Origin: an uncultured delta proteobacterium
Lineage (GTDB): Bacteria > Desulfobacterota > Binatia > UBA9968
DNA length: 64,000 nucleotides
Assembly: GCA_963737905.1 (NCBI GenBank)
Contig: CAVTUQ010000009.1
Span: 64,001-128,000, forward strand
Reading direction: 5' to 3'
Under the pieces are notes generated by a model. That model did not search any database and was not told the DNA's origin. It saw nothing but the letters and a program-made list of their open reading frames with translations. Each line of letters starts with the position of its first letter. Position 1 is the first letter of the stretch. Shown here in pieces: positions 1-64,000 of the stretch. The position numbers were made by a program, and so were the translations under genes.

Positions 1-501
1 CAGTCCCTTGACCAGAAGGGCAAGCTTATCGGTCTCATTACGCAGAATATTGACGGGCTGCACAGCGATGCGGGGCTTGCCGATGAAAAGATTGTCGAGC
101 TGCACGGCACAAATCGTAGGATTATTTGTCTGAAGTGCGACAAATCCTTCGATCCGGACGAAGTCATTAAACAGCTGGTGGGGGATTTTTCGTCTCCCAG
201 GTGCGACGCGTGCGGCGGCATTCTTAAAGCGGCGACTATTTCCTTCGGCCAGGCGATGCCTGAGGCTGCGATGCGTCGAGCGCAAGAGTGGACCGAACAG
301 GCGGCTCTCTTTATGGTCATGGGATCGTCGTTGCAGGTGCAGCCGGCTGCCTCTTTCCCGGTCCTCGCCAAGCGTAACGGTGCGTTGTTGGCGATCATTA
401 ACCGCGAGCTGACGCCGCTGGATGAGTATGCGGACTTTGTCCATCACGGCGCCATTGGAGAGTTTTGCGGTCGATTTGGCGAGATGATCGCCGATGGTTG
501 A
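1..501 (+). CDS. cobB: Sir2-family NAD-dependent protein deacylase (5'-partial)
   Basis: Frame 1 is open from the window edge: ITQNIDGLH, ELHGT, CLKC...CDACGG zinc ribbon, GSSLQVQPA, IINRE. Confidence 0.9.
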   Translation, partial: QSLDQKGKLIGLITQNIDGLHSDAGLADEKIVELHGTNRRIICLKCDKSFDPDEVIKQLVGDFSSPRCDACGGILKAATISFGQAMPEAAMRRAQEWTEQAALFMVMGSSLQVQPAASFPVLAKRNGALLAIINRELTPLDEYADFVHHGAIGEFCGRFGEMIADG

Positions 502-517
502 TCCAGTGTGAGAACGA

Positions 518-583
518 ATTAATCGCAAAGAACACATAAACACATAGAAATTCTTTTTGACCTTTGTGCTCTTTATGGTTAAT
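518..583. repeat. Imperfect inverted repeat built from ~9-nt units
   Basis: ttaatcgcaaagaacacata ... tttgtgctctttatggttaa arms pair with wobble; similar units at 37251 and 38371. Confidence 0.5.
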
Positions 584-627
584 CAGAAACTCTTTTGGCG
601 TTAAAGCGTATGACTCAGGAGGGCAGT

Positions 628-1632
628 ATGGCTGAGAGGAAAATGGTCGATGCTGACGGTCATATCCGAGAGATTGAAAGCGATATTTTTGAATATCTAC
701 CGGAGCATTACAAGCGACGTCGCGACGCCGTCCTTTACTTTCCGCTGCTGCCGCACCACGGTTGGCACCGCCAGGCGGGCAGTGGGGGAATGGGCGCAGC
801 GTTCTTAATTCCTACCCTCGAAGACTGGCAAAAGGCGTTGAACCAGGGCAACATCGAGGCGGCGGTGGTGTATCCCACGCGCTTCATGCACATCGGTCAG
901 GTCGGTATGGTCGATTTCGCCGTCGATCTGAGCCGAGCCTACAACGACTATCTGTACGATCGTTTCCTGTGTCACGAATCGCGGCTCAAGGGAATCGCCG
1001 TGCTGCCATTGCAGGACGTCGCTGCTGCGGTAACGGAGCTGCGCCGGGCAGTGAAAGACTACGGCATGGTGGGCGGTCTTTTGCCCGCTGACGGATTGCC
1101 TCGGCCCTTGGGTCATCAGGACTTCTACCCTCTCTACGAAGAGGCGAGTCGCTTGGGCTGCATGATGGCGGTTCACTCGCAAAACTCGCTGCGCAACAAC
1201 GATCTCTTTCTGTGGCGCCACGAAGCAGCGACCTTGGCCCATGTCTGGCCACAGATGCGCCAGTTCACCAACCTCATGTTTTCCGGCGTGCTAGGAAAAT
1301 TGGCTGATCTGAGAATCGCGTTTTTGGAGGCCGGCTGCGGCTGGGTACCATACTTACTAAGCAAGATGGAGCCGCGCATGGGAGAGCTGTTGCGGCCATC
1401 GAAGCTTATAGAGCGGGGCCAGATTTACTTCCAGTGCGGCGAAGAGATGACCACCAGCCGTGATCTTGAGCTACTCGGGGACGATTGTCTGTTTTGGGCC
1501 TCGGATTTTCCCCACGAGGGAATCGTGGATATGGCCAAAGCAGTGACAGAGTTTCTGGAGCGCGAAGATATCCCTGAAGCGTCGAAACGCAAGATCAGTT
1601 ACGACAATTCCAAAAAGCTTTATGGGCTCTAA
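628..1632 (+). CDS. Amidohydrolase_2 family protein
   Basis: DADGH metal motif, AYNDY, FLEAGCGWVP, WASDFPH; GGAG RBS before ATG 628. Confidence 0.88.
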   Translation: MAERKMVDADGHIREIESDIFEYLPEHYKRRRDAVLYFPLLPHHGWHRQAGSGGMGAAFLIPTLEDWQKALNQGNIEAAVVYPTRFMHIGQVGMVDFAVDLSRAYNDYLYDRFLCHESRLKGIAVLPLQDVAAAVTELRRAVKDYGMVGGLLPADGLPRPLGHQDFYPLYEEASRLGCMMAVHSQNSLRNNDLFLWRHEAATLAHVWPQMRQFTNLMFSGVLGKLADLRIAFLEAGCGWVPYLLSKMEPRMGELLRPSKLIERGQIYFQCGEEMTTSRDLELLGDDCLFWASDFPHEGIVDMAKAVTEFLEREDIPEASKRKISYDNSKKLYGL

Positions 1633-1665
1633 AAACCCCCTTTGTCAGCCGATTGTTTAGAAAAA

Positions 1666-2046
1666 TTAGAAAACTGCGATCACCTCTATTTGAAACAAAA
1701 ACTGGCCCCGCAGGTCTGCTTTGAGTGCGTGGCGCGCGGGCCGATCGTGTTCGTCGGGAAACATCTTCAGCCATGCCTTGTTGACCGAATCACGCAGGTT
1801 TTCTTCCCTGAGATAGACCGTCATGTGGGCGATGTTGTCGGGTGTGCCACCGGCCTGTTCCATGAAAAGCCTCAAATTGCGAAACATTGCTTCTGCCTGC
1901 TCGTCTGGATCCGGGGAAAGCACGCCCGTCTTGGCGTCTTTGCCGGAGATCGCTGAAGAAAAGACCATATTGCCGATCACGGTGCCGTTGGGAATCGGTG
2001 CGCCATGTTCCATTCCTTCGATATGAATGCTTTTTCTTTTCGCCAT
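1666..2046 (-). CDS. RidA/YjgF-family protein
   Basis: VFSSAISG, QAEAMFRN, FPDEHDRPARH, QIEVIA; start moved to MAKRKS. Confidence 0.85.
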   Translation of the reverse strand: MAKRKSIHIEGMEHGAPIPNGTVIGNMVFSSAISGKDAKTGVLSPDPDEQAEAMFRNLRLFMEQAGGTPDNIAHMTVYLREENLRDSVNKAWLKMFPDEHDRPARHALKADLRGQFLFQIEVIAVF

Positions 2047-2169
2047 GCCGAGCCTCCAGGGTCGTTTCAAATCCATATCATGTTGATAAGCGCGGTGTCT
2101 ACGCTTACCAATATACAGGTGATGATGGCAACTCGGCGCCGCATTGAAAGAATGGGCCCAAGGATCTAA

Positions 2170-2451
2170 ATGATGTCTATGAAAGATAAAAAATTTCCAA
2201 GGCGGAGGTTTCAACTCCATTGGGGCGGCGGCTGGATCACGGAAGAGGCCCGCTCAAAGACACAGTACCACGAGCCGTCGATTCAGCTCCTGTCGTTCGA
2301 TTCGGGAGAGCGGTCCATACGGTTTTGTTATTATCATGACGGCTTTTACCAAGGGGGCCCGCTGATCCTTAGCGAATCGCACCTCGCCGGCTTGCGGCGA
2401 GAAATCCGCAAGAACAAGAACATTCATGCCCTGCTAAAAAAACTAGTCTGA
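2170..2451 (+). CDS. Small hypothetical protein
   Basis: 93-aa ORF filling the gap between genes with protein-like composition; no family recognised. Confidence 0.55.
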   Translation: MMSMKDKKFPRRRFQLHWGGGWITEEARSKTQYHEPSIQLLSFDSGERSIRFCYYHDGFYQGGPLILSESHLAGLRREIRKNKNIHALLKKLV

Positions 2452-2513
2452 CCGGGATGGATAGAATGAATGGTTTCGAGTTGATACGCGCCGACGTTGA
2501 GTCGGGAGGAGAG

Positions 2514-4256
2514 TCAGTTTTGCCCAATCCGTGTTGCCGCGGCTTTGGGGATGAAGCCGGGGGGCCGACCGTGTTTAGACCGAATTTCCAACCAGCCGTC
2601 CCGGCTGTCGACCACATTAACTTGTGTTCCGGGTTCAATATTTGCGATGAGCTGGGCGTCGGCTCTCGGGGCGCTAAAGACCCGCGTTGTCTGTGTGATT
2701 TCGTAGCTTTCCCAAGTCGCTGAGGAAGGCTTGACACTGGCCGTCGTGGCCCTCTCTGAGGCTTTCGCGATTCTTGAATCAACGGGCGACGCTGGGGGAA
2801 TCACGGGTGCGACTCTAATCGGTTTGTCTAAAGAGTGGTCGTCCTTACTCTGTGATTCTGCTGGTTTGGGTTGTGACTCCAGGTTGGCGGCGGTGGAGAC
2901 ACCTGACGAGTTCCGCATAGCCTTGAAGTTCGACGTCCGTTCTTTTGACGTGGGGGAGGCAGGCTGCGTAGCTGAAGATTCTGGTTCCGAATCCTTTCCT
3001 AGATAACCGGCCGCAAGAACTCCACCCACTACCAACACGGCCATTGCTCCCGTAAAAATCCCGAAGCGGCGTTTCTTCGCCTTTAACTCTGGTCGAGAAA
3101 GTTCGCTTGCCACCGGCGTTCCATTGGCCGCGGCGGTGGTCAAGTTTGCTGCATGCTGATGCTGCGGTTCAGCAGAAATCCCATTTGTCTTGTCAAAACT
3201 ATCATTGTGGATGGAGTGTAGCTCCGAGGCGGGTGGTCCGAAGGGAGTTCGTTCGACGATGTCCAAGTGAGCTGTTTCTGTAGACTCTTTCTCCCTCAAC
3301 TCAAGGATGCTGTGAGGATCGTGGGGAATCGTATTGGGTGGCTCCGGCTGGTGGGTATGTTCCGGAGCGACGTCCAGAAGCTCGCTTATCGATACGATCT
3401 CGTCCTGAATCAGACGGTCTTGCTCGCTGACCTTTGCCTGTTTCGATCGCAACTCCTCAAGTCGCTGGCGGAGTATTATCAATCGCTCTACTTGAAGCTG
3501 ATTCCGGTTTGTTAGTTTTTGCTGGTGCTGGGAGTTCTCTTCCCGGAGTCGGAGATTGGTTTCGCTCAATTCATGATGGCGCTGTTGCATGTCCGAAAGC
3601 TGCGTTTGAGTCGCTTCCAATGCTTTTTGTTTTTCCTGCTCGGCGGCGAGCGCATTCTGTAGTTGCACGGCACTGACTTCGAGGCTTCTTTGGAGTTCCT
3701 CGAACGCGTTCTGGCCGGGTTCGGGGTCGGCGATCTGAACTGGAACGCTCTCCAAGTCTCGAACCTTGGCTTGACTGGCCTCAAGTTGTTCCTTCAGAAT
3801 CGCGATTTCTTGATCCTTTCGCGAGTCCCGGCTCGCATCGTCGGAATGCGGATCGCTCGATTCTGACGGTGTTTTTAACGTCGCAAGTTCTGCCTGCAAC
3901 CGCTCACGCTCCCAGCGCAGCTCGGTGACTTCTGATTCCTTGCTATTGAGATGCGCACGAAGAGTTTCCAGCTGTTCCAACCTACTCTCGTTAGCCTCGA
4001 GTTTCTTTGATAGAGACGAAACTTCCAGCAAGAGCTCTTCGTTTCGAGCGACGAGTTCTACCGATGCTCCGTTTTCTTGTGGCAGAGTATCGGTTAGGGC
4101 GTTGGAAATTCCCGGTACCGCAACGTCCGCGAGTTTGTTCTTGACTTCCTCCAATTCCTGGCGCTTTTTCTTGAGTTCTCGTTCCGAGGCAACCAGAAAG
4201 ATTCCCAATAAACCAATTGCCGCGCCGGCGACTATCCAGATAAACATGGTATCCAT
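2514..4256 (-). CDS. Membrane-anchored coiled-coil protein with C-terminal bacterial SH3 domain
   Basis: N-terminal TM, E/Q/L-rich heptads, second TM after KAKKRRF, S/P/A linker, C-terminal IEPGTQVNVVDSRDGWLEI...PGFIP. Confidence 0.8.
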   Translation of the reverse strand: MDTMFIWIVAGAAIGLLGIFLVASERELKKKRQELEEVKNKLADVAVPGISNALTDTLPQENGASVELVARNEELLLEVSSLSKKLEANESRLEQLETLRAHLNSKESEVTELRWERERLQAELATLKTPSESSDPHSDDASRDSRKDQEIAILKEQLEASQAKVRDLESVPVQIADPEPGQNAFEELQRSLEVSAVQLQNALAAEQEKQKALEATQTQLSDMQQRHHELSETNLRLREENSQHQQKLTNRNQLQVERLIILRQRLEELRSKQAKVSEQDRLIQDEIVSISELLDVAPEHTHQPEPPNTIPHDPHSILELREKESTETAHLDIVERTPFGPPASELHSIHNDSFDKTNGISAEPQHQHAANLTTAAANGTPVASELSRPELKAKKRRFGIFTGAMAVLVVGGVLAAGYLGKDSEPESSATQPASPTSKERTSNFKAMRNSSGVSTAANLESQPKPAESQSKDDHSLDKPIRVAPVIPPASPVDSRIAKASERATTASVKPSSATWESYEITQTTRVFSAPRADAQLIANIEPGTQVNVVDSRDGWLEIRSKHGRPPGFIPKAAATRIGQN

Positions 4257-4715
4257 CTTTTTTCTCCTAACAGAAGTCCCCTACAATTGGACTTCTCGTC
4301 ATTTCCGAAATGTTTTTTTGGAAACAGGGCTTCTTGCTATATCGGAGTCATTGGAAAGGCTTGATAATACCTTTACTCCAAATTACGCCAAAAATGTGCC
4401 AAGCTGACGACGGCTGGCCTGAGCCGCCTAAGGAATTGATTCTGAAAGCTTTTTTATGTTCCCGCCGCCTGTATTTCGAGGCCGGAAATTAGGTTTTTTA
4501 TGAACAAAATCGTGAATACGGAGCAAAATTGTAGGCGTTCTGTAAGTGGCTGCGGGTAGGAGTCGCAAGTCCTTTCAAACTGAGAGATAGCCGAATCCGT
4601 TTAGGGTAACGAGGAGCAAACACGTCATTTCGACCGACTCAGGAATGGCGGACTCTATGAAAAAGTTTCAGACCTCGATGTACCCCTTGTTAAAGTTATA
4701 GCGCCGCGCCTAGGC

Positions 4716-5270
4716 CTACTGGTTTTCAACAGGCTTTGCGATGCTCGCTTCCACGTATCCGGGCTTGTTGCCGCGTCTGGACTCGACTTTTAACCATCCT
4801 TTCTCTTCGGCCGCGACGTTGATCTTTGTGCCCTTTTTTATCTCCGCCACCACCGGGTAGTGAAGCCCTGGTCCGCTGTGCACTTGGGTATCGGCCAGGC
4901 TTTCGTATTTGCCTTCTACGGGCATCGCGGATGATTCGTGTTTCTCATCGCTGCTGCTGGGTTCGACCGACGCGAATTCGATGTAGCCCGGGGCGTTGCC
5001 TTTCTTGGAGACAATGAGGACCCAATCGCCATCCCGTCCAACTACTTGGACCTTGGCATCGCGCCTGATCTCCGCGATAGCTCGAAACTGAGGTCCAGGC
5101 CCGGTACGCACCTTGATGTTCTCTCTGGTCACGTAGGGACGGATTTGGGCGTTGAGGTCGGGAAGATCCTTCGAATCGACTGCTTCCTTTTGCTTTTCCC
5201 TACAACTCAATAAACCCAATAAAATCACAAGGATAAAAGGGTACATCCATAATTTCCAATATTGAGCCAT
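4716..5270 (-). CDS. Tandem SH3-domain lipoprotein
   Basis: GGAGGAG RBS, lipobox LLSC, two repeats VRTGPGPQF/VHSGPGLHY...W...PGY. Confidence 0.85.
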   Translation of the reverse strand: MAQYWKLWMYPFILVILLGLLSCREKQKEAVDSKDLPDLNAQIRPYVTRENIKVRTGPGPQFRAIAEIRRDAKVQVVGRDGDWVLIVSKKGNAPGYIEFASVEPSSSDEKHESSAMPVEGKYESLADTQVHSGPGLHYPVVAEIKKGTKINVAAEEKGWLKVESRRGNKPGYVEASIAKPVENQ

Positions 5271-5368
5271 GTTCTCCTCCCTATTCCAATGAAAAAGGAG
5301 CTGTATTATAACATGCTCCGCGATTTGGGTGTTCTTGGCGGGGACGGCCGATCGCGTATTAGCCCTGC

Positions 5369-5607
5369 CCGGATTGTTCACTGGCAAGCAACGATCAAGA
5401 GACGAGCCCTCCGGATCGAAGGCAATAAGTCTATGTCTCGAGGCGGCCTGCAAACCTAGTTCTGGAGCAGATAGCTGGGAAGCAATTCGGCGAAGTGCCA
5501 AGCACCCCAATCGTCATTGAAGCTGTTCGTCCCTATGCCTTCGGTCCTCCATGCTCATCTCTTGATCGACACGTGTCGTGGTTTTCATCGGAGCATGAAT
5601 AATCCGG
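5369..5607. mobile_element. MITE-like element, copy 1
   Basis: Terminal inverted repeats ccggattgttca/tgaataatccgg; both ends similar to the element at 47790-48020. Confidence 0.65.
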
Positions 5608-5635
5608 AGCTAGTAAATGGTTGGAGACCAGGAAA

Positions 5636-6055
5636 TCAGTGTATCTGTTTCCAAACCTTGGCCAGGCTGTCGCCGTAGACGCTCAGATCCCACTCGCAGA
5701 AGTATCCGAAGGGTGTCGTCCGGACTGTATAAGCGTTTTCGCGGAGCCGCTGCGCGACCGACTCGATAAGCGCCTGGGCGAAATCAGGGGAGGCGGTCTC
5801 ACCGCCGAGATGGGCGAAGGAGTGGATGACGATGTTTTTAAATTTTCTTTTGTTGGCAAGCCACTTGATGTGCTTTAGTGATTGCCGCAGAAGGGAAGGC
5901 TTTTCCCCTGTTTCTTCGTCGGACTTTTCGGCGTGGATGAAGATAACCACCGCATCCGCGACTTGCTCTTCCACATCCTGATCCGCCATCTCGGGCAGGG
6001 TCTTGGAGTGGGTCTTCCAACGAAAGCGTTTCGCATGGAAACAAAGAAGCTTCAT
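5636..6055 (-). CDS. Stand-alone archaeal-type threonyl-tRNA synthetase editing-domain protein
   Basis: MKLLCFH, VIFIHAEKSDE, HSFAHLG, TPFGYF, GDSLA match the archaeal ThrRS N-terminal editing (DTD-like) fold motifs YPFAHL and PFGYY. Confidence 0.8.
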   Translation of the reverse strand: MKLLCFHAKRFRWKTHSKTLPEMADQDVEEQVADAVVIFIHAEKSDEETGEKPSLLRQSLKHIKWLANKRKFKNIVIHSFAHLGGETASPDFAQALIESVAQRLRENAYTVRTTPFGYFCEWDLSVYGDSLAKVWKQIH

Positions 6056-6062
6056 GCCGAGA

Positions 6063-6641
6063 TCAGTAATAGTCCAGGAAGTTCTTCAGTAGCTTTTTCC
6101 CCTCGTAGGTGAGAATCGATTCGGGATGGAATTGCACACCTTCAACCGGGTAGCGTTTGTGTCGCACTCCCATAATGACGTTGTCGGCAGCATGGGCGCT
6201 GATGCTCAGTTCGGCCGGAAGACGCTCGGGATTGATGACCAGGGAGTGATAGCGCATGGCAGCGAAGGGATTTTTGATTGAGCGAAAGATTGTCTGCGAA
6301 TCGTGACTCACGTCCGAAACTTTGCCGTGCATGATCGACGGGGCGCGAATGATCTCTCCGCCAAAAGCAGCGCCAATACATTGGTGGCCGAGACAGACGC
6401 CTAGAATCGGTGTTTTTTCAGCAAAGCGTGAAATCACGTCACAAGAGATTCCTGCCTCTTTAGGCGTGCAGGGACCTGGCGAGATGACAATTTTCTCCGG
6501 TCTCATGCGTTCGATATCACCAAGAGTGACCTTGTTGTTGCGAAAGACTTCGACTTTTGTCCCCAGCTCGCCGAGGTAGTGATAGAGGTTGTAAGTGAAA
6601 GAGTCGTAGTTGTCGATCAGCAGGATCACTTCTTTCTCCAC
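6063..6641 (-). CDS. trpG: Anthranilate synthase component II (glutamine amidotransferase)
   Basis: IDNYDSFTYNL, SPGPCTP, GVCLGHQ, QFHPES; overlaps the end of trpE. Confidence 0.93.
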   Translation of the reverse strand: MEKEVILLIDNYDSFTYNLYHYLGELGTKVEVFRNNKVTLGDIERMRPEKIVISPGPCTPKEAGISCDVISRFAEKTPILGVCLGHQCIGAAFGGEIIRAPSIMHGKVSDVSHDSQTIFRSIKNPFAAMRYHSLVINPERLPAELSISAHAADNVIMGVRHKRYPVEGVQFHPESILTYEGKKLLKNFLDYY

Positions 6642-8113
6642 TGCTCAGCCAGGTCCACGGCCTTCAGCATCGCGCGGGCCTTGTTCAATGTCTCTTGATA
6701 CTCCAGGTCGGGATCGGAATCCGCGACAATTCCCGCGCCGGCGTTAATGAAGACTTTCCTTCCTTTCATGACGATCGTTCGGATGACGATGCAAGTGTCG
6801 AGATTGCCGTTGTAACCGAAGTAGCCGATGGCGCCAGCGTACAGCCCGCGCTTCTCCGGTTCCAATTCGCTGATAATTTGCATGGCACGGATCTTCGGCG
6901 CACCGGATACGGTGCCGGCCGGAAACGCGGACACAAACAGATCAAACGGAGTCTTACCAGCGGCCAGCTTTCCGCGGACGTTGGAAACGATGTGGATGAC
7001 ATGCGAATAGCGCTCGATGGCCATTAGCTCGTTGACTTCCACCGAGCCTATTTCGGCGACACGGCCGACGTCGTTTCGGCCCAAGTCTACGAGCATGATG
7101 TGCTCCGCACACTCTTTAGGATCCGCCAAGAGATCGGCCTCAAGCTCCCGCTCTTCCGCCGGGGTGGCGCCTCTCCGACGGGTGCCGGCGATGGGACGAA
7201 GCTCAATGGTGTCGCCGGTCAGGCGGACCATGGTTTCTGGTGAAGAGCCGATAACGCGAAGGTCTTCGAGTTCCAGGTAGAACATATACGGCGACGGATT
7301 GATAAACCGCAGAGCCCGATAGATCTCGAACGGGTCACTCGCCGTCTCGGTCTCGAGTCTTTGACAGAGGACGACCTGAATAATGTCTCCCGCCTTAATA
7401 TAGTCCTTGGCCCGAATGACGGCATGCCGAAACTTTTCTCGCGTCAGATTGGAGCGAAATCTTCTATCTCCTTGCTCTTGACTCAAGTCTCGTGGCTCGA
7501 TCCCTCTGGGCGTTTTTTGTAACGAGGAGATCACCTTGCGGATGCGTTGGCTTGCCTGATCATAAGCCCGTCGAAGGTTTTTTCGTTGGTTCACTCGGAC
7601 GTTGTCGATCACTTTGATCGTATGTTTTAGATTATCGAAAGCCACGACGCTTTGAACGAAAATAAAAAAGATCTCTGGCATGGCCAAAGAATCTTTTTGA
7701 CCGTCGAAAATTTCATGGAATTGTTCCACAGCATTATAGGCCACATAGCCGAGAGCGCCGCCGAAGAATGGAGGGACACCGGGTACAGTGACTGGCCGGC
7801 AGCCTCTCAGGAGATTCTCCAGAGATTTGAGCGGCGATTCTGAAGTGAAGCTTGTCTTTTTGCCATTTTCGATGATTTCGACGTGAGTCCCCCGGGCTTT
7901 AAAGACTCGCTGGGGGCGTGTTCCTAGAAAGGAGTAACGAGCCCAGCGTTCGCTTCCTTCCACGCTTTCAAGCAAAAAAGAGTAATCGTCACGTTCAAGC
8001 CGTTTGAAGAAGGAAAGCGGAGTCTCCAGGTCCATAAGCAATTCCTGATACACGGGGATCAGGTTACCCTTGTGGGCAAATCGGCAAAATTCTTTAAAGC
8101 TCGGTCGAATCAT
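6626..8113 (-). CDS. trpE: Anthranilate synthase component I
   Basis: FLLESVEG, NPSPYM, PIAGTRRRG, EHIMLVDLGRND, FPAGTVSGAPKIRAM. Confidence 0.95.
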   Translation of the reverse strand: MIRPSFKEFCRFAHKGNLIPVYQELLMDLETPLSFFKRLERDDYSFLLESVEGSERWARYSFLGTRPQRVFKARGTHVEIIENGKKTSFTSESPLKSLENLLRGCRPVTVPGVPPFFGGALGYVAYNAVEQFHEIFDGQKDSLAMPEIFFIFVQSVVAFDNLKHTIKVIDNVRVNQRKNLRRAYDQASQRIRKVISSLQKTPRGIEPRDLSQEQGDRRFRSNLTREKFRHAVIRAKDYIKAGDIIQVVLCQRLETETASDPFEIYRALRFINPSPYMFYLELEDLRVIGSSPETMVRLTGDTIELRPIAGTRRRGATPAEERELEADLLADPKECAEHIMLVDLGRNDVGRVAEIGSVEVNELMAIERYSHVIHIVSNVRGKLAAGKTPFDLFVSAFPAGTVSGAPKIRAMQIISELEPEKRGLYAGAIGYFGYNGNLDTCIVIRTIVMKGRKVFINAGAGIVADSDPDLEYQETLNKARAMLKAVDLAEQWRKK

Positions 8114-8130
8114 CCTTCTATAAGCAAACT

Positions 8131-8169
8131 ACAAAGAAAAAGGGCCATAAGTTTTCACCTATGGCCCTT
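8131..8169 (-). terminator. trp attenuator terminator hairpin
   Basis: Minus strand AAGGGCCAUAGG-UGAAAA-CUUAUGGCCCUU followed by UUUCUUUG, just upstream of trpE. Confidence 0.8.
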
Positions 8170-8202
8170 CCTCATTCACGCCAACGAATAAATTGACTGG
8201 AA

Positions 8203-8283
8203 TTAGCCACGGCGCCGACGCTGCAGCAGGTTCCAGCGCCACCAACCTAAAGCTAACCTTCCGTTCTCCAGCCGATTATCCAC
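8203..8283 (-). CDS. trpL: Trp operon leader peptide (26 aa, WWRW)
   Basis: GTG-initiated VDNRLENGRLALGWWRWNLLQRRRRG* directly upstream of the terminator and trpE; exact start uncertain. Confidence 0.7.
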   Translation of the reverse strand: MDNRLENGRLALGWWRWNLLQRRRRG

Positions 8284-8608
8284 GGTGGTATTTTGCCTTA
8301 TCTGTTCAGGTGGGTCAAGGCTCCTTTCAAAACAGAAGTCTGAAAGTCGCAAGGGTGGTTGTGTTTGGTCTAAGTAATTGATGAATATTGAGAGCCATTC
8401 GGACATTGAGGAAAGTCCATTACCATCACAGGCGCCGGATTTGTTTACCTCGGAACAGCAAAGTAAGAATCGATTTTGAGGGGGCCACAGGCATGGCAAC
8501 CACTATTTGACAACTGTCGCGAGCTAAGTTAAAACGCCTTTTTGCAATGACCCTGATTCTTTAATGGACAGGCAGATTCCAACGTAAGTCGTTCATCCAG
8601 GAGGAGAG

Positions 8609-9388
8609 ATGGTTAGGCGCGAGAAATCCAATTATACGATTCAATCCGTTTCTCATGCTCTCGATGTCATGGAGCAGTTCAACGGGAACGTCGATGAGAT
8701 CGGCGTTACCGAACTCAGCAAACGGTTGAAACTACACAAGAACAATGTTTTCCGCTTGCTCGCTACGCTTGAAGCGCGCGGCTATATCGAACAGAACAAG
8801 ATTACCGAGAATTATCGACTGGGTCTAAAGTGTCTGCAACTCGGACAGACCTTCATCCATCAGTTAGGTTTATTACTGCAAGCGCGGTCAACATTGGAGG
8901 ATTTGGTTAAGCTAACGAAGGAGAGCGCTTTTGTCGCGATCCGGAAAGGCGCCGCGATTGTTCCTTTGGAGTTTGTCGAACCCGCTCGTCCCGCACGCGT
9001 CGTTTCGTTTCTAGGAACGGCTTTACCGTCTCATTGTACGGCCGCCGGAAAAGTTTATCTCGTCTTCGAGTCTGAAGGTGGTTTGAGCCAAGCGCTTCCA
9101 GAGCGCTTGGACCGCTACACGGAAAACACGATCACGGACCACCAACTCCTCACCGAACAATTGCGAAATGTTAGTGAAACCGGCTATGCCATCGACCAAG
9201 GAGAGTTTTCGGAGGATATCAGCTCTGTAGCTGTGCCCGTTCGTGATTATACCCGAACCCTCGTCGGAGCGCTGGGTATTGCCGGCCCCGGCCATCGTCT
9301 ATCGGGTGAGACCACCAAGCAGGATATTGCCTCTAAACTGCTCCTCGCAGGAAGCGAGTTGTCAAAACGATTGGGTTATTCTGAATGA
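8609..9388 (+). CDS. IclR-family transcriptional regulator
   Basis: IQSVSHALDV, HTH, HCTAAGK, GYAIDQGE, SVAVPV; AGGAGG RBS. Confidence 0.92.
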   Translation: MVRREKSNYTIQSVSHALDVMEQFNGNVDEIGVTELSKRLKLHKNNVFRLLATLEARGYIEQNKITENYRLGLKCLQLGQTFIHQLGLLLQARSTLEDLVKLTKESAFVAIRKGAAIVPLEFVEPARPARVVSFLGTALPSHCTAAGKVYLVFESEGGLSQALPERLDRYTENTITDHQLLTEQLRNVSETGYAIDQGEFSEDISSVAVPVRDYTRTLVGALGIAGPGHRLSGETTKQDIASKLLLAGSELSKRLGYSE

Positions 9389-9595
9389 TTGCGTTTGGTG
9401 GCCAGACCAAACGTGACCTTCGTCCCGGCAAAGTTGCTCCCCGCTGTAAGATTACTCAAGATAAAATCCCGTCTCTGACCGCAAAATTTTGTTGCCGGAG
9501 TGATGCATCGCGGTGCACCGCTGGTTCGGAGACCGGATGTGACCCCGCCTTTATTTTTGACAAACTGATACAAGTGCGAATAAGTAAGTCGAGGA

Positions 9596-11614
9596 ATGGA
9601 GGTCCATGAGACCGGGATGCTAACGAGTATAGAAAAGGTACTTTTCATCTTACTTGCTGCAGGATCACTTTACTACGGCGGAATAAGATTTTATGACATT
9701 TATAGGGCCATTGCTCGGGGCAGACCTGATTCTCGTCTCGATCATCTCGGCCAGCGCATTGTGCGCGCGCTGTGGATCGTCTTCACCCAGCAATCCGTGT
9801 TTAAGACGCGGCCGATTGTTTCCCTCCTTCACGCGTTGATTTTCTACGGGTTTGTCTTTTATTTTTTGGTTAACCTTGTTGATCTGTTCGAGGGCTTTCT
9901 GTCTTTTAATGCGCGCGGAGGCTTGTGGGGGCCGTTTAATTTGTTGGCGGATCTCCTGACCGCGAGCGTTTTGATCGGGATGATCGGTCTCCTTATTCGT
10001 CGATTCTTTATTCGTCCCAAGGACTTCGCCTTCCCGCCCAACGTGCCTTTGCAACCCGAGGCTCGGGTTGGGATCCTTGGCGACTCTTCGATTGTGGCAG
10101 GCTTCATCCTTTTTCACGTCGGCAGCCGGCTCATGTTTCAGGCGACCCAACAGGCTCGCGAGGGCGCGGATGTTTTCCATCCGGTGAGCTCGCTCGTTGC
10201 CGGGATTTTTTTCGGCATGAGTCCCAGCGCTGTCGAGGTTCTGAACCATTTTTTTTGGTGGGGGGCCCTGGGTTCGATTCTCATCTTCATACCCTATTTC
10301 CCGCGTTCCAAGCATATCCATCTCTTCATGGCCCCGATCAACCTCGCGTTGAAGAGGGAGAACCCGGGAGTCTTGCAGCCGATGGATTTCGAAAACGAGG
10401 AGGTCTTCGGCGCCGCCAAATTGGAGGAGTTTACATGGCCCCGATTGCTGGATGCCTACAGTTGCATCATGTGCAATCGCTGCCAGGATGTTTGCCCGGC
10501 CACGAATACCGGTAAAGCGCTTAGCCCGGCGGCAATTTTAATCAATGAGCGTTATGAGCTGAACAAGCTCTTTCCCAATTTTTCCGCTGGGCAAGAGAGC
10601 CCGCGGCCACTGCTTGATTTCGCGCTCAGTGAAGAGGCGGCATGGGCCTGCACGACGTGCAACGCCTGCATCGAAGTATGCCCTGTGGGGAACGAGCAGA
10701 TGCTTCATATTATCGATGTCCGGCGCGAACGGGTGCTGGCCGCTGCGGAGTTTCCCAACGGGCTCAAAAATAGTTTTAACCATATGGAGCGAGCGGGTAA
10801 CCCTTGGGGCATTTCAGCCGATGAGCGACTCGTTTGGGCCAAGGGTTTGCCTTTTCCAGTGCCGACCATCGAACAAAATTCCGATCCGGATGTGCTCTAC
10901 TGGGTTGGCTGCGCGGCGGCGTTTGATCCCCGGGCGCAGAAGATCGCCCGAAGTTTAGCTGAAATCTTGAATTCCGCCGGCCTAAACTGGGCTGTGCTGG
11001 GCAGAGAGGAAAAATGCACCGGTGACCTGGCACGTCGCACGGGCAACGAATATCTTTTTGCTCAAATGGCGACAGAAAACGTGGCGGCTTTGGACGCAGT
11101 GAAACCCAAAGTTATCGTCACGACTTGTCCGCATTGCTTTCACACCATCGGCAATGAATACCCGCAGTTTGGCGGTAACTATGTGATGAAGCACCACACA
11201 GAATTTATCAATGAGCTGATCCGAGACGGCAGGCTCAAGGTCGCTGCCAACGCCGGCGGTTCCGTGACCTATCACGATCCCTGTTATTTGGGCCGCCATA
11301 ATGGCATCTTCGATCAGCCCCGCGCCCTGATCCACTCCACCGGCGCTCGATTAACGGAGCCTACGCGCTCCCGGAACAACAGCTTTTGCTGCGGGGCCGG
11401 AGGTGGACAGTTTTGGAAAGATGAAGAGAAAGGCACCGAGCGGGTCAGCACAAACCGCTACCGTGAGTTGAAACAGACCGGGGCGAAGACAGTGGCGACC
11501 GGCTGTCCATTTTGCATGCGGATGATCACGGAAGAGACGGCAAAAGAAGAGCCGGAAACGGCCATGGAAGTTTTAGATATTGCCGAGCTCGTCGCAAAGA
11601 ACCTGCAAAAGTAA
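9596..11614 (+). CDS. Membrane-bound Fe-S oxidoreductase (FadF/HdrD-like, CCG domains)
   Basis: N-terminal TM region, CIMCNRCQDVCP and CTTCNACIEVCP, TCPHC, YHDPCYLGRHN, CCGAGGG, GCPFC. Confidence 0.9.
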   Translation: MEVHETGMLTSIEKVLFILLAAGSLYYGGIRFYDIYRAIARGRPDSRLDHLGQRIVRALWIVFTQQSVFKTRPIVSLLHALIFYGFVFYFLVNLVDLFEGFLSFNARGGLWGPFNLLADLLTASVLIGMIGLLIRRFFIRPKDFAFPPNVPLQPEARVGILGDSSIVAGFILFHVGSRLMFQATQQAREGADVFHPVSSLVAGIFFGMSPSAVEVLNHFFWWGALGSILIFIPYFPRSKHIHLFMAPINLALKRENPGVLQPMDFENEEVFGAAKLEEFTWPRLLDAYSCIMCNRCQDVCPATNTGKALSPAAILINERYELNKLFPNFSAGQESPRPLLDFALSEEAAWACTTCNACIEVCPVGNEQMLHIIDVRRERVLAAAEFPNGLKNSFNHMERAGNPWGISADERLVWAKGLPFPVPTIEQNSDPDVLYWVGCAAAFDPRAQKIARSLAEILNSAGLNWAVLGREEKCTGDLARRTGNEYLFAQMATENVAALDAVKPKVIVTTCPHCFHTIGNEYPQFGGNYVMKHHTEFINELIRDGRLKVAANAGGSVTYHDPCYLGRHNGIFDQPRALIHSTGARLTEPTRSRNNSFCCGAGGGQFWKDEEKGTERVSTNRYRELKQTGAKTVATGCPFCMRMITEETAKEEPETAMEVLDIAELVAKNLQK

Positions 11615-11615
11615 T

Positions 11616-12080
11616 ATGAGGGTTCGAAGCAGACTTCTCTTTCTGACTTTGCTGGGGATTCTGCTCCACGCCACCGCTTGCCAGGCGCAACCTCAAGTCA
11701 CTATCGTCACAGGAGGAGGTCAAAAGCTGACTTTTCAGGTCGAAGTCGCGGATACGCCCGCCAAGCGAGAGTTGGGGCTGCAATATCGGCGCGATCTCGC
11801 TCCGGATCGCGGTATGATTTTCCTATTTCCAAGCGAATCCGAGCATTCCTTCTGGATGAAGAACACACCCATTCCGCTGGATATGATTTTCATCAATAGG
11901 GATGGAAAAATTGTCGGAATCGTAGAGCAAGCGGTTCCATTCTCAACGGATTCGCGTTCCGTACCGGGTGCCAGTCAGTTCGTACTCGAGATAAATGGCG
12001 GGCTTTCCAAGCGCCACGGAATCAAAGCCGGCGATTCAGTACAGTTCCAGGCTCTCTCGCCGGAAAGCATTAAACAATAG
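11616..12080 (+). CDS. DUF192-domain exported protein
   Basis: VEVADTPAKRELGL, GMIF, FWMKNTPIPLDMIF, VLEINGG. Confidence 0.9.
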   Translation: MRVRSRLLFLTLLGILLHATACQAQPQVTIVTGGGQKLTFQVEVADTPAKRELGLQYRRDLAPDRGMIFLFPSESEHSFWMKNTPIPLDMIFINRDGKIVGIVEQAVPFSTDSRSVPGASQFVLEINGGLSKRHGIKAGDSVQFQALSPESIKQ

Positions 12081-12136
12081 AAACATAAAAAGAGATGCTA
12101 CTGCTGGCCCCTCTTTTAAGAGGCTATTTCGGGTGA

Positions 12137-13204
12137 TCAGATCTCACGGAAGAAGTAGGGTCTGACGGGTTCGAGCTTTTGTTCGTAAGAATCGGGATAC
12201 AAGAACCACAGGGTTGCCGCCAGGCTGCTGAGCAAGGAGTTCCCATCCTGTGGCGTAAAACAGGTTCCGATAATTTCTTTGTCGCCTCTCATTGCCAGGC
12301 TCTGGGTCACGATAACCGTCTGGTTCAGAATCCGCCCAAACAGCCCGTGGTCGCGCCCAAAGGAGAAGACCGAAGCCGAGGACTTCTTGTTCGTGAGCGC
12401 CACCCGGCCGTTCGACTCGAAGCGGCGCATCAACTCGTCTTTGTTTATCCCGCGGCGAAGCTTCAGATTGAAATGAATGGTATGCATGTATTGGGTGTTC
12501 AGTTTTAACGCCGACGAGTAGATGTTCAAGCTCAATCCCAGCGTCTTAAATAGGTAGTGCGCGTCCCGTCCTTGATGGGTGCCGAATTCAACATCATCAT
12601 GTTTCCCGGCCTCCGGCGCAGGGATAAACTCGCCTTCTTGGCTCAAATCATTGGCCCGCCGCATGCAGACGAAGCGCCCTTCCTCGAGGTTATCTTCTTT
12701 TTCCGGTCCTAAGGCGACCGTGTCGATGAGCACTGCGAGATTGTGCGTGTTACAACTGACGACTTGGATAAAATCGTCCTTGCCTTTGACCAGTGCCTTG
12801 TCATTGATGCCGCGGGCGTACATCTTGCCGAAGCCATATTCGCTCCCTTGGGCGACGAACCCACGGCCATTGCCGGCGTACTTGTCGTAGAGTTTTTTCT
12901 TGTTTTCATTGCCCACGGGAGTACAGTCGATAATGACGCTGGCCCGATTAATGGCTTCTTCGGCTTCGAAGGTCGGTTCCATTCCCATATCGATAAACTT
13001 CTGCCGCCTCTCCTTGTCGACGCAGAGCTTGGCGCCCTTACTTCCCAAGACATGGACCTTCGAACGATCGGTGACCAAGGGGGTGCGCTTGTGGAATGTG
13101 ACTTCGTCGAGACCGAACTGTTCCCGGAACGTCGAAAGAATTCCGATCAACGGCTCTCCGATGGTTCCGGTTCCCACGACGTGCACGATCTTTTTCTGAG
13201 CCAT
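12137..13204 (-). CDS. Archaeal-type (class II) GAPDH-like dehydrogenase
   Basis: GTGTIG, IIDCTP, FVAQG, VVSCNT catalytic motif, RRAND, HQGRD, YMH. Confidence 0.75.
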   Translation of the reverse strand: MAQKKIVHVVGTGTIGEPLIGILSTFREQFGLDEVTFHKRTPLVTDRSKVHVLGSKGAKLCVDKERRQKFIDMGMEPTFEAEEAINRASVIIDCTPVGNENKKKLYDKYAGNGRGFVAQGSEYGFGKMYARGINDKALVKGKDDFIQVVSCNTHNLAVLIDTVALGPEKEDNLEEGRFVCMRRANDLSQEGEFIPAPEAGKHDDVEFGTHQGRDAHYLFKTLGLSLNIYSSALKLNTQYMHTIHFNLKLRRGINKDELMRRFESNGRVALTNKKSSASVFSFGRDHGLFGRILNQTVIVTQSLAMRGDKEIIGTCFTPQDGNSLLSSLAATLWFLYPDSYEQKLEPVRPYFFREI

Positions 13205-13378
13205 AGTCCCCACCTGCAATTTGATGAGCGGATTCTAACCCAAGACCTGTTTACGATCAACAGATAACTTGTCCAATGGGCCTCATCTTTCGCCATCTGG
13301 AGATTTTCTTAGCCGTACCGGCAATCGTCTTTAAGAGCAGCGACTTATATGGTAAAACTTCCAGTAAGGGGGAAGCAT

Positions 13379-14827
13379 ATGGCCGAAGAAATCCTTCCTG
13401 CAGAATCTTTTTTCAACCGTAATTTTGGCATTGGCAGCGGAGATCTCGAAAAAGTCCTTGCCACCGCTTTAGGCCGGAAAGCCGACTATGCGGATCTCTA
13501 CTTTGAGTATCGGAGGAACGAGGGTATCGGCCTGGAGGAGGGGCTGGTTAAAAACTGTTCTCAGTCCACCGCCAATGGAGTCGGCGTGCGCGTTTTGGCA
13601 GAGACAAAAACCGGCTATGCGTATACCGACGACATCACCATTGAAAACCTGGAACTGGCGGCGCGTACTGCGCAATACATCGCTCAAAACCAGCAATCTC
13701 AGTTGCCGGTTTCGGTGGGCCAGTCGCCGAGCGCGGCTCACGATCTCTACCCGATCAAAGTTCCGGTCAATGATATCGCTCTGGACCAGAAGGTGGCTTT
13801 GCTTTATGAGATCGACAAATACGCGCGAGGTCGAGATGCCCGGATCAAAAATGTCTTTGTCTCCCTCGCCAGCGAGTACAAAGTTATTCTGGTCGCTTCT
13901 TCCCAGGGTTTAGTCGTGGGAGACATTCAGCCGCTAACGCGCCTCAACGTCACGTGTATCGCCGAGGAAAACGGCGAGCGGCAGGTCGGGAGCTTTGGTG
14001 GTGGTGGCCGGGTGGAGTTCGGATTTTTCATCGATGCGAAGGACTACGAGCGGTACGCGCGGGAAGCGGTCCGGCAGGCCATTCTGAACTTGAGCGCGAA
14101 GGATGCGCCCGCGGGCTCGATGGACGTGGTTCTGGGCCCGGGCTGGCCGGGCATTCTTCTCCATGAGGCGATCGGGCACGGGCTCGAGGGTGACTTCAAT
14201 CGCAAGCAGACTTCAGCTTTCAGTGGCCGGATCGGTCAACGGGTCGCGTCCGAGCTGTGTACCGTGGTTGACGATGGTACGATTCCTTCGCGCCGCGGCT
14301 CCATGAATGTCGACGACGAGGGCACACCGACCCACCGAACGGTTCTCATCGAGAATGGTATTCTCAAGGGGTATCTCCAAGATCGCCTTAACGCGCAGCT
14401 CATGAGGATGCCTTTAACGGGCAACGGGCGACGGGAGAGTTATGCTCACATTCCGATGCCGCGCATGACCAATACTTTTATGCTGGCGGGTCAAAGCGAA
14501 CCTGAAGATATTCTTCGATCGGTCAAGAAAGGACTGTACGCGGTTTCGTTCGGGGGCGGTCAGGTCGATATCACCAATGGAAAGTTCGTTTTCTCCGCCA
14601 GTGAAGCTTATTTGATCGAAGACGGTAAAGTCACAGACCCGGTGAAGGGAGCTACGTTGATCGGCAATGGACCGGACGTTCTTACCCGAGTTTCTAGCGT
14701 AGGCTCGGATCTAAAGCTGGACGAGGGTATCGGAACGTGCGGCAAGGACGGCCAATCCGTGCCTGTCGGAGTCGGGCTTCCGACGATCAAGATTGATGGC
14801 CTCACCGTGGGCGGCACGAGGGCATGA
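13379..14827 (+). CDS. tldD: Metalloprotease TldD
   Basis: GWPGILLHEAIGHGLEGDFNRK, DDEG, PMPRMTNT, GTCGKDGQSVPVGVG. Confidence 0.95.
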   Translation: MAEEILPAESFFNRNFGIGSGDLEKVLATALGRKADYADLYFEYRRNEGIGLEEGLVKNCSQSTANGVGVRVLAETKTGYAYTDDITIENLELAARTAQYIAQNQQSQLPVSVGQSPSAAHDLYPIKVPVNDIALDQKVALLYEIDKYARGRDARIKNVFVSLASEYKVILVASSQGLVVGDIQPLTRLNVTCIAEENGERQVGSFGGGGRVEFGFFIDAKDYERYAREAVRQAILNLSAKDAPAGSMDVVLGPGWPGILLHEAIGHGLEGDFNRKQTSAFSGRIGQRVASELCTVVDDGTIPSRRGSMNVDDEGTPTHRTVLIENGILKGYLQDRLNAQLMRMPLTGNGRRESYAHIPMPRMTNTFMLAGQSEPEDILRSVKKGLYAVSFGGGQVDITNGKFVFSASEAYLIEDGKVTDPVKGATLIGNGPDVLTRVSSVGSDLKLDEGIGTCGKDGQSVPVGVGLPTIKIDGLTVGGTRA

Positions 14828-14832
14828 CGAAT

Positions 14833-14948
14833 ATCGTTCAAAACGTTCAAGCGGTTCAAGACGTTCAAGCCGTTCAAGATGTTCAAGCCGTTGTTCCGAT
14901 CGAACAGTTTGAACGAATTGAACGCTTTGAACGACTTGAACGAGTTGG
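14833..14948. repeat. 9-nt tandem-repeat hairpin (GTTCAA units then TTGAAC units)
   Basis: Six nGTTCAAnn units followed by about five TTGAAC units. Confidence 0.85.
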
Positions 14949-14954
14949 AGGGAT

Positions 14955-16310
14955 ATGGACCGACTGGAATTAAGCCAGGATTTGGGGCGGGACATCCTCG
15001 CCATGGCAAAGTCTCAGGGTGCTTCCCAGAGCGACGTTGTCATGGTGGAGAGTGACTCGTTTTTTGTAACGGTGCGGCTGGGCGAAGTGGAGAAAATCAG
15101 CCAGGCTCAGGAAAAACGCCTGGGTCTTCGCTTGTTTTTCGGCTCCAGCTCGGCTTCGGCGTCAACCTCCGATATCTCCAAAAAATCGGTTGGCCGTTTG
15201 GTGGAAGATACCACCCGAATGGCCCGGGCCACGGCCCAAGATCCGCACAGCGGGCTGCCGGCGGCCGAAGATCTTGCCCGCGAGATTCCCGAGCTGGATC
15301 TATTGGACGGCGGTGCTCGAACAATCTCCGTCGAAGAAAAAATTCAAATGGCGTTGGCGGCGGAAAAAACCGCCCTGGAGTATGACCCACGGATCACCAA
15401 CTGCGAGGGTGGGGAGTTCTCGAATCAGTTCGGGCGGGTCATCTATGTCAACAGTCAGGGCTTTTCCGGCGAGTACGAGGGTTCAACGTTCGGTCACTCG
15501 GTGGCGCCGGTTGCCGCGCAGAACGGCACTATGCAGCGGGACTATTGGTATTCATCGAATCGGAAATTCTCCAGGCTGGAGTCGCCCAAAAAGGTCGGCG
15601 AAAAAGCGGCGCAGCGCGTGTTGAGGCGACTGGGTGCGAAAAAAGTCAAAACCTGTGAAGTTCCCATAGTCTTTGATCCGGAGATAGCCGCTTCTCTGCT
15701 ACGGAATTTATCATCCGCTATTTCCGGTTATTCATTGTACAAGGGCGCATCGTTTCTGGTGGATAAACTTGGAGCCCAAATCGCTTCGGACTCCGTCACG
15801 GTGATTGACGATGGAACCATTCCGGCCGCGCTGGGCTCCAGGCCCTTCGATGCCGAGGGACTACCAACGACAAAGAAAATCATCGTCGAAAAAGGGCGCC
15901 TCCAGAGTTATCTCTTGGACACTTACAGCGGCAGAAAATTGGGAATCGCGTCCACGGGTAATGCTTCACGTTCAGTGGGAGAACCGCCGGGCGTGGCGCC
16001 GTCGAATTTCTATTTGACTCCGGGGGTACACTCTGCCGACGAAATTATCGGCTCGGTGAAGCAAGGTTTCTACGTCACCGAGCTGATCGGCTTCGGAGTT
16101 AATATGGTGACCGGCGACTATTCCCGCGGCGCGAGCGGTCTCTGGATTGAAAACGGAGAGCTGAGCTATCCGGTGGAAGAGGTGACGATCGCCGGTAATC
16201 TCAAGGAGATGTTTCAAAATATCGAGATGGTGGGCGCTGATCTTGAAATGCGCGGTAGAATCGCGGCGCCAACCATCAAGATTTCTCAAATGACCGTAGC
16301 GGGAGATTAG
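14955..16310 (+). CDS. pmbA: TldE/PmbA protein
   Basis: MQRDYWYS, PFDAEG, YLLDTYSGRKLG, TGDYSRGASG, EVTIAGNL; follows tldD. Confidence 0.93.
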   Translation: MDRLELSQDLGRDILAMAKSQGASQSDVVMVESDSFFVTVRLGEVEKISQAQEKRLGLRLFFGSSSASASTSDISKKSVGRLVEDTTRMARATAQDPHSGLPAAEDLAREIPELDLLDGGARTISVEEKIQMALAAEKTALEYDPRITNCEGGEFSNQFGRVIYVNSQGFSGEYEGSTFGHSVAPVAAQNGTMQRDYWYSSNRKFSRLESPKKVGEKAAQRVLRRLGAKKVKTCEVPIVFDPEIAASLLRNLSSAISGYSLYKGASFLVDKLGAQIASDSVTVIDDGTIPAALGSRPFDAEGLPTTKKIIVEKGRLQSYLLDTYSGRKLGIASTGNASRSVGEPPGVAPSNFYLTPGVHSADEIIGSVKQGFYVTELIGFGVNMVTGDYSRGASGLWIENGELSYPVEEVTIAGNLKEMFQNIEMVGADLEMRGRIAAPTIKISQMTVAGD

Positions 16311-16327
16311 CTACAAAAAAACCGAGG

Positions 16328-16384
16328 CTTGAAGATCGAGGATCGAAGATTGCAATTCTCCATCCTCGATTCTCCATCTTCGGT
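16328..16384. repeat. 7-nt tandem-repeat hairpin between convergent genes (probable terminator role)
   Basis: gaagatcgaggatcgaagattg ... ccatcctcgattctccatcttc. Confidence 0.6.
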
Positions 16385-16388
16385 CCTT

Positions 16389-16598
16389 TCAGAGCACCTT
16401 AAATCCTGCTTTTAACACTGCACGCAAAAAGTCATCGATGTGAGACTGGCTGGAATCAAAATCGATAACCGCTACACTGCGCTCCAGATTGAAATCGACA
16501 CGATCCACGCCGGGGACGCTTTGAAGCGCTTGCCTCAGAACCGGCAGATTCTCGGATGTCAGGTTTTCAACGGAAATGATGGCAGTCTTTGTTGGCAT
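16389..16598 (-). CDS. HMA-fold small protein lacking CxxC
   Basis: ALQSVPGVDRVDFNL...AVLKAGF pattern of heavy-metal-associated domains; no Cys. Confidence 0.75.
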   Translation of the reverse strand: MPTKTAIISVENLTSENLPVLRQALQSVPGVDRVDFNLERSVAVIDFDSSQSHIDDFLRAVLKAGFKVL

Positions 16599-17036
16599 GT
16601 TTCAGGATCGCCTTTTTGGAATCTGACAGAACCCTCTCTTCGTTTCAACAACAATAAAAGTCTTGACGTCGGCTAAGGGTCGTTTCGCCCCGCTCTTTAG
16701 CGGTTTAGAAATTATCGGCCAAAACTTCAGCCAAAATTTTGTTGACAGCGAGATTGTTCCTATGCAAAAGATAGCCACGGCTTAGCGGAATCGTTGGCGA
16801 GCCGTGCCTTTCTGGACCTCGTTCCGCTAGAGAAGGGACGACGCGGAGATCAAGAGTTTTATCGCGTCTTCCAATGGTGATTTTGTGATTTGCTTTAACT
16901 ATCCCACCTCGCACGGCCGTTCAGTCAACTGACCATGGATGAGAACGTGTAGCCCGTCAAGGACGGCGGTGGCAACTGGGTGTGGTAAGTCCCCGACTCA
17001 ATCACGCCCAACACCTTGCCGGAGGGAGGGTTCAAC

Positions 17037-18887
17037 ATGAAATTTCGAATCATCGGCCACGTTTTTGTACTGCTTTGCATCGCGGCCTCTGCCGGAGTCA
17101 CCCTTCTCAAGCTCTCTCCCGCTGCCGATCACAACGATCCCAATGCCGTCAACTCGATCTTCTCGGACATCGATGTCAGCGCTGCCGACCTTTACGATAT
17201 CTTCGGATGGCCAGCGGACGACACGACCGGCGGGGAAAAGGTCGTGATCGCGCTCACTTTCGCCTCGGTTCCCAAGGCCGGCGTCTTTGATTCCGACATG
17301 TTGTACCGCATTCTAGTCAGTCCGACTCCACGGGTTGCGCCGCAGCTCAAAGATGATGACGGTCTGGAAGTGGTGCTAAAGTATTTCGAAGCGATCAAGA
17401 CCAACTATGCGAGCCTCAAGCCGGAGGAAGTCCGGGTCACGGTCGATAAGGATGGCCGGGCGAAAATTAATTTTATCGGCTTTCCCGGTGGCAGCTTTGT
17501 CAAGGTCATCGACACCAATAAAGTTACTACGATCGACACGCCAGACGGCAACTCGCTCCAAGCTTATATCGGTGGCCGCGACGATGCGTTTTTTAACGAT
17601 CTGCCCGGCTTTTTCCGTTCCATCAACTATGCGCCGCAGTTCTATGACGTTCCTCACACAATGACGGATACCCGCGAGCTGAAGATACCCAAAACTCTGA
17701 TCGAATTGGAAGGCAACAAACTATTCAATTTTGACCCCGCCAATCCCAAGCACGGCCAGGGAGTCAAGCTCAAACTGCCGGCAGGCCCGCTCACGTGGAG
17801 CGGCAACAAATATTTCAAGGACAATAACGGCAATTACCGCTTTGTATACAGCGGAAAGGACGCGCAAGCCGGCAGAAACATCAATGCGATCATTCTCGAA
17901 ATGCCTCTGGCTTTTCTTACGAAATCGCCGGACGTGGACCGCATCGTCAACACGTGGGGCGAGAGCTGGGTCCTCAAGGCCGCTCATAAAATCGAAACGA
18001 TCCCCGATGACCGCGCCCCGGTCAAGGGACCCTTCCTGCTTCAGTATCCGTGGCTTGTCGGGGGCATCGCGATCTTGCTTGGCGCGCTGCTGATCCTTCT
18101 TGGGTTCAGAGCCTTGTCGCAACGCTCCGCCAACTCCTGGGCCAGGCCCGCCAGCCGCTTTATTCTGGGCATTGTGCTCGTGGTCTTGGGCGCGGGCTAC
18201 GGCATCATCGTCGGTAAGTTTGCCGCCCAGAAGCCCGAACTCGCGCGGCCCGAGTACCAACTCGACGACGAGTTGAAAAGATACAAGCTTGTCGATACCG
18301 ACGGCCAGGCTTTCGCCGATGCCGGTTTGAGCGAGCGGGAGGATGACCGGCAATTGGGGGCGTTCAATTTCTGGCTCGCGCCCCACTTCATCACCCGGCT
18401 CGCCCATTTGGGGTGGGGCTTCGGACCGTCGATCACCGCGTTGGGACTACGTACTTCCTTCGATCATGACAACTCTCCGATTTCCGTATACAAGACATAC
18501 GCTTCGCCGATAGAGGCTTTTCCGCGGGTCAAGAAAGTCGTGCTCCAGCAACTGAACATGCCGGACGACACGTGGAACAAAAAGAAGCTAAACATTCCGC
18601 TGCGGCGTGGCGTGGAGATCTTCATACCCAACGTCAACGCCATCGACATGGATACGACCGGCACGTGGCCGTTCGGGCGGCGCCCGGAGGATCAGGTCGC
18701 CACCCGGTTTCTCTCGTTGTTTCTCGATATGAAAGCGGAGATCAACGGCAAGCGCTACAACGTCGAAACGCTGGGGGATCAGTCTTTGTGGGATCACGCG
18801 CCAGTCGAGCCGAAGACGCCGCCCAATCCACTGAAAAACGACAAGGAATTTCTCAAGCAGTTTCCTTATCTGGCGGAGCCGTGGTGA
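17037..18887 (+). CDS. DUF4331-family exported protein with internal TM hairpin
   Basis: Signal peptide then ADHNDP, DLYDIFGW, GRDDAFF, GRRPEDQV, C-terminal FPYLAEPW. Confidence 0.75.
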   Translation: MKFRIIGHVFVLLCIAASAGVTLLKLSPAADHNDPNAVNSIFSDIDVSAADLYDIFGWPADDTTGGEKVVIALTFASVPKAGVFDSDMLYRILVSPTPRVAPQLKDDDGLEVVLKYFEAIKTNYASLKPEEVRVTVDKDGRAKINFIGFPGGSFVKVIDTNKVTTIDTPDGNSLQAYIGGRDDAFFNDLPGFFRSINYAPQFYDVPHTMTDTRELKIPKTLIELEGNKLFNFDPANPKHGQGVKLKLPAGPLTWSGNKYFKDNNGNYRFVYSGKDAQAGRNINAIILEMPLAFLTKSPDVDRIVNTWGESWVLKAAHKIETIPDDRAPVKGPFLLQYPWLVGGIAILLGALLILLGFRALSQRSANSWARPASRFILGIVLVVLGAGYGIIVGKFAAQKPELARPEYQLDDELKRYKLVDTDGQAFADAGLSEREDDRQLGAFNFWLAPHFITRLAHLGWGFGPSITALGLRTSFDHDNSPISVYKTYASPIEAFPRVKKVVLQQLNMPDDTWNKKKLNIPLRRGVEIFIPNVNAIDMDTTGTWPFGRRPEDQVATRFLSLFLDMKAEINGKRYNVETLGDQSLWDHAPVEPKTPPNPLKNDKEFLKQFPYLAEPW

Positions 18888-18926
18888 GGCTTTCGGGGCG
18901 GAGAAAACCCTGCGTACAGGACGGTG

Positions 18927-20192
18927 ATGCCAATGCGATTGTTCAAGCCGATGCTAATCCTAGTGGCGGCGGTCTGTTTGTCGTTTCCCTTGACCAGTCT
19001 GAGCCACCGCAAACCAAGCCCACTGACGGACTATGAGCTCGAGCTGGCGCAAATCGAAAAGGACATCGCTGAGATCGAAGGCGACGTATTTACCCCTCCG
19101 GTCGATATCGACAAGGGCCTCAAATTTCTGCACCGCATGTATCACCGCGTCCAGCTCACCGGCGGTGTGGCCGATGTGCAAGCGATGGAGCCCGCTATCG
19201 ATCGCGCGCTCCGGGAGCTCGGACCCTTGACGGGTCTCTACCTTCTCAAGGCCAATCTCGATTTCAAGCTTCATCGGCTGAAGCAAGCCGACCAGGACAT
19301 CGCGGCGCTTTCCCGGTTCGCGGGCGATGCGCGAATCGTGGCCCTAAAAGCCGGCATCGACTTTCAACGGGGCCGATACGAAGCCTCAAAAATGGGTTAC
19401 CTGAGCGCGGTCGAAAAAAACTCCACCTGGGATAATCTTGCTCGGCTCGCCTATGGGTTAGGGAAGTTCGGTGATGTCGATCTCGCCGACCGCCTGTACC
19501 GTCAGGCGGAAGAGGACATCTCGGTCAAGGAGATGCGCGCGTACGCCTGGGTGGAGTTGCAAAGGGGACTGTTGGATTTGAACCGGGGCCGCTATGACGA
19601 AGCGATGGGCCATTACCGGCAGGCCGGGAAGGCGTATTCCGGTTACTGGCTGGTCGATGAGCACATGGCGGAGCTTTTGGGCGCGACCAAAAAGTTCGAC
19701 GCGGCGGCGGCGCTTTACGAGTCGGTGGTCGCGCGTGCGCCGCTGCCGGAGCTTCAGCAGCGGCTCGGCGATCTCTACGTGTTCATGGGCAAGCCCGAAC
19801 AGGCAAGACCGTGGCACGACAAGGCGTTGGCGGGCTATCTCGATTCTGCGGCGCGCGGCGAGGTCAACTACTATCATCATCTCGCCGGATTTTATGCCGA
19901 CGTGCGCGGGGATGGCGCCGAGGCGGTTAAATGGGCAGAGAAAGACCTCGCGCTGCGCCCCCACTTCGCCACCCAGGACGCGCTGGCTTGGGCGTTGTAT
20001 CGCGCCGGCCGCTTCGAAGAAGCGCGTAACGTAAGCCGTGAAGCGCTTTCGTCCGGCGTAAAGGACGCGCACCTTTTCTTCCACGCCGCGATGATCCATC
20101 TGGCGGCCGGAAAAACCGACGAGGGCAAACAGCTTCTAAAGAAAGCCGGGGAGATCAACCCCGGCTACGAGAATTTTCATGCGCATCGCTGA
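18927..20192 (+). CDS. Exported tetratricopeptide-repeat protein
   Basis: Signal peptide, repeated A/L/Y helical units (DALAWALYRAGRFEEA), C-terminal FHAHR. Confidence 0.82.
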   Translation: MPMRLFKPMLILVAAVCLSFPLTSLSHRKPSPLTDYELELAQIEKDIAEIEGDVFTPPVDIDKGLKFLHRMYHRVQLTGGVADVQAMEPAIDRALRELGPLTGLYLLKANLDFKLHRLKQADQDIAALSRFAGDARIVALKAGIDFQRGRYEASKMGYLSAVEKNSTWDNLARLAYGLGKFGDVDLADRLYRQAEEDISVKEMRAYAWVELQRGLLDLNRGRYDEAMGHYRQAGKAYSGYWLVDEHMAELLGATKKFDAAAALYESVVARAPLPELQQRLGDLYVFMGKPEQARPWHDKALAGYLDSAARGEVNYYHHLAGFYADVRGDGAEAVKWAEKDLALRPHFATQDALAWALYRAGRFEEARNVSREALSSGVKDAHLFFHAAMIHLAAGKTDEGKQLLKKAGEINPGYENFHAHR

Positions 20193-21300
20193 ACGATTGA
20201 AGCTGTTTTTAATTTGCCTCTTCGTCTGGGCGGCCGTAGCGCCGCGCATCGCGACGGCGCATCCAGTGGCGCAAGGCGCGCTGGAGATCGTCGTACTTCC
20301 GGAACGAGTTAGCATGACCGCCCGGGTATCTATGGAAGAAGTGATCGTCGCCGAAGCTTACGTCGGGCGGAAAAACGCTTCGGCCCTGGAGATGGTGCAC
20401 GCGCACGGCGCGTATCTGCTCGCGCATTTCCGCGTCGCGGCGGATGGGCGGTTGCTCGACGGGCGCGTGGTCAAAGTTCCCGAACAAGCCAACGGCCGCC
20501 CGAGCTACCAGCTCGAATACCGGCTCGCGGGCGGCGCGCCCGGGCAAGTTGCGTTGGAACAGGACGTGCTGCGCGAGTTCGAGTTCGCGCCGGGCAATCC
20601 ATGGGAGGCGAGTTACGTGGTGCGTGTCCGGCGGGATGGCGGACCTGCGGTTGAGGGCTTGTTGTTGAGTTCCAAGCAGCCACTCATTCTCGATTTGAAC
20701 CGGATAACGTCCGGCATCGATAAAGCGCGGATGGTGAAGGAATACATTCATCATGGGATCATGCACATCCTGTCGGGTTATGATCATCTCCTCTTCATCG
20801 CCGCGCTGGCGCTGGCTGTCGCGACCTTGTGGGACCTGGTCAAAGTCATCAGCGCCTTTACGCTTGCCCACTCGATCACGCTCACGCTCTCAGTGCTGAA
20901 CGTCGTCAGGCTGCCGGAAAATATCGTCGAACCGATGATCGCGGCGAGCATCGTGTTCGTCGCCCTTCAGAACGTGATCGTGCCCGAGCGCAGCCGCGGC
21001 GCCGGCAGACTTTGTGTCGCTTTCTTTTTCGGTCTTTTCCACGGCCTCGGCTTCGCGGGTGGTCTACTCAGCGCGATGGAAGGAATGGCCGGTTTGGCGG
21101 TGGGTCTGGCCATCGCTGCGTTCAGCGCAGGGGTCGAGATCGGTCATCAAGTGGTCGTTCTCCCGATTTTTTGCGCTCTAAAAATGATGCGCGAGCGGAT
21201 GTCTCAGCAGTCGGCTTCAATTCCCGAACGTGTGCTGCGGTACGGTTCCGCCGGGATTTGTGCGGCCGGTATGTTCTACTTGGTTGCAGCGTTGCATTGA
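20179..21300 (+). CDS. HupE/UreJ-family membrane protein
   Basis: Signal then AHP, GYDHLLF, FTLAHSITL, VEPMIAASI, FGLFHGLGFAG, GVEIGH. Confidence 0.88.
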   Translation: MRIAERLKLFLICLFVWAAVAPRIATAHPVAQGALEIVVLPERVSMTARVSMEEVIVAEAYVGRKNASALEMVHAHGAYLLAHFRVAADGRLLDGRVVKVPEQANGRPSYQLEYRLAGGAPGQVALEQDVLREFEFAPGNPWEASYVVRVRRDGGPAVEGLLLSSKQPLILDLNRITSGIDKARMVKEYIHHGIMHILSGYDHLLFIAALALAVATLWDLVKVISAFTLAHSITLTLSVLNVVRLPENIVEPMIAASIVFVALQNVIVPERSRGAGRLCVAFFFGLFHGLGFAGGLLSAMEGMAGLAVGLAIAAFSAGVEIGHQVVVLPIFCALKMMRERMSQQSASIPERVLRYGSAGICAAGMFYLVAALH

Positions 21301-21360
21301 GATTACCGGCAAAGTTACCCAGCAACGGCTGCCGAACGGACGGAGCGGTAAGGAGGAAGA

Positions 21361-24087
21361 ATGAGCAGGAAAGATTGTTGTGTCGGAATATTGATGCTGC
21401 TCTGCGCGATCATCCTCGCGAGTTGCGGAGATCGGCCGAAGCCGGGCACCGTAGTGGACGAGGCCAAGAAGGCAGGGCTGACGGCCAAGGACCTGCCGGG
21501 ATCGGACGACGACTACCTGCGTGCCATGGATCGCGGCCTGGATGAAGAGGCGGTGCACAAAGCTCTGCCCTTCCTGTCCAAGGAAGAGGCCTGGAAGTCT
21601 TATAACCGAGGCCGCAACAACTGGGTCGTCTGGACGGCAGGCAACGACACGCTCTGGGATTACTTGGCCAACAACGCCTTCGGCGCCTTCGATCTATTGA
21701 AGATTGTCTCCTCCCATCCGGGGATCAGGTATTGCGGCAACAAAACCCCCGTGTACGGCTACGGCGGCAAGGGCGATTACGCCAAAGACCAGCAGTCCGA
21801 ATACGGCAAGGAGAAATCTTCTCCGGCACCGTATCCGCCGGGTTACTACGCTTACGACGAAGATGACGAGTGCAAGGGCGACGACCGCCAATTCTACGAA
21901 GTCTCCCGCGAGAACCGGTGGAAATATCTCGGCCTGGTCAACGAACCGGGCCTCCAACAGTGGGACCCCAAGGGCTGCGACTGGAAGAACGACAAGAAGA
22001 CCGATGACGAACCGTACGGCAAGTGCGGCGACCCCAATCGTTTCGGCCTCTGGCTGGACAAGCGCGTCGGCGCTCCCGACCCGTTCGAGGATGAGAAGAA
22101 ATATCCGGGCGTGAAAGTCGGAGCGCGTGGGAAGACCGTTCCGGCCGGCTCCTACTACGGCTATGCGAGCGGCGTCGTCGGACTACGACTCTTTCCCAAT
22201 CCCGCTTTCGACGAAGCGGCCAAAAAGAAATGGGATCCGATCAGGTACTACACCGACCCGGATTACTACAGCGACAAAAACCTGGTGCGCCCGTATCGGG
22301 TCGGGATGTCCTGCGGCTTTTGCCACGTCGGTCCAAGCCCCACCGAACCTCCCAAAGATCCCGAGAATCCGGAATGGAAGAACCTCAACTCCAACCCCGG
22401 CGCGCAGTACTTCTGGCTGGACAGAATCTTTTTCTGGAATCCGTATAAGCGGCACGAGAACTTCATCTACCAACTCTTCCACACTTCGCTTCCGGGGTCG
22501 CTCGACACCTCCCTCGTTTCTAGCGATAACATCAATAACCCGCGCACGATGAACGCCGTCTACAGCATCGCGGCACGTCTAAAGATGGCCGAGTTTCACC
22601 CGGAAAAATTGACCGGTGGCGAGCGCAACAACAGGCAGTTCAACGACTTCGACAGAACCAAAGTTCTCTCAAAATACTTCATACCACCGGACACCGTCCT
22701 CGCGCCTCACGTTCTAAAAGACGGCGCCGATTCGGTCGGCGTACTCGGAGCTTTGAACCGCGTGTACATCAACATCGGCCTTTTTAGCGAGGAATGGCTG
22801 CTCCATTTCAAGCCGCTGATCGGGAACCTCCCCGGAAAGAGGATCACGCCCATCGAGATCGCCGTACTGGAGAAGAATTCCACTTACTGGAACGCCAACG
22901 TGACGCAGACTCCCGATCTGGCGCTGTTTTTCCTCGCGAGCGCCCGGCCCGATTACTTGAAAGAAGCGGCTGGCGGCAAGGACTATCTCACCACGGATCA
23001 AAAAAAGCTCAATCACGGCAAGATCGTCTTTGCCGAGAACTGCGCGCGTTGCCACTCGGGGAAACAGCCACCGCCACCGCCCGAAATCGACTATGCAAAG
23101 TGCGGCGGTCCCGGTTACCTAGATTGCTGGAACCGCTACTGGAGCTGGACCAAGACGGAAGCGTTCAAGAAGCAGATGCGCGAGATCGTCATGCGCGACG
23201 ATTTTCTGGAAGACAATTTCCTCTCCACCGAGCTTCGCGTTCCCGTCACCTTGCTCCAGACTAACGCGTGCAGCCCGCTTGCGACCAACGGTCTCAGAGG
23301 AGACATATGGGACAACTTCACCTCCACGACCTACAAGGAGCTGACTGCCGTCGGCAAATTCACCGTCCACAAACCCAAGACGGGCGAGGCCTGGGAGTAC
23401 GACATGCCCGGCAAAGGGCGCGGGTACACCCGCCCCGCGTCGTTGATCAGCCTGTGGTCGACGGCGCCGTACTTGCTCAATAACGCTGTTGGACCTTTCT
23501 ACGGAGAACCCAGCGTCGAGGCGCGCATGGCGTCTTTCAACGAATCGATCCAGCAGATGCTCTGGCCGGAAAAGCGCCAGAAGGACTCGCTTCTGGGAGA
23601 CAAAGTCCCCGGCTACATGCAGCGCACGACGACGAGAAGTTACCTGAGAGTTGCGTGGGGATACTTGCCGGGGCAATTCGCGGCGTTTATGGACTGGCTT
23701 AGCGGCTGGCTCCCCTGGCTCTTTGGCCAAACCGGGCTTGAGATCGGCCCGATCCCCAAGGGAACGCCGGTCGGCCTCCTGGCCAACTTGCCATTGGTGT
23801 CTGAGAGCGAGCGTCCGGAAGACCGAGTGGCGTATGCCGAAAAGGTGATTGATTTGCTGAAAAAGGCCGGCAAGGATTTGAAGTCTCTGCCAGCCAATGC
23901 GACCGACGAGCAGGCGCGCGAGATCTTCGCCGGCGTCGGAGATCAGTTGCTAAAGCTCAGTAAGTGCCCCGACTTCGTTGTCAACCGCGGCCATTATTTC
24001 GGCACCAGTTATTTCAAGGATAAAGACGAGCCGGGACTCAGCGACGATGACAAGTGGGCGCTGATCGAGTTTTTGAAAACATTCTAG
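21361..24087 (+). CDS. Large di-heme c-type cytochrome lipoprotein (RoxA/CCP-like superfamily)
   Basis: Lipobox LASC, CGFCH and CARCH heme motifs, SLWSTAPYLLNN, C-terminal ALIEFLKTF; AGGAGG RBS. Confidence 0.78.
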   Translation: MSRKDCCVGILMLLCAIILASCGDRPKPGTVVDEAKKAGLTAKDLPGSDDDYLRAMDRGLDEEAVHKALPFLSKEEAWKSYNRGRNNWVVWTAGNDTLWDYLANNAFGAFDLLKIVSSHPGIRYCGNKTPVYGYGGKGDYAKDQQSEYGKEKSSPAPYPPGYYAYDEDDECKGDDRQFYEVSRENRWKYLGLVNEPGLQQWDPKGCDWKNDKKTDDEPYGKCGDPNRFGLWLDKRVGAPDPFEDEKKYPGVKVGARGKTVPAGSYYGYASGVVGLRLFPNPAFDEAAKKKWDPIRYYTDPDYYSDKNLVRPYRVGMSCGFCHVGPSPTEPPKDPENPEWKNLNSNPGAQYFWLDRIFFWNPYKRHENFIYQLFHTSLPGSLDTSLVSSDNINNPRTMNAVYSIAARLKMAEFHPEKLTGGERNNRQFNDFDRTKVLSKYFIPPDTVLAPHVLKDGADSVGVLGALNRVYINIGLFSEEWLLHFKPLIGNLPGKRITPIEIAVLEKNSTYWNANVTQTPDLALFFLASARPDYLKEAAGGKDYLTTDQKKLNHGKIVFAENCARCHSGKQPPPPPEIDYAKCGGPGYLDCWNRYWSWTKTEAFKKQMREIVMRDDFLEDNFLSTELRVPVTLLQTNACSPLATNGLRGDIWDNFTSTTYKELTAVGKFTVHKPKTGEAWEYDMPGKGRGYTRPASLISLWSTAPYLLNNAVGPFYGEPSVEARMASFNESIQQMLWPEKRQKDSLLGDKVPGYMQRTTTRSYLRVAWGYLPGQFAAFMDWLSGWLPWLFGQTGLEIGPIPKGTPVGLLANLPLVSESERPEDRVAYAEKVIDLLKKAGKDLKSLPANATDEQAREIFAGVGDQLLKLSKCPDFVVNRGHYFGTSYFKDKDEPGLSDDDKWALIEFLKTF

Positions 24088-24123
24088 CTCGATGTGCAAC
24101 TACGACGTGAAAGGAAATCACGG

Positions 24124-25308
24124 ATGAAAAAGACAGCCCTATTCTTTCTCGGTCTCGTGCTACTTCTCTTTCCGGCAGCCATCAAGAGTTCGGATCACGC
24201 CGATCCGATCAATCTTGAAGTGTTGGAATCCGGCATCACCGACCTCTTCGCCTTTCCGGACGGTGACCAGATGATCGTCATCCTCAATACCCGGCGGGCT
24301 CTGACCGCGCCGCCGCCGTACCAACTCGAGCCTTTCGAGTTCGCGATCTTCATGGACCTTCACACCCAAGTCACTGTCGACAACGCCGAGGAGCGCGCGC
24401 GCTACGGCGGTTCGATCGCCAACCCCGAAGGCATCAAACCCGACGTCACGATAAAAATCCGCCTCAAGAACGACGTCACGTTGAACAGCATCCAGTACCA
24501 AGGTCTGGAAAACACCAATGGCATCAAGCTGTTCACCGGCGTGCGCGACGACCCATTCATTTTCCCGCGCTTTTTCAAGCGCAACACGATTGCAATGGTG
24601 CTGAGCATCCCGTTCTCCGCGTTCCCCCAGGACCAGCGGGACTGGATACTGTGGGCGACCTCGACGCGGCTAAAGGACGGCGTGCAGATCGACCACGTCG
24701 GCCGGTCTAATCGTTCGCAGCAGGGCCGGTTTGATTTCTTAAACACGCTGCCGCCGAGCCAGCACGTGGCGGCGATCAAGGCGTATAACCAAACCAGGGT
24801 GCGAATCGAGAAGTCCCTGATGGAATACTTGCCGCCGCTCGTGAACGGGTTTCAACCGTTATTTAAAATTCGCTCCTACGACTATTTCCCCGACGTGATG
24901 ATCTACACCAAGCAATATCCGATTGGATTTCCTAACGGACGGACGTTGACCGACGACGTCGCGCTGTTGACTTGCGAGCAGGGGGACTGCCCGCTGGTCG
25001 AGAGCGCCTATGTTGACAGCCCGCAGTGGCCGCGCGCGACGGTCAATGACAAGCCGTTCCTGAAAGAGTTTCCCTATCTCGCAGAGAAGTGGGAAGAAAG
25101 TGAAATAGCGCCGAAGCCGGCAGAGCCTGTCGGTGTTTTCAGCGCGCTGGCGGCGGCCTGGGACACCGGGAAATTCTTTACCGAAGCGACCGCGAACTGC
25201 TGCACGCCGGTCAAGAGAACTGCGATTGCGGCGATCATTCTGGTGCTCCTGATAATACCGATATTGGTCTGGCTGATTACTCGATGGCGTCGCCGGGTGA
25301 AAACCTGA
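24124..25308 (+). CDS. Second DUF4331-family protein with C-terminal TM anchor
   Basis: Signal then SDHADP, ITDLFAF, GVRDDPF, IDHVGR, FPNGRTLTDDV, FPYLA, TM plus RWRRR tail. Confidence 0.8.
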   Translation: MKKTALFFLGLVLLLFPAAIKSSDHADPINLEVLESGITDLFAFPDGDQMIVILNTRRALTAPPPYQLEPFEFAIFMDLHTQVTVDNAEERARYGGSIANPEGIKPDVTIKIRLKNDVTLNSIQYQGLENTNGIKLFTGVRDDPFIFPRFFKRNTIAMVLSIPFSAFPQDQRDWILWATSTRLKDGVQIDHVGRSNRSQQGRFDFLNTLPPSQHVAAIKAYNQTRVRIEKSLMEYLPPLVNGFQPLFKIRSYDYFPDVMIYTKQYPIGFPNGRTLTDDVALLTCEQGDCPLVESAYVDSPQWPRATVNDKPFLKEFPYLAEKWEESEIAPKPAEPVGVFSALAAAWDTGKFFTEATANCCTPVKRTAIAAIILVLLIIPILVWLITRWRRRVKT

Positions 25309-25338
25309 TCACGCGATCGTCTTTAGGGAGCGGAAGTT

Positions 25339-26412
25339 ATGGATGCGGAGTTTTTCGGGATTGAAGGAATCACCGATGAAGATCGCGCCTATCAAGGCTC
25401 GCGGTTCTCGGAGGTGCAGGGCGTGCTCTTTGCCAATCCTTACCAGAAAGTTTGGGGCCGCGCCGGCGAGCCCCCGTTGCCCGTCTACGAAGTGACGCTC
25501 GGCAGCGTTTTGCGCGGCGTCCTGCCGTTCGGCGAGCCGTATCTGTTTCGGAAGGCCACCGAGCGTGCCGTCGATTCGCACGCCGATTTGCGTTGGGGCC
25601 CCGACCGCAAGGGTTATCGCCGCCTGCTTCATCCGAACGGTATATGTCTTACGGGCTTTTGGGAGATCACCGAAGAGAATCCATATTCGGGTTACTTCCA
25701 AAAAGGCAGCCGGGCGCTGGCGATCGGACGCTATTCCACCTGCTGCACGGAAACGCGGCGCGGCCATGCGCGCTCGCTGTCGTTGGTGGGGAAGCTCTAT
25801 CCCACCACTGACCCGAAGCACTTAGAGCCGTTTCACACCGCCAACTTCATCACCCAGCAGGATATCGGCGGTGACTATAGCGACTATATCAACGACGCGG
25901 AAGTGCGCAACGCTCCCGACACCCGCCTCTGGCGCCGGGGGGGCGCCGTGCCGGTTCTGCTGGTGACGGGCGCGGTGTTTCAGCGCGTCGATAAGCAACC
26001 TTCGCAGCGCCAGCTGTATCAGATCGCCGAGCTTGGCAAGCCGAAGGACGCGCCCACGCGCGCGCCGGAGTTCATGCGCCTGTTGGTCGCGCCGGAGCAG
26101 CCCAGGATCGAAGGCGCAGCGTTAGATTTTCGCGACGAGATCATGGCGCAGATTTTCGATAAGGGCGATCCGAAGCCAAAGCGCACGCTCACCTTCAACA
26201 TCGAAGTGACCGACGAGGGATCGACGCGCGGATTGCCGTTCTTCCAGCGACGCTCGTTCAAGAATTGGCGCCGCATCGGAAGAATGGTCTTCGATAACGC
26301 CGTCGCCTCTTACAACGGTGATTTCGTCATCCACTTTAGCCATCCCACCTGGCGCAACGATCGCAACGACCCCTCGACCACCGCCCGCGTCGGCGGGCGT
26401 AAAGTGCGCTGA
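25339..26412 (+). CDS. Catalase-related heme-domain protein
   Basis: RRLLHPNGICLTG distal-His motif, YSGYF, IGRYS, RSLSLVGKL, WRRIGRMVF; short length typical of mini-catalase-like proteins. Confidence 0.65.
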   Translation: MDAEFFGIEGITDEDRAYQGSRFSEVQGVLFANPYQKVWGRAGEPPLPVYEVTLGSVLRGVLPFGEPYLFRKATERAVDSHADLRWGPDRKGYRRLLHPNGICLTGFWEITEENPYSGYFQKGSRALAIGRYSTCCTETRRGHARSLSLVGKLYPTTDPKHLEPFHTANFITQQDIGGDYSDYINDAEVRNAPDTRLWRRGGAVPVLLVTGAVFQRVDKQPSQRQLYQIAELGKPKDAPTRAPEFMRLLVAPEQPRIEGAALDFRDEIMAQIFDKGDPKPKRTLTFNIEVTDEGSTRGLPFFQRRSFKNWRRIGRMVFDNAVASYNGDFVIHFSHPTWRNDRNDPSTTARVGGRKVR

Positions 26413-26460
26413 CGTTGCGGCCTTCGAACGGTGACGAAGAAGATGCGAACGAGGTGAACT

Positions 26461-28344
26461 ATGAACTCAGGAACTAACGGACAGAGTGATTTTGAATACA
26501 TCGTGGTCGGCTCGGGCGCCGGCGGCGGAACCGTCGCGGCGCGATTGGCAGAGGCCGGGCACAAAGTGCTCGTACTGGAAGCGGGCGGCGACCCGTACAA
26601 ACTGAAGGGCGGTGTGCGGTGGGACCCGAAAAGAATCAGCTTGCCGGACGATTATGACGTTCCGTGTTTCCACGGTATCTCCACCGAGAGTGACGCGATC
26701 CGCTGGGACTTCTGGGTGCGTCACTACAGCAACGATCAGCAGCAGCAGAAAGACCCCAAGCATCGCGACATCAACGGAGAGCCCAGGATACTCTATCCAC
26801 GAGCCGGGGGCTTGGGAGGCTGCACGACGCACAACGCCATGATTACGGTCTACCCCCACAACAAGGATTGGGAAGATCTCGCCGATCTGACGGGCGATCC
26901 TTCGTGGAAGGCGGAGAACATGCGCAAGTATTATCAGCGCATGGAGAACTGTCATTATCGAAGGTTTCCGTGGCGGTGGATATACAAACTCTTTGGCTGG
27001 AATCCCATACGTCATGGCTACGACGGCTGGCTCTCCACAGAAGTCGCGGTTCCGGTTGAGGCGCTGAAGAAAGATAAACGACTCGTGGAGGTGATTGTAA
27101 AATCGGCCAAAGCCGCGGCAAAGAGTGTTGAGATGCCCGTCAAGCGTGTCTGGTGGTCCTTGCTCGGCCGGCTCGACCCGAACGACTGGCGCTTGGTGAA
27201 CGATAACGCGGTCGGAATTCGGCTGCCGCCTTTGGCCACGTATCGGCGCCGTCGCAACGGCACACGGGAATTTTTGCTGGATGTCCAAAAGAGATATCCG
27301 GGCAATCTGACCATAGAGCTTAACGCTCTTGCAACCAAAGTGTTGTTCGATGGGAAGAATCGAGCGGTCGGCGTCGAGTATCTCAAGGGCGAGAGGCTGT
27401 ACCGGGCCCACTGCGATCCCAGTGATCAGCCGAGCGAAGAAAAGTCGGTCCGGGCAACGCGCGAAGTGATCCTCGCAGGCGGCGCCTTCAACACGCCGCA
27501 GCTTTTGATGCTTTCCGGAATTGGGCCGAAGGACGAGCTGAAGAAACACGGCATCGATGTTCGCGTCGGTCTTCCCGGCGTGGGACGAAATCTCCAGGAC
27601 CGCTACGAGGTCGGCGTCGTCAACCGGATGAAAACAGACTGGACTGTCCTTAAAGACGCCATGTTCGATACGAGTGACCCACAGTTCCAAGATTGGAAGG
27701 GAAGCCAACGCGGCGTCTACATCACCAACGGGGCGGTCATCGCTGTCATCAAAAAGTCGGACAAGTCGCGCCCGCTACCCGATCTCTTCTGCTTCGCGCT
27801 GGTGGGTAAGTTTCGCGGCTACGAGCCGAACTATTCGCAGGAGATCGTCCTTCACCACAACTATCTCACCTGGGCGGTTTTGAAGGCGCATACGAACAAC
27901 ACCGGAGGCACAGTCGCTTTGAAATCCGCCGACCCACGCGAAACGCCCGAAATTAATTTCCACTACTTCGAAGAAGGGACGGGCAAATGGGAAGAAGACG
28001 TCGAGTCGGTGGTCGGTGGCATCAAGTTTGTCCGCGCGATCAACTCACACGTCCAGGATGTTTTCGAGGAAGAAGAGGCGCCGGACCAGGAGGAGCGAAA
28101 GGATCTGGCTCAATTCGTAAAGGATAACGCCTGGGGCCATCACGCCTCCTGTACTTGCAAGATCGGGCGCCAAGACGATCCGATGGCGGTCCTCGACGGC
28201 AATTTTCGAGTGTATGGGACCGAGGGCCTGCGCGTGGTCGATGCCTCCGTGTTTCCAAGGATCCCGGGATTTTTCATCGTTACTTCGGTTTACATGATCG
28301 CGGAAAAGGCGGCCGACGTGATTCTCGCCGATGCGAGAAGATAA
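26461..28344 (+). CDS. GMC-family FAD oxidoreductase
   Basis: VVGSGAGGG, LEAG, YPRAGGLGGCTTHNAM, TPQLLMLSGIG, GHHASCTC, LRVVDASVFP. Confidence 0.92.
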   Translation: MNSGTNGQSDFEYIVVGSGAGGGTVAARLAEAGHKVLVLEAGGDPYKLKGGVRWDPKRISLPDDYDVPCFHGISTESDAIRWDFWVRHYSNDQQQQKDPKHRDINGEPRILYPRAGGLGGCTTHNAMITVYPHNKDWEDLADLTGDPSWKAENMRKYYQRMENCHYRRFPWRWIYKLFGWNPIRHGYDGWLSTEVAVPVEALKKDKRLVEVIVKSAKAAAKSVEMPVKRVWWSLLGRLDPNDWRLVNDNAVGIRLPPLATYRRRRNGTREFLLDVQKRYPGNLTIELNALATKVLFDGKNRAVGVEYLKGERLYRAHCDPSDQPSEEKSVRATREVILAGGAFNTPQLLMLSGIGPKDELKKHGIDVRVGLPGVGRNLQDRYEVGVVNRMKTDWTVLKDAMFDTSDPQFQDWKGSQRGVYITNGAVIAVIKKSDKSRPLPDLFCFALVGKFRGYEPNYSQEIVLHHNYLTWAVLKAHTNNTGGTVALKSADPRETPEINFHYFEEGTGKWEEDVESVVGGIKFVRAINSHVQDVFEEEEAPDQEERKDLAQFVKDNAWGHHASCTCKIGRQDDPMAVLDGNFRVYGTEGLRVVDASVFPRIPGFFIVTSVYMIAEKAADVILADARR

Positions 28345-28410
28345 GGAGATTCGGCGATTCCTGGTGCGTACAAAAATTTTTTACGCTGGTCGGCCTGCCT
28401 AAATGCGGAA

Positions 28411-31298
28411 TTGTTTTACCTGCCGGTGCTGAGCAGGCCGGTCCCTTGTCTCATAGTGGCCGCGATGCTCTCCTTTGGAGGATGCGCCGGCAAGCCGGGG
28501 GATTTGATCGCTTGCGGCAAAGTCGCATGGAGTGGGTTTCGCAAGGTTGCCGACGACCGAGCCGAGCGGTTCCTGGGCAAGGTCAAAGAGGAGACCGCCC
28601 GCTGCCGCGGCGGTGAGAAAGCCGTTGAGTCACGGGGCCTGCCATGGGTCGACTGGCAGAATTACTGGGCAACGGGCGACATCGCTAGCAAAGGACCGGA
28701 GCCGCTCTGGAAGCTCGGGCACCTGAGCCCCAACGGCCGTGGCATCGACGGTGCGCTGCTCGATCTCGAATATCAGCGCATGGAGTTGATCAAATTCAAC
28801 CTCTTCGACAACAGCGGGACCTACAAAGATTACGTGCGCGGCCGCGACGGCTTCGAGGTGCTGCGCTGAAGATTTGGGACGAGATGCGGTTGCCCAAAGA
28901 CCATCCGCATTATGCAGCCGTCGGCGGCGATGGCCAGCAGCTCTGCCGGGGCGAGTTGATTCGCTTCCGCAACCTGACCGGAATTTGCAACGATATCAGA
29001 AATCCGCTCATGGGCTCGGCCGATCAGCCGTTCGCGCGCAACGTTCAATTCGAGGTCACCTTCCCGGATTTGGGCCAAAACTTGTATGCGCGAAACCGGC
29101 ACGGCGATCGCCTGGGGCTGTTGAAGCCAGACCCGCAGGTGATCAGCCGCAAGCTCTTCACGCGCGCCCAATCGCATCCTGAAAAATGCCGCGCGGGGCA
29201 CGGGCTTCCAGGTGATTCGGCCCAGGCGGAATGCGATTACAAGAAAGCGCCGTTCTTCAACGTGCTGGCGGCCTTCTGGATCCAGTTCATGACGCACGAT
29301 TGGTTCTCGCACTTGGAGGAAGGGCACAACTCGCCTGAGATGATGACGGTGGGCTGTGCGTCGCAGCGGATCGGGGATATCGAGCAGCCGTTGAATCCGC
29401 AGCAAGTTGCAAAATTGGGCTGCCGTCCCGGAGATCGGATGGACAAGAGCTATGTGAGTGAGGTCGGCGAACCTTCAAAGTTCACTCATCAGGGAAGGGA
29501 GTATCTGAATCGTGCGTACAAGACCACCCGCAATACCGTTACGGCATGGTGGGACGCCTCGCAAATTTACGGATGGGATGAGGCCTCGCGGCAGCGCGTC
29601 AAGCGCGATCCCAGCGATCCGGCGAAATTGCTAATGCTATCGACACGCTCCGGCGAAGCGCAAGGCTACCTTCCGGTGTTCGGCGCTTCCGATCCAATCA
29701 ATCCCCAGTGGGCCGGACAGGAAGCGACGGCCTTCCCGGACAACTGGACGATCGGCCTGAGTTTTTTTCACAATGTCTTCGCCCGCGAGCACAACCAGTT
29801 TGTCGATGAGTTCAGAAAACGCGTTGCGGATAAGCCGGATGAAGACTCGGGCCTGCGCAATCCGGCGCGGCCGGATGAGAAGATTCCCTATAAGAATGTG
29901 ACGGCGGACGAACTTTTTGAAATCGCTCGGCTCGTCGTCGCCGCAGAGATCGCCAAGATTCACACCCTCGAATGGACGCCGCAGTTGCTTTATGATGAGC
30001 CGCTCCACCTGGCGATGAACGCCAATTGGCACGGACTGTTTCGCGGTAAGGACTTGGTCCAGGCAGCGCTAGAGAAAATCATCGCCAACAGCTTCAGCCA
30101 ATCAAAAGACCCAAAGAAAGCCGGCAAGTGGTACTCGGTCTTCGCATCGGGCCCCGGAATCTTCGGCCTCGGCAGTCGCGTGTATACGGACGACGCGATC
30201 TTTGCGAAATACGACCCAAAAAAAACCGATATCTGGAGCCTGAAAAACCCCGATCACGTCAATGGCGGGACCAATCACTTCGGCTCGCCATTCAACTTTC
30301 CGGAAGAGTTCATCACGGTGTACCGGCTGCATGCGATGGTTCCCGATCTGATCGAATATCGCGAGTCGGGGAAATATCCGAACGTGATCCTTAACAAGAT
30401 CCCGGTGGTAGACACCTTTCGCGGCCGCGCCACCACGGCGATGCGGAAGCGCGGGCTGGCGAACTGGGCGCTCTCTATGGGGCGCCAGCGACTGGGGGTG
30501 CTCACGCTGCAGAACCATCCACAGTTCCTGCAGAACCTGGAACTGCCCCGGCTGCACAGCGCGACGGGGAAGATCGATGTGGCGGCGCTCGACATTATCC
30601 GCGACCGCGAGCGGGGCGTGCCGCGCTTTAATGAATTTCGCCGCCAGTACGGTCTCAGGCAACTGACGAGCTTCGACGATTTCGTCGACCGGCGGCTGCC
30701 CAAGGACTCCCCCGAGCTGGCGGAACAGGAACGATTGATGGGTATCCTGCGGGAGGTGTACGGTCAGCACAAATGTGACGCTTCGAAAATTATCACTACG
30801 GCGCAGGTGAACGACGACGAGAAGCATACGCCGATCAACGACTGCCTGGGACACGCCGACGGAAGCCTGGTGGACAACATCGAAGATGTCGATACGGTCG
30901 TCGGTTGGCTCGCGGAGTTTCCCAGGCCGCACGGTTTCGCGATTTCCGAAACTCAATTTCAGGTTTTTATCCTCAATGCGTCACGCCGGCTCTTTAGCGA
31001 CCGGTTTTTTACTTCGAGCTTTCGCCCGGAGTTTTACAGCCACCTCGGTGTGAAGTGGATCAATGAAAACGGCCCTGACGGTGTAATCAAGGAGAAGAAC
31101 AAGTCGAACGGTCGTGAGGTCGAGATCTCGCCATTGAAACGAGTCTTGCTGCGAACCATTCCGGAGTTGGCGCCGGAGCTCGCACCTGTCGTGAACGCGT
31201 TCGACCCGTGGGCCCGCGATCGTGGCGAGTACTATTCGTTAAACTGGAGGCCCCGCCCTGGAGCTGAGTCAGATCAGGTGTTCAGAGTTTTGCAATGA
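28411..31298 (+). CDS. Peroxidase-cyclooxygenase superfamily heme protein (alpha-dioxygenase-like) lipoprotein, split by a -1 frameshift near 28857
   Basis: ORFs 28411-28869 and 28884-31298 join if one base is added at gag-gtg (E-G-A-A-L-K-I-W-D-E-M); motifs WIQFMTHDW, WWDASQIYG, IAKIHT, EEFITVYRLH, DRERG, ASRRL; start uncertain. Confidence 0.8.
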
Positions 31299-31477
31299 GT
31301 CGCCGCGTCTGCCAACTGTCGGGGGTCATGGGCCGTCGCTCGAGTGGCCGAAAAGACTCATCAGCGCCATTTATAACGCCAAAGACTCTATAGCTCAGGC
31401 AACAATTCGCAAAGCCGCCAAGTCAGATGCGTCAATGATCTTCAATCGGTTCTCCGCGTCACGTAATTCACGCACCC

Positions 31478-32356
31478 ATGACATCGATTCCCGCTGAGCT
31501 TTACGCGTTGGTGAACGCGTTCTTGTTTGCGCTGCACAATATGTTCACCAAAAAGGCGCTCCGTTACTCGAACCCGGCCACCGCCGTGATCAGCGGTCTC
31601 TTGATCAATATTATTTTTCTCTGGGGTCTCTCTGTCTTGTTCGCGCCGTTGTCGTCTTTGACCAGGGCTTCGATTTTGATCTTTGCGGCGGTTGGCCTGT
31701 TTCAGCCCGGGCTCACGCGCTTGCTTAGTTATAAAGGCATCGACGCCCTCGGTGTGGCGATTACCGATCCGATCCGAGCGACTACACCGCTGTTCAGCGC
31801 TATGATGGCGATCATTTTCCTCGGCGAAAAACTCACACTGCCGATCGTGGTTGCTACTTTGATGATTGTGGCGGGTATTACGCTGTTGTCGTGGCGTAGC
31901 GGTTCGATGAAACTCGCCGGGTCGGCGGTTTTTCTGTGGTACCCGATCGCAGCGTCGGCACTGGCGGGCGCTACTCAAGTCGTTCGCAAGGTCGGTCTGG
32001 CCGCGGTTCCCCATCCGCTTGTCGCCGCGGCGGTGACGGCGACTTCCTCGTTGGTCGTGTCGCTACTGACTCTGTGGTACGTCGAAAGGAGTCAACAGAC
32101 TTGGAAGATGAACCGGCAGTGCTTTGGGTGGTTTCTCGCCGCCGGCTTAACCATCAGTGTGGCCATGGTGTGTATCTACTATGCGCTGGATCTAGGTAAG
32201 GTTTCGGTGGTGATCCCGATCGCCAGCACCGGGCCGTTTTTCTCCTTGATCTTGGCCGCAACGTTTTTGCGCGACGTCGAGCGCGTCACGTCAAGGATCG
32301 TTCTCAGTGCCGCCATGCTCGTGGGCGGGGTAGTGCTGCTTACGCTGTGGAAGTAA
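31478..32356 (+). CDS. EamA/DMT-family transporter
   Basis: About 10 hydrophobic helices in two repeats, FLGEKL, VSVVIPI. Confidence 0.85.
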   Translation: MTSIPAELYALVNAFLFALHNMFTKKALRYSNPATAVISGLLINIIFLWGLSVLFAPLSSLTRASILIFAAVGLFQPGLTRLLSYKGIDALGVAITDPIRATTPLFSAMMAIIFLGEKLTLPIVVATLMIVAGITLLSWRSGSMKLAGSAVFLWYPIAASALAGATQVVRKVGLAAVPHPLVAAAVTATSSLVVSLLTLWYVERSQQTWKMNRQCFGWFLAAGLTISVAMVCIYYALDLGKVSVVIPIASTGPFFSLILAATFLRDVERVTSRIVLSAAMLVGGVVLLTLWK

Positions 32357-32528
32357 TCCGCGCCATAGACCTTCTGCGACGGATATGGAATTTCATGCTC
32401 GTTCTAATCAGCCGATTTGTCGTAGTGGACCGAAAAGGAATTCGATAGGCCAGGGATATAAACGATAGGGATTGATCACAAAGTATGCTAGTAATGACGA
32501 CAGAAATTTTCGAGAAAGAGGTTATTGA

Positions 32529-32726
32529 ATGAATACAGGCACTGTAAAGTTTTTTAATGCTGAAAAACATTTTGGTTTCATCACTCGCGATAGTGGAGGT
32601 GATCTGTTTTTCCATATATCTGAAGTTCAAGGACAGCCGCCACGCGAGGGTGACAAAGTAGAATTTGAAGTTGGCCAAGGCAAAAAAGGTCCTTGCGCTG
32701 TCAGTGTTAAAGTCAAAGGAAACTAA
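32529..32726 (+). CDS. Cold-shock protein
   Basis: GTVKFFNAEKHFGFI (RNP1) and DLFFHIS (RNP2); GAGGT RBS. Confidence 0.95.
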   Translation: MNTGTVKFFNAEKHFGFITRDSGGDLFFHISEVQGQPPREGDKVEFEVGQGKKGPCAVSVKVKGN

Positions 32727-32728
32727 GA

Positions 32729-33346
32729 CTGAATCGGAACAGAAAAACCAACGATCGATGTCCGATTTGCGGTTTCAATCGGCCTTTCTGTATCTGCGAC
32801 GCCATACCGAGAATCGAGTTAAACACCAAGATTTGTCTTGTCGTTCATGCTCGGGAGCTGAGGCGAGCAACCAATACAGGTCGGCTCGCGCTAAGAGCTT
32901 TAGTGAATAGCGAAATGCGGGTACGAGGGCAAACAAGAGAAGCTCTCGACCTGAGAGATCTCCTAATTCCTCGGTATCGGACTTTGTTGTTTTATCCCTC
33001 AGAGGATGCCGTGGAATTAGATAAAGAACTTGTGGCGCAAGACCCCAAGCCGATTCAGCTCATTGTTCCCGATGGAACCTGGCGACAGGCGAGCAAAGTT
33101 CACTTCCGTCATCCTGAATTGAAAGACGTGAAAAGGGTGATGATCAGCACTCCGAACATCTCGAAGGTTCATCTACGCGCCCAACACAGACGAGAAGGGA
33201 TGGCCACCTTACAGGCCATCGCCCATGGTCTTGGGGTTATCGAAGGCGAGGTCGTGAAGACTCAGCTGATGAAGCTTTATCATGCCAAGCTCGAGCAAAC
33301 GTTATTAGGGCGTGGGCTCTTCATGGAAGCAAAAAGCTTGACCTGA
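32729..33346 (+). CDS. tapT: DTW-domain tRNA-uridine aminocarboxypropyltransferase, probable CTG start
   Basis: In-frame upstream extension RCPICGFNRPFCIC...HARE...TNTGRL, then LFYPS and PDGTWRQA; stop at 32708-32710 bounds the frame. Confidence 0.8.
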   Translation: MNRNRKTNDRCPICGFNRPFCICDAIPRIELNTKICLVVHARELRRATNTGRLALRALVNSEMRVRGQTREALDLRDLLIPRYRTLLFYPSEDAVELDKELVAQDPKPIQLIVPDGTWRQASKVHFRHPELKDVKRVMISTPNISKVHLRAQHRREGMATLQAIAHGLGVIEGEVVKTQLMKLYHAKLEQTLLGRGLFMEAKSLT

Positions 33347-33479
33347 ATTTAATCTGAGGGCAATCGCCGCGCCTGGGGCAGCCTTGTGGACAGCGTTGAT
33401 GACGGCTTCGAATAATGCAAGGCGCCGGGGCGCCAGGCGGACGCCTGGCTCCGATTACAACACAATCATAAGTCGTCGA

Positions 33480-33729
33480 AGCTAAATAGCGTTGAAGATA
33501 CTCGGGGCCGAAGGTGGAAAAGATTTCACGGATGGAGGTCATGATCGAGTCCCCTCCATCACGTGATTGATCAACTGGCAGGCATCTTCCTGGCCTTGTT
33601 TTTCTTGTGGCCGTGAGCCGGAAAGACTAGCCGGGGATGGCAATGAGTGAGCCAGTATTGGCGCAGCAAATGGAGGGTGGGCTGGGGCAGCGCGACGTAG
33701 CGGCCTTGGCGCCCTTGCCGCGGTGGAAA
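33480..33729 (-). pseudogene. Remnant of tyrosine integrase plus IS91-like transposase tandem
   Basis: HRGKGAK/RYVALPQPTLHLLRQYW...VFPA (frameshifted) fused to QGQEDACQLINHVMEG*, overlapping ATG of MTSIREIFSTFGPEYLQRY, which is truncated. Confidence 0.7.
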
Positions 33730-33842
33730 AGACTCCCGACCCGCTTTCCGATCTGTGCAGGAGTTGCTGTATGATAGCGATGTTGGTGCGATTATGATCT
33801 ACCTATTTTCGATGGAAGATTACCCAGAAGGAGGAACTAACA

Positions 33843-34418
33843 ATGGCGATTTCCATACATCCGGCGGTTGATCAGGGCATGAAACCTGGGGCTAAGAACT
33901 TCGCGGGCGGTACGCTGATCTGCCACTGCCCTGACAAGAAGGTGGCGGTAGCGATTGATAGCCAGTGTGCCCATAACCATGTGTGCGGGTGCACCCAGTG
34001 CTGGAAGCCGGCGGGCGCGCTGTTCTCCCAGGTCGCGGTCGTGCCACGCGGCAAAGTCCGTGTAACTGCCAATGAGGACAAGTTGGCGGTCGTGGATCCG
34101 AACGCGGTTATCAAACGACACGCTTGCAAAAATTGCGGCGTGCACATGTACGGACGCATCGAGAACGAAAAGCATCCGTTCTTCGGCTTGGATTTCATCC
34201 ATACGGAACTATCGTCGAATGAAGGCTGGGCACCGCCGGAATTTGCGGCCTTTGTCTCTTCCATTATCGAGTCCGGAACCAATCCCGCCGACATGGGCGC
34301 GATCAGAACTAGACTGAAAGAGCTGGGCCTAGAGCCCTATGACTGCTTGTCGCCTGAGCTAATGGACGCAATTGCGACCCATACTGCGAAAGCAGCGGGC
34401 GTGCTCAGTCGCGGATAG
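33843..34418 (+). CDS. gfa: S-(hydroxymethyl)glutathione synthase (formaldehyde-activating enzyme)
   Basis: [53 protein letters not shown]. Confidence 0.93.
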
Positions 34419-34488
34419 TGAAGGCGCCCTCGACCTCGTTGTTAGAGTTCGCCACACAGCCCGAGCTGATGCGAAAGGAGATATAATT

Positions 34489-34896
34489 ATGACAGAGGCG
34501 CATATTCTGAGAATCGACTCGTTGCCGGTGGTCGACCGTGGCAACGGCATCCAAACGATTCCTTTAGTCACGAAAGAGATCGGCTCGAAGCAGATAACCA
34601 CCGGGTTAACCCGTTTTCCGGCCGGCACCAAGGTGCCGCTCCACTCACACAACTGCGACGAACAGGTAACGATCCTCGAAGGGGAGGCCGAGGCAGAAGT
34701 TGACGGGCAGCAACACCGCTTGCATCCTTTTGATACGACGCTTGTCCCCGCGGGCAAGCCGCATCGGTTTATAAATGTGGGGACATCTCACCTCACGATC
34801 CTGTGGATATACACCAGTGCCGATGTAACACGAACCTTCACGGAAACTGGCGAGACAGTTGCCCATCTTTCCGGCCGTGATCTGGTCAGTTCCTAA
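34489..34896 (+). CDS. Cupin-domain protein
   Basis: PLHSHNCDEQV and VPAGKPHRFIN; AAGGAG RBS. Confidence 0.88.
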   Translation: MTEAHILRIDSLPVVDRGNGIQTIPLVTKEIGSKQITTGLTRFPAGTKVPLHSHNCDEQVTILEGEAEAEVDGQQHRLHPFDTTLVPAGKPHRFINVGTSHLTILWIYTSADVTRTFTETGETVAHLSGRDLVSS

Positions 34897-34985
34897 TTTC
34901 ACAGGTATAGACGGCACGGACTCGCTTGATTACCGGGCGATCCTCACGGGCGCGAAAAGCGTTAAAGCGCGAGGTCGATGTATAG

Positions 34986-35378
34986 TTAGTGTTTAGCGCC
35001 GTCCCAGCCGTGGGTCGAGATGTCGAACACGATGCCGTTGGGGTCGCGAAACTTGTGCTCGGCGTTGGCCGGATTGTGACCGGTTGGTCCCGGATGGTAC
35101 TTGCCGCCATGCCCCTCGATCACCTGCTTCATTGTCTGGATGTCGTCCACCCAGATGCCGAAATGGTGCAATCCGACGAAGTCTTTGCCGCGCTCGTCGC
35201 CGGCATCCTCCTCGGTCTCGAACTGGAGCAGCGTGAGATTCATTACCCCGTCCGAGAGCCGCGTCGCCACCCGCGACTCAGAGACGCGCTCGAATCCGAA
35301 TGTGTCTTCGTAAAACTTCGCCGCCTTCTCCTTGTCAGGCACCGAGATCGCGATATGTCTGAGTTTGCCCTTTGCCAT
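34986..35378 (-). CDS. VOC/glyoxalase-family protein
   Basis: LRHIAISV, FYEDTFG, GLHHFGIWVDD, FRDPNGIVFD; GGAGG RBS. Confidence 0.88.
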   Translation of the reverse strand: MAKGKLRHIAISVPDKEKAAKFYEDTFGFERVSESRVATRLSDGVMNLTLLQFETEEDAGDERGKDFVGLHHFGIWVDDIQTMKQVIEGHGGKYHPGPTGHNPANAEHKFRDPNGIVFDISTHGWDGAKH

Positions 35379-35406
35379 GTCCGTCCTCCATTCTGACCAC
35401 GGGACC

Positions 35407-35489
35407 CACAGTGGCCGGCCATTGCCCATCCCCTTGGCCCGGGCTTTGCCCGGCGCCGATAACAATGGCGATTTTCCTTCTAAACACAT
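35407..35489 (-). pseudogene. N-terminal fragment of a short-chain dehydrogenase
   Basis: MCLEGK/IAIVIGAGQSPGQG/MGNGR/ATV readable across frameshifts, then ends. Confidence 0.55.
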
Positions 35490-36115
35490 GGCCGCCTGCC
35501 GAAGTAGTCCGCGTCTGGACTCCAACTGACTTTCTCTGCCCACAACGACGCGGCTTCATAAATGATATGAAAAACCGGCTCCTTGAGAAAGAGATAACCG
35601 TCGATACTTTCCGGGAAAAGCTGTGACGCTCGGCGTTTCAGGAGTTCGTACTCGGCGCGAACGTCTTCCGACGAGCGAAGATAGTCACGAAACAGCAGCG
35701 CATACCGCTGGTTGAAACGTCCGAGCTCTCGGATATGTATATGTGTTCGTCGTTCACCCTCCGGTTCTCTCATGAAGAGCTTGCGCAACTCCGAATCTGT
35801 CTCGGACTTTTTGTGAAAGACGTCGTATTCGAACGTCGCGCCCTCGCGAAACCCCGCGGCTCTGAGAAGGCTCGCCAACCCGCCGGCCTCGTCCAAGTTG
35901 GAAACTGTGATCTGTATATCTATGACATCTTTACCGCCGAGTCCTGAAACGGCGGTAGAACCGATGTGATCGATTCGCATCGCGGTATTCCCAACCAAGT
36001 CGCGGATGTCACTCGCAATACGACTGAACTCGTTCACCCAGTGGGGCTGATAAGAAGTAATCACCACCGAGCGGGATTTTTTAGTCATGTCAACCTCAGG
36101 CATAGCGTCTGCCAT
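35480..36115 (-). CDS. GrpB-family nucleotidyltransferase-like protein
   Basis: YQPHW, IDHIGSTAV, KDVIDIQI, HIHIR, LLFRDYLR, YELLK. Confidence 0.88.
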   Translation of the reverse strand: MADAMPEVDMTKKSRSVVITSYQPHWVNEFSRIASDIRDLVGNTAMRIDHIGSTAVSGLGGKDVIDIQITVSNLDEAGGLASLLRAAGFREGATFEYDVFHKKSETDSELRKLFMREPEGERRTHIHIRELGRFNQRYALLFRDYLRSSEDVRAEYELLKRRASQLFPESIDGYLFLKEPVFHIIYEAASLWAEKVSWSPDADYFGRRPCV

Positions 36116-36172
36116 GGCGTCTAACGCATAGCGTTTTATCCTGGATGCCTGGTAGCGATCAAGTTCTGAAAA

Positions 36173-36296
36173 GTCGAGGATCTGAAGTTTCTACGGGCGC
36201 ACACAAAGAAGGTGATCAAGATGACCGTGCCGGGCCCCGTTCACGATGAACCAGCAGGCCCAGAACGACTACTATCCGAGCGAGGAGGAGGCAGCG
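36173..36296 (+). pseudogene. Internal fragment of a cobalamin-independent methionine synthase-like gene
   Basis: VEDLKFLRAHTKKVIKMTVPGP/FTMNQQAQNDYYPSEEEAA with one frameshift, no start or stop context. Confidence 0.6.
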
Positions 36297-36427
36297 TCGC
36301 TGATCGCTTATGGCATATAGATAAAACCAACGGATCATACGCTATAGGCCATAAGCTATAGGCTAGCTTAGCTAGCAGCCTGTGCAAGTTGACACTCAAC
36401 TATGTCATCAGATAGGCTCCGCCCGAA

Positions 36428-37201
36428 ATGCGACGAAGACTTATCTCCCTTGCGGAGCTTGTGTTTCCCTTCGTCGTGGCAGCGGTTGCCTGGCAAGCGT
36501 TCTCGCTTCTCGGGCCGTTCCCGCAAAAACTTTTTCCTACCGTTGAAACGATCGCTGCGGCCTTCACCCGCCTCATCGCCGACGGAATTCTACCTCTACA
36601 CGCTCTCCATACGTTGCTCCGTCTGCTGCTCGCATTCTTGCTTGCCGCATTGGTCGGGGTGGGGCTTGGGATCATTATCGGCCGATACCGTTGGGCCGAG
36701 GATTTTTTCCTGCCGCTCGTGAGCATCGGCAATCCGGTTCCAGGCTTGGCCTATGCGCCGCTTTTCGTATTGTGGTTCGGCCTCGGTAATCTTCCTGCCA
36801 TCCTTCTCGTCGCATTCGCGGCGGCTTTCCCCATCGTCCTCAACACCTGGACGGGCGTCAAGGCAGTAAAGGAGATCTGGATCCGCGCGGCGCAGTCGAT
36901 GGGCGCTGAGGATCACCAGCTCTTCTGGAAGGTTGTCCTTCCCAGTGCTTTACCCTATGTCCTTACCGGCTTAAGGCTCGGCCTGGCTCGCGCGTGGCGA
37001 GTACTGGTTGCCGTCGAGATGCTGACTTCCGTCTCGCTCGGGCTTGGCTGGCTCATCTTCGGCGCGCGCGAGTTCCTGAATACGGACGTGATGCTGGCGG
37101 GCATCGCGGTCATCGGTATCGTCGGGCTTCTGCTGGAGAAGCTGGTTTTCGAAAAGATCGAGCAACTAACAGTTGTCCGCTGGGGGATGATGGAAAGATG
37201 A
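36428..37201 (+). CDS. ABC transporter permease (SsuC/TauC type)
   Basis: PLFVLWFGLG, IRAAQSMGA EAA loop, VLPSALP. Confidence 0.9.
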   Translation: MRRRLISLAELVFPFVVAAVAWQAFSLLGPFPQKLFPTVETIAAAFTRLIADGILPLHALHTLLRLLLAFLLAALVGVGLGIIIGRYRWAEDFFLPLVSIGNPVPGLAYAPLFVLWFGLGNLPAILLVAFAAAFPIVLNTWTGVKAVKEIWIRAAQSMGAEDHQLFWKVVLPSALPYVLTGLRLGLARAWRVLVAVEMLTSVSLGLGWLIFGAREFLNTDVMLAGIAVIGIVGLLLEKLVFEKIEQLTVVRWGMMER

Positions 37202-37250
37202 GGCCGCGCCGATATGCTTCGTCTCACTGCGTTCTCGGTAAAAAGGAGTA

Positions 37251-37377
37251 TTCACCGCGGAGGCACGAAGGACACGAAGGAAGAGTAATGTAACCGCAAA
37301 GCGCGCAAAGGACGCAAAAATGTAGGGGCGGGTTTCAAACCCGCCCTCCTTCGTGTCCTCGCGTGTGTGCTTGTGAA
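37251..37377. repeat. Nested palindromes: 9-nt-unit element enclosing a GTAG-type REP
   Basis: caccgcggaggcacgaaggacacgaagg ... ccttcgtgtcctcgcg around gtaggggcgggtttcaaacccgccct (37322-37347). Confidence 0.7.
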
Positions 37378-37386
37378 GATTTTGAC

Positions 37387-38178
37387 GTGACGAAAAAACG
37401 CAATCTAATACGCTCCACGCTTGGAACGATTCTTTCCATCGGCCTGGCCTGCCTGATCTGGGAAGCCTTTGCGCGGAGCGGTCTCTTCGCTCCGGCGCTG
37501 GCCCCGTCCGTGGTTGCGATCGGCCGGGCTTTAGTCGGAATGCTTCTGAGCGGTGCCATGCTTCGCCATACTGCATACACGCTCTATCGTGTCCTCTTCG
37601 GACTCCTCCTGGCGTGTCTAGTGGGTGTGCCCATTGGGATTCTCATGGGACGGTTTCGGCGTGTCGAGCGCTTTTTCGTTCCGTTGGTGAGCGTTCTCAT
37701 GCCGATCCCTTCGTTGGCTTGGGTGCCGGTCTTCATTCTCTGGTTCGGTCTGGGCAACGCGGCGACGATCGCGCTGGTCTTTTACGCCGCGACCTTCCCG
37801 GTGATTTTCAACACCTGGACCGGCGTGCGCTCGGTCAATCGCCTCTGGATTCGCTCCGCAGAGGCGATGGGCGCCGACGAGAAAGTGCTCTTTCACAAAG
37901 TGATCCTGCCGGGAGCGCTTCCCCTTATCATCACGGGATTTCGCCAGGCCTTTGCGCGGGCGTGGATCGCAGTGGTTGGCGGCGAAATGATCGCGGCCAC
38001 TTCGTGGGGCTTGGGTTGGGTCATCTTCGACTCCAAGGAATTTCTCAATACCGATGTCATGCTGGCGAGCCTAGCGATCATCGGAATCGTGGGACTCGTC
38101 TTCGAGCGACTGATCTTCCAGACCTTGGAACGGCGCACGGTGGGTCGCTGGGGCATGGTGAAGGCGGTCCAAGCTTGA
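37387..38178 (+). CDS. ABC transporter permease (SsuC/TauC type), second copy
   Basis: PVFILWFGLG, IRSAEAMGA; paralogous to 36428-37201. Confidence 0.9.
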   Translation: MTKKRNLIRSTLGTILSIGLACLIWEAFARSGLFAPALAPSVVAIGRALVGMLLSGAMLRHTAYTLYRVLFGLLLACLVGVPIGILMGRFRRVERFFVPLVSVLMPIPSLAWVPVFILWFGLGNAATIALVFYAATFPVIFNTWTGVRSVNRLWIRSAEAMGADEKVLFHKVILPGALPLIITGFRQAFARAWIAVVGGEMIAATSWGLGWVIFDSKEFLNTDVMLASLAIIGIVGLVFERLIFQTLERRTVGRWGMVKAVQA

Positions 38179-38199
38179 ATTGTGGAGTTCGGAAAAGAC

Positions 38200-38470
38200 T
38201 ACTCACGCAAAGGCACAAAGGGCGCCAAGTATAAAAATTGCAAATTCGAAACTCGAAACCTGTCCTGAGCAGCGAAGTCGAAGAATCCGAAATTCGAAAC
38301 AATTTCAGATGATCAAAAATCAGAAAGTTCCAAACAAACCGTTTTCGGTGAAGCAAGAATCGAAGAATTATTCACCGCGGAGGCGCGGAGAACACAGAGA
38401 AAAAAATAGATAACCTCTGTGAACTCTACGTCTCTGTGGTGAAGATTGATTAGGATTTCGGGTTTTGAGT
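38200..38470. repeat. Composite of 7-nt and 9-nt tandem-repeat palindromes
   Basis: aaattcgaaactcgaaa/tccgaaattcgaaac units and ttcaccgcggaggcgcggagaacacagag...ctctgtgaactctacgtctctgtggtgaa (38371-38443). Confidence 0.65.
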
Positions 38471-38471
38471 T

Positions 38472-39224
38472 ATGCATCAGATCGAGCTGCGAAACATCAG
38501 CGTTCACTATGAATCCGCCGGTAACTCTGTGACGGCGCTTCAAAATATCAGCTTCAGCGTGGAAGCAGCAGAATTTTTATGTGTCGTGGGCCAGAGCGGC
38601 TGTGGTAAAACCACGATGCTCAACATCGTTGCCGGTTTTCTCAAGCCCACCCAAGGGGAAATTTTGATCAGCGGGAAGACTGTGACAGGCAAGGGGCTTG
38701 ACCGTGGCATTGTGTTTCAGGATTTCGCCCAGCTCTTTCCCTGGCGAACAGCCCAGCGAAACATCGAGTTTGGCCTGGAAATGAAAGGGATAGCGAAGGA
38801 GGAGAGGGCGGAGATCGCCCTGCGATTTCTCCGTCTGGTGAATCTCGATAAATTTGCTCGTTCCTATCCTCACGAGCTATCCGGCGGGATGCAGCAGCGC
38901 GTTGCCATCGCCAGAGCCCTCGCCTATAATCCGGCGGTCTTGCTCATGGATGAGCCCTTCGCGGCGCTGGACGCTCTCACTCGCGAAGAGATGCAGCGCT
39001 TCCTCGTCGACGTATGGAGGGAAACCAAAAAGACCGTCGTCTATGTAACCCACAACGTCGCCGAGGCCGTGTTTCTGGCCGACCGCGTCATCGTCTTTTC
39101 GCCGCATCCCGGGACAGTGAAAGCTCAGGTGAAAATCACGCTGCCGAGGCCTCGGGACACTTTGAGCGTCGAGTTCCTTGAGTATCAGAAAGAAATCGTT
39201 GGCCACATCGTCAGCCGCCAATGA
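38472..39224 (+). CDS. ABC transporter ATP-binding protein (SsuB/TauB type)
   Basis: GQSGCGKTT, LSGGMQQR, LLMDEPF, VTHN. Confidence 0.93.
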   Translation: MHQIELRNISVHYESAGNSVTALQNISFSVEAAEFLCVVGQSGCGKTTMLNIVAGFLKPTQGEILISGKTVTGKGLDRGIVFQDFAQLFPWRTAQRNIEFGLEMKGIAKEERAEIALRFLRLVNLDKFARSYPHELSGGMQQRVAIARALAYNPAVLLMDEPFAALDALTREEMQRFLVDVWRETKKTVVYVTHNVAEAVFLADRVIVFSPHPGTVKAQVKITLPRPRDTLSVEFLEYQKEIVGHIVSRQ

Positions 39225-39309
39225 TATTCGATTGGGGAAGGAATGCATGAACAAAAAAATCCGGCGGTGAGCCGAGTCGCACGATACCGATGCGGGGCAC
39301 TTTCGTTGT

Positions 39310-39440
39310 CTGCTGCACCTAGGCTCTGGGATCTCTTCGAACAGAGGAAGCTCTTGGCTGAGCTAGCCGCGAAGGGCCGGCGGCCGACGATGTTTCCCGA
39401 CATAGGTTTTGTAGAACCGGGTGGGCTTATGAGTATTCTT
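39310..39440 (+). pseudogene. Fragment resembling an ABC substrate-binding protein
   Basis: FEQRKLLAELAAKGRRPTMFPDIGFVEPGGLMS resembles the LAAKHRLPAM...FVEAGGLMSYG segment of that family. Confidence 0.4.
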
Positions 39441-39616
39441 TGTGCGCGAGAAGACGGGTCCAAGCCTTACCGATATCGGCACGGGAGATGAGTCCTAGCG
39501 AGAAGAATAGATTGGTTTGCAGCGGCTCTTATGAACCGCCACGTCAACGCCATTGCGGCCGACTGAGTGCCTGTAGCTACCGAGCGGTCCGACCCGTGCT
39601 CCCCATCGATAGTTGC

Positions 39617-40267
39617 CTAGGCCGTCTTAGCGAACCCTTCATTCACTTCTTTCTCGAAGGCGAGCAGCTTCTGGACGCTCGGGCGCTCCTGCATACGCTT
39701 GAAATGCGCCGCGACGTTGGGGAAGTCTGAAAGGCTCACCTCCAACTGGGTGGCGCGGCGGCAGCACCAAAAGAAATGCGCGTCCGGGGCGGTGAAATGG
39801 TCGAAGAAATGCTCACGTCCGGCCAGCATATCGTCGGCGATCCGGAAGTTCTCGAACAGATTTTCCGTGGCCAACTTAACGACGCTGTCGGACGCGCCCG
39901 TTGCGTCGCAGACCTTGGGCGGGTTGTTGATCCGGCTCAGATAGGGGTGGATGCCGCTGGCACACCAGGCGTGGAGCGAGATTGCCTTCAACTCGTCCCA
40001 CGGATCGCTGGGCAGGATCTTCGCGGCGGGGAAGGTCCGATGGACCCATTGATGGATGGCGACGTTCTCGGTCAGTATCTTGCCGTCGACCACAAGCGCA
40101 GGCACCTTGTGCTTGGGGTTGATTTTCAGGTACTCGGGCGAGAAATTCTGCCGCTTGCGGAAATTAAGCGGCCGGGCCTCGAAGTCGGCGCCCGCTTCGG
40201 TCAGCGTGACATAGGGCGCGAGCGCGCAGGTGTTGGGGGCGTAGTAAAGAGCGAGTTCCATATTCAC
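39617..40267 (-). CDS. Glutathione S-transferase
   Basis: LYYAPNTCA, YLKINPKHKVPAL, LTENVAI, FTAPD. Confidence 0.9.
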   Translation of the reverse strand: MNMELALYYAPNTCALAPYVTLTEAGADFEARPLNFRKRQNFSPEYLKINPKHKVPALVVDGKILTENVAIHQWVHRTFPAAKILPSDPWDELKAISLHAWCASGIHPYLSRINNPPKVCDATGASDSVVKLATENLFENFRIADDMLAGREHFFDHFTAPDAHFFWCCRRATQLEVSLSDFPNVAAHFKRMQERPSVQKLLAFEKEVNEGFAKTA

Positions 40268-40464
40268 GTCTCCTCATTAGTTTGATTGATCAATCGCGAA
40301 TCTAGTACCAGCCTGTGGTAAGTGCAACCCATCCAAGAGCGGCAATCGTTCCAGACATACCCGGCACAATCGAGTTGGAGATGGATGCGGAGCTGACGCT
40401 CGAAGTGGCTATGGCAGAATTTCAGTCCACGAAAACCAACAATCGCTCTCGAAAGAGCCTTTAA

Positions 40465-41589
40465 CTAATTATCGAACCCGTACAACCGGGCGCAGTTGTC
40501 CCACAGATATTTCCGCTTGGTCTGATCACTGAACGGCAGCTTAAGAAAAGTTTCCACCGCGTGCGGATATTTTACGTCCAAGTGCGGGTAGTCGGTTGAA
40601 AAAACAATGTTGTCTTCCAGGCCGAAGTCGGGAAGATTCTTTGCCACCACTTCATCGCATTCCACTGCTCCCCAACACTGGCGCTGGAAGTATTCCAGCG
40701 GTTCGAGCTTCATTTCGGGATGTTCCGCGATGCCGGTCAATTCCGCGTATTCGCCCATGCGCCAAAGCAACCAGGGAATCCACGCGCAATTGCCTTCAAG
40801 ATAGGCGACTTTGAGCTTCGGAAATCGCTCCATCACGCCGCCGTAAATCATATCCGCGCAGACGAACATATTCGCCATGGGAAACGACAGCGTGTTGAAC
40901 ATGGCGAAGCTCGGGATGAATTGCGATAGCGCCGGCTGCGGCAGGAATACGCGACCGGCTTCGTGGAAGCCAACGGGAATACCCAGTTTCTGACACTCTC
41001 CCCACAGCGGATTGTAGTACGGATCGCTCCATTTACGGCCGTTCACATGATTGGGCCGCATCAGAATACTTCTGAACCCAAGCTCCTTGACAATGCGACG
41101 GGTTTCCTCGACGGCACAGGAGACATCGTGCGGCGCGACGATGGCCGCGCCGTACATGCGATGCGGGGCGAGCTTGCAGAAATCGTACAGCCAATCGTTG
41201 TAGGCTTTGGCGATGGCCGCAGCCAATTCCGGGTCCAGACCGTCGATGGCCAGAACAAACAATCCGCGGCTGGGATAGAGTATCGCGATATCCAGTCCTT
41301 CTTTGTCCATAGCGCCGAGTTGAGCAATGTTATCGAAGCCACGGGCTTCTTCTTCGGTGTACTTTTCTTTGAGGATTCGCTCGCGGATCGGTCCAAGAGC
41401 GGGACTCGATGTCTCGGGCGGGCGCGGCATGATCTTCCCGTCGACTTCAATACCGAGATCCCTCTTGTGGCGCGATAGTCCCACAGGCGCGCGATCGGCA
41501 AACTTCGGATCGATGTAGCGCTGCCAAAGATCGCAGGGCTCCATCACGTGCATATCTGAATCCATCGCTTTGAAACCGTTCTTCGCCAT
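40465..41589 (-). CDS. Amidohydrolase_2 family protein
   Basis: DSDMHV, AYNDWL, YLEGNCAW, FSTDYPH. Confidence 0.9.
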   Translation of the reverse strand: MAKNGFKAMDSDMHVMEPCDLWQRYIDPKFADRAPVGLSRHKRDLGIEVDGKIMPRPPETSSPALGPIRERILKEKYTEEEARGFDNIAQLGAMDKEGLDIAILYPSRGLFVLAIDGLDPELAAAIAKAYNDWLYDFCKLAPHRMYGAAIVAPHDVSCAVEETRRIVKELGFRSILMRPNHVNGRKWSDPYYNPLWGECQKLGIPVGFHEAGRVFLPQPALSQFIPSFAMFNTLSFPMANMFVCADMIYGGVMERFPKLKVAYLEGNCAWIPWLLWRMGEYAELTGIAEHPEMKLEPLEYFQRQCWGAVECDEVVAKNLPDFGLEDNIVFSTDYPHLDVKYPHAVETFLKLPFSDQTKRKYLWDNCARLYGFDN

Positions 41590-41610
41590 TTGACGCTCCT
41601 TAAATAACAG

Positions 41611-41673
41611 GTTTCGAGTTTAGGGTTTCGGGTCTCGCGTTAAACTCGACACTCGGAACTAGACACACGAAAC
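41611..41673. repeat. 7-nt tandem-repeat hairpin
   Basis: gtttcgagtttagggtttcggg ... ctcgacactcggaactagacacacgaaac. Confidence 0.6.
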
Positions 41674-41697
41674 GGCAAAAGTGCAGCGCCACCTTTG

Positions 41698-42732
41698 TTA
41701 CAGATTGTACATCGCTCGCGCGTTCTTCGCTAAAATCTTTTCCTTGGCAGAGGCGGAGATGTCTTCGCGCGCCATCAGTTTGTGGAGGTTTTCGGGAAAT
41801 TCATTATCCCAGTGTGGGATGTCCGAAGCGAAGACAAAGTGTTCCTCGCCCACGTAATTCAAAGTCTCGGGGATAAGTTTTTCTCCCGCCTCCACGCTGA
41901 AATAAACCGACCGCTCGCGCACGCATTCGCTGGGGGGCCGTTTCAAATCAGGCGTTTCGATCTTGCCGCGCTTCTCCCAGTGTTCGTCCATGCGGTCGAG
42001 CCAATAGGGCAGCCAAGTACAACCGATTTCCAGAAAAGCGACGTGCAACTTGGGAAAGCGTTCCAGCACGCCTTGAAAAATCATGCTGGTAAACTGCTGG
42101 AAAATGCCCACCGGAAAGGCCACGGTGTGGACTTCCGCAAACGTGTCGAACATGCCGGCGCCCAGCTCGTGGGCGCCATTGCGCGTGCCATGGACTCCGA
42201 TGACGCAGCCAAGATCTTGAGCTTCTTTATAAATCGGATCGTAGAAGCGATGACCCAGGGGCAGCTGCAAACCCACCGTCTTTGTCGAAGCACCGACGCA
42301 CCCGAGTTCTTTGACGGCTCGACGGATTTCCTTGGCGGCTTCTGCAGGATCCTGCTGGGGGAACAGTGCCACCGGTTTTAAACGGTCGGAAACCTTTGCC
42401 CAATGATCATGAACGTAATCATTGTAGGCGCGAGAGAGCGCGAGCGCATAGCCGGGCTCTCGGACACGGGATACGTCGCCGGCACCCGTCGAATACAGGA
42501 ACGCCAGCTCCATGTTGTGTTTATCCATGATCTGAAGCCAATCGGCCGCTTTGAGATCTCGGCGGCACCAGTCGCGATTGGCAGGAAGAGTTCCTTGAAG
42601 GTGTCCATCCCATGGTTCGCCGTGAAAAAGCGGCCCGCTGCGTTTGTCGTAGGGCGGTTTCAAGTACGAGCGGAGCAGATCGGTTTGTTCGATGAGATGA
42701 CCGTCGGCATCGATAACTGGAAAATTTGTCAT
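41698..42732 (-). CDS. Amidohydrolase_2 family protein
   Basis: IDADGH, AYNDY, FLEIGCTWLP, FASDIPH. Confidence 0.9.
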   Translation of the reverse strand: MTNFPVIDADGHLIEQTDLLRSYLKPPYDKRSGPLFHGEPWDGHLQGTLPANRDWCRRDLKAADWLQIMDKHNMELAFLYSTGAGDVSRVREPGYALALSRAYNDYVHDHWAKVSDRLKPVALFPQQDPAEAAKEIRRAVKELGCVGASTKTVGLQLPLGHRFYDPIYKEAQDLGCVIGVHGTRNGAHELGAGMFDTFAEVHTVAFPVGIFQQFTSMIFQGVLERFPKLHVAFLEIGCTWLPYWLDRMDEHWEKRGKIETPDLKRPPSECVRERSVYFSVEAGEKLIPETLNYVGEEHFVFASDIPHWDNEFPENLHKLMAREDISASAKEKILAKNARAMYNL

Positions 42733-42818
42733 AATCGCCTCCCTGAGTTGATGAGGATCCGTCGATCGTCGGAATAACAAACAGCGCAGGCGCTGTCAAA
42801 TTCGTTTTCCTGTCGATG

Positions 42819-42904
42819 TTCACCCTTCGAGAGTCTCAGGGCGAACGGAGGAGGCTTTGGAACTATTAATAAATTCCCGTTCGTGCTGAGCTTGTCGAAG
42901 CACA
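42819..42904. repeat. REP-like inverted pair
   Basis: cttcgagagtctcagggcgaacgg ... ccgttcgtgctgagcttgtcgaag. Confidence 0.65.
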
Positions 42905-42928
42905 CGAATTAGTTTTTCAACAGCGTGT

Positions 42929-43930
42929 TTACTTCCACAGCTCCGCCAGCCATCCCGAGCGCTTCAGCTCTTCGACGTAACTGTTGTCGTAATATGCCGT
43001 CATCGGCGTGCTGTTGGCCAATTTGGCGTCCACCAGATTAAATTGCGCCGACTGCTGGACAATGGGTTGGATGGAAGCCGCAGTCACGGTGGGATCTTTG
43101 ATAAACACCTCAAGCGCGAACCGGTAGGTCTGATCCAAAATATCCGGATCGGTTTGTCGGGTATATTTGGCCAGCACCGCCTTCGTTTGCTTCTCGTTGG
43201 CGAACATTTGCCTCACCCCTTCCATGGTCGCTTTGATCATTCCGATGACGACTTCGCGGTTCTTGACGGCGAAGGATTTTCGGGCGACCAACCCTTGGAT
43301 GAGGAACTCAACTCCGGCTTTTTTGAAATCTTTGGGGCTGACGAGCTCCCGATAGCCGTCTTTCATCAGGCGAAAGGTAAACGGGGCAGACGTAATAATG
43401 CCGTCGACCAGACCCTGCGAAAGACTGGTGATCGCCTGCGTGGTCGTGCCGGTTTGAACGATGTTAATTCCCTGTACGTTGTAAAGCTTTACGATGGCTT
43501 GCAGCGTGTAGTGTGGAATCGCTCCCAGCCTGCTAATACCGACTTTTTTCCCCGCCAGGTCCGCCGGCGTCCTGATGTCGGGTTTTACGATCAGGGATTG
43601 AATAGCGTAAGGAATGGTCGTCGCAACCTGCACGATATCCCCTCCCTGCAGCACGTTCGCCACCAGAGGAGGGCCGCCGCCGGCGCCGACTCCCGCCTGG
43701 CCACCGAGCATGGCCTGAATGATCACGGGCGATGCCCCTACGTAAATCATATCGACGTCCAGGCCGTGTTTTTCGTAATAGTGAGACTCCTTGGCGACCC
43801 ACCAGGGGAGGCTGGCGGCGCTGATAGGAGTAAAAGGAAAGGATACTTTGGTGGCCGCTTGCGCTGAAAAATCGAATGCGCTGACAAAAAAGAGAAAGGC
43901 GAGAAAAAAGGTTAGTGTGTTTCGTTTCAT
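42929..43930 (-). CDS. ABC substrate-binding protein (SsuA/NMT1/THI5-like)
   Basis: Signal peptide, WVAKE..YYEKHGLDV, DLAGKKVGISRLG. Confidence 0.85.
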   Translation of the reverse strand: MKRNTLTFFLAFLFFVSAFDFSAQAATKVSFPFTPISAASLPWWVAKESHYYEKHGLDVDMIYVGASPVIIQAMLGGQAGVGAGGGPPLVANVLQGGDIVQVATTIPYAIQSLIVKPDIRTPADLAGKKVGISRLGAIPHYTLQAIVKLYNVQGINIVQTGTTTQAITSLSQGLVDGIITSAPFTFRLMKDGYRELVSPKDFKKAGVEFLIQGLVARKSFAVKNREVVIGMIKATMEGVRQMFANEKQTKAVLAKYTRQTDPDILDQTYRFALEVFIKDPTVTAASIQPIVQQSAQFNLVDAKLANSTPMTAYYDNSYVEELKRSGWLAELWK

Positions 43931-43946
43931 AGAATTTCCCCTGGCC

Positions 43947-44024
43947 CGTCATTCCCGTATGCTTTCAGCGGGAATCCAGGCCGGTTCGGAACTGGACCTC
44001 CGACAAAAACATTGGGGGGTGACG
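43947..44024. repeat. REP-like inverted pair (gtcattcccg...gggaatccag type)
   Basis: cgtcattcccgtatgctttcagcgggaatccag ... ctggacctccg...gggtgacg. Confidence 0.6.
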
Positions 44025-44084
44025 CATTGAAGACAAGTCTCATCACACAGCTTCTTCTAACCCCGCAGTTTGTTTGCGGGTTGT

Positions 44085-45716
44085 TCAATCCGCGCCTCGA
44101 ACGCGATCGATGATAGCAGCAGGGTTATCGGGCGCGGAATCCCCACGCCACGCCACGTGACCATCGGGGCGCACTAGAACCATGGAGCGCTCGTAGGTTT
44201 CCCGCGCCCGGGGCTCATCCAAAGCCACAACTTCGAGAGGTAGACCGATTTTTTTTGCGGCGGTGGTGAAAGCCGTAGTGTCGGTGGGTGTTGAAGAAAG
44301 AACCAGCAAGGTAAAGCCCTTGCCGAATAGATCGAGAGTCGAACGGCCATCTTTTAGCCAAACATGGGGCGCGCGTGCTCCAGGCCAAGTGGTCGGCGTA
44401 TAATTCCCTTGATCGTCCTGCGGTGGCTCCGGTTCGTCGGGAATACAGATCGGCGATTGCCGGTAGCGATATCCAAATTCGATCCCCGGCGAATCGTTCT
44501 TAAATTCCTTGGCGCGCGTTCGAAGTATTGCTTCATGCGCTTTCCACCGTTGCCGTTGTCCCTCTTCGCTGTTTTCCTCCAGGATAGCGGAAAACGCGAC
44601 CTGAGTTTCGAAACCCGCGTGCATTTCGCTTGCTTCTTTCACATTGGTCATGGCCACGGGTTTTCGTTCCGGGCCATAACTGTCAAGCAAGCGCGCCCCT
44701 CCCCATCCTTGTAGAACCGCTGCAAGTTTCCATCCGAGATCCACCGCGTCGCCGATACCGGTGTTCATGCCGAAGCCCCCCGCCGGCCAATTCAGATGGG
44801 CAGCGTCACCAGCCAGGAACACGCGCTTGTCTTGATAAGATTCGGCAACCACGCAGTGTCCGGTCCATGGCCGAACCATCAGCAATTCAAACGGAATATT
44901 TTCGCCGAGCGCGTAACGCAACTTTTCCGGCGCGTTGAGCGAATCCAACTGTTCTTGCTTGACCCCGCGAATATTTAAACGCCAAAGCTCTTTGCCATCG
45001 ACGGCGGCAATGGCTCCCTGGACTCGCGGGTTGAGAATCTGATACTGCACGGCGGGGCCGTGAGGGGTCAGCGACAATAAAGGCGAACGAAACAACACGG
45101 CTACGTTCATGCCTTCGGCGAATACTCCTTCGAACTGAATGCCTAACTGGCGCCGAACCGTGCTGCGGCCGCCGTCGCAGCCGACCAAGTAAGCGGCTTC
45201 GATGCTCGAACGTTGACCGCTTGCGACATCGATAATATTCGCTACCACCTTCGCGTCATCCTGTCGAAAAGACTCCAGCGCGGTTTGATAACGTACCTCG
45301 ACGGTGGGCAGCGTGCTCACATGTTTACGCAACACCGGATCGAAGTAGGGTTTAGAAATCCACAGGCGTCCTTCCGGACTATAGGGCGAGCGCGAATTTG
45401 GGTCGCCGTTGGCGGGATGATCGAAGCGGGCGATTTCATAGCCGTTCATGCGCGTCACGAAAAGATAATTCCTCGGGTAATCCGTTGGATAGCCCGATTC
45501 GAAGCGCATGCGATCGGCTAAACCCCAGCGGCGCATGTGTTCGCAGGTTCGCGTGTTGGCGAGATTGGTCGTGGGAAAATCTACCTTGCCATCGGTTTGT
45601 TCGACCACGAGACAGCGAACGCCGCGCCAGGCCAATTCGATGGCCAGTGCCAGGCCGACGGGACCTGCGCCGGCGATGAGAACAGGGTAACGCTTTGAGG
45701 GCGCTGAATCACTCAT
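44085..45716 (-). CDS. FAD-dependent aromatic monooxygenase (PheA/TfdB-like)
   Basis: GAGPVGL, GCDGGRS, LAGDAAH, GMNTGIGDA, PGARAPH, LVRPDGHVAW. Confidence 0.9.
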   Translation of the reverse strand: MSDSAPSKRYPVLIAGAGPVGLALAIELAWRGVRCLVVEQTDGKVDFPTTNLANTRTCEHMRRWGLADRMRFESGYPTDYPRNYLFVTRMNGYEIARFDHPANGDPNSRSPYSPEGRLWISKPYFDPVLRKHVSTLPTVEVRYQTALESFRQDDAKVVANIIDVASGQRSSIEAAYLVGCDGGRSTVRRQLGIQFEGVFAEGMNVAVLFRSPLLSLTPHGPAVQYQILNPRVQGAIAAVDGKELWRLNIRGVKQEQLDSLNAPEKLRYALGENIPFELLMVRPWTGHCVVAESYQDKRVFLAGDAAHLNWPAGGFGMNTGIGDAVDLGWKLAAVLQGWGGARLLDSYGPERKPVAMTNVKEASEMHAGFETQVAFSAILEENSEEGQRQRWKAHEAILRTRAKEFKNDSPGIEFGYRYRQSPICIPDEPEPPQDDQGNYTPTTWPGARAPHVWLKDGRSTLDLFGKGFTLLVLSSTPTDTTAFTTAAKKIGLPLEVVALDEPRARETYERSMVLVRPDGHVAWRGDSAPDNPAAIIDRVRGAD

Positions 45717-45813
45717 AGGTTTGTCTTTAATAGTACCCTCAGTTTTGTCCTGTCAATACGGTTCTCGGCTTGACGCTGGATCACCCGTTGATATAAGGAG
45801 AGCGAACCCAGTC

Positions 45814-46809
45814 ATGAGAATCGATCGCGTTCTATTTATTTCCGTGCTGCTCCAGTTAATCATCTGGGCCAACGCCGAGAGTCAACCGCTCCATAAGATT
45901 CGCATCGGCTATCCGTCCATCAGCTCGCGACAGGGGCAGCTCTGGGTGGCGAAAGACGAAGGTCTTTTTCGCAAGTATGGACTTGACGTTGAGCTGATCT
46001 TTCTGCGCGGCGGGCAGGTGGCGATTCAAGCCCTCACCGGCGGCGATCCGCCCATTGTCACCATCGGCAATGTAATTATCGCCAACTTGCAAGGGCATGA
46101 CATCATGCTCGTGGGCTCGGTGGAAAACTCTTACGACCAGGTCGTTTTCGCCCGTCCGGGAACCGCGACGCAGATGGAGCAACTCAAGGGTAAGCGCTTC
46201 GGCATCAGCGGTTTCGGGTCGGCGACCCACAACGCGGCGCTGATTCTCTTCAAGAAATTCAATCTCGAACCCAACAAGGATGTCGCTTTCGTGCCGACGG
46301 GCACCGGGCCGGAACGGCTGGCGGCGATGGGCGCCGGCAGAATCGACGCGACCTTCTTTAACCCTTCGGAGGTGCCGCAAGCTTTGAAAGCGGGGCTGGT
46401 GGAAATCATTCAAATGGCCGACATCGGTTTCGAAGTTCAAGGCAGCGGGTTAGCCACGTCGCGCAGCTATATCAAAGCGTATCGCGACGTCGTCAAGTCG
46501 GCGCTGAAAGCCTACGTGGAAGGCATCTACTATATTTTTTCCAACAAACAGGCCACCTTGAAGAGTCTCGCCCGCTATATGCGCACCAACGATCAGGAAG
46601 TACTCGAATATTCCTACCAGCACTATCTGAAAAGAACGCCCAAGAAACCCTATCCGACGATGAAAGGCATACAGAATCTCATCGACATGTCCGCGGCCCA
46701 GATACCTCAGGCCAGGAGCGCCAAGCCGGAGCAATTCGTCGACTTGAGCTTTCTCCGTGAGCTCGAAGCGGAAAAGTTTTTTGACGAGATGGCGCGCCGA
46801 TATAGGTAG
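45814..46809 (+). CDS. ABC substrate-binding protein (SsuA/NMT1-like)
   Basis: Signal peptide, WVAKDEGLFRKYGLDV, LKGKRFGISGFGS. Confidence 0.85.
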   Translation: MRIDRVLFISVLLQLIIWANAESQPLHKIRIGYPSISSRQGQLWVAKDEGLFRKYGLDVELIFLRGGQVAIQALTGGDPPIVTIGNVIIANLQGHDIMLVGSVENSYDQVVFARPGTATQMEQLKGKRFGISGFGSATHNAALILFKKFNLEPNKDVAFVPTGTGPERLAAMGAGRIDATFFNPSEVPQALKAGLVEIIQMADIGFEVQGSGLATSRSYIKAYRDVVKSALKAYVEGIYYIFSNKQATLKSLARYMRTNDQEVLEYSYQHYLKRTPKKPYPTMKGIQNLIDMSAAQIPQARSAKPEQFVDLSFLRELEAEKFFDEMARRYR

Positions 46810-46840
46810 TCGAACCAAAGGCTACACAAAAGGAGAGACC

Positions 46841-47779
46841 ATGATCATCGATACTCATTTTCACGCATTCCCCGGTAAATTTCTCGAGCTTGTACCCGAT
46901 GCGCAAAATGACGTCAGGGGCGTGGGTTTCCACGCGTTCGATCACCGGGAGTACTTGAACGTTATGGATCAATACGGCATCGACATCGGCGTTCTTTCGA
47001 ACACCGGCGGGAGAATCGAGAAGGCAGGCGACCGCGGTAAGGCTTTGGATCTCTGCAAAATTCTCAATGACTCGTTTGCCGACGCTCATGCGAAACATCC
47101 GCGTCGCTTCAAAGCCTTCGCCCGGCTGCCGATGCTCGATATGGACGACTGCGTGGCAGAACTGGAGCGGTGTTACAAAGATCTCAAGATGCACGGTGTC
47201 ATGATGCCGACCAATGTTGCGGGCAGATATATCGACGAGCCGCAGTTCAAACCCTTTTGGGACGCCCTGGCCGCCGGCGATAAGCCGCTCTTTATCCATC
47301 CGGCCAACGCGCCGTGCCAGTCCAACTGGGACAAGTATTCGCTGCATCAAAAAATCCTCTGGCCGACGGATAGCACTCTGGCCATCTCACGGGTCGTCTA
47401 TGCCGGCATTTTCGACCGCTATCCTAACCTCAAGCTCATCGCCTCTCATTTGGGGGGTATGATCCTCCTGTATCTCGACCGGCTCAACTGGCGTGAGGGA
47501 AACCCGGAATGCAAGCAGGAGCCGGAAAAGTATTTTGGAAAAATCTACTACGACACCGCGGGGCCGATCCGCGCGGCTTTTATCAAGCTCGTTTACGATA
47601 CGGTGGGCGCCGACCAGATCCTCTTTGGCGCAGACTATCCCCATGGCCGGGACGGGAAGGACGATCAGTTCTATCCGATGACCCTAAAAGAGATGAAAGA
47701 GCTGGACATCCCGAACGCGGACAAGGAAAAGATCTACTACCGGAACGCGAAAGCGCTTTTTGGATTCGAAGAAGGATAG
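46841..47779 (+). CDS. Amidohydrolase_2 family (ACMSD/decarboxylase-like)
   Basis: IDTHFH, FIHP, SHLGG, YYDT, FGADYP; AGGAG RBS. Confidence 0.88.
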   Translation: MIIDTHFHAFPGKFLELVPDAQNDVRGVGFHAFDHREYLNVMDQYGIDIGVLSNTGGRIEKAGDRGKALDLCKILNDSFADAHAKHPRRFKAFARLPMLDMDDCVAELERCYKDLKMHGVMMPTNVAGRYIDEPQFKPFWDALAAGDKPLFIHPANAPCQSNWDKYSLHQKILWPTDSTLAISRVVYAGIFDRYPNLKLIASHLGGMILLYLDRLNWREGNPECKQEPEKYFGKIYYDTAGPIRAAFIKLVYDTVGADQILFGADYPHGRDGKDDQFYPMTLKEMKELDIPNADKEKIYYRNAKALFGFEEG

Positions 47780-47789
47780 ACACTATCGA

Positions 47790-48020
47790 CTAGCGCGGAT
47801 GATTCACTGGCAAGCGATGATCAAGGGACGAGCCCTCCGGGTCGACTGGAGAGGGAGTATAGTTCAAGGTTCAAAGTTCAATGTTCAAGGTCCGAAGCAA
47901 GTCCGAAACGTTGAACCTGGAACATTGAACCTTAAACACCCTTTTGCCTTCGCTCCTCCAAGCTCATCCGTTGATCGACAGTGTGTCGTGGTTTTTTTGG
48001 AGCGCGGACAATCCAGCTAG
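47790..48020. mobile_element. MITE-like element, copy 2, containing a 7-nt tandem hairpin (47861-47941)
   Basis: Ends similar to 5369-5607; core near-identical to 53006-53087. Confidence 0.7.
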
Positions 48021-49306
48021 CGGATCATCACCGCCAAGGTCTCTACGTGAAAGGTGTGAGGAAACAGGTCGATCGGTTGGACAAAAGTGAGTTTGTAACC
48101 GTGATGTGCCAGCGCGGATAGATCACGGGCTAAGGTCGCAGGATTACACGAGACATAAAGGATTTTCTGTGCGCTGAAGGAAGCCAAGTTGCGCTCAATC
48201 CCTTTGGCCCCGGCACGGGGCGGATCGAGAATGATCTTCGAAAAGCGCTCTCGCTCTCTGGCGAGTTGCCTGACCGCGGCGGGGACATGAGCGCAGATCC
48301 AGCGGATGTTAGCGATGTCGTTGAATTGCGCGCTGCGCTTGCCGCTATCGATGGACCGGCGATAACCTTCAACTGCGACGACTTGCTGAGCGCGCTTTGC
48401 GAGCGAGAGAGTGAAGTTTCCCGCGCCGGAATAGAGCTCAAGTAGCCGATCGTTTTTTTCGAAGCCGCCGGCGGCCAGTAGTTCCCTGAGAAGCTCCCGA
48501 TTTCCTTCGGCGTTGACCTGAATAAAGACGTCGCCGTCGCCCTTGAGGCAAATTCCATCATCGCTCCGAACCGAAACTAAGGTGTGCCCCCATGCCTTGC
48601 GCCAGTTCTCGCCATGAAGAATAACTCCGCTGATGCTGTCAGGTTGGTCGATAAGACGTTCGCAGGCGGAATCGTCCCGCGGAATGTAGTCGCCGGCGAT
48701 TTTGCCCACAGCAACGATTTCGTTGGAATCATCGCCGGTCACGAGCTCCACATGCTCGACCTGGGTGTCTAGCTCGTTTATCCAGTTTCGCAGCGGATGG
48801 ATGACTTTGTTTAGTGCTCTGTCGGCTATGAGGCAGTCGCCTATTTCCACCAGATCATGAGAAAAAGCGCGATAGAAACCGATTCGCTTCGCTTTGTCGC
48901 ACTGCAAACGAATGCGGCGCCGATAGTGATATTCGCGGGGTGAAGCAAGGATCGGTCGCAATTCGAAACCGTCCAGCTTGCCGATGCGTCGCAGGGCGTC
49001 CGCGACGCTTTGCTCTTTGGCTTTGAGTTGCGCCTCATACTGGACTTGTTGCCAGGGACAGCCGCCGCAGTCGCTAACGTAGGGACAGGGAGGCGTTTGG
49101 CGCAACGGCGAGGACTTTAGCAAGCGAACCATCTCGCCGAAGGCGTAGTTTTCTTTCGAATCGGTCACCCGAGCGCTGATCGTGTCCCCCGGGACTGTGG
49201 CGGGAACCATAAGGACCTGATGATCGATGCGGCCGATGCCGTAGGGACCGTAGGCGAGAGAATCGATCTCTAGCGTGAATTCGGTTTTCGCGTTAGTCTG
49301 TTTCAT
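48017..49306 (-). CDS. rlmD: 23S rRNA m5U1939 methyltransferase
   Basis: TRAM domain, CPYVSDCGGC, FIQVN, LYSGAG, LDPPRAG, YVSCNP, DLFPHTFHVE. Confidence 0.92.
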   Translation of the reverse strand: MKQTNAKTEFTLEIDSLAYGPYGIGRIDHQVLMVPATVPGDTISARVTDSKENYAFGEMVRLLKSSPLRQTPPCPYVSDCGGCPWQQVQYEAQLKAKEQSVADALRRIGKLDGFELRPILASPREYHYRRRIRLQCDKAKRIGFYRAFSHDLVEIGDCLIADRALNKVIHPLRNWINELDTQVEHVELVTGDDSNEIVAVGKIAGDYIPRDDSACERLIDQPDSISGVILHGENWRKAWGHTLVSVRSDDGICLKGDGDVFIQVNAEGNRELLRELLAAGGFEKNDRLLELYSGAGNFTLSLAKRAQQVVAVEGYRRSIDSGKRSAQFNDIANIRWICAHVPAAVRQLARERERFSKIILDPPRAGAKGIERNLASFSAQKILYVSCNPATLARDLSALAHHGYKLTFVQPIDLFPHTFHVETLAVMIR

Positions 49307-49349
49307 CGATTTCGTGCCCGCAATTGATAGTACAAGGACATTTAGATTG

Positions 49350-49722
49350 ATGGAAGCCCAAGACGATCCACGTTTTATCAAAGGAATCGACGAGTTCAAT
49401 CAGCGGCTCTTTTTCGAGTGCCATGAGACGCTTGAGGCAATCTGGTTGGAGGAGCACGGGGAGGAGCGACGATTTTATCAGGGCATCATCCAGATTGCCG
49501 CCGGCTATTTTAAGTTGGAGCAAGGGGTTCCGGCTGGCGCGCATCAAACTCTGGCATTCCGGGTTGGAGAAGTTGGAGCCCTATGCGCCGGTGTACCTTG
49601 GCATTGACGTCGAGTCTTTCGTTAGAGCCGTGAGGGAAAATCTAACCGAGCTCGAGGCTCTCCAGCAAAAAGGCGAAGAATGTTCCACTCTCAGTATCCC
49701 GCTGCTCATGCGCGTTTCCTGA
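49350..49722 (+). CDS. DUF309-domain protein, +1 frameshift near 49541
   Basis: FNQRLFFECHETLEAIW, YQGIIQIA, continuing in the next frame with IKLW...YLGIDV. Confidence 0.75.
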
Positions 49723-49734
49723 GCATCCTACCGC

Positions 49735-50409
49735 ATGATCCGCTGCATCGACGTTCGCAAAGTTTACCAGCAAGGGAAAAATGAAATTATCGCCCTGGAC
49801 GGTGTCTCGCTGGATATCGCCAGAGGGGAGTTTGCGGTCATCATGGGGCCGAGCGGCTCGGGAAAGAGCACGCTCCTCCATCTGATCGGTGGATTGGATC
49901 GCCCCACCGCCGGCGAGCTGCTGGTGGATCAACGCCTCGTTGGGCAGATGGCGGATGATCAAGTCACTCTTTTCAGGCGTACCCGGATCGGCTTTATCTT
50001 TCAGTTCTTCAACCTAATGCCCACCTTGACCGCGTTAGAGAACGTCACCTTGCCGTTTGTGCTCGACGGGCGATCCAAGGAAGAGGCGGAACAAAGAGCT
50101 AAGATGCTCCTGGATAGGGTTGGGTTGGGAAATCGCAGAGATCATCTTCCCGAGGAGATGTCCGGCGGGGAAATTCAGCGTATCGCCGTGGCTCGGGCCC
50201 TGGCTTTTGATCCGCCGATCCTATTGGCTGACGAACCCACCGGCAACCTGGATTCGAAGACCGGCGAATCTATTTTGTCACTATTGCGCCAGATCAATCG
50301 TGATGCCGGCTGCACGATCGTCATGGTCACCCACAGCCAGGAGGCTGCCGGCTATGGGGACCGGACGATTTTTTTTCGCGACGGCAAAGTCGAGAGGGAA
50401 AGCGCGTAA
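49735..50409 (+). CDS. ABC ATP-binding protein (LolD/MacB type)
   Basis: GPSGSGKST, MSGGE, LADEPTGNLD. Confidence 0.93.
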   Translation: MIRCIDVRKVYQQGKNEIIALDGVSLDIARGEFAVIMGPSGSGKSTLLHLIGGLDRPTAGELLVDQRLVGQMADDQVTLFRRTRIGFIFQFFNLMPTLTALENVTLPFVLDGRSKEEAEQRAKMLLDRVGLGNRRDHLPEEMSGGEIQRIAVARALAFDPPILLADEPTGNLDSKTGESILSLLRQINRDAGCTIVMVTHSQEAAGYGDRTIFFRDGKVERESA

Positions 50410-52992
50410 TGCTGCGTCTGCTCCGAACCCTCTCCTGGCGTCACGTGCAGCGCCACCGTCTAAGGACCTTCCTTACTTTCTTGGGCATAACACTCGGGGT
50501 TGGAGTGATCGTCGCCATCGCCGTCGTCAACCGATCGCTGACGAGTTCTTTTCAATCGACCATCGACCAGATCGCAGGCAAAGCCGTCTTGCAGGTGTCC
50601 AACGGCGAGAGCGGTATCATCGAATCGGCGTTCCCGATTATTCGTGATACTCCCGGAGTCCAAGATGCCGCCGCGGCGGTGGAGGGCTTTTTACCCGTCA
50701 GAGGAGCCGAGAAAGAGCGCTTGTATGTATACGGCGTGGATCTACTCACCGATACCGCGATTCGTAATCATCAATTTGTCGGCGCCAAATCGGATTTTGA
50801 TCAAGCGCTCGATTTTATCGCCCAGCCTGACTCCATCGCGCTCACCGAATCTTTTTCTCGCAGGCTCAATCTGCCATTGGGAACGAGCATTACTTTGACC
50901 ACGAGTCGCGGCAAGCAAGATTACACCGTCCGGGCGCTGCTCCGAGAAGAGGGAATGGCAAAGGTCTTCGGCGGAAACCTTGCATTAATGGACCTGGCGG
51001 TGGCGCAGCAGGCCTTGGGCAAGGAAGGCAAGCTCGATATCGTCGATCTCACGGTGGAGGAAGGGGAAAAGATCGAGGCGGTCAGAGAACGACTGGTGCA
51101 ACGGCTTCAGGGATCGGCGGACGTAGAAAGGCCAAGAAAAAGGGGAGAGCAGATTGAACTTCTGGTGACGTCATTTCGTATCGGTCTATTCTTCGTCAGT
51201 CTCATCGCCCTTTTTGTCGGGTTTTTTCTAATCTACAACACGGTGTCCGTCTCCGTGATCCAGAGAAAGCGCGAGATCGGAACGCTCCGATGCTTGGGAA
51301 TGAAACGCGGCGAACTCTTGCGTTTGCTTATCATGGAGGCCTTGATCCTGGCGTTGATCGGCTCTCTCGTTGGCTGTGCGTTTGGATGGCTCCTGGCGCA
51401 GGTTGCGCTGCTGGCGGTTGGAGAGACGGTGGGGAATCTTTTCTCGCTGGTCGACTTGGGACCGGGGATTTTCACTCTGCGAGAGCTTGGCCTGTCTCTC
51501 GCCAGCGGCCTTACGGTGGCGGTTTTTGCCGCGCTGCATCCTGCGTTGGAAGCGATCCGGTTGAGTCCCCTGGAAAATGCCAGGCAAACCGCCTGGAATC
51601 CGTCATTTCGGGGAAAAAAGTCCTGGGCGACCCGGCTCGGTCTCCTCTGCTTGGGCGCTTCTCCGCTGATCATTTTTCTGCCGCCGTCCTCTGCCCGGGC
51701 CCGTCCAGCAGTTCAGTGTGGGTGTTATTGGAATGCTGGTCTTTTTGCTTGGCCTTGCGTTTCTTTGCCCCCTGATCATCGCCTATGGCGTTAGATGGTT
51801 TTGGCAATGGGCGTTGCGACTTCCCGGCTCATCCTGGGTTGAAGCCCGGCTGGCCTCTGACAGCTTGCGGCGCAATCCGGTGCGCTCCGGCATTACGGTG
51901 GCTACCCTGGTGATCAGCTTGGCAGCCATCTTCACCATAGCGGCCTTCGTCAATAGCGTGCGCGGATCGTTGCTGGCATGGGTGGATCAGATGGTAACCG
52001 CGGATTTGATCGTCAGCTCCGGAGCGAGAACAGCCGGGCCGAGGAACGTGCCGCTCAAAGAAGATCTTTTTTCCGGACTCAAGGCTATCCCGGGGGTGAA
52101 GATCGTCGACCTTTATCGCCTGATCCGTTCGAACTATCAGGGTAAGCCGATTGTGATCGAGTCATTTTCCGCGCGTGAGTCTGCAAAGGTTCGCACTTTG
52201 CCCATGGCTAGCGGAGATGGAGCCCAGGCACTGCACGATATGGGCGAAGGTAAAGGAGTCATCATCAGCGAAAGCTTCCAGAGCAAATTTGGCAAACGTA
52301 CTAACGATACGATCGAGCTCGCGACCCCGTCTGGCCGGATGGCATTCCGAATCCTGGGCGTTTACGTGGATTATTCGTCTGACATTGGCAGCGTGCTGAT
52401 CGATCGCTCTTTGTACAAGCACTATTGGCGCGAAGAATTGGTTGATGCTTTCGATTTGTGGCTGGAAACCGGCGCGGATCAGCGGGCCGTCATTGCCAAC
52501 ATCAAAGAGCAGTACGGAGAGCCGTACCAGCTTTTCATCAGCACCCATAGCGAGCTGAGAAAAGCGGTGGTTCGTATCATGGAGCAGTCCTTCGTGGTGA
52601 ACTATGCCGTTGAGATCGTTGCCGTAGTGGTCGCGATCTTTAGCGTGATCAACACGCTTTTGGCTTCAATTCTAGATCGCACGCGAGAGATCGGCGTGCT
52701 GCGCGCCATCGGCGCAACTCAAGCGCAGGTACGAAGGATTATCGTTTTGGAAGCCGGTTGGATGGGCGTTCTGGGAGGTGTTCTGGGTCTATTTGCAGGG
52801 ACGATCATGGCTTACCACCATGTGGTCTACAACACCAAAGTGCTGACCGGCTGGACGTTTCAATTTTACTATCCGTATGACGTGGCGGTGTTATCGGTTC
52901 TCGCCTCTGTGATTCTTTGCGTGATCGCCGGCTACGGACCGGCCAGGCGAGCCGGAGCCACCCCCATCGTCGCCGCGATCGGGTACGAGTGA
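50409..52992 (+). CDS. FtsX/MacB-like ABC permease, +1 frameshift near 51690
   Basis: Two FtsX halves (QRKREIGTLRCLG and DRTREIGVLRAIG) in ORFs 50409-51794 and 51718-52992 that join at ccgtcctctgccc. Confidence 0.82.
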
Positions 52993-53005
52993 GGCAAGGG
53001 ATAAG

Positions 53006-53087
53006 AGTTCAAGGTTCAAAGTTCAATGTTCAAAGTTCCGAAATGCGTTATAACGTTGAACCTGGAACATTGAACCTTGAACACCCT
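53006..53087. repeat. 7-nt tandem-repeat hairpin (GTTCAAn / TTGAACn)
   Basis: agttcaaggttcaaagttcaatgttcaa and aacgttgaacctggaacattgaacctt are identical to the arms at 47861-47941. Confidence 0.85.
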
Positions 53088-53091
53088 TGTG

Positions 53092-53679
53092 CTAGCGGAC
53101 GCTGGTATAAGAAGTCGATAGCTCTGTAAAAACGACAAATCGGGCGCGGCGATTTTTAACGCGGCATTCCTCGGTGGGCTCAAAGCAGGCCGGAGCTTCC
53201 TTGCCGTAGCTGATCGTGACCAAGCGGTCCGCGGACACTCCCTGGCTCACAAGAAAGTTTTTTGCGATTTCAGCACGCATCGCCCCCAGAGCCAAATTGT
53301 ACTCATCGGATCCGATATCGTCGCAATGGCCTTCGATTTCAACCCTGGCGTTAGGGTTTGCTTTTATCCACTCGGCATTCTGTTTTAGGGTCTCTTCGGC
53401 GTCACTCCGGAGATTGGTACTGTCGAATTCATAATAGACGTCCTGCAAAGCGGCTCCCGGAGGCGTGACGGCGGCGATGCCGCGGCTTAGTGCTTCTCCG
53501 GCCGAGAGAGCGCGTACAGAATTATCGCGCCCGATATTTTGCATGTCGGCTGGCATAAACGGCATAGGCCTGCTGTCTTTGACTTCATTTGAGCAAGCGG
53601 CAAGCAGGAAGCAGAAAAACAGACCGTTGATCAAAACCGCTTTCCACGAGGCTCGCGAGAGATGCTTTATTTTCTCCAT
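53092..53679 (-). CDS. pal: Peptidoglycan-associated lipoprotein (OmpA-like)
   Basis: Lipobox LAAC, YYEFD, IEGHCD, YNLALG, ISYGKE, KNRRA. Confidence 0.85.
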   Translation of the reverse strand: MEKIKHLSRASWKAVLINGLFFCFLLAACSNEVKDSRPMPFMPADMQNIGRDNSVRALSAGEALSRGIAAVTPPGAALQDVYYEFDSTNLRSDAEETLKQNAEWIKANPNARVEIEGHCDDIGSDEYNLALGAMRAEIAKNFLVSQGVSADRLVTISYGKEAPACFEPTEECRVKNRRARFVVFTELSTSYTSVR

Positions 53680-53774
53680 GGCGTGAATTGTTGCTGAGGA
53701 AATTCTTCTTATGGTGGCGGGTCATGCTGATCTTGTCAAGTTTGATTGGGGATCTTGCGGACCTGACTCGGTCT

Positions 53775-54281
53775 CTAATTTTCGCTTATGCGGGAAGCCA
53801 GCGGGGCGAGCAGTCCTCTACGATACCAAACAATCCAAAGAATTCCACAAATTCCGCCAAGCACGTCGATCATCACGTCGCCGAAGCTCGCGGTTCGACT
53901 CGGGACGAAAGTCTGGTGCAATTCGTCGCTAAGGGCATACAGGAGAATGAAGACCAGGGTATAAACGGCGTGGCGCAACTCCCACGTTTTACCGGTTTCA
54001 TTGCGTAGCGCCCGCAGCATCAAAACTGCCAGGACGAAATATTCGGTCCAATGCCCAAGTTTGCGCATAATCCCATGAACCGGCGCGATATCTTCGGCTG
54101 GAATCTCAGGAAACAGCCAGGACGAAAAAAATCCAAAGAGCTGCGCCGTATGGGCAGAGGAAAAATGGTCCGTGGAAAAGAGAAATATCAGGCTTGCCCA
54201 CGCGCAGACCGGCAGCCAATTTTTGATCCGCGTTTTCCAGTGATGCCGCTCCGCGATTCGCATTGTTCGTGGTGGCTTCAA
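53775..54281 (-). CDS. VanZ-family membrane protein
   Basis: RKLGHWTEY, YALSDELHQTFVPSR, DVMID. Confidence 0.88.
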   Translation of the reverse strand: MKPPRTMRIAERHHWKTRIKNWLPVCAWASLIFLFSTDHFSSAHTAQLFGFFSSWLFPEIPAEDIAPVHGIMRKLGHWTEYFVLAVLMLRALRNETGKTWELRHAVYTLVFILLYALSDELHQTFVPSRTASFGDVMIDVLGGICGILWIVWYRRGLLAPLASRISEN

Positions 54282-54564
54282 CGCGCTGGATTAAACACAA
54301 GGGCATGAGCTGGGGAGAAGATTCATGAGCGGCTAGGGTAGCAGAATTTCCCGCCCGAACAAATCGCATCGCGACGACCTAGCCTGGACTATCGACCGCT
54401 GCCGATGGCGTCGGCGCGGCTTCAAACACGCCCGCGCTGATCCGATAAATTTGCGAGGAAACACGAGATATGTCAAAGTCGTAAATAGCCGCGCTGTATG
54501 ATCTGGTCTCGGCTGCTTATTGTCAGAGCGGCGAGTTAAGCTACGGACAAAGGGGTTCGTTTCG

Positions 54565-54885
54565 ATGAAACAAACGTGTTTCGTATGCCAGAACGTCGAC
54601 TGCAAGCTTCGAGGGTCCGAAAAAATCATGAACGAGCTGACTGAAAAAGTAGCGGCCCGAACGCTGGACGTCGAGGTGAAGTCTTACCTGTGCTTCGGGG
54701 GCTGCGAAGAAGGGCCCAATGTCGTGATCCACCCCCAAAAGATTTGGTATGCCGGTGTCAAAATGGAGGATCTGCCGGAGATATTGGACTCTCTAGCGGG
54801 GGGGCCTACCGTCACCCGACTCGATACTATCGACCCCGCTTTGAAAGAGATAACATTCGCATTGCTCGACACGGGTGTATTCTAG
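54565..54885 (+). CDS. Thioredoxin-like [2Fe-2S] ferredoxin
   Basis: CQNVDC...CFGGCEEGPNV...WY. Confidence 0.88.
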   Translation: MKQTCFVCQNVDCKLRGSEKIMNELTEKVAARTLDVEVKSYLCFGGCEEGPNVVIHPQKIWYAGVKMEDLPEILDSLAGGPTVTRLDTIDPALKEITFALLDTGVF

Positions 54886-55040
54886 AGCAGGCTGCTGAAA
54901 AAAACTCACCTGCTTCGTTGCGCTCAATCGCCTCTCTCCGACGTACAGAACAAGTACGCCTCCGTTCGTCGATTTATCGCGCGCCTCGCATCTGAGTCTT
55001 TTTGAGCAGCCTGCAGACAGAATTTGTCAGCACACTGCTA
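54882..55040. mobile_element. MITE-like palindromic element
   Basis: gcaggctgctgaaaaa ... tttttgagcagcctgc inverted repeat with ctag at both outer ends. Confidence 0.6.
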
Positions 55041-55128
55041 GAAATAATCGCGGCCCCCGGTCCAGCTGTGGCCCATGCGCGTTCGCGAACCGGCTCGCCG
55101 GTAAGCCATAGAAAATTACCTGCGGCTA

Positions 55129-56266
55129 TCAATCCAGGTCAAAGCGGTATAGTCCGGCGACGTTCTCACACAAGATTTTCCGCTTGTCGTCGTCAGTGAC
55201 GCCCTGGAAGTCCTGCGCGATTTTTTCGCGAGAGTGGGGCCAGAAGGTTGCGCTGTGGGGAAAGTCCGACGACCAGAGCAGATTGTCCACGCCGATCTCA
55301 CTCCTGTGGGCCACTCCGAAGGGATCGTCGATAAACGTGGCGTATAACTGGCGGTGGAAGTATTCGCTAGGCTTCATGGTCAGCTGGGTGGGAAATGGGC
55401 TGCCGTGCAGTCGCGTCCCGCGAGACTCGAAGCGTTCATCCATACGACGGAGGAAGTATGGAAGCCAGCCACAGTTTAATTCCGCCGAAACAACCTTGAG
55501 GCGCGGAAACTTTTCCAGGATGCCGGACAGGATGAAGGTGGCGAAGGTTTTTTCCACCTCATGCGAGTTGATGGCGCCGGCTACCGTTCGTTTTTTGTCG
55601 TTGGAATCCCAGTCAACCCATTGAAGCCCGGCGAATTCGTGGAGACTCAAGGGCATTGAAAGCTCCTGAGCCGCTGCCCAGAAGGGATCATAGACTTCCG
55701 AGTAGAAGGGCAGTTCATCGGGTGGCGAGGCCCAAATAAGTCCCCCCGCCAGGCCTTTCTTGGCACACTCCTCCAAGTCCTCCACGCCTTGCTGTCGGGT
55801 CATATAACGAAATGAGTCCCAACCCTTTCAAACGTTTGGGGTCATACCTGCAGAAGTCGGCGAGCCAATCGTTGTAGACTCGGAAACAGGCTCTTTGAAA
55901 CCCGGCGTCCCGAATCCAGAACATGCGGAAACCCAGCGTGGTGTAAAGCACGTCTCCCGCCACGCCATCCTGATCCATGTCCTTTACCCGCTGGGCCGGA
56001 TCCCATCCTCCGCGATGCGCTCCGGCGTAAGAGAAGCCTTTGAGCAACTGCTGCAATTCCTCCAACGTCTTGTTCCCGCCGAACCCCAAGATCACATTAT
56101 GAGGATGGCGTTCCTCTTCGATCAGCCACCAGGCGCCCGGGCGCCCTTCATATTCCGTTAGCATCCGGGGAGCTTTGTCTCGATACTTGGCGGGCAAACG
56201 CTCCTGCCACAGGTTCAAAGGCTCGCTCACGTGTGAATCGGCGTCGAGTAACGTATGTTCGGCCAT
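55129..56266 (-). CDS. Amidohydrolase_2 family protein, +1 frameshift near 55796
   Basis: DADSHV...YNDWL...SLYDP joins QQGVEDL...WSSDFPH in the adjacent frame. Confidence 0.82.
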
Positions 56267-56479
56267 GGCTATCCCTTTCCAGATACCAGATTTTTCAACT
56301 GCACCGGTTCTTCCGGTGTATCGCAATCCACCGATTCGGTGATATATCCCGTCCTTACCTTTTGTCAACATGGATGGTTGATAGATGCTTAAAACAGAGC
56401 CATGGCGTGGTCTCAGAAAGATTCCTCCTGTCGTCGCATGGATTTTTGTCCCTGACGGCGGTAGAGAGTTTGTAGACCC

Positions 56480-57682
56480 ATGTTTGGCGGCCTTATTTTT
56501 ATCGCTTTGATCATTTCCGCCGGTTCGGCTGCAGAGGTCAAAGCCCCATTTCCAAAAACCTTTCACTACGGAAAATATTCGGAGCCGGCATTCGAAAACG
56601 TCCACAATGCCTCCGCGTCCGTCGACGCGTCCCAACGAGACGTGCCAAAGAGCTTGCAAGACGATCCGCCGGCCGTCGATCTATCGACTTTGAATACACT
56701 GTCTGGCGTGGTGGAGAAGCTGGCACGGAAAAAGATTGTCTATGTAGGAGAAGAGCACGACAAATTCGCACACCATCAGGTCCAACTCGAGGTTCTCCGG
56801 GGTCTCTATCGGCAGGGCCCAAAGATCGCCGTGGGTATGGAGATGTTTCAAAGGCCATTCCAAAAAGCGCTTGACGACTACATCGCCGGGGTCATCGACG
56901 AGCGCACTTTTTTGAAACGGTCCGAATATTTCAAACGGTGGGGCATGGACTATAATCTTTACAAGCCGATTCTCGACTTTGCCAAGGCACAACGCCTGCC
57001 GGTCATCGCGCTCAACCTGGAGCGCGAGATCATAGACAAAGTGGCCAAAGGCGGCCTCGATTCTCTTTCAAAGGAAGAAAAGCAGAAAATTCCTCAGGAT
57101 CTGGATTTCTCGGATCAAGAGTACCGCGCCCGGCTCAAGGAAGTGTTTGCGGAGCACGGAGACTTTCAAGAAAAGAATTTTGAATTCTTCTACCAGGCGC
57201 AAATTCTTTGGGACGAGACGATGGCCGAGTCCATCGATGCTTTCTTGAAGCAACATCCCGATTTTCATGTGGTGGTTTTGGCCGGAGCGGGTCATCTTCA
57301 CTATGGGTCGGGCATCCCCAAACGATCGCTCCGGCGAAACGGTTTCGATTACGCGGTCGTCTTGAGCGACGCAGAAGCCAAAAGAGATATCGCGAACTTC
57401 ATCGTGTTTCCCCAAGCGTCGAAGGGTCCCACGGCTCCGAAGCTCATGGCTGTCCTCGACGACCAAAATCAAAGAATGCGCATCACAGGATTTGCGAAGG
57501 ACAGCGTTGCCGAGAAGGCAGGTCTAAAAGTCGACGACACTCTGATAGCTCTGGACGACGACCCGGTATCCAGTATCGACGACGTACGAATCGCTCTCTT
57601 CTATAAACACCCCGGAGACACGATCAAAGTCAAAGCCGAACGCGGCGACGAGGAAATCGAGTTCAACGTGAAATTGCAATGA
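56480..57682 (+). CDS. ChaN-like (heme/iron-uptake) exported protein with C-terminal PDZ domain
   Basis: VYVGEEHD..HHQVQ, GMEMF, QILWDETMA, LAGAGH, SVAEKAGLKVDD. Confidence 0.82.
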   Translation: MFGGLIFIALIISAGSAAEVKAPFPKTFHYGKYSEPAFENVHNASASVDASQRDVPKSLQDDPPAVDLSTLNTLSGVVEKLARKKIVYVGEEHDKFAHHQVQLEVLRGLYRQGPKIAVGMEMFQRPFQKALDDYIAGVIDERTFLKRSEYFKRWGMDYNLYKPILDFAKAQRLPVIALNLEREIIDKVAKGGLDSLSKEEKQKIPQDLDFSDQEYRARLKEVFAEHGDFQEKNFEFFYQAQILWDETMAESIDAFLKQHPDFHVVVLAGAGHLHYGSGIPKRSLRRNGFDYAVVLSDAEAKRDIANFIVFPQASKGPTAPKLMAVLDDQNQRMRITGFAKDSVAEKAGLKVDDTLIALDDDPVSSIDDVRIALFYKHPGDTIKVKAERGDEEIEFNVKLQ

Positions 57683-57754
57683 TGAGATGGCGAAACCGGG
57701 CGGCGTGAGTGTCAAAAGATCCGACCCTAGTATTGCAACTTTGTTCACGATCAG

Positions 57755-58750
57755 TTACGCGGATTTTGGGGCTTCCGCGCGCAGGGCCGGCATGACTTCT
57801 CGCGTGAATAGGTCGAGTGAAGTCGCGCAAGCGTCACGTGGAATACCCGGGACCGAAAAACGACAGACGAGATGCGTGAGGTCCAACTCTTTCCGAAAGC
57901 GGGTGATTTCCTCAACGCACGTTTTCGGATCGCCTAAAATGATCCGGTCTTCAGCGAGTCGCTCAATAGTAAGTTTCCCCGCCGGCCGCTTCACTACCGG
58001 ATGGGGCCAGCGGAAGTACATGCTTTCGAAGGCCTGGATAAAAGGGCTGCCCGCCGCGCTGATTGCCTGCTCAGTGCTGCTTGCTACGAACACGTAGCGG
58101 AACAAGGCGATCTCGCCTTCGCCTCGTCCCGTCTCGCTACACGATTTTCGATACAGGCGGGCGCAGGGAGTGAGTTCGCCGAGATTGGCAGACGGCCCCA
58201 CGAACCAGGCGTCGCCGAGGCGCGCCGCTCGGCGTATCGCCGGCTCGGCCCAGGCACCGAACCAGATAGGGGGTCTTGGCCGTTGGACTGGCCGCGGGGC
58301 GATCGTGGCGTTATCTATCCGGTAATGCCTGCCATGATGAGTGATGTTCTCTTCCGTCCAGAGCCGATGGAGTAGGGACGCGCCTTCCTCCAATCTGCTC
58401 CCGCGCTCCTGCAGCGAATAGCCAAAGGCGGCGAACTCCTCCGGAGCGTACCCGGCGCCTATCCCCAAAATCAAACGACCGCCGGAAATCATATCCAGCA
58501 TCGCGCCTTCCTCGGCGACCATCACAGGATGGTACAGCGGGAGTAAAAGAACCCCCGTGCCTAACCGAATGGAGCGGGTCCGGCTCGCAACGGCCGTAAG
58601 CCCGATGAGGGGCGCCGGATACAAAATGGGATTGTTGTGGTGCTCGCCTAGCCAGATCGAGTCGAATCCCGCTGCTTCGGCATGCTCGCATTCCCGCAGG
58701 GTCTCCTCAAAGCTCGCCTGTCCCTGGAGGGGACTTAAGCCAATTTTCAT
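57755..58750 (-). CDS. LLM-class flavin-dependent oxidoreductase
   Basis: GFDSIWLGEHH, RLGTGV, SGGRLILGIGAGY, PVQRPRPPIW. Confidence 0.92.
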   Translation of the reverse strand: MKIGLSPLQGQASFEETLRECEHAEAAGFDSIWLGEHHNNPILYPAPLIGLTAVASRTRSIRLGTGVLLLPLYHPVMVAEEGAMLDMISGGRLILGIGAGYAPEEFAAFGYSLQERGSRLEEGASLLHRLWTEENITHHGRHYRIDNATIAPRPVQRPRPPIWFGAWAEPAIRRAARLGDAWFVGPSANLGELTPCARLYRKSCSETGRGEGEIALFRYVFVASSTEQAISAAGSPFIQAFESMYFRWPHPVVKRPAGKLTIERLAEDRIILGDPKTCVEEITRFRKELDLTHLVCRFSVPGIPRDACATSLDLFTREVMPALRAEAPKSA

Positions 58751-58765
58751 AGGACGCCACCCGAC

Positions 58766-59764
58766 CTATTGAAAGCGTCCTTCCTTCTCGAGTTTTCTCA
58801 CGAATCGATCATCGACGAGATCCTCCGCTTTCAGGCGGCGGATTTTTTCGTTGGTGGTTCCAAGGAGCCGGATGACGTTGCGCACGCCATCGACCCGCGG
58901 GTAAATGCGCCGGTCGTAGAGCATGGGAAGGCTCTCGTAACCCTCCACGGCTTGCTCGACGTTAGGCAGACGAAGTCCTTTGGCCAAACTCTTGAGCACT
59001 GCCGGTTTGTTTTCCGGTTGGGCAATGAAGGCCATGGAGTCGACTATGCCGCGCAAAACGCTTTCGACAATTTCCGGAGATGATTTGGTGAAACTGCGTT
59101 TCGTCAGAACTCCCGTGCTTTGGAAGGGGATGGGTAGTTGGGCGAGGTCCGCAAGATTAGTGAAGCCCCGGCTTTTGAGCGGTGCCGCAAAGGTATACCC
59201 GAGATGGGTTGCTGCGACGGTGTCGTTGAGCAGTGCTTGACTCCGCACCGATTCATCGCCCAGGATGCGAAAGGTGATTCCGTCCCGTTTCGCGTCTAAG
59301 CCCCAGTACTCGAGGGCCAAGGTCGTGAACATCCAGCTGCCACCGCTCGGGCTGGTGACGGCTATAACCTTGCCCTTCAAGTCCGATGGACTTTTGATTT
59401 TCGGCGACGCCATGATGTTGCCGATGAGTTTATTAATCATGCCGGCGACAAACACCAGATCGGTCCCTTCCGCGGCGGAGCCGAGCACAGCGCCGGTGAC
59501 CGAGCCCTCGTGAAACTGAGATTCGCCCGCTGCAAGGGCGGCCATACCGATGGGTCCGTTGCGGACCTGAACAAACGTCAACTCCAGACCATACCGTCGG
59601 AAGAAGCCCTGGTCCTGCGCTACATACATGGCGGCCTCCCGCTCGCTGAACGAGCCCGTGGTCATGGTGACTTTGACCGGCGCCTGCGCCGCCCGCGCAG
59701 ACTGCATTGCGCTGGCAAACAATAGTGCAAACAGAAAGGGAAAACTTAAAATTTTTGTTTTCAT
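58766..59764 (-). CDS. ABC substrate-binding protein (SsuA/NMT1-like)
   Basis: Signal peptide, VAQDQGFFRRYGL, DLKGKVIAV. Confidence 0.85.
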   Translation of the reverse strand: MKTKILSFPFLFALLFASAMQSARAAQAPVKVTMTTGSFSEREAAMYVAQDQGFFRRYGLELTFVQVRNGPIGMAALAAGESQFHEGSVTGAVLGSAAEGTDLVFVAGMINKLIGNIMASPKIKSPSDLKGKVIAVTSPSGGSWMFTTLALEYWGLDAKRDGITFRILGDESVRSQALLNDTVAATHLGYTFAAPLKSRGFTNLADLAQLPIPFQSTGVLTKRSFTKSSPEIVESVLRGIVDSMAFIAQPENKPAVLKSLAKGLRLPNVEQAVEGYESLPMLYDRRIYPRVDGVRNVIRLLGTTNEKIRRLKAEDLVDDRFVRKLEKEGRFQ

Positions 59765-59866
59765 TGCATCCTCTGGTGAATCGGCGATTGTGGAACGGTT
59801 CCGACGTTAATGAAATTGCTTAGAATCGTCAAGCCGGAGTCGCGCGATGATCATACCGCGCTTAGC

Positions 59867-60733
59867 TCATAGTTTTTCCCAGGAGATCAGAAAGACGCCA
59901 ACAATCACGAGCACTGTCGCGCCGATCTTTCGCGGCGTGAGCCTTTCGACATCTTTGAGAAGCAGCATCGAGAGCGGCAAGACAAAAAGAGAGGAGGCGT
60001 TCACTAGCGGCGAGATAATCGAAACTCGCTCCAAACTGAGGGCCATGTAGATCAAAACATATGAGAGAAAGTTCATGAATCCGGAGATTGCAAAGCAACT
60101 CAAGCCAACCTTGGCGGATGGCGGCAGCGGTTTCTTTTCGCCAAAGATCAAGTACATGGCGCCCATCGTGAAAAGTGACGTTGTTGCCGCGATGGCGGCA
60201 CCGACGACAGGCGAGGGAATCTGGACTACGGCAAAACGCACGAGGTTATCCCGGCCAGCGAAGAGCAAGGCCGCGGCAAGCGGAAAGCCGAGATCGCGTG
60301 TGCGCCAGGTCCTGGCGACTCCTTTCCATGACAGCGCGATGATTCCCCCGACGATGGAAACGGCGCCAAGAATATTGCTCGCCGTGGGTTGCTCTCCAAG
60401 AAACGCTATGGCGATGACGATCGCAAAAAACGGCCCGGCATTGGTCAGGCAGGAGGAGATCGTCGCTCCGAGGCGCTCCATGCTTTTGAAGATAAAAAAG
60501 CGCGCAACCCCGGGTACAAAAACGCCGACGGCGACGAAGATGCTGTTGACCGGCAGCCATAGCTCGATCGGGTCGATGAACAAGAGGACGTAGAGCCAAA
60601 GGAATACTGCGTTGACGCTCAGATTGGCGAGCAGGCCTCTGAAGTAGTCGATGGATAGCACCCCGCGATTGATGAAGGTCATCGCAGCCGCGAACCAGAA
60701 CGAACCGAAAAGCGCGAGGAAAATGGCGAACAT
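59867..60733 (-). CDS. EamA/DMT-family transporter
   Basis: Hydrophobic repeats, FLGE, VSIISPL; paralogous to 31478-32356. Confidence 0.85.
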   Translation of the reverse strand: MFAIFLALFGSFWFAAAMTFINRGVLSIDYFRGLLANLSVNAVFLWLYVLLFIDPIELWLPVNSIFVAVGVFVPGVARFFIFKSMERLGATISSCLTNAGPFFAIVIAIAFLGEQPTASNILGAVSIVGGIIALSWKGVARTWRTRDLGFPLAAALLFAGRDNLVRFAVVQIPSPVVGAAIAATTSLFTMGAMYLIFGEKKPLPPSAKVGLSCFAISGFMNFLSYVLIYMALSLERVSIISPLVNASSLFVLPLSMLLLKDVERLTPRKIGATVLVIVGVFLISWEKL

Positions 60734-60909
60734 GATGACTAAACGGAAAACTTACCTTGTGTAGGCTGCTCAATCAATTGATGCGGCGGGTAGTAAGACT
60801 ATACAAACCTTCATTCTGCCTCTGGCGCAAAAAGCCATTGACTGCGTTGCAATCCGAAGAGTAGATTATGAAAAATGCTTTACAACGAAAATTGCCACGG
60901 AGGTGAACT

Positions 60910-62001
60910 ATGACCCGGCCCTTTCCAGTCATCGATGCAGATGGTCATGTGATCGAGCGCGATCGCGAGCTGCGGGAGTTTCTTCCAAACCCGACGGGCG
61001 GCGCTCAAGGCAAGCGACGCTACGCGCTCTTTCCCTGGGACGGTTGGGCGCGTGGGGGCGGCCTTTCGCCCCATCGGCGCGAACATCCCGATCCGGCGCG
61101 CTGGATAAGTTTTCTCGATGCCTGCGGCATCACGGCCACCGTACTCTACCCTAGCGATGGCTTGAGCCTCGGTTTGCTGCACGACGCCGACAGGGCCGTA
61201 GCTATCGCCCGCGCCTACAACGATTGGTTGTATCATTATTTTCTCCACGTAAGCTCGCGCTTCCAGGGAGTGGCGCTGTTGCCGGTGCAGGATCCGCTTG
61301 AAGCTGCCAAAGAACTGGAGCGTTGTGTGGAGAACTTGGGCGTGGTCGGCGGCATGCTCGTTGGCGTCATGAATCCCATGCGCGGATACGGCCTGCCGCA
61401 GTTTGATCCGATCTTAGCCATGGCTGAGAAACTTGACGTTGCGCTCGCCGTGCATGCCGGGTCGGCGGCAGAGTTGGGTTTGGACCATATGCAGAGTTTC
61501 GCCGGCGTCTACCCACTGAGCCATCCGTTCGCGCAGATGCAGCAGCTGACGAGCATGATGATCCACGGCGTGTTTGAGCGATTCCCGCGATTGCGGGTCG
61601 CCTTCCTGGAGGCGGGCTGTGGCTGGGTGCCCTATCTGATGCATCGCCTGCAAGAGAGTTGGGAGCATCGACTGGATCGGTGGCCTTACCAAGCGAGCCG
61701 ATCGCCCAGGGAGATCATGCGGAGCGGCAACCTCTTTTATTCCTGCGAGACCGGCGAGGAAACGCTCGCCGCCGTGGCCGATTGGATGGGCAGCACGCAG
61801 TTGCTCTGGCCGTCGGACTTCCCCCATGAGAAGCCATGGGAGGAATTCAGCGGTGATCTCGATGCATTCATAGGACGCAAGGACCTGTCCGAAGCGACGG
61901 CGCGCCAGATTCTATGGGAGAATCCTTGTCGGCTCTACGGTCTGTCTAAGGAAAAACTTTCCGCCGATACGTCATCCGAGCAAAATCAGTCGGCCGCATA
62001 G
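60910..62001 (+). CDS. Amidohydrolase_2 family protein
   Basis: IDADGH, AYNDWL, FLEAGCGWVP, WPSDFPH; GGAGGT RBS. Confidence 0.9.
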   Translation: MTRPFPVIDADGHVIERDRELREFLPNPTGGAQGKRRYALFPWDGWARGGGLSPHRREHPDPARWISFLDACGITATVLYPSDGLSLGLLHDADRAVAIARAYNDWLYHYFLHVSSRFQGVALLPVQDPLEAAKELERCVENLGVVGGMLVGVMNPMRGYGLPQFDPILAMAEKLDVALAVHAGSAAELGLDHMQSFAGVYPLSHPFAQMQQLTSMMIHGVFERFPRLRVAFLEAGCGWVPYLMHRLQESWEHRLDRWPYQASRSPREIMRSGNLFYSCETGEETLAAVADWMGSTQLLWPSDFPHEKPWEEFSGDLDAFIGRKDLSEATARQILWENPCRLYGLSKEKLSADTSSEQNQSAA

Positions 62002-62089
62002 ACGATGGCCGCGAGAGTCCAAAGTCCTTTTAATTGTCCAGCGGCAAGTGAAAACGTCAGCAGTGGCGCCGCAAAACGTTGGTGAACGC

Positions 62090-63139
62090 TCAGCGTGTCG
62101 GCGCATAGAGCTGGGCAATGGCTCCGCTCTGATCGAGTTCTCGAACGAAGCGCATATCGATGAATCCCTGAGGGTCGGCGGTCTTGGCGCGAGGATCGCG
62201 CGCGCCGGCGAGATCGAAGATGGTCTGGACGGCGGCGGGCATGATGGAAGGAACCCGGGGAAACTGCTTCACGACGAAAGACTCATAGGCGTCCTCGAGC
62301 GCGTCGCGATCCTGAATATGCAGGTACTTCTTCATAATGGTCAGCGCCGCTTCCCGGTTCGTTTTTGCATAGTGTATAGCTTCGACGATGACACGGACGA
62401 CCCGCCGGACCGTATCCTCGTTAGTCCGCATGTAAGCCCGTCGCGTCACCAGTCCACCTTGCAGGAATGGAATACCCAGTTCGACGCCGTCGGCCACAAC
62501 CCGAAACCCTAAACGCCGGGCCTGTACGGTCTGTGGAGAGTCGAGCACAGTGGCGTCGAATTTTTTCGCCTCCATGGCGGCGAGACGAGTGGACGGACCG
62601 CCGCCCCCGGCTTGAACGATCTGCACGTCTTTTGTCTCATTGATCCCGAGTTTCCGCAGAATCAAGCGAAGCCCCCAGTCTGCGGCGGCACCGAACCGAC
62701 CGATGCCAATGATCTTTCCGCGCAGATCCTCAGGACGGCGGATCTCGGGACGAGTGATGAGCTGGTAAGAGTTCAAATTGCACCAGCCAGCCAGCACGAC
62801 CAGATCCAGGCCGTTCAGGTAGGGCCCGACAGCCAATCCGCCGGACATCGTGGCGAGGGGCGCCTGCCCGGCCGTGAGCGCTTGCACTGCCGGCGTGGAG
62901 TCCACATAAATCAAATCCGCCGTTAGCCCATGCCGCTCGAACAGGCCCGCCTCGCGGGCGAACCAAGTAGCAGAGTTTGTCATCGTGAACTGGCTGTAGA
63001 TGATCTTGAGCCGCTCCTGGCCCATTACCTGTCCAGGCGCGAAAATCGAGATGGCCGCGACTGCAGAGACAACAGCCACGACGACCGTGCTCCGTTTCAG
63101 AGTTTTCATGGCGCGAGCGTTCATTAGTTTTGCTTCCAT
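62090..63139 (-). CDS. ABC substrate-binding protein (SsuA/NMT1-like)
   Basis: Signal peptide, WFAREAGLFERHGL, DLRGKIIGIGRFG. Confidence 0.85.
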   Translation of the reverse strand: MEAKLMNARAMKTLKRSTVVVAVVSAVAAISIFAPGQVMGQERLKIIYSQFTMTNSATWFAREAGLFERHGLTADLIYVDSTPAVQALTAGQAPLATMSGGLAVGPYLNGLDLVVLAGWCNLNSYQLITRPEIRRPEDLRGKIIGIGRFGAAADWGLRLILRKLGINETKDVQIVQAGGGGPSTRLAAMEAKKFDATVLDSPQTVQARRLGFRVVADGVELGIPFLQGGLVTRRAYMRTNEDTVRRVVRVIVEAIHYAKTNREAALTIMKKYLHIQDRDALEDAYESFVVKQFPRVPSIMPAAVQTIFDLAGARDPRAKTADPQGFIDMRFVRELDQSGAIAQLYAPTR

Positions 63140-63310
63140 AATCGTGCTCCTTAAATCTGCTCTAACGCTATGCGAGTTCAGGCAGCGTGGTCAAGAAAAA
63201 AATCGGCAGAAAAAAATCGGCCGGACGCGATACTTATTTGGGCCTATAACTAAAGACAGTGGCTCTTTGGAAAGGAGTTGAGTCGCGCCTTTACAAATTG
63301 ACTTTCACTG

Positions 63311-64000
63311 TCAGAGGAGGTCCCGCTTGATGCGGCGCAACCAGGTGCGGGTGAAGAATAGCTTATCATCTTCGTATGCCGTCAGTTCAGCCTCCAGTAA
63401 GAAATCCTCGGGGCCCGAAGAGAAGCGAGTGTGCGTCTCGATACGGGGCTTCCAAGCGCCGCGGCGAAACCAGGTCTTTTGAATAATCTCAGCTTGAGCC
63501 ACCTCCGGATCCTCCTCGCCGATGCGAAAATGTTTGAGCATCGTATGGCCAACTTCCAGGTCGATGTCCTTGATCCGAGTTAGCTTTGTGCTGTCCAAGT
63601 CGCCGCGACTGCTGGAGACCGTGTAGAGGGTCTGGTTGGTGGCGCGGTCCCGCTCGATGATTCGCTTGAGGGGGGCAGGCCGAAGCTCGGTCGTTTCTGC
63701 TGCCGCGCATTCGGGCGATTCGAATGGTCTGAGCGTGGCATCTCTCGGGTCCGTCGGTCGCACCGGAACATCGATAAAACTCTCACCGGTGAAAAAGCTC
63801 ATCGTCACGGGCTGCGGCGCCGGCCAAGCGATGGGCCAGTAACTAGTGGAAATGGCCAAGCGCAATTTGTGGCCCGCGGGAAAGACGTGAGCGACATCAT
63901 TCATTGTTACACTCACTAGATAGCGCTCGCCCGGCTTTAGTGGTTCTGGATGATCATGACCGTCGCGATGCGTGAGGTTCAACAGTCCATAGGTTACGCG
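63311..64000 (-). CDS. CocE/NonD-family hydrolase, C-terminal part (5'-partial)
   Basis: VTYGLLNLTHR, FPAGHKLRLAISTSYWP of the PepX/CocE C-terminal domain. Confidence 0.8.
   Translation of the reverse strand, partial: RVTYGLLNLTHRDGHDHPEPLKPGERYLVSVTMNDVAHVFPAGHKLRLAISTSYWPIAWPAPQPVTMSFFTGESFIDVPVRPTDPRDATLRPFESPECAAAETTELRPAPLKRIIERDRATNQTLYTVSSSRGDLDSTKLTRIKDIDLEVGHTMLKHFRIGEEDPEVAQAEIIQKTWFRRGAWKPRIETHTRFSSGPEDFLLEAELTAYEDDKLFFTRTWLRRIKRDLL

Follow-up and report, generated by a model that had tools for sequence, protein, structure and literature searches.

Do eight closely spaced genes for haem, flavin and metal-handling proteins in an uncultured delta proteobacterium from soil encode one pathway, or are they independent parts that travel together? 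The genes lie in a 64,000-nt stretch of contig CAVTUQ010000009.1 (the window, in whose coordinates all positions are given), and a sequence-only reading had taken them for one envelope-associated system that oxygenates a lipid or polymer. We found that sub-modules recur across phyla and that no eight-gene unit is conserved. Our preferred reading, which we hold tentatively, is that the cluster arrived by horizontal transfer and combines four sub-modules into a membrane-spanning system that would oxygenate free fatty acids or membrane lipids.

Layout and composition of the cluster

Eight ORFs run in the same direction on the + strand (17016/17037-31298), and the intergenic gaps from g1 to g8 are 36, -14 (an overlap), 60, 6, 30, 48 and 66 nt, where the last value holds only if the frameshift in g8 is read through, because g8 lies in two frames. 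The ORF coordinates, the Pfam matches and a structural model of g6 bear out the eight co-directional genes and the families first assigned to them. As a gene set, however, the original drawing needs amending: g8 is broken in this assembly, and the EamA gene g9 is probably a ninth member. The HMA-domain ORF upstream (PF00403, E 1.1e-6, 29.3 bits against a cut-off of 24.8) is a possible accessory whose membership is uncertain. No lipase gene is encoded within the window.

Table 1 Features of the cluster and its flanks (window coordinates)
Feature	Position	Strand	Basis or remark
HMA-domain ORF	16389..16598	-	69 aa, without CXXC, divergent from g1
g1 DUF4331 protein	17037..18887 (alternative start 17016)	+	Pfam
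g2 exported TPR protein	18924..20192	+	TPR families (Pfam)
g3 periplasmic domain + HupE/UreJ-2 permease	20179..21300	+	PF13795
g4 di-haem c-type cytochrome, lipoprotein, 908 aa	21361..24087	+	CXXCH motifs
g5 DUF4331 protein	24094..25308	+	Pfam
g6 catalase-fold protein, 357 aa	25339..26412	+	Predicted structure
g7 GMC-family FAD oxidoreductase	26461..28344	+	Pfam + NCBIfam
g8 alpha-dioxygenase-like haem lipoprotein	28411..31298 (pieces 28411-28869, 28884-31298)	+	PF03098, PDB relatives
g9 EamA-family transporter	31478..32356	+	Pfam

The raised GC that had been judged by eye is real: the cluster has a GC content of 0.583 compared with 0.545 +/- 0.017 for the genome, a level reached by only 1.6% of 873 genome windows of the same size. 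The cluster looks horizontally acquired, given this composition, the absence of g4 from all 400 other genomes of the phylum that were searched, and a downstream flank that differs in the close relative L002. Near-identical cluster DNA was present in soil and freshwater runs. Contigs from one soil RNA library map to g6, to g7 and over the boundary between g7 and g8; they could come from contaminating DNA and do not establish a single transcript.

Protein families of the cluster

The DUF4331 matches in Pfam scored 40.4 and 32.1 bits (cut-off 27). g1 carries a signal peptide and, judged by eye, Ala-Asp-His at its mature N-terminus; hydrophobic segments at 346-364 and 382-400 mark a membrane hairpin of two helices inside the protein, and the ADHNDPNAVN motif is kept in 10/10 homologues. 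g5 has a signal peptide, a predicted mature N-terminus of Ser-Asp-His and a C-terminal anchor (TM segment 377-395), and it is the counterpart of the front half of the DUF4331-catalase-fold fusions found elsewhere, aligning with the N-terminal half of the fusion protein P0128 at 35% identity over 322 aa. In g3, a HupE_UreJ_2 permease (PF13795, 130 bits, residues 189-340) follows a periplasmic domain of ~160 aa with an N-terminal His, and the A↓HPV sequence after the signal peptide is present in the window, L001 and L002. A search of g3 against solved chains gave no sequence match at E <= 1, hence none to the Ang-1 structure. The best reading of the metal side is that g1, g2 and g3 form a predicted Cu/Ni-type handling trio. 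The sequence-only reading had these families supplying a metal cofactor, a role that gained no support; no enzyme of the cluster is known to require Cu or Ni.

g4 is a lipoprotein with two CXXCH motifs (CGFCH and CARCH), both invariant in 12/12 homologues. It does not match the RoxA-like Pfam model PF21419, which matches 4 of the 12 homologues and is carried by Atlas look-alike clusters; NF040606, a subfamily of di-haem cytochrome c peroxidases, is hit at E 1.3e-9 with 37.8 bits where 150 would be needed, and PDB sequences gave nothing besides the generic cytochrome c motif. We regard it as probably a distant RoxA/CCP-like di-haem c-type cytochrome. g7 has both GMC_oxred_N and GMC_oxred_C in Pfam, with NCBIfam in agreement, and among solved structures choline dehydrogenase comes closest to it (E 1.5e-44); it has no signal peptide.

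g6 had been called catalase-like, and sequence searches did not support the name: there was no match in Pfam, NCBIfam or PDB sequences, and PF00199 did not match even at E 10. A confident AF2 model (pLDDT 89.3) nevertheless vindicates it, since the model aligns with catalases and catalase-related proteins at VIA-align Z of 11-12 and Foldseek finds them too. As modelled, g6 is a catalase-fold protein of an unnamed family that is large (3237 homologues) and highly conserved; identities among the best 120 matches listed are mostly 73-89% across several phyla, with one lower (partial alignment). The catalase-type motifs RxxHxxGxxxxG and R-x-S are kept. Haem binding is no more than putative, because only 21/44 members have the proximal Tyr and the family profile aligns poorly with that of a true catalase (E 0.074). 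Like g7, g6 has no signal peptide. In at least 13 cluster representatives the g6 domain is fused to DUF4331, in the order signal peptide, SDHADP-DUF4331, 1 or 3 TM helices, g6 domain.

g8 matches An_peroxidase (PF03098) at 237 bits, its best solved relatives are plant alpha-dioxygenases (E 3e-58), and its alignment to rice alpha-DOX keeps the motifs THDW, VYRLH (VYRxH) and SRRL, to which catalytic roles presumably attach. Its N-terminus carries a lipoprotein signal. The 1-nt frameshift near 28856 disappears with one extra C behind 28856, as found in contigs assembled from three other metagenome DNA runs, which belong to three studies, and the gene is a single ORF in 77/80 metagenome loci (median 946 aa); intact g8 would be about 946-960 aa.

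Gene neighbourhoods and the proposed pathway

We compared 80 g6-anchored loci and 80 alpha-DOX-anchored metagenome loci, for which all counts are lower bounds because many contigs are short. The eight families, once taken as a unit, did not turn out to be conserved together: the full set was found only in L002, with L001 incomplete, and 53/80 g6-anchored loci hold none of the other partners. Likewise, no DUF4331, TPR, HupE or catalase-fold gene lies near alpha-DOX in any of the 80 alpha-DOX-anchored loci. Four sub-modules recur instead. The first is g4+g7, adjacent at every locus where both were seen, including 3/3 genomes in which g6 is located elsewhere. The second is the same pair beside g6 (17/80 loci), and the third the pair with the alpha-DOX-like gene and EamA (7-11/80): g7 is present in 11/80 and g4 in 7/80 alpha-DOX-anchored loci, the GMC gene is the commonest neighbour cluster, and EamA homologues at 72-93% identity adjoin the alpha-DOX-like gene in 9/80. 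The fourth is DUF4331/TPR (14/80), with the TPR gene near the catalase-fold gene in 13/80.

These counts also suit a mosaic island, in which independent units (DUF4331/TPR/HupE for metal capture, di-haem and GMC for redox, the catalase-fold protein, and alpha-DOX with EamA) merely travel together in this lineage and no pathway of eight or nine genes exists. We consider this possible but rather doubtful. Each sub-module is mostly found at loci that lack the others, the complete set was seen only in L002, the cluster looks acquired, and L002 has an additional S8 subtilase gene that separates g6 from g7, so that gene order is plastic. Against it, the genes of the different units are interleaved, with g4 between g3 and g5 and g6 between g5 and g7, and all lie close together in the same orientation. 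In the fusions, moreover, DUF4331 and the g6 domain share one polypeptide, 11 of the 17 loci with g4 and g7 beside g6 also hold DUF4331, and the links of g4-g7 with g6 and with alpha-DOX recur in differing orders and phyla. As far as the genes go, the tie between the metal trio and the redox enzymes is genuine.

The lipid or fatty-acid theme of the sequence-only reading gains support from the alpha-DOX motifs and from neighbouring genes. Patatin-like lipase genes lie near g6 in 15/80 loci, 9 of which also have g4 and g7, and in L067 a patatin/alpha-DOX/P450 operon is divergent from g6. Next to the GMC/di-haem pair, the most frequent alpha-DOX neighbours are three unrelated phospholipase families and P450s (Tle1-like phospholipase at 5 loci, patatin at 5, PLC-type phosphoesterase at 3 and P450 at 4-5, of 80). 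Patatin-type lipases could also excise damaged acyl chains, which would suit a cluster that detoxifies peroxides and oxidised lipids in an organism of a largely anaerobic phylum, with a CCP-like di-haem peroxidase outside and a catalase-fold peroxidase inside jointly removing H2O2 or lipid hydroperoxides, and GMC and alpha-DOX as side activities. This is unlikely: the fold, spread and conservation of g6 and the NF040606 match of g4 fit it, but that match is far under the cut-off, the genome is already equipped with a large catalase of canonical type, and GMC oxidases and alpha-DOX make peroxides rather than remove them.

In plants and cyanobacteria, alpha-DOX uses O2 to convert fatty acids to 2-hydroperoxy fatty acids, which yield chain-shortened aldehydes. 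In the preferred composite pathway, g8 would do the same in the periplasm, where g4 may oxygenate a second time or catalyse a peroxidase-type conversion. At the cytoplasmic face, g7 would oxidise an alcohol or aldehyde product, and g6, which its DUF4331 partner g5 would tether to the membrane, may handle hydroperoxide or H2O2; g9 might move substrate or product. The envelope location suggested earlier holds for most of the proteins, which face the periplasm, but g6 and g7 are probably cytoplasmic. The direct tandem of alpha-DOX and a catalase-like lyase that had been envisaged is unlikely, because g8 has a lipoprotein signal and g6 no signal peptide, and the g6 domain of the fusions lies behind 1 or 3 helices. 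Against the composite pathway, its steps are split between two compartments, so that intermediates would have to cross the membrane, its sub-modules mostly occur apart, g8 is frameshifted in this assembly, and the window has no lipase gene of its own.

MbnH/MbnP offers an analogy for an oxidatively matured metal-binding partner. A metal-acquisition system of this kind, in which the periplasmic di-haem enzyme matures a DUF4331 partner that feeds the HupE/UreJ-2 permease and the remaining oxidoreductases are accessory, seems improbable here. The predicted X-Asp-His mature N-termini of g1 and g5 are ATCUN-like, a motif retained by every homologue read; the ORF upstream of g1 encodes an HMA domain, and g3 has the architecture of Cu/Ni-binding anglerase-permeases as set out in PMC12537917. 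Nevertheless, the g4-g7 pair occurs without a nearby DUF4331 gene in Methylocapsa polymorpha, DUF4331 is absent from all 80 alpha-DOX-anchored loci though 7-11 hold g4 and/or g7, Acidobacteriota g1-like proteins begin straight at M-ADHNDP without a signal peptide, and the alpha-DOX, lipase and P450 links and the catalase-fold protein are left unexplained.

Comparison with known systems

The cluster combines metal-binding envelope proteins with a catalase-fold protein, a flavoenzyme, a di-haem enzyme and a fatty-acid dioxygenase, and parts of it recur together in many soil bacteria, usually with lipase genes nearby. In keeping with the earlier impression that no characterised system has it, our search found no published description of such a cluster.

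Among catalase-related haemoproteins, g6 resembles chanoclavine synthase EasC (9jdc), the 33-kDa catalase-related protein of Mycobacterium avium (3e4w) and the allene oxide synthase domain from coral (1u5u, 3dy5). They share a small catalase core (Foldseek probability 0.99-1.00, Z 11.2-11.5, 189-199 residues), a distal-His-type motif and the proximity of fatty-acid dioxygenase and lipase genes. Unlike them, g6 has no PF00199 or PDB sequence match, its family keeps the proximal Tyr in 21/44 members, it often forms the C-terminal part of fusions that begin with DUF4331 and continue through membrane helices, and its haem binding is only putative.

With plant and cyanobacterial alpha-dioxygenases (rice 4kvj, Arabidopsis 4hhr; cyanobacterial, PMC8720084), g8 shares the peroxidase-cyclooxygenase haem domain PF03098. 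It differs from them in an extra conserved N-terminal domain of ~145 aa, the lipoprotein signal, internal insertions (~950 aa versus ~620), its di-haem, GMC and EamA neighbours and its frameshift in this assembly.

The rubber oxygenase RoxA and Pseudomonas aeruginosa PA2077/PA2078, the latter described as oleate 10S-dioxygenase/7,10-diol synthase in PMC4496055, are like g4 large exported proteins with two CXXCH sites and a link to lipid chemistry, whereas g4 misses PF21419, falls far under the NF040606 cut-off and is always paired with a GMC gene.

Finally, g3 has the order of the anglerase-permeases (Ang-1/Ang-2 + HupE/UreJ-2; Franco Cairo et al., Nat Commun 2025, PMC12537917), namely a signal peptide, His as first mature residue, a ~160-aa periplasmic domain and a PF13795 permease, an architecture shown there to bind Cu and Ni. 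Unlike the anglerase-permeases, g3 is embedded among haem and flavin enzymes and DUF4331/TPR proteins.

Layout and setting of the cluster

The sequence-only reading had described eight co-directional, closely spaced genes of raised GC content, and both points held. The eight ORFs (g1–g8, Table below) were found with the spacing described, and the GC content of the cluster was 0.583 against 0.545 ± 0.017 for the genome, a level reached by 1.6% of 873 equal-sized genome windows. Most family assignments also stood on Pfam and NCBIfam matches, among them DUF4331 in g1 and g5 and TPR in g2; the catalase-like assignment of g6 failed by sequence but was recovered from the modelled fold. Each of the eight genes is single-copy in the assembly (6.7 Mb in 46 contigs; 87% complete, 6.7% contaminated). 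The cluster is flanked upstream by a TldD/PmbA pair, and downstream by EamA, DTW and GFA genes. A search of 400 further genomes from the window's phylum detected no homologue of the di-haem cytochrome g4 at E ≤ 1e-20. The cluster is a real, acquired composite, and its host, whose phylum is largely anaerobic, seems to have acquired these genes.

Promoter and terminator counts equalled those of shuffled sequence, the tRNA scan of the window was empty, and Rfam over 16200–31600 gave no riboswitch, its sole match being a chance one below threshold. A defence-island reading was dropped, as PADLOC returned only generic FAD and subtilase matches. Metagenome runs from soil and from freshwater, belonging to several studies, contained near-identical DNA. 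Contigs from one soil RNA library (run X19) map to g6 and to g7 and also span the g7/g8 junction, which hints weakly at transcription; they reach 8 of 30 bins, and bins without coverage are uninformative.

Coordinates of features in the window and in loci of other genomes (L numbers)
Feature	Sequence	Position	Strand or frame	Remarks
TldD/PmbA-type metallopeptidase tandem pair	window	13349-16310		directly upstream of cluster; GC3 0.64 vs 0.70-0.76 in cluster genes
HMA-domain ORF, 69 aa	window	16389-16598	(-)	HMA 29.3 bits, cut-off 24.8; without usual CXXC site
Eight-gene cluster, g1-g8	window	17037-31298
GMC flavoenzyme gene g7	window	26461-28344
g8, match to first 141 residues of the L002 orthologue	window	28429-28851	+1
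g8, remainder	window	from 28866	+3
1-nt frameshift in g8	window	within 28850-28870
S8 subtilase, 1160-1200 aa	L002	9601-13095		after g6
S8 subtilase, 1160-1200 aa	L025	7535-11020		after g6
S8 subtilase, 1160-1200 aa	L026	9088-12687		after g6
S8 subtilase, 1160-1200 aa	L031	5832-9410		after g6
TPR-fused animal-haem-peroxidase, 794 aa	L006	11617-14001		no signal peptide
TPR-fused animal-haem-peroxidase, 794 aa	L025	11586-13967		no signal peptide
TIR-domain gene	L067	13235-14185		2 kb downstream of g6, after two ORFs without Pfam match

Recurrent partners in other genomes

Homologues of g6 numbered 3237, and at the 50% clustering level it has 800 matching representatives; among the top 120 listed most are 73–89% identical, and one aligns only partially at lower identity. 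Genome loci carrying such homologues numbered 224, of which 80 were kept; 50 of these span 19 kb or more. The kept loci include Acidobacteriota, Alpha- and Gammaproteobacteria, Methylomirabilota (Rokubacteria), Binatia and Planctomycetota, with Methylocapsa aurea and Methylocapsa polymorpha among them. A second set of 80 metagenome loci, many of them short, was anchored on the alpha-dioxygenase (alpha-DOX)-like gene g8.

Neighbours in the two sets of 80 loci
Neighbour	g6-anchored loci	alpha-DOX-anchored loci
Di-haem cytochrome (g4)	19	7
GMC flavoenzyme (g7)	20	11
g4 and g7 both	17
Any DUF4331	14 (11 with g4 and g7)
Second DUF4331 (g5)	4
TPR	13
HupE	4
An_peroxidase gene	4
Patatin-like	15 (9 with g4 and g7)	5
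S8 subtilase, 1160-1200 aa	6
EamA, 72-93% identical to window's		9
P450		4-5
Tle1-like phospholipase		5
PLC-type phosphoesterase		3
Shorter RoxA-like cytochrome		4
DyP-like		3

The view of the eight genes as one conserved unit did not survive this comparison: all eight occur together only in L002, a close relative (Syntrophobacteraceae MAG), and 53 of the 80 g6 loci have none of the partners tabulated for that set; L001 ends at the end of its contig. The cytochrome g4 was present in all five genomes tested, in three of which g6 stood locally alone. In these three the g4–g7 pair lies away from g6, as g5-g4-g7 in Methylocapsa aurea, as g4-g7 in Methylocapsa polymorpha and as g4-g7-g1-g2 on an Acidobacteriota chromosome. 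Around the alpha-DOX-like gene, the commonest neighbour cluster is the GMC gene, and a frequent layout is EamA(-) / alpha-DOX(+) / GMC(-) di-haem(-); g6, DUF4331, TPR or HupE genes were found in none of these 80 loci, many of which are short. The eight genes form a network of recurrent pairwise links and not one conserved unit. Its hub is the g4–g7 pair, with g6 and the DUF4331 and TPR genes on one side and alpha-DOX and EamA on the other.

Both sides of the network are flanked by lipases of three unrelated families and by P450s. Locus L067, from a Gammaproteobacteria MAG, has a patatin/alpha-DOX/P450 operon divergent from g6. The An_peroxidase genes of the g6 loci are of two kinds, alpha-DOX-like in L002 and L067 and TPR-fused in L006 and L025. 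The TPR-fused peroxidase, encoded downstream of the module in MAGs of Rokubacteria and Binatia, belongs to a subfamily other than the alpha-DOX-like one. A large S8 subtilase follows g6 in several loci with the di-haem/GMC pair and is absent from the window; the grouping of a 1164-aa subtilase with g6 was a single-linkage artefact, the two sharing no BLASTP similarity.

The putative haem enzymes and the GMC flavoenzyme

The 908-aa protein g4 begins with a lipoprotein-type N-terminus, and its two CXXCH motifs for c-type haem attachment, CGFCH and CARCH, are the same in all 12 homologues compared. Family models matched weakly or in part: PF21419 hits four of the 12 homologues (best E 1e-5) and not the window's g4, the di-haem peroxidase subfamily model NF040606 gave 37.8 bits where its cut-off is 150, and PDB sequence searches returned only the generic cytochrome c motif and no RoxA. 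The GMC protein g7 was matched by PF00732 (82.8 bits) and PF05199 (94.8 bits), fell below the choline dehydrogenase equivalog cut-off (223 vs 732 bits), and has an invariant FAD-binding GxGxxG motif, GSGAGGG, at residues 17–23. In typical GMC enzymes a second catalytic residue, His or Asn, lies close to the C-terminus. The C-terminal region of g7 reads PGFFIV in its place, with five of the six positions invariant in 14 homologues, so that g7 may be an atypical flavoenzyme.

The proposed alpha-DOX-like nature of the last gene was borne out. In g8, An_peroxidase (PF03098) scored 237.2 bits against a Pfam cut-off of 25, and its nearest solved relatives are plant alpha-dioxygenases (4kvj, E 3e-58; 4hhr, E 2e-50), lactoperoxidase and myeloperoxidase ranking well behind in the same PDB search. 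When g8 was aligned with the rice enzyme 4kvj, the pairs FMTHDW/FMVHDW, VYRLH/VYRMH and ASRRL/ASRRL were found, which we take to hold the distal His, the catalytic Tyr and, three residues after it, the proximal His, as well as the Arg that binds the carboxylate.

The window's g8 is broken by a frameshift, while its orthologue in L002 is one 960-aa ORF. In the contigs of all three DNA runs, from three studies, one extra C behind 28856 removes the shift (depth with the extra C/total depth: 8.06/12.4, 10.5/10.5 and 4.11/4.11). The N-terminal part directly precedes the main part in 80 of 80 metagenome loci, and the gene is a single ORF in 77 of them, with a median of 946 aa. The extra C and the single ORFs indicate that the natural gene is intact; the frameshift in the window is an error of the assembly or else a lesion specific to this strain. 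Since its N-terminal extension has a signal of lipoprotein type (…GGC), the enzyme is probably exported.

For the 357-aa g6, neither sequence nor profile found a match in Pfam (E ≤ 10, PF00199 included), NCBIfam or PDB; in one Atlas look-alike cluster, PF00199 occurs in 37% of members. An earlier model built from 20 close homologues was unusable (pLDDT 42.6) and was replaced by one from an alignment of 44 diverse sequences (pLDDT 89.3). Foldseek with this model returned, at a probability of 0.99–1.00, four top kinds: a coral allene oxide synthase domain, the 33-kDa catalase-related protein of Mycobacterium avium, chanoclavine synthase and true catalases. VIA-align gave Z of 11–12 over ~190–200 residues (best 11.9); 183 of 995 chains reached Z ≥ 8, and the 50 listed were all catalases or catalase-related. 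The predicted structure shows that g6 has the catalase core fold. As modelled, g6 is a catalase-fold protein for which a haem enzyme is a candidate role only.

In a weak profile alignment with the genome's own catalase (E 0.074), two family motifs, RxxHxxGxxxxG (H98 in 35 of 44 members) and R-x-S (R131 in 44, S133 in 42), fall on its distal-His and haem-pocket stretches. At the expected place of the proximal ligand, in a region outside any alignment with catalase, Y325 is found in 21 of 44, and D328, H332 and H335 are each kept in 40–42. With this conserved Asp/His cluster and a non-universal Tyr, the family might, though we think it improbable, use a cofactor other than tyrosinate-ligated haem. 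A complex prediction of g7 with g6 scored 0.00 without a verdict from the tool, and is evidence neither way.

Among the 150 representatives listed, the g6 domain is C-terminal in at least 13 proteins of 700–1060 aa. From the N-terminus, these fusions have a signal peptide, an invariant SDHADP with a DUF4331 region, in most cases one or three hydrophobic helices, and the g6 domain. Over 322 residues, membrane helix included, the DUF4331 protein g5 shares 35% identity with the N-terminal half of one fusion, so that g5 and g6 together are the fused protein in split form; the odd helix count of the fusions points to a cytoplasmic g6. Signal or lipoprotein N-termini were found on g1, g2, g4, g5, g8 and the N-terminal domain of g3 (cleavage sites read by eye), and g7 is without any signal. 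In a further reading, which we think improbable, g5 and g6 would be a new kind of device that spans the membrane and connects an exported, free X-Asp-His N-terminus of the Cu/Ni type with a catalase-fold enzyme in the cytoplasm; with the di-haem/GMC pair it would oxygenate membrane lipids from both faces.

Proposed lipid oxygenation and metal handling

Three unrelated oxygen-using, putative haem proteins and a flavoenzyme recur together beside lipases, and this recurrence spans Acidobacteriota, Methylomirabilota (Rokubacteria), Binatia, Alpha- and Gammaproteobacteria (including Methylocapsa) and Planctomycetota. The strongest argument for a fatty acid or membrane lipid as the substrate is this network of links with lipases and P450s. 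Lipid oxygenation is the best-supported reading; wholly inferred, it is put forward tentatively, with somewhat less than even confidence. To our knowledge, bacterial oxylipin and lipid-oxidation pathways have barely been charted beyond Pseudomonas and cyanobacteria. Our literature search returned no paper containing 'DUF4331', and none of the papers listed for a RoxA-like/GMC gene cluster described one. The g6 family, very large, highly conserved and without a model in Pfam, now has a fold and a context, and its fusion to DUF4331 connects the DUF4331 'metal' proteins with redox enzymes. Two culturable carriers, Methylocapsa aurea and Methylocapsa polymorpha, could serve for functional work.

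The case for metal handling rests on the architecture of the permease g3, the N-termini of g1 and g5, and the HMA ORF upstream. DUF4331 (PF14224, cut-off 27) was detected in g1 at 40.4 bits and in g5 at 32.1 bits, and PDB searches with g5 gave nothing useful. The predicted mature N-termini of both are X-Asp-His, and this is conserved. The HMA ORF is divergent from g1 and lies inside the 700-nt upstream spacer. In seven loci named as Acidobacteriota or their orders or families (L004, L005, L035, L048, L049, L056 and L058), the g1-like ORF opens with M-ADHNDP and no signal peptide, whereas the ADH of g1 in the window and L002 comes after a signal peptide. Judged from these N-termini, the free Ala-Asp-His end is reached by two routes, and the topology may differ.

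In g3, the HupE_UreJ_2 domain (PF13795, 130 bits) is preceded by an extracytoplasmic N-terminal domain of ~160 aa. A PDB sequence search with g3 found no chain at E ≤ 1. Read by eye, cleavage falls between ATA and HP in the window and between AGA and HP in L001 and L002, leaving His as the first mature residue. An N-terminal-His domain joined to HupE/UreJ-2 is also the architecture of the experimentally studied anglerase-permeases; for the N-terminal-His domain of Ang-1, a Kd of ~74 nM for Cu and ~220 nM for Ni is reported (PMC12537917).
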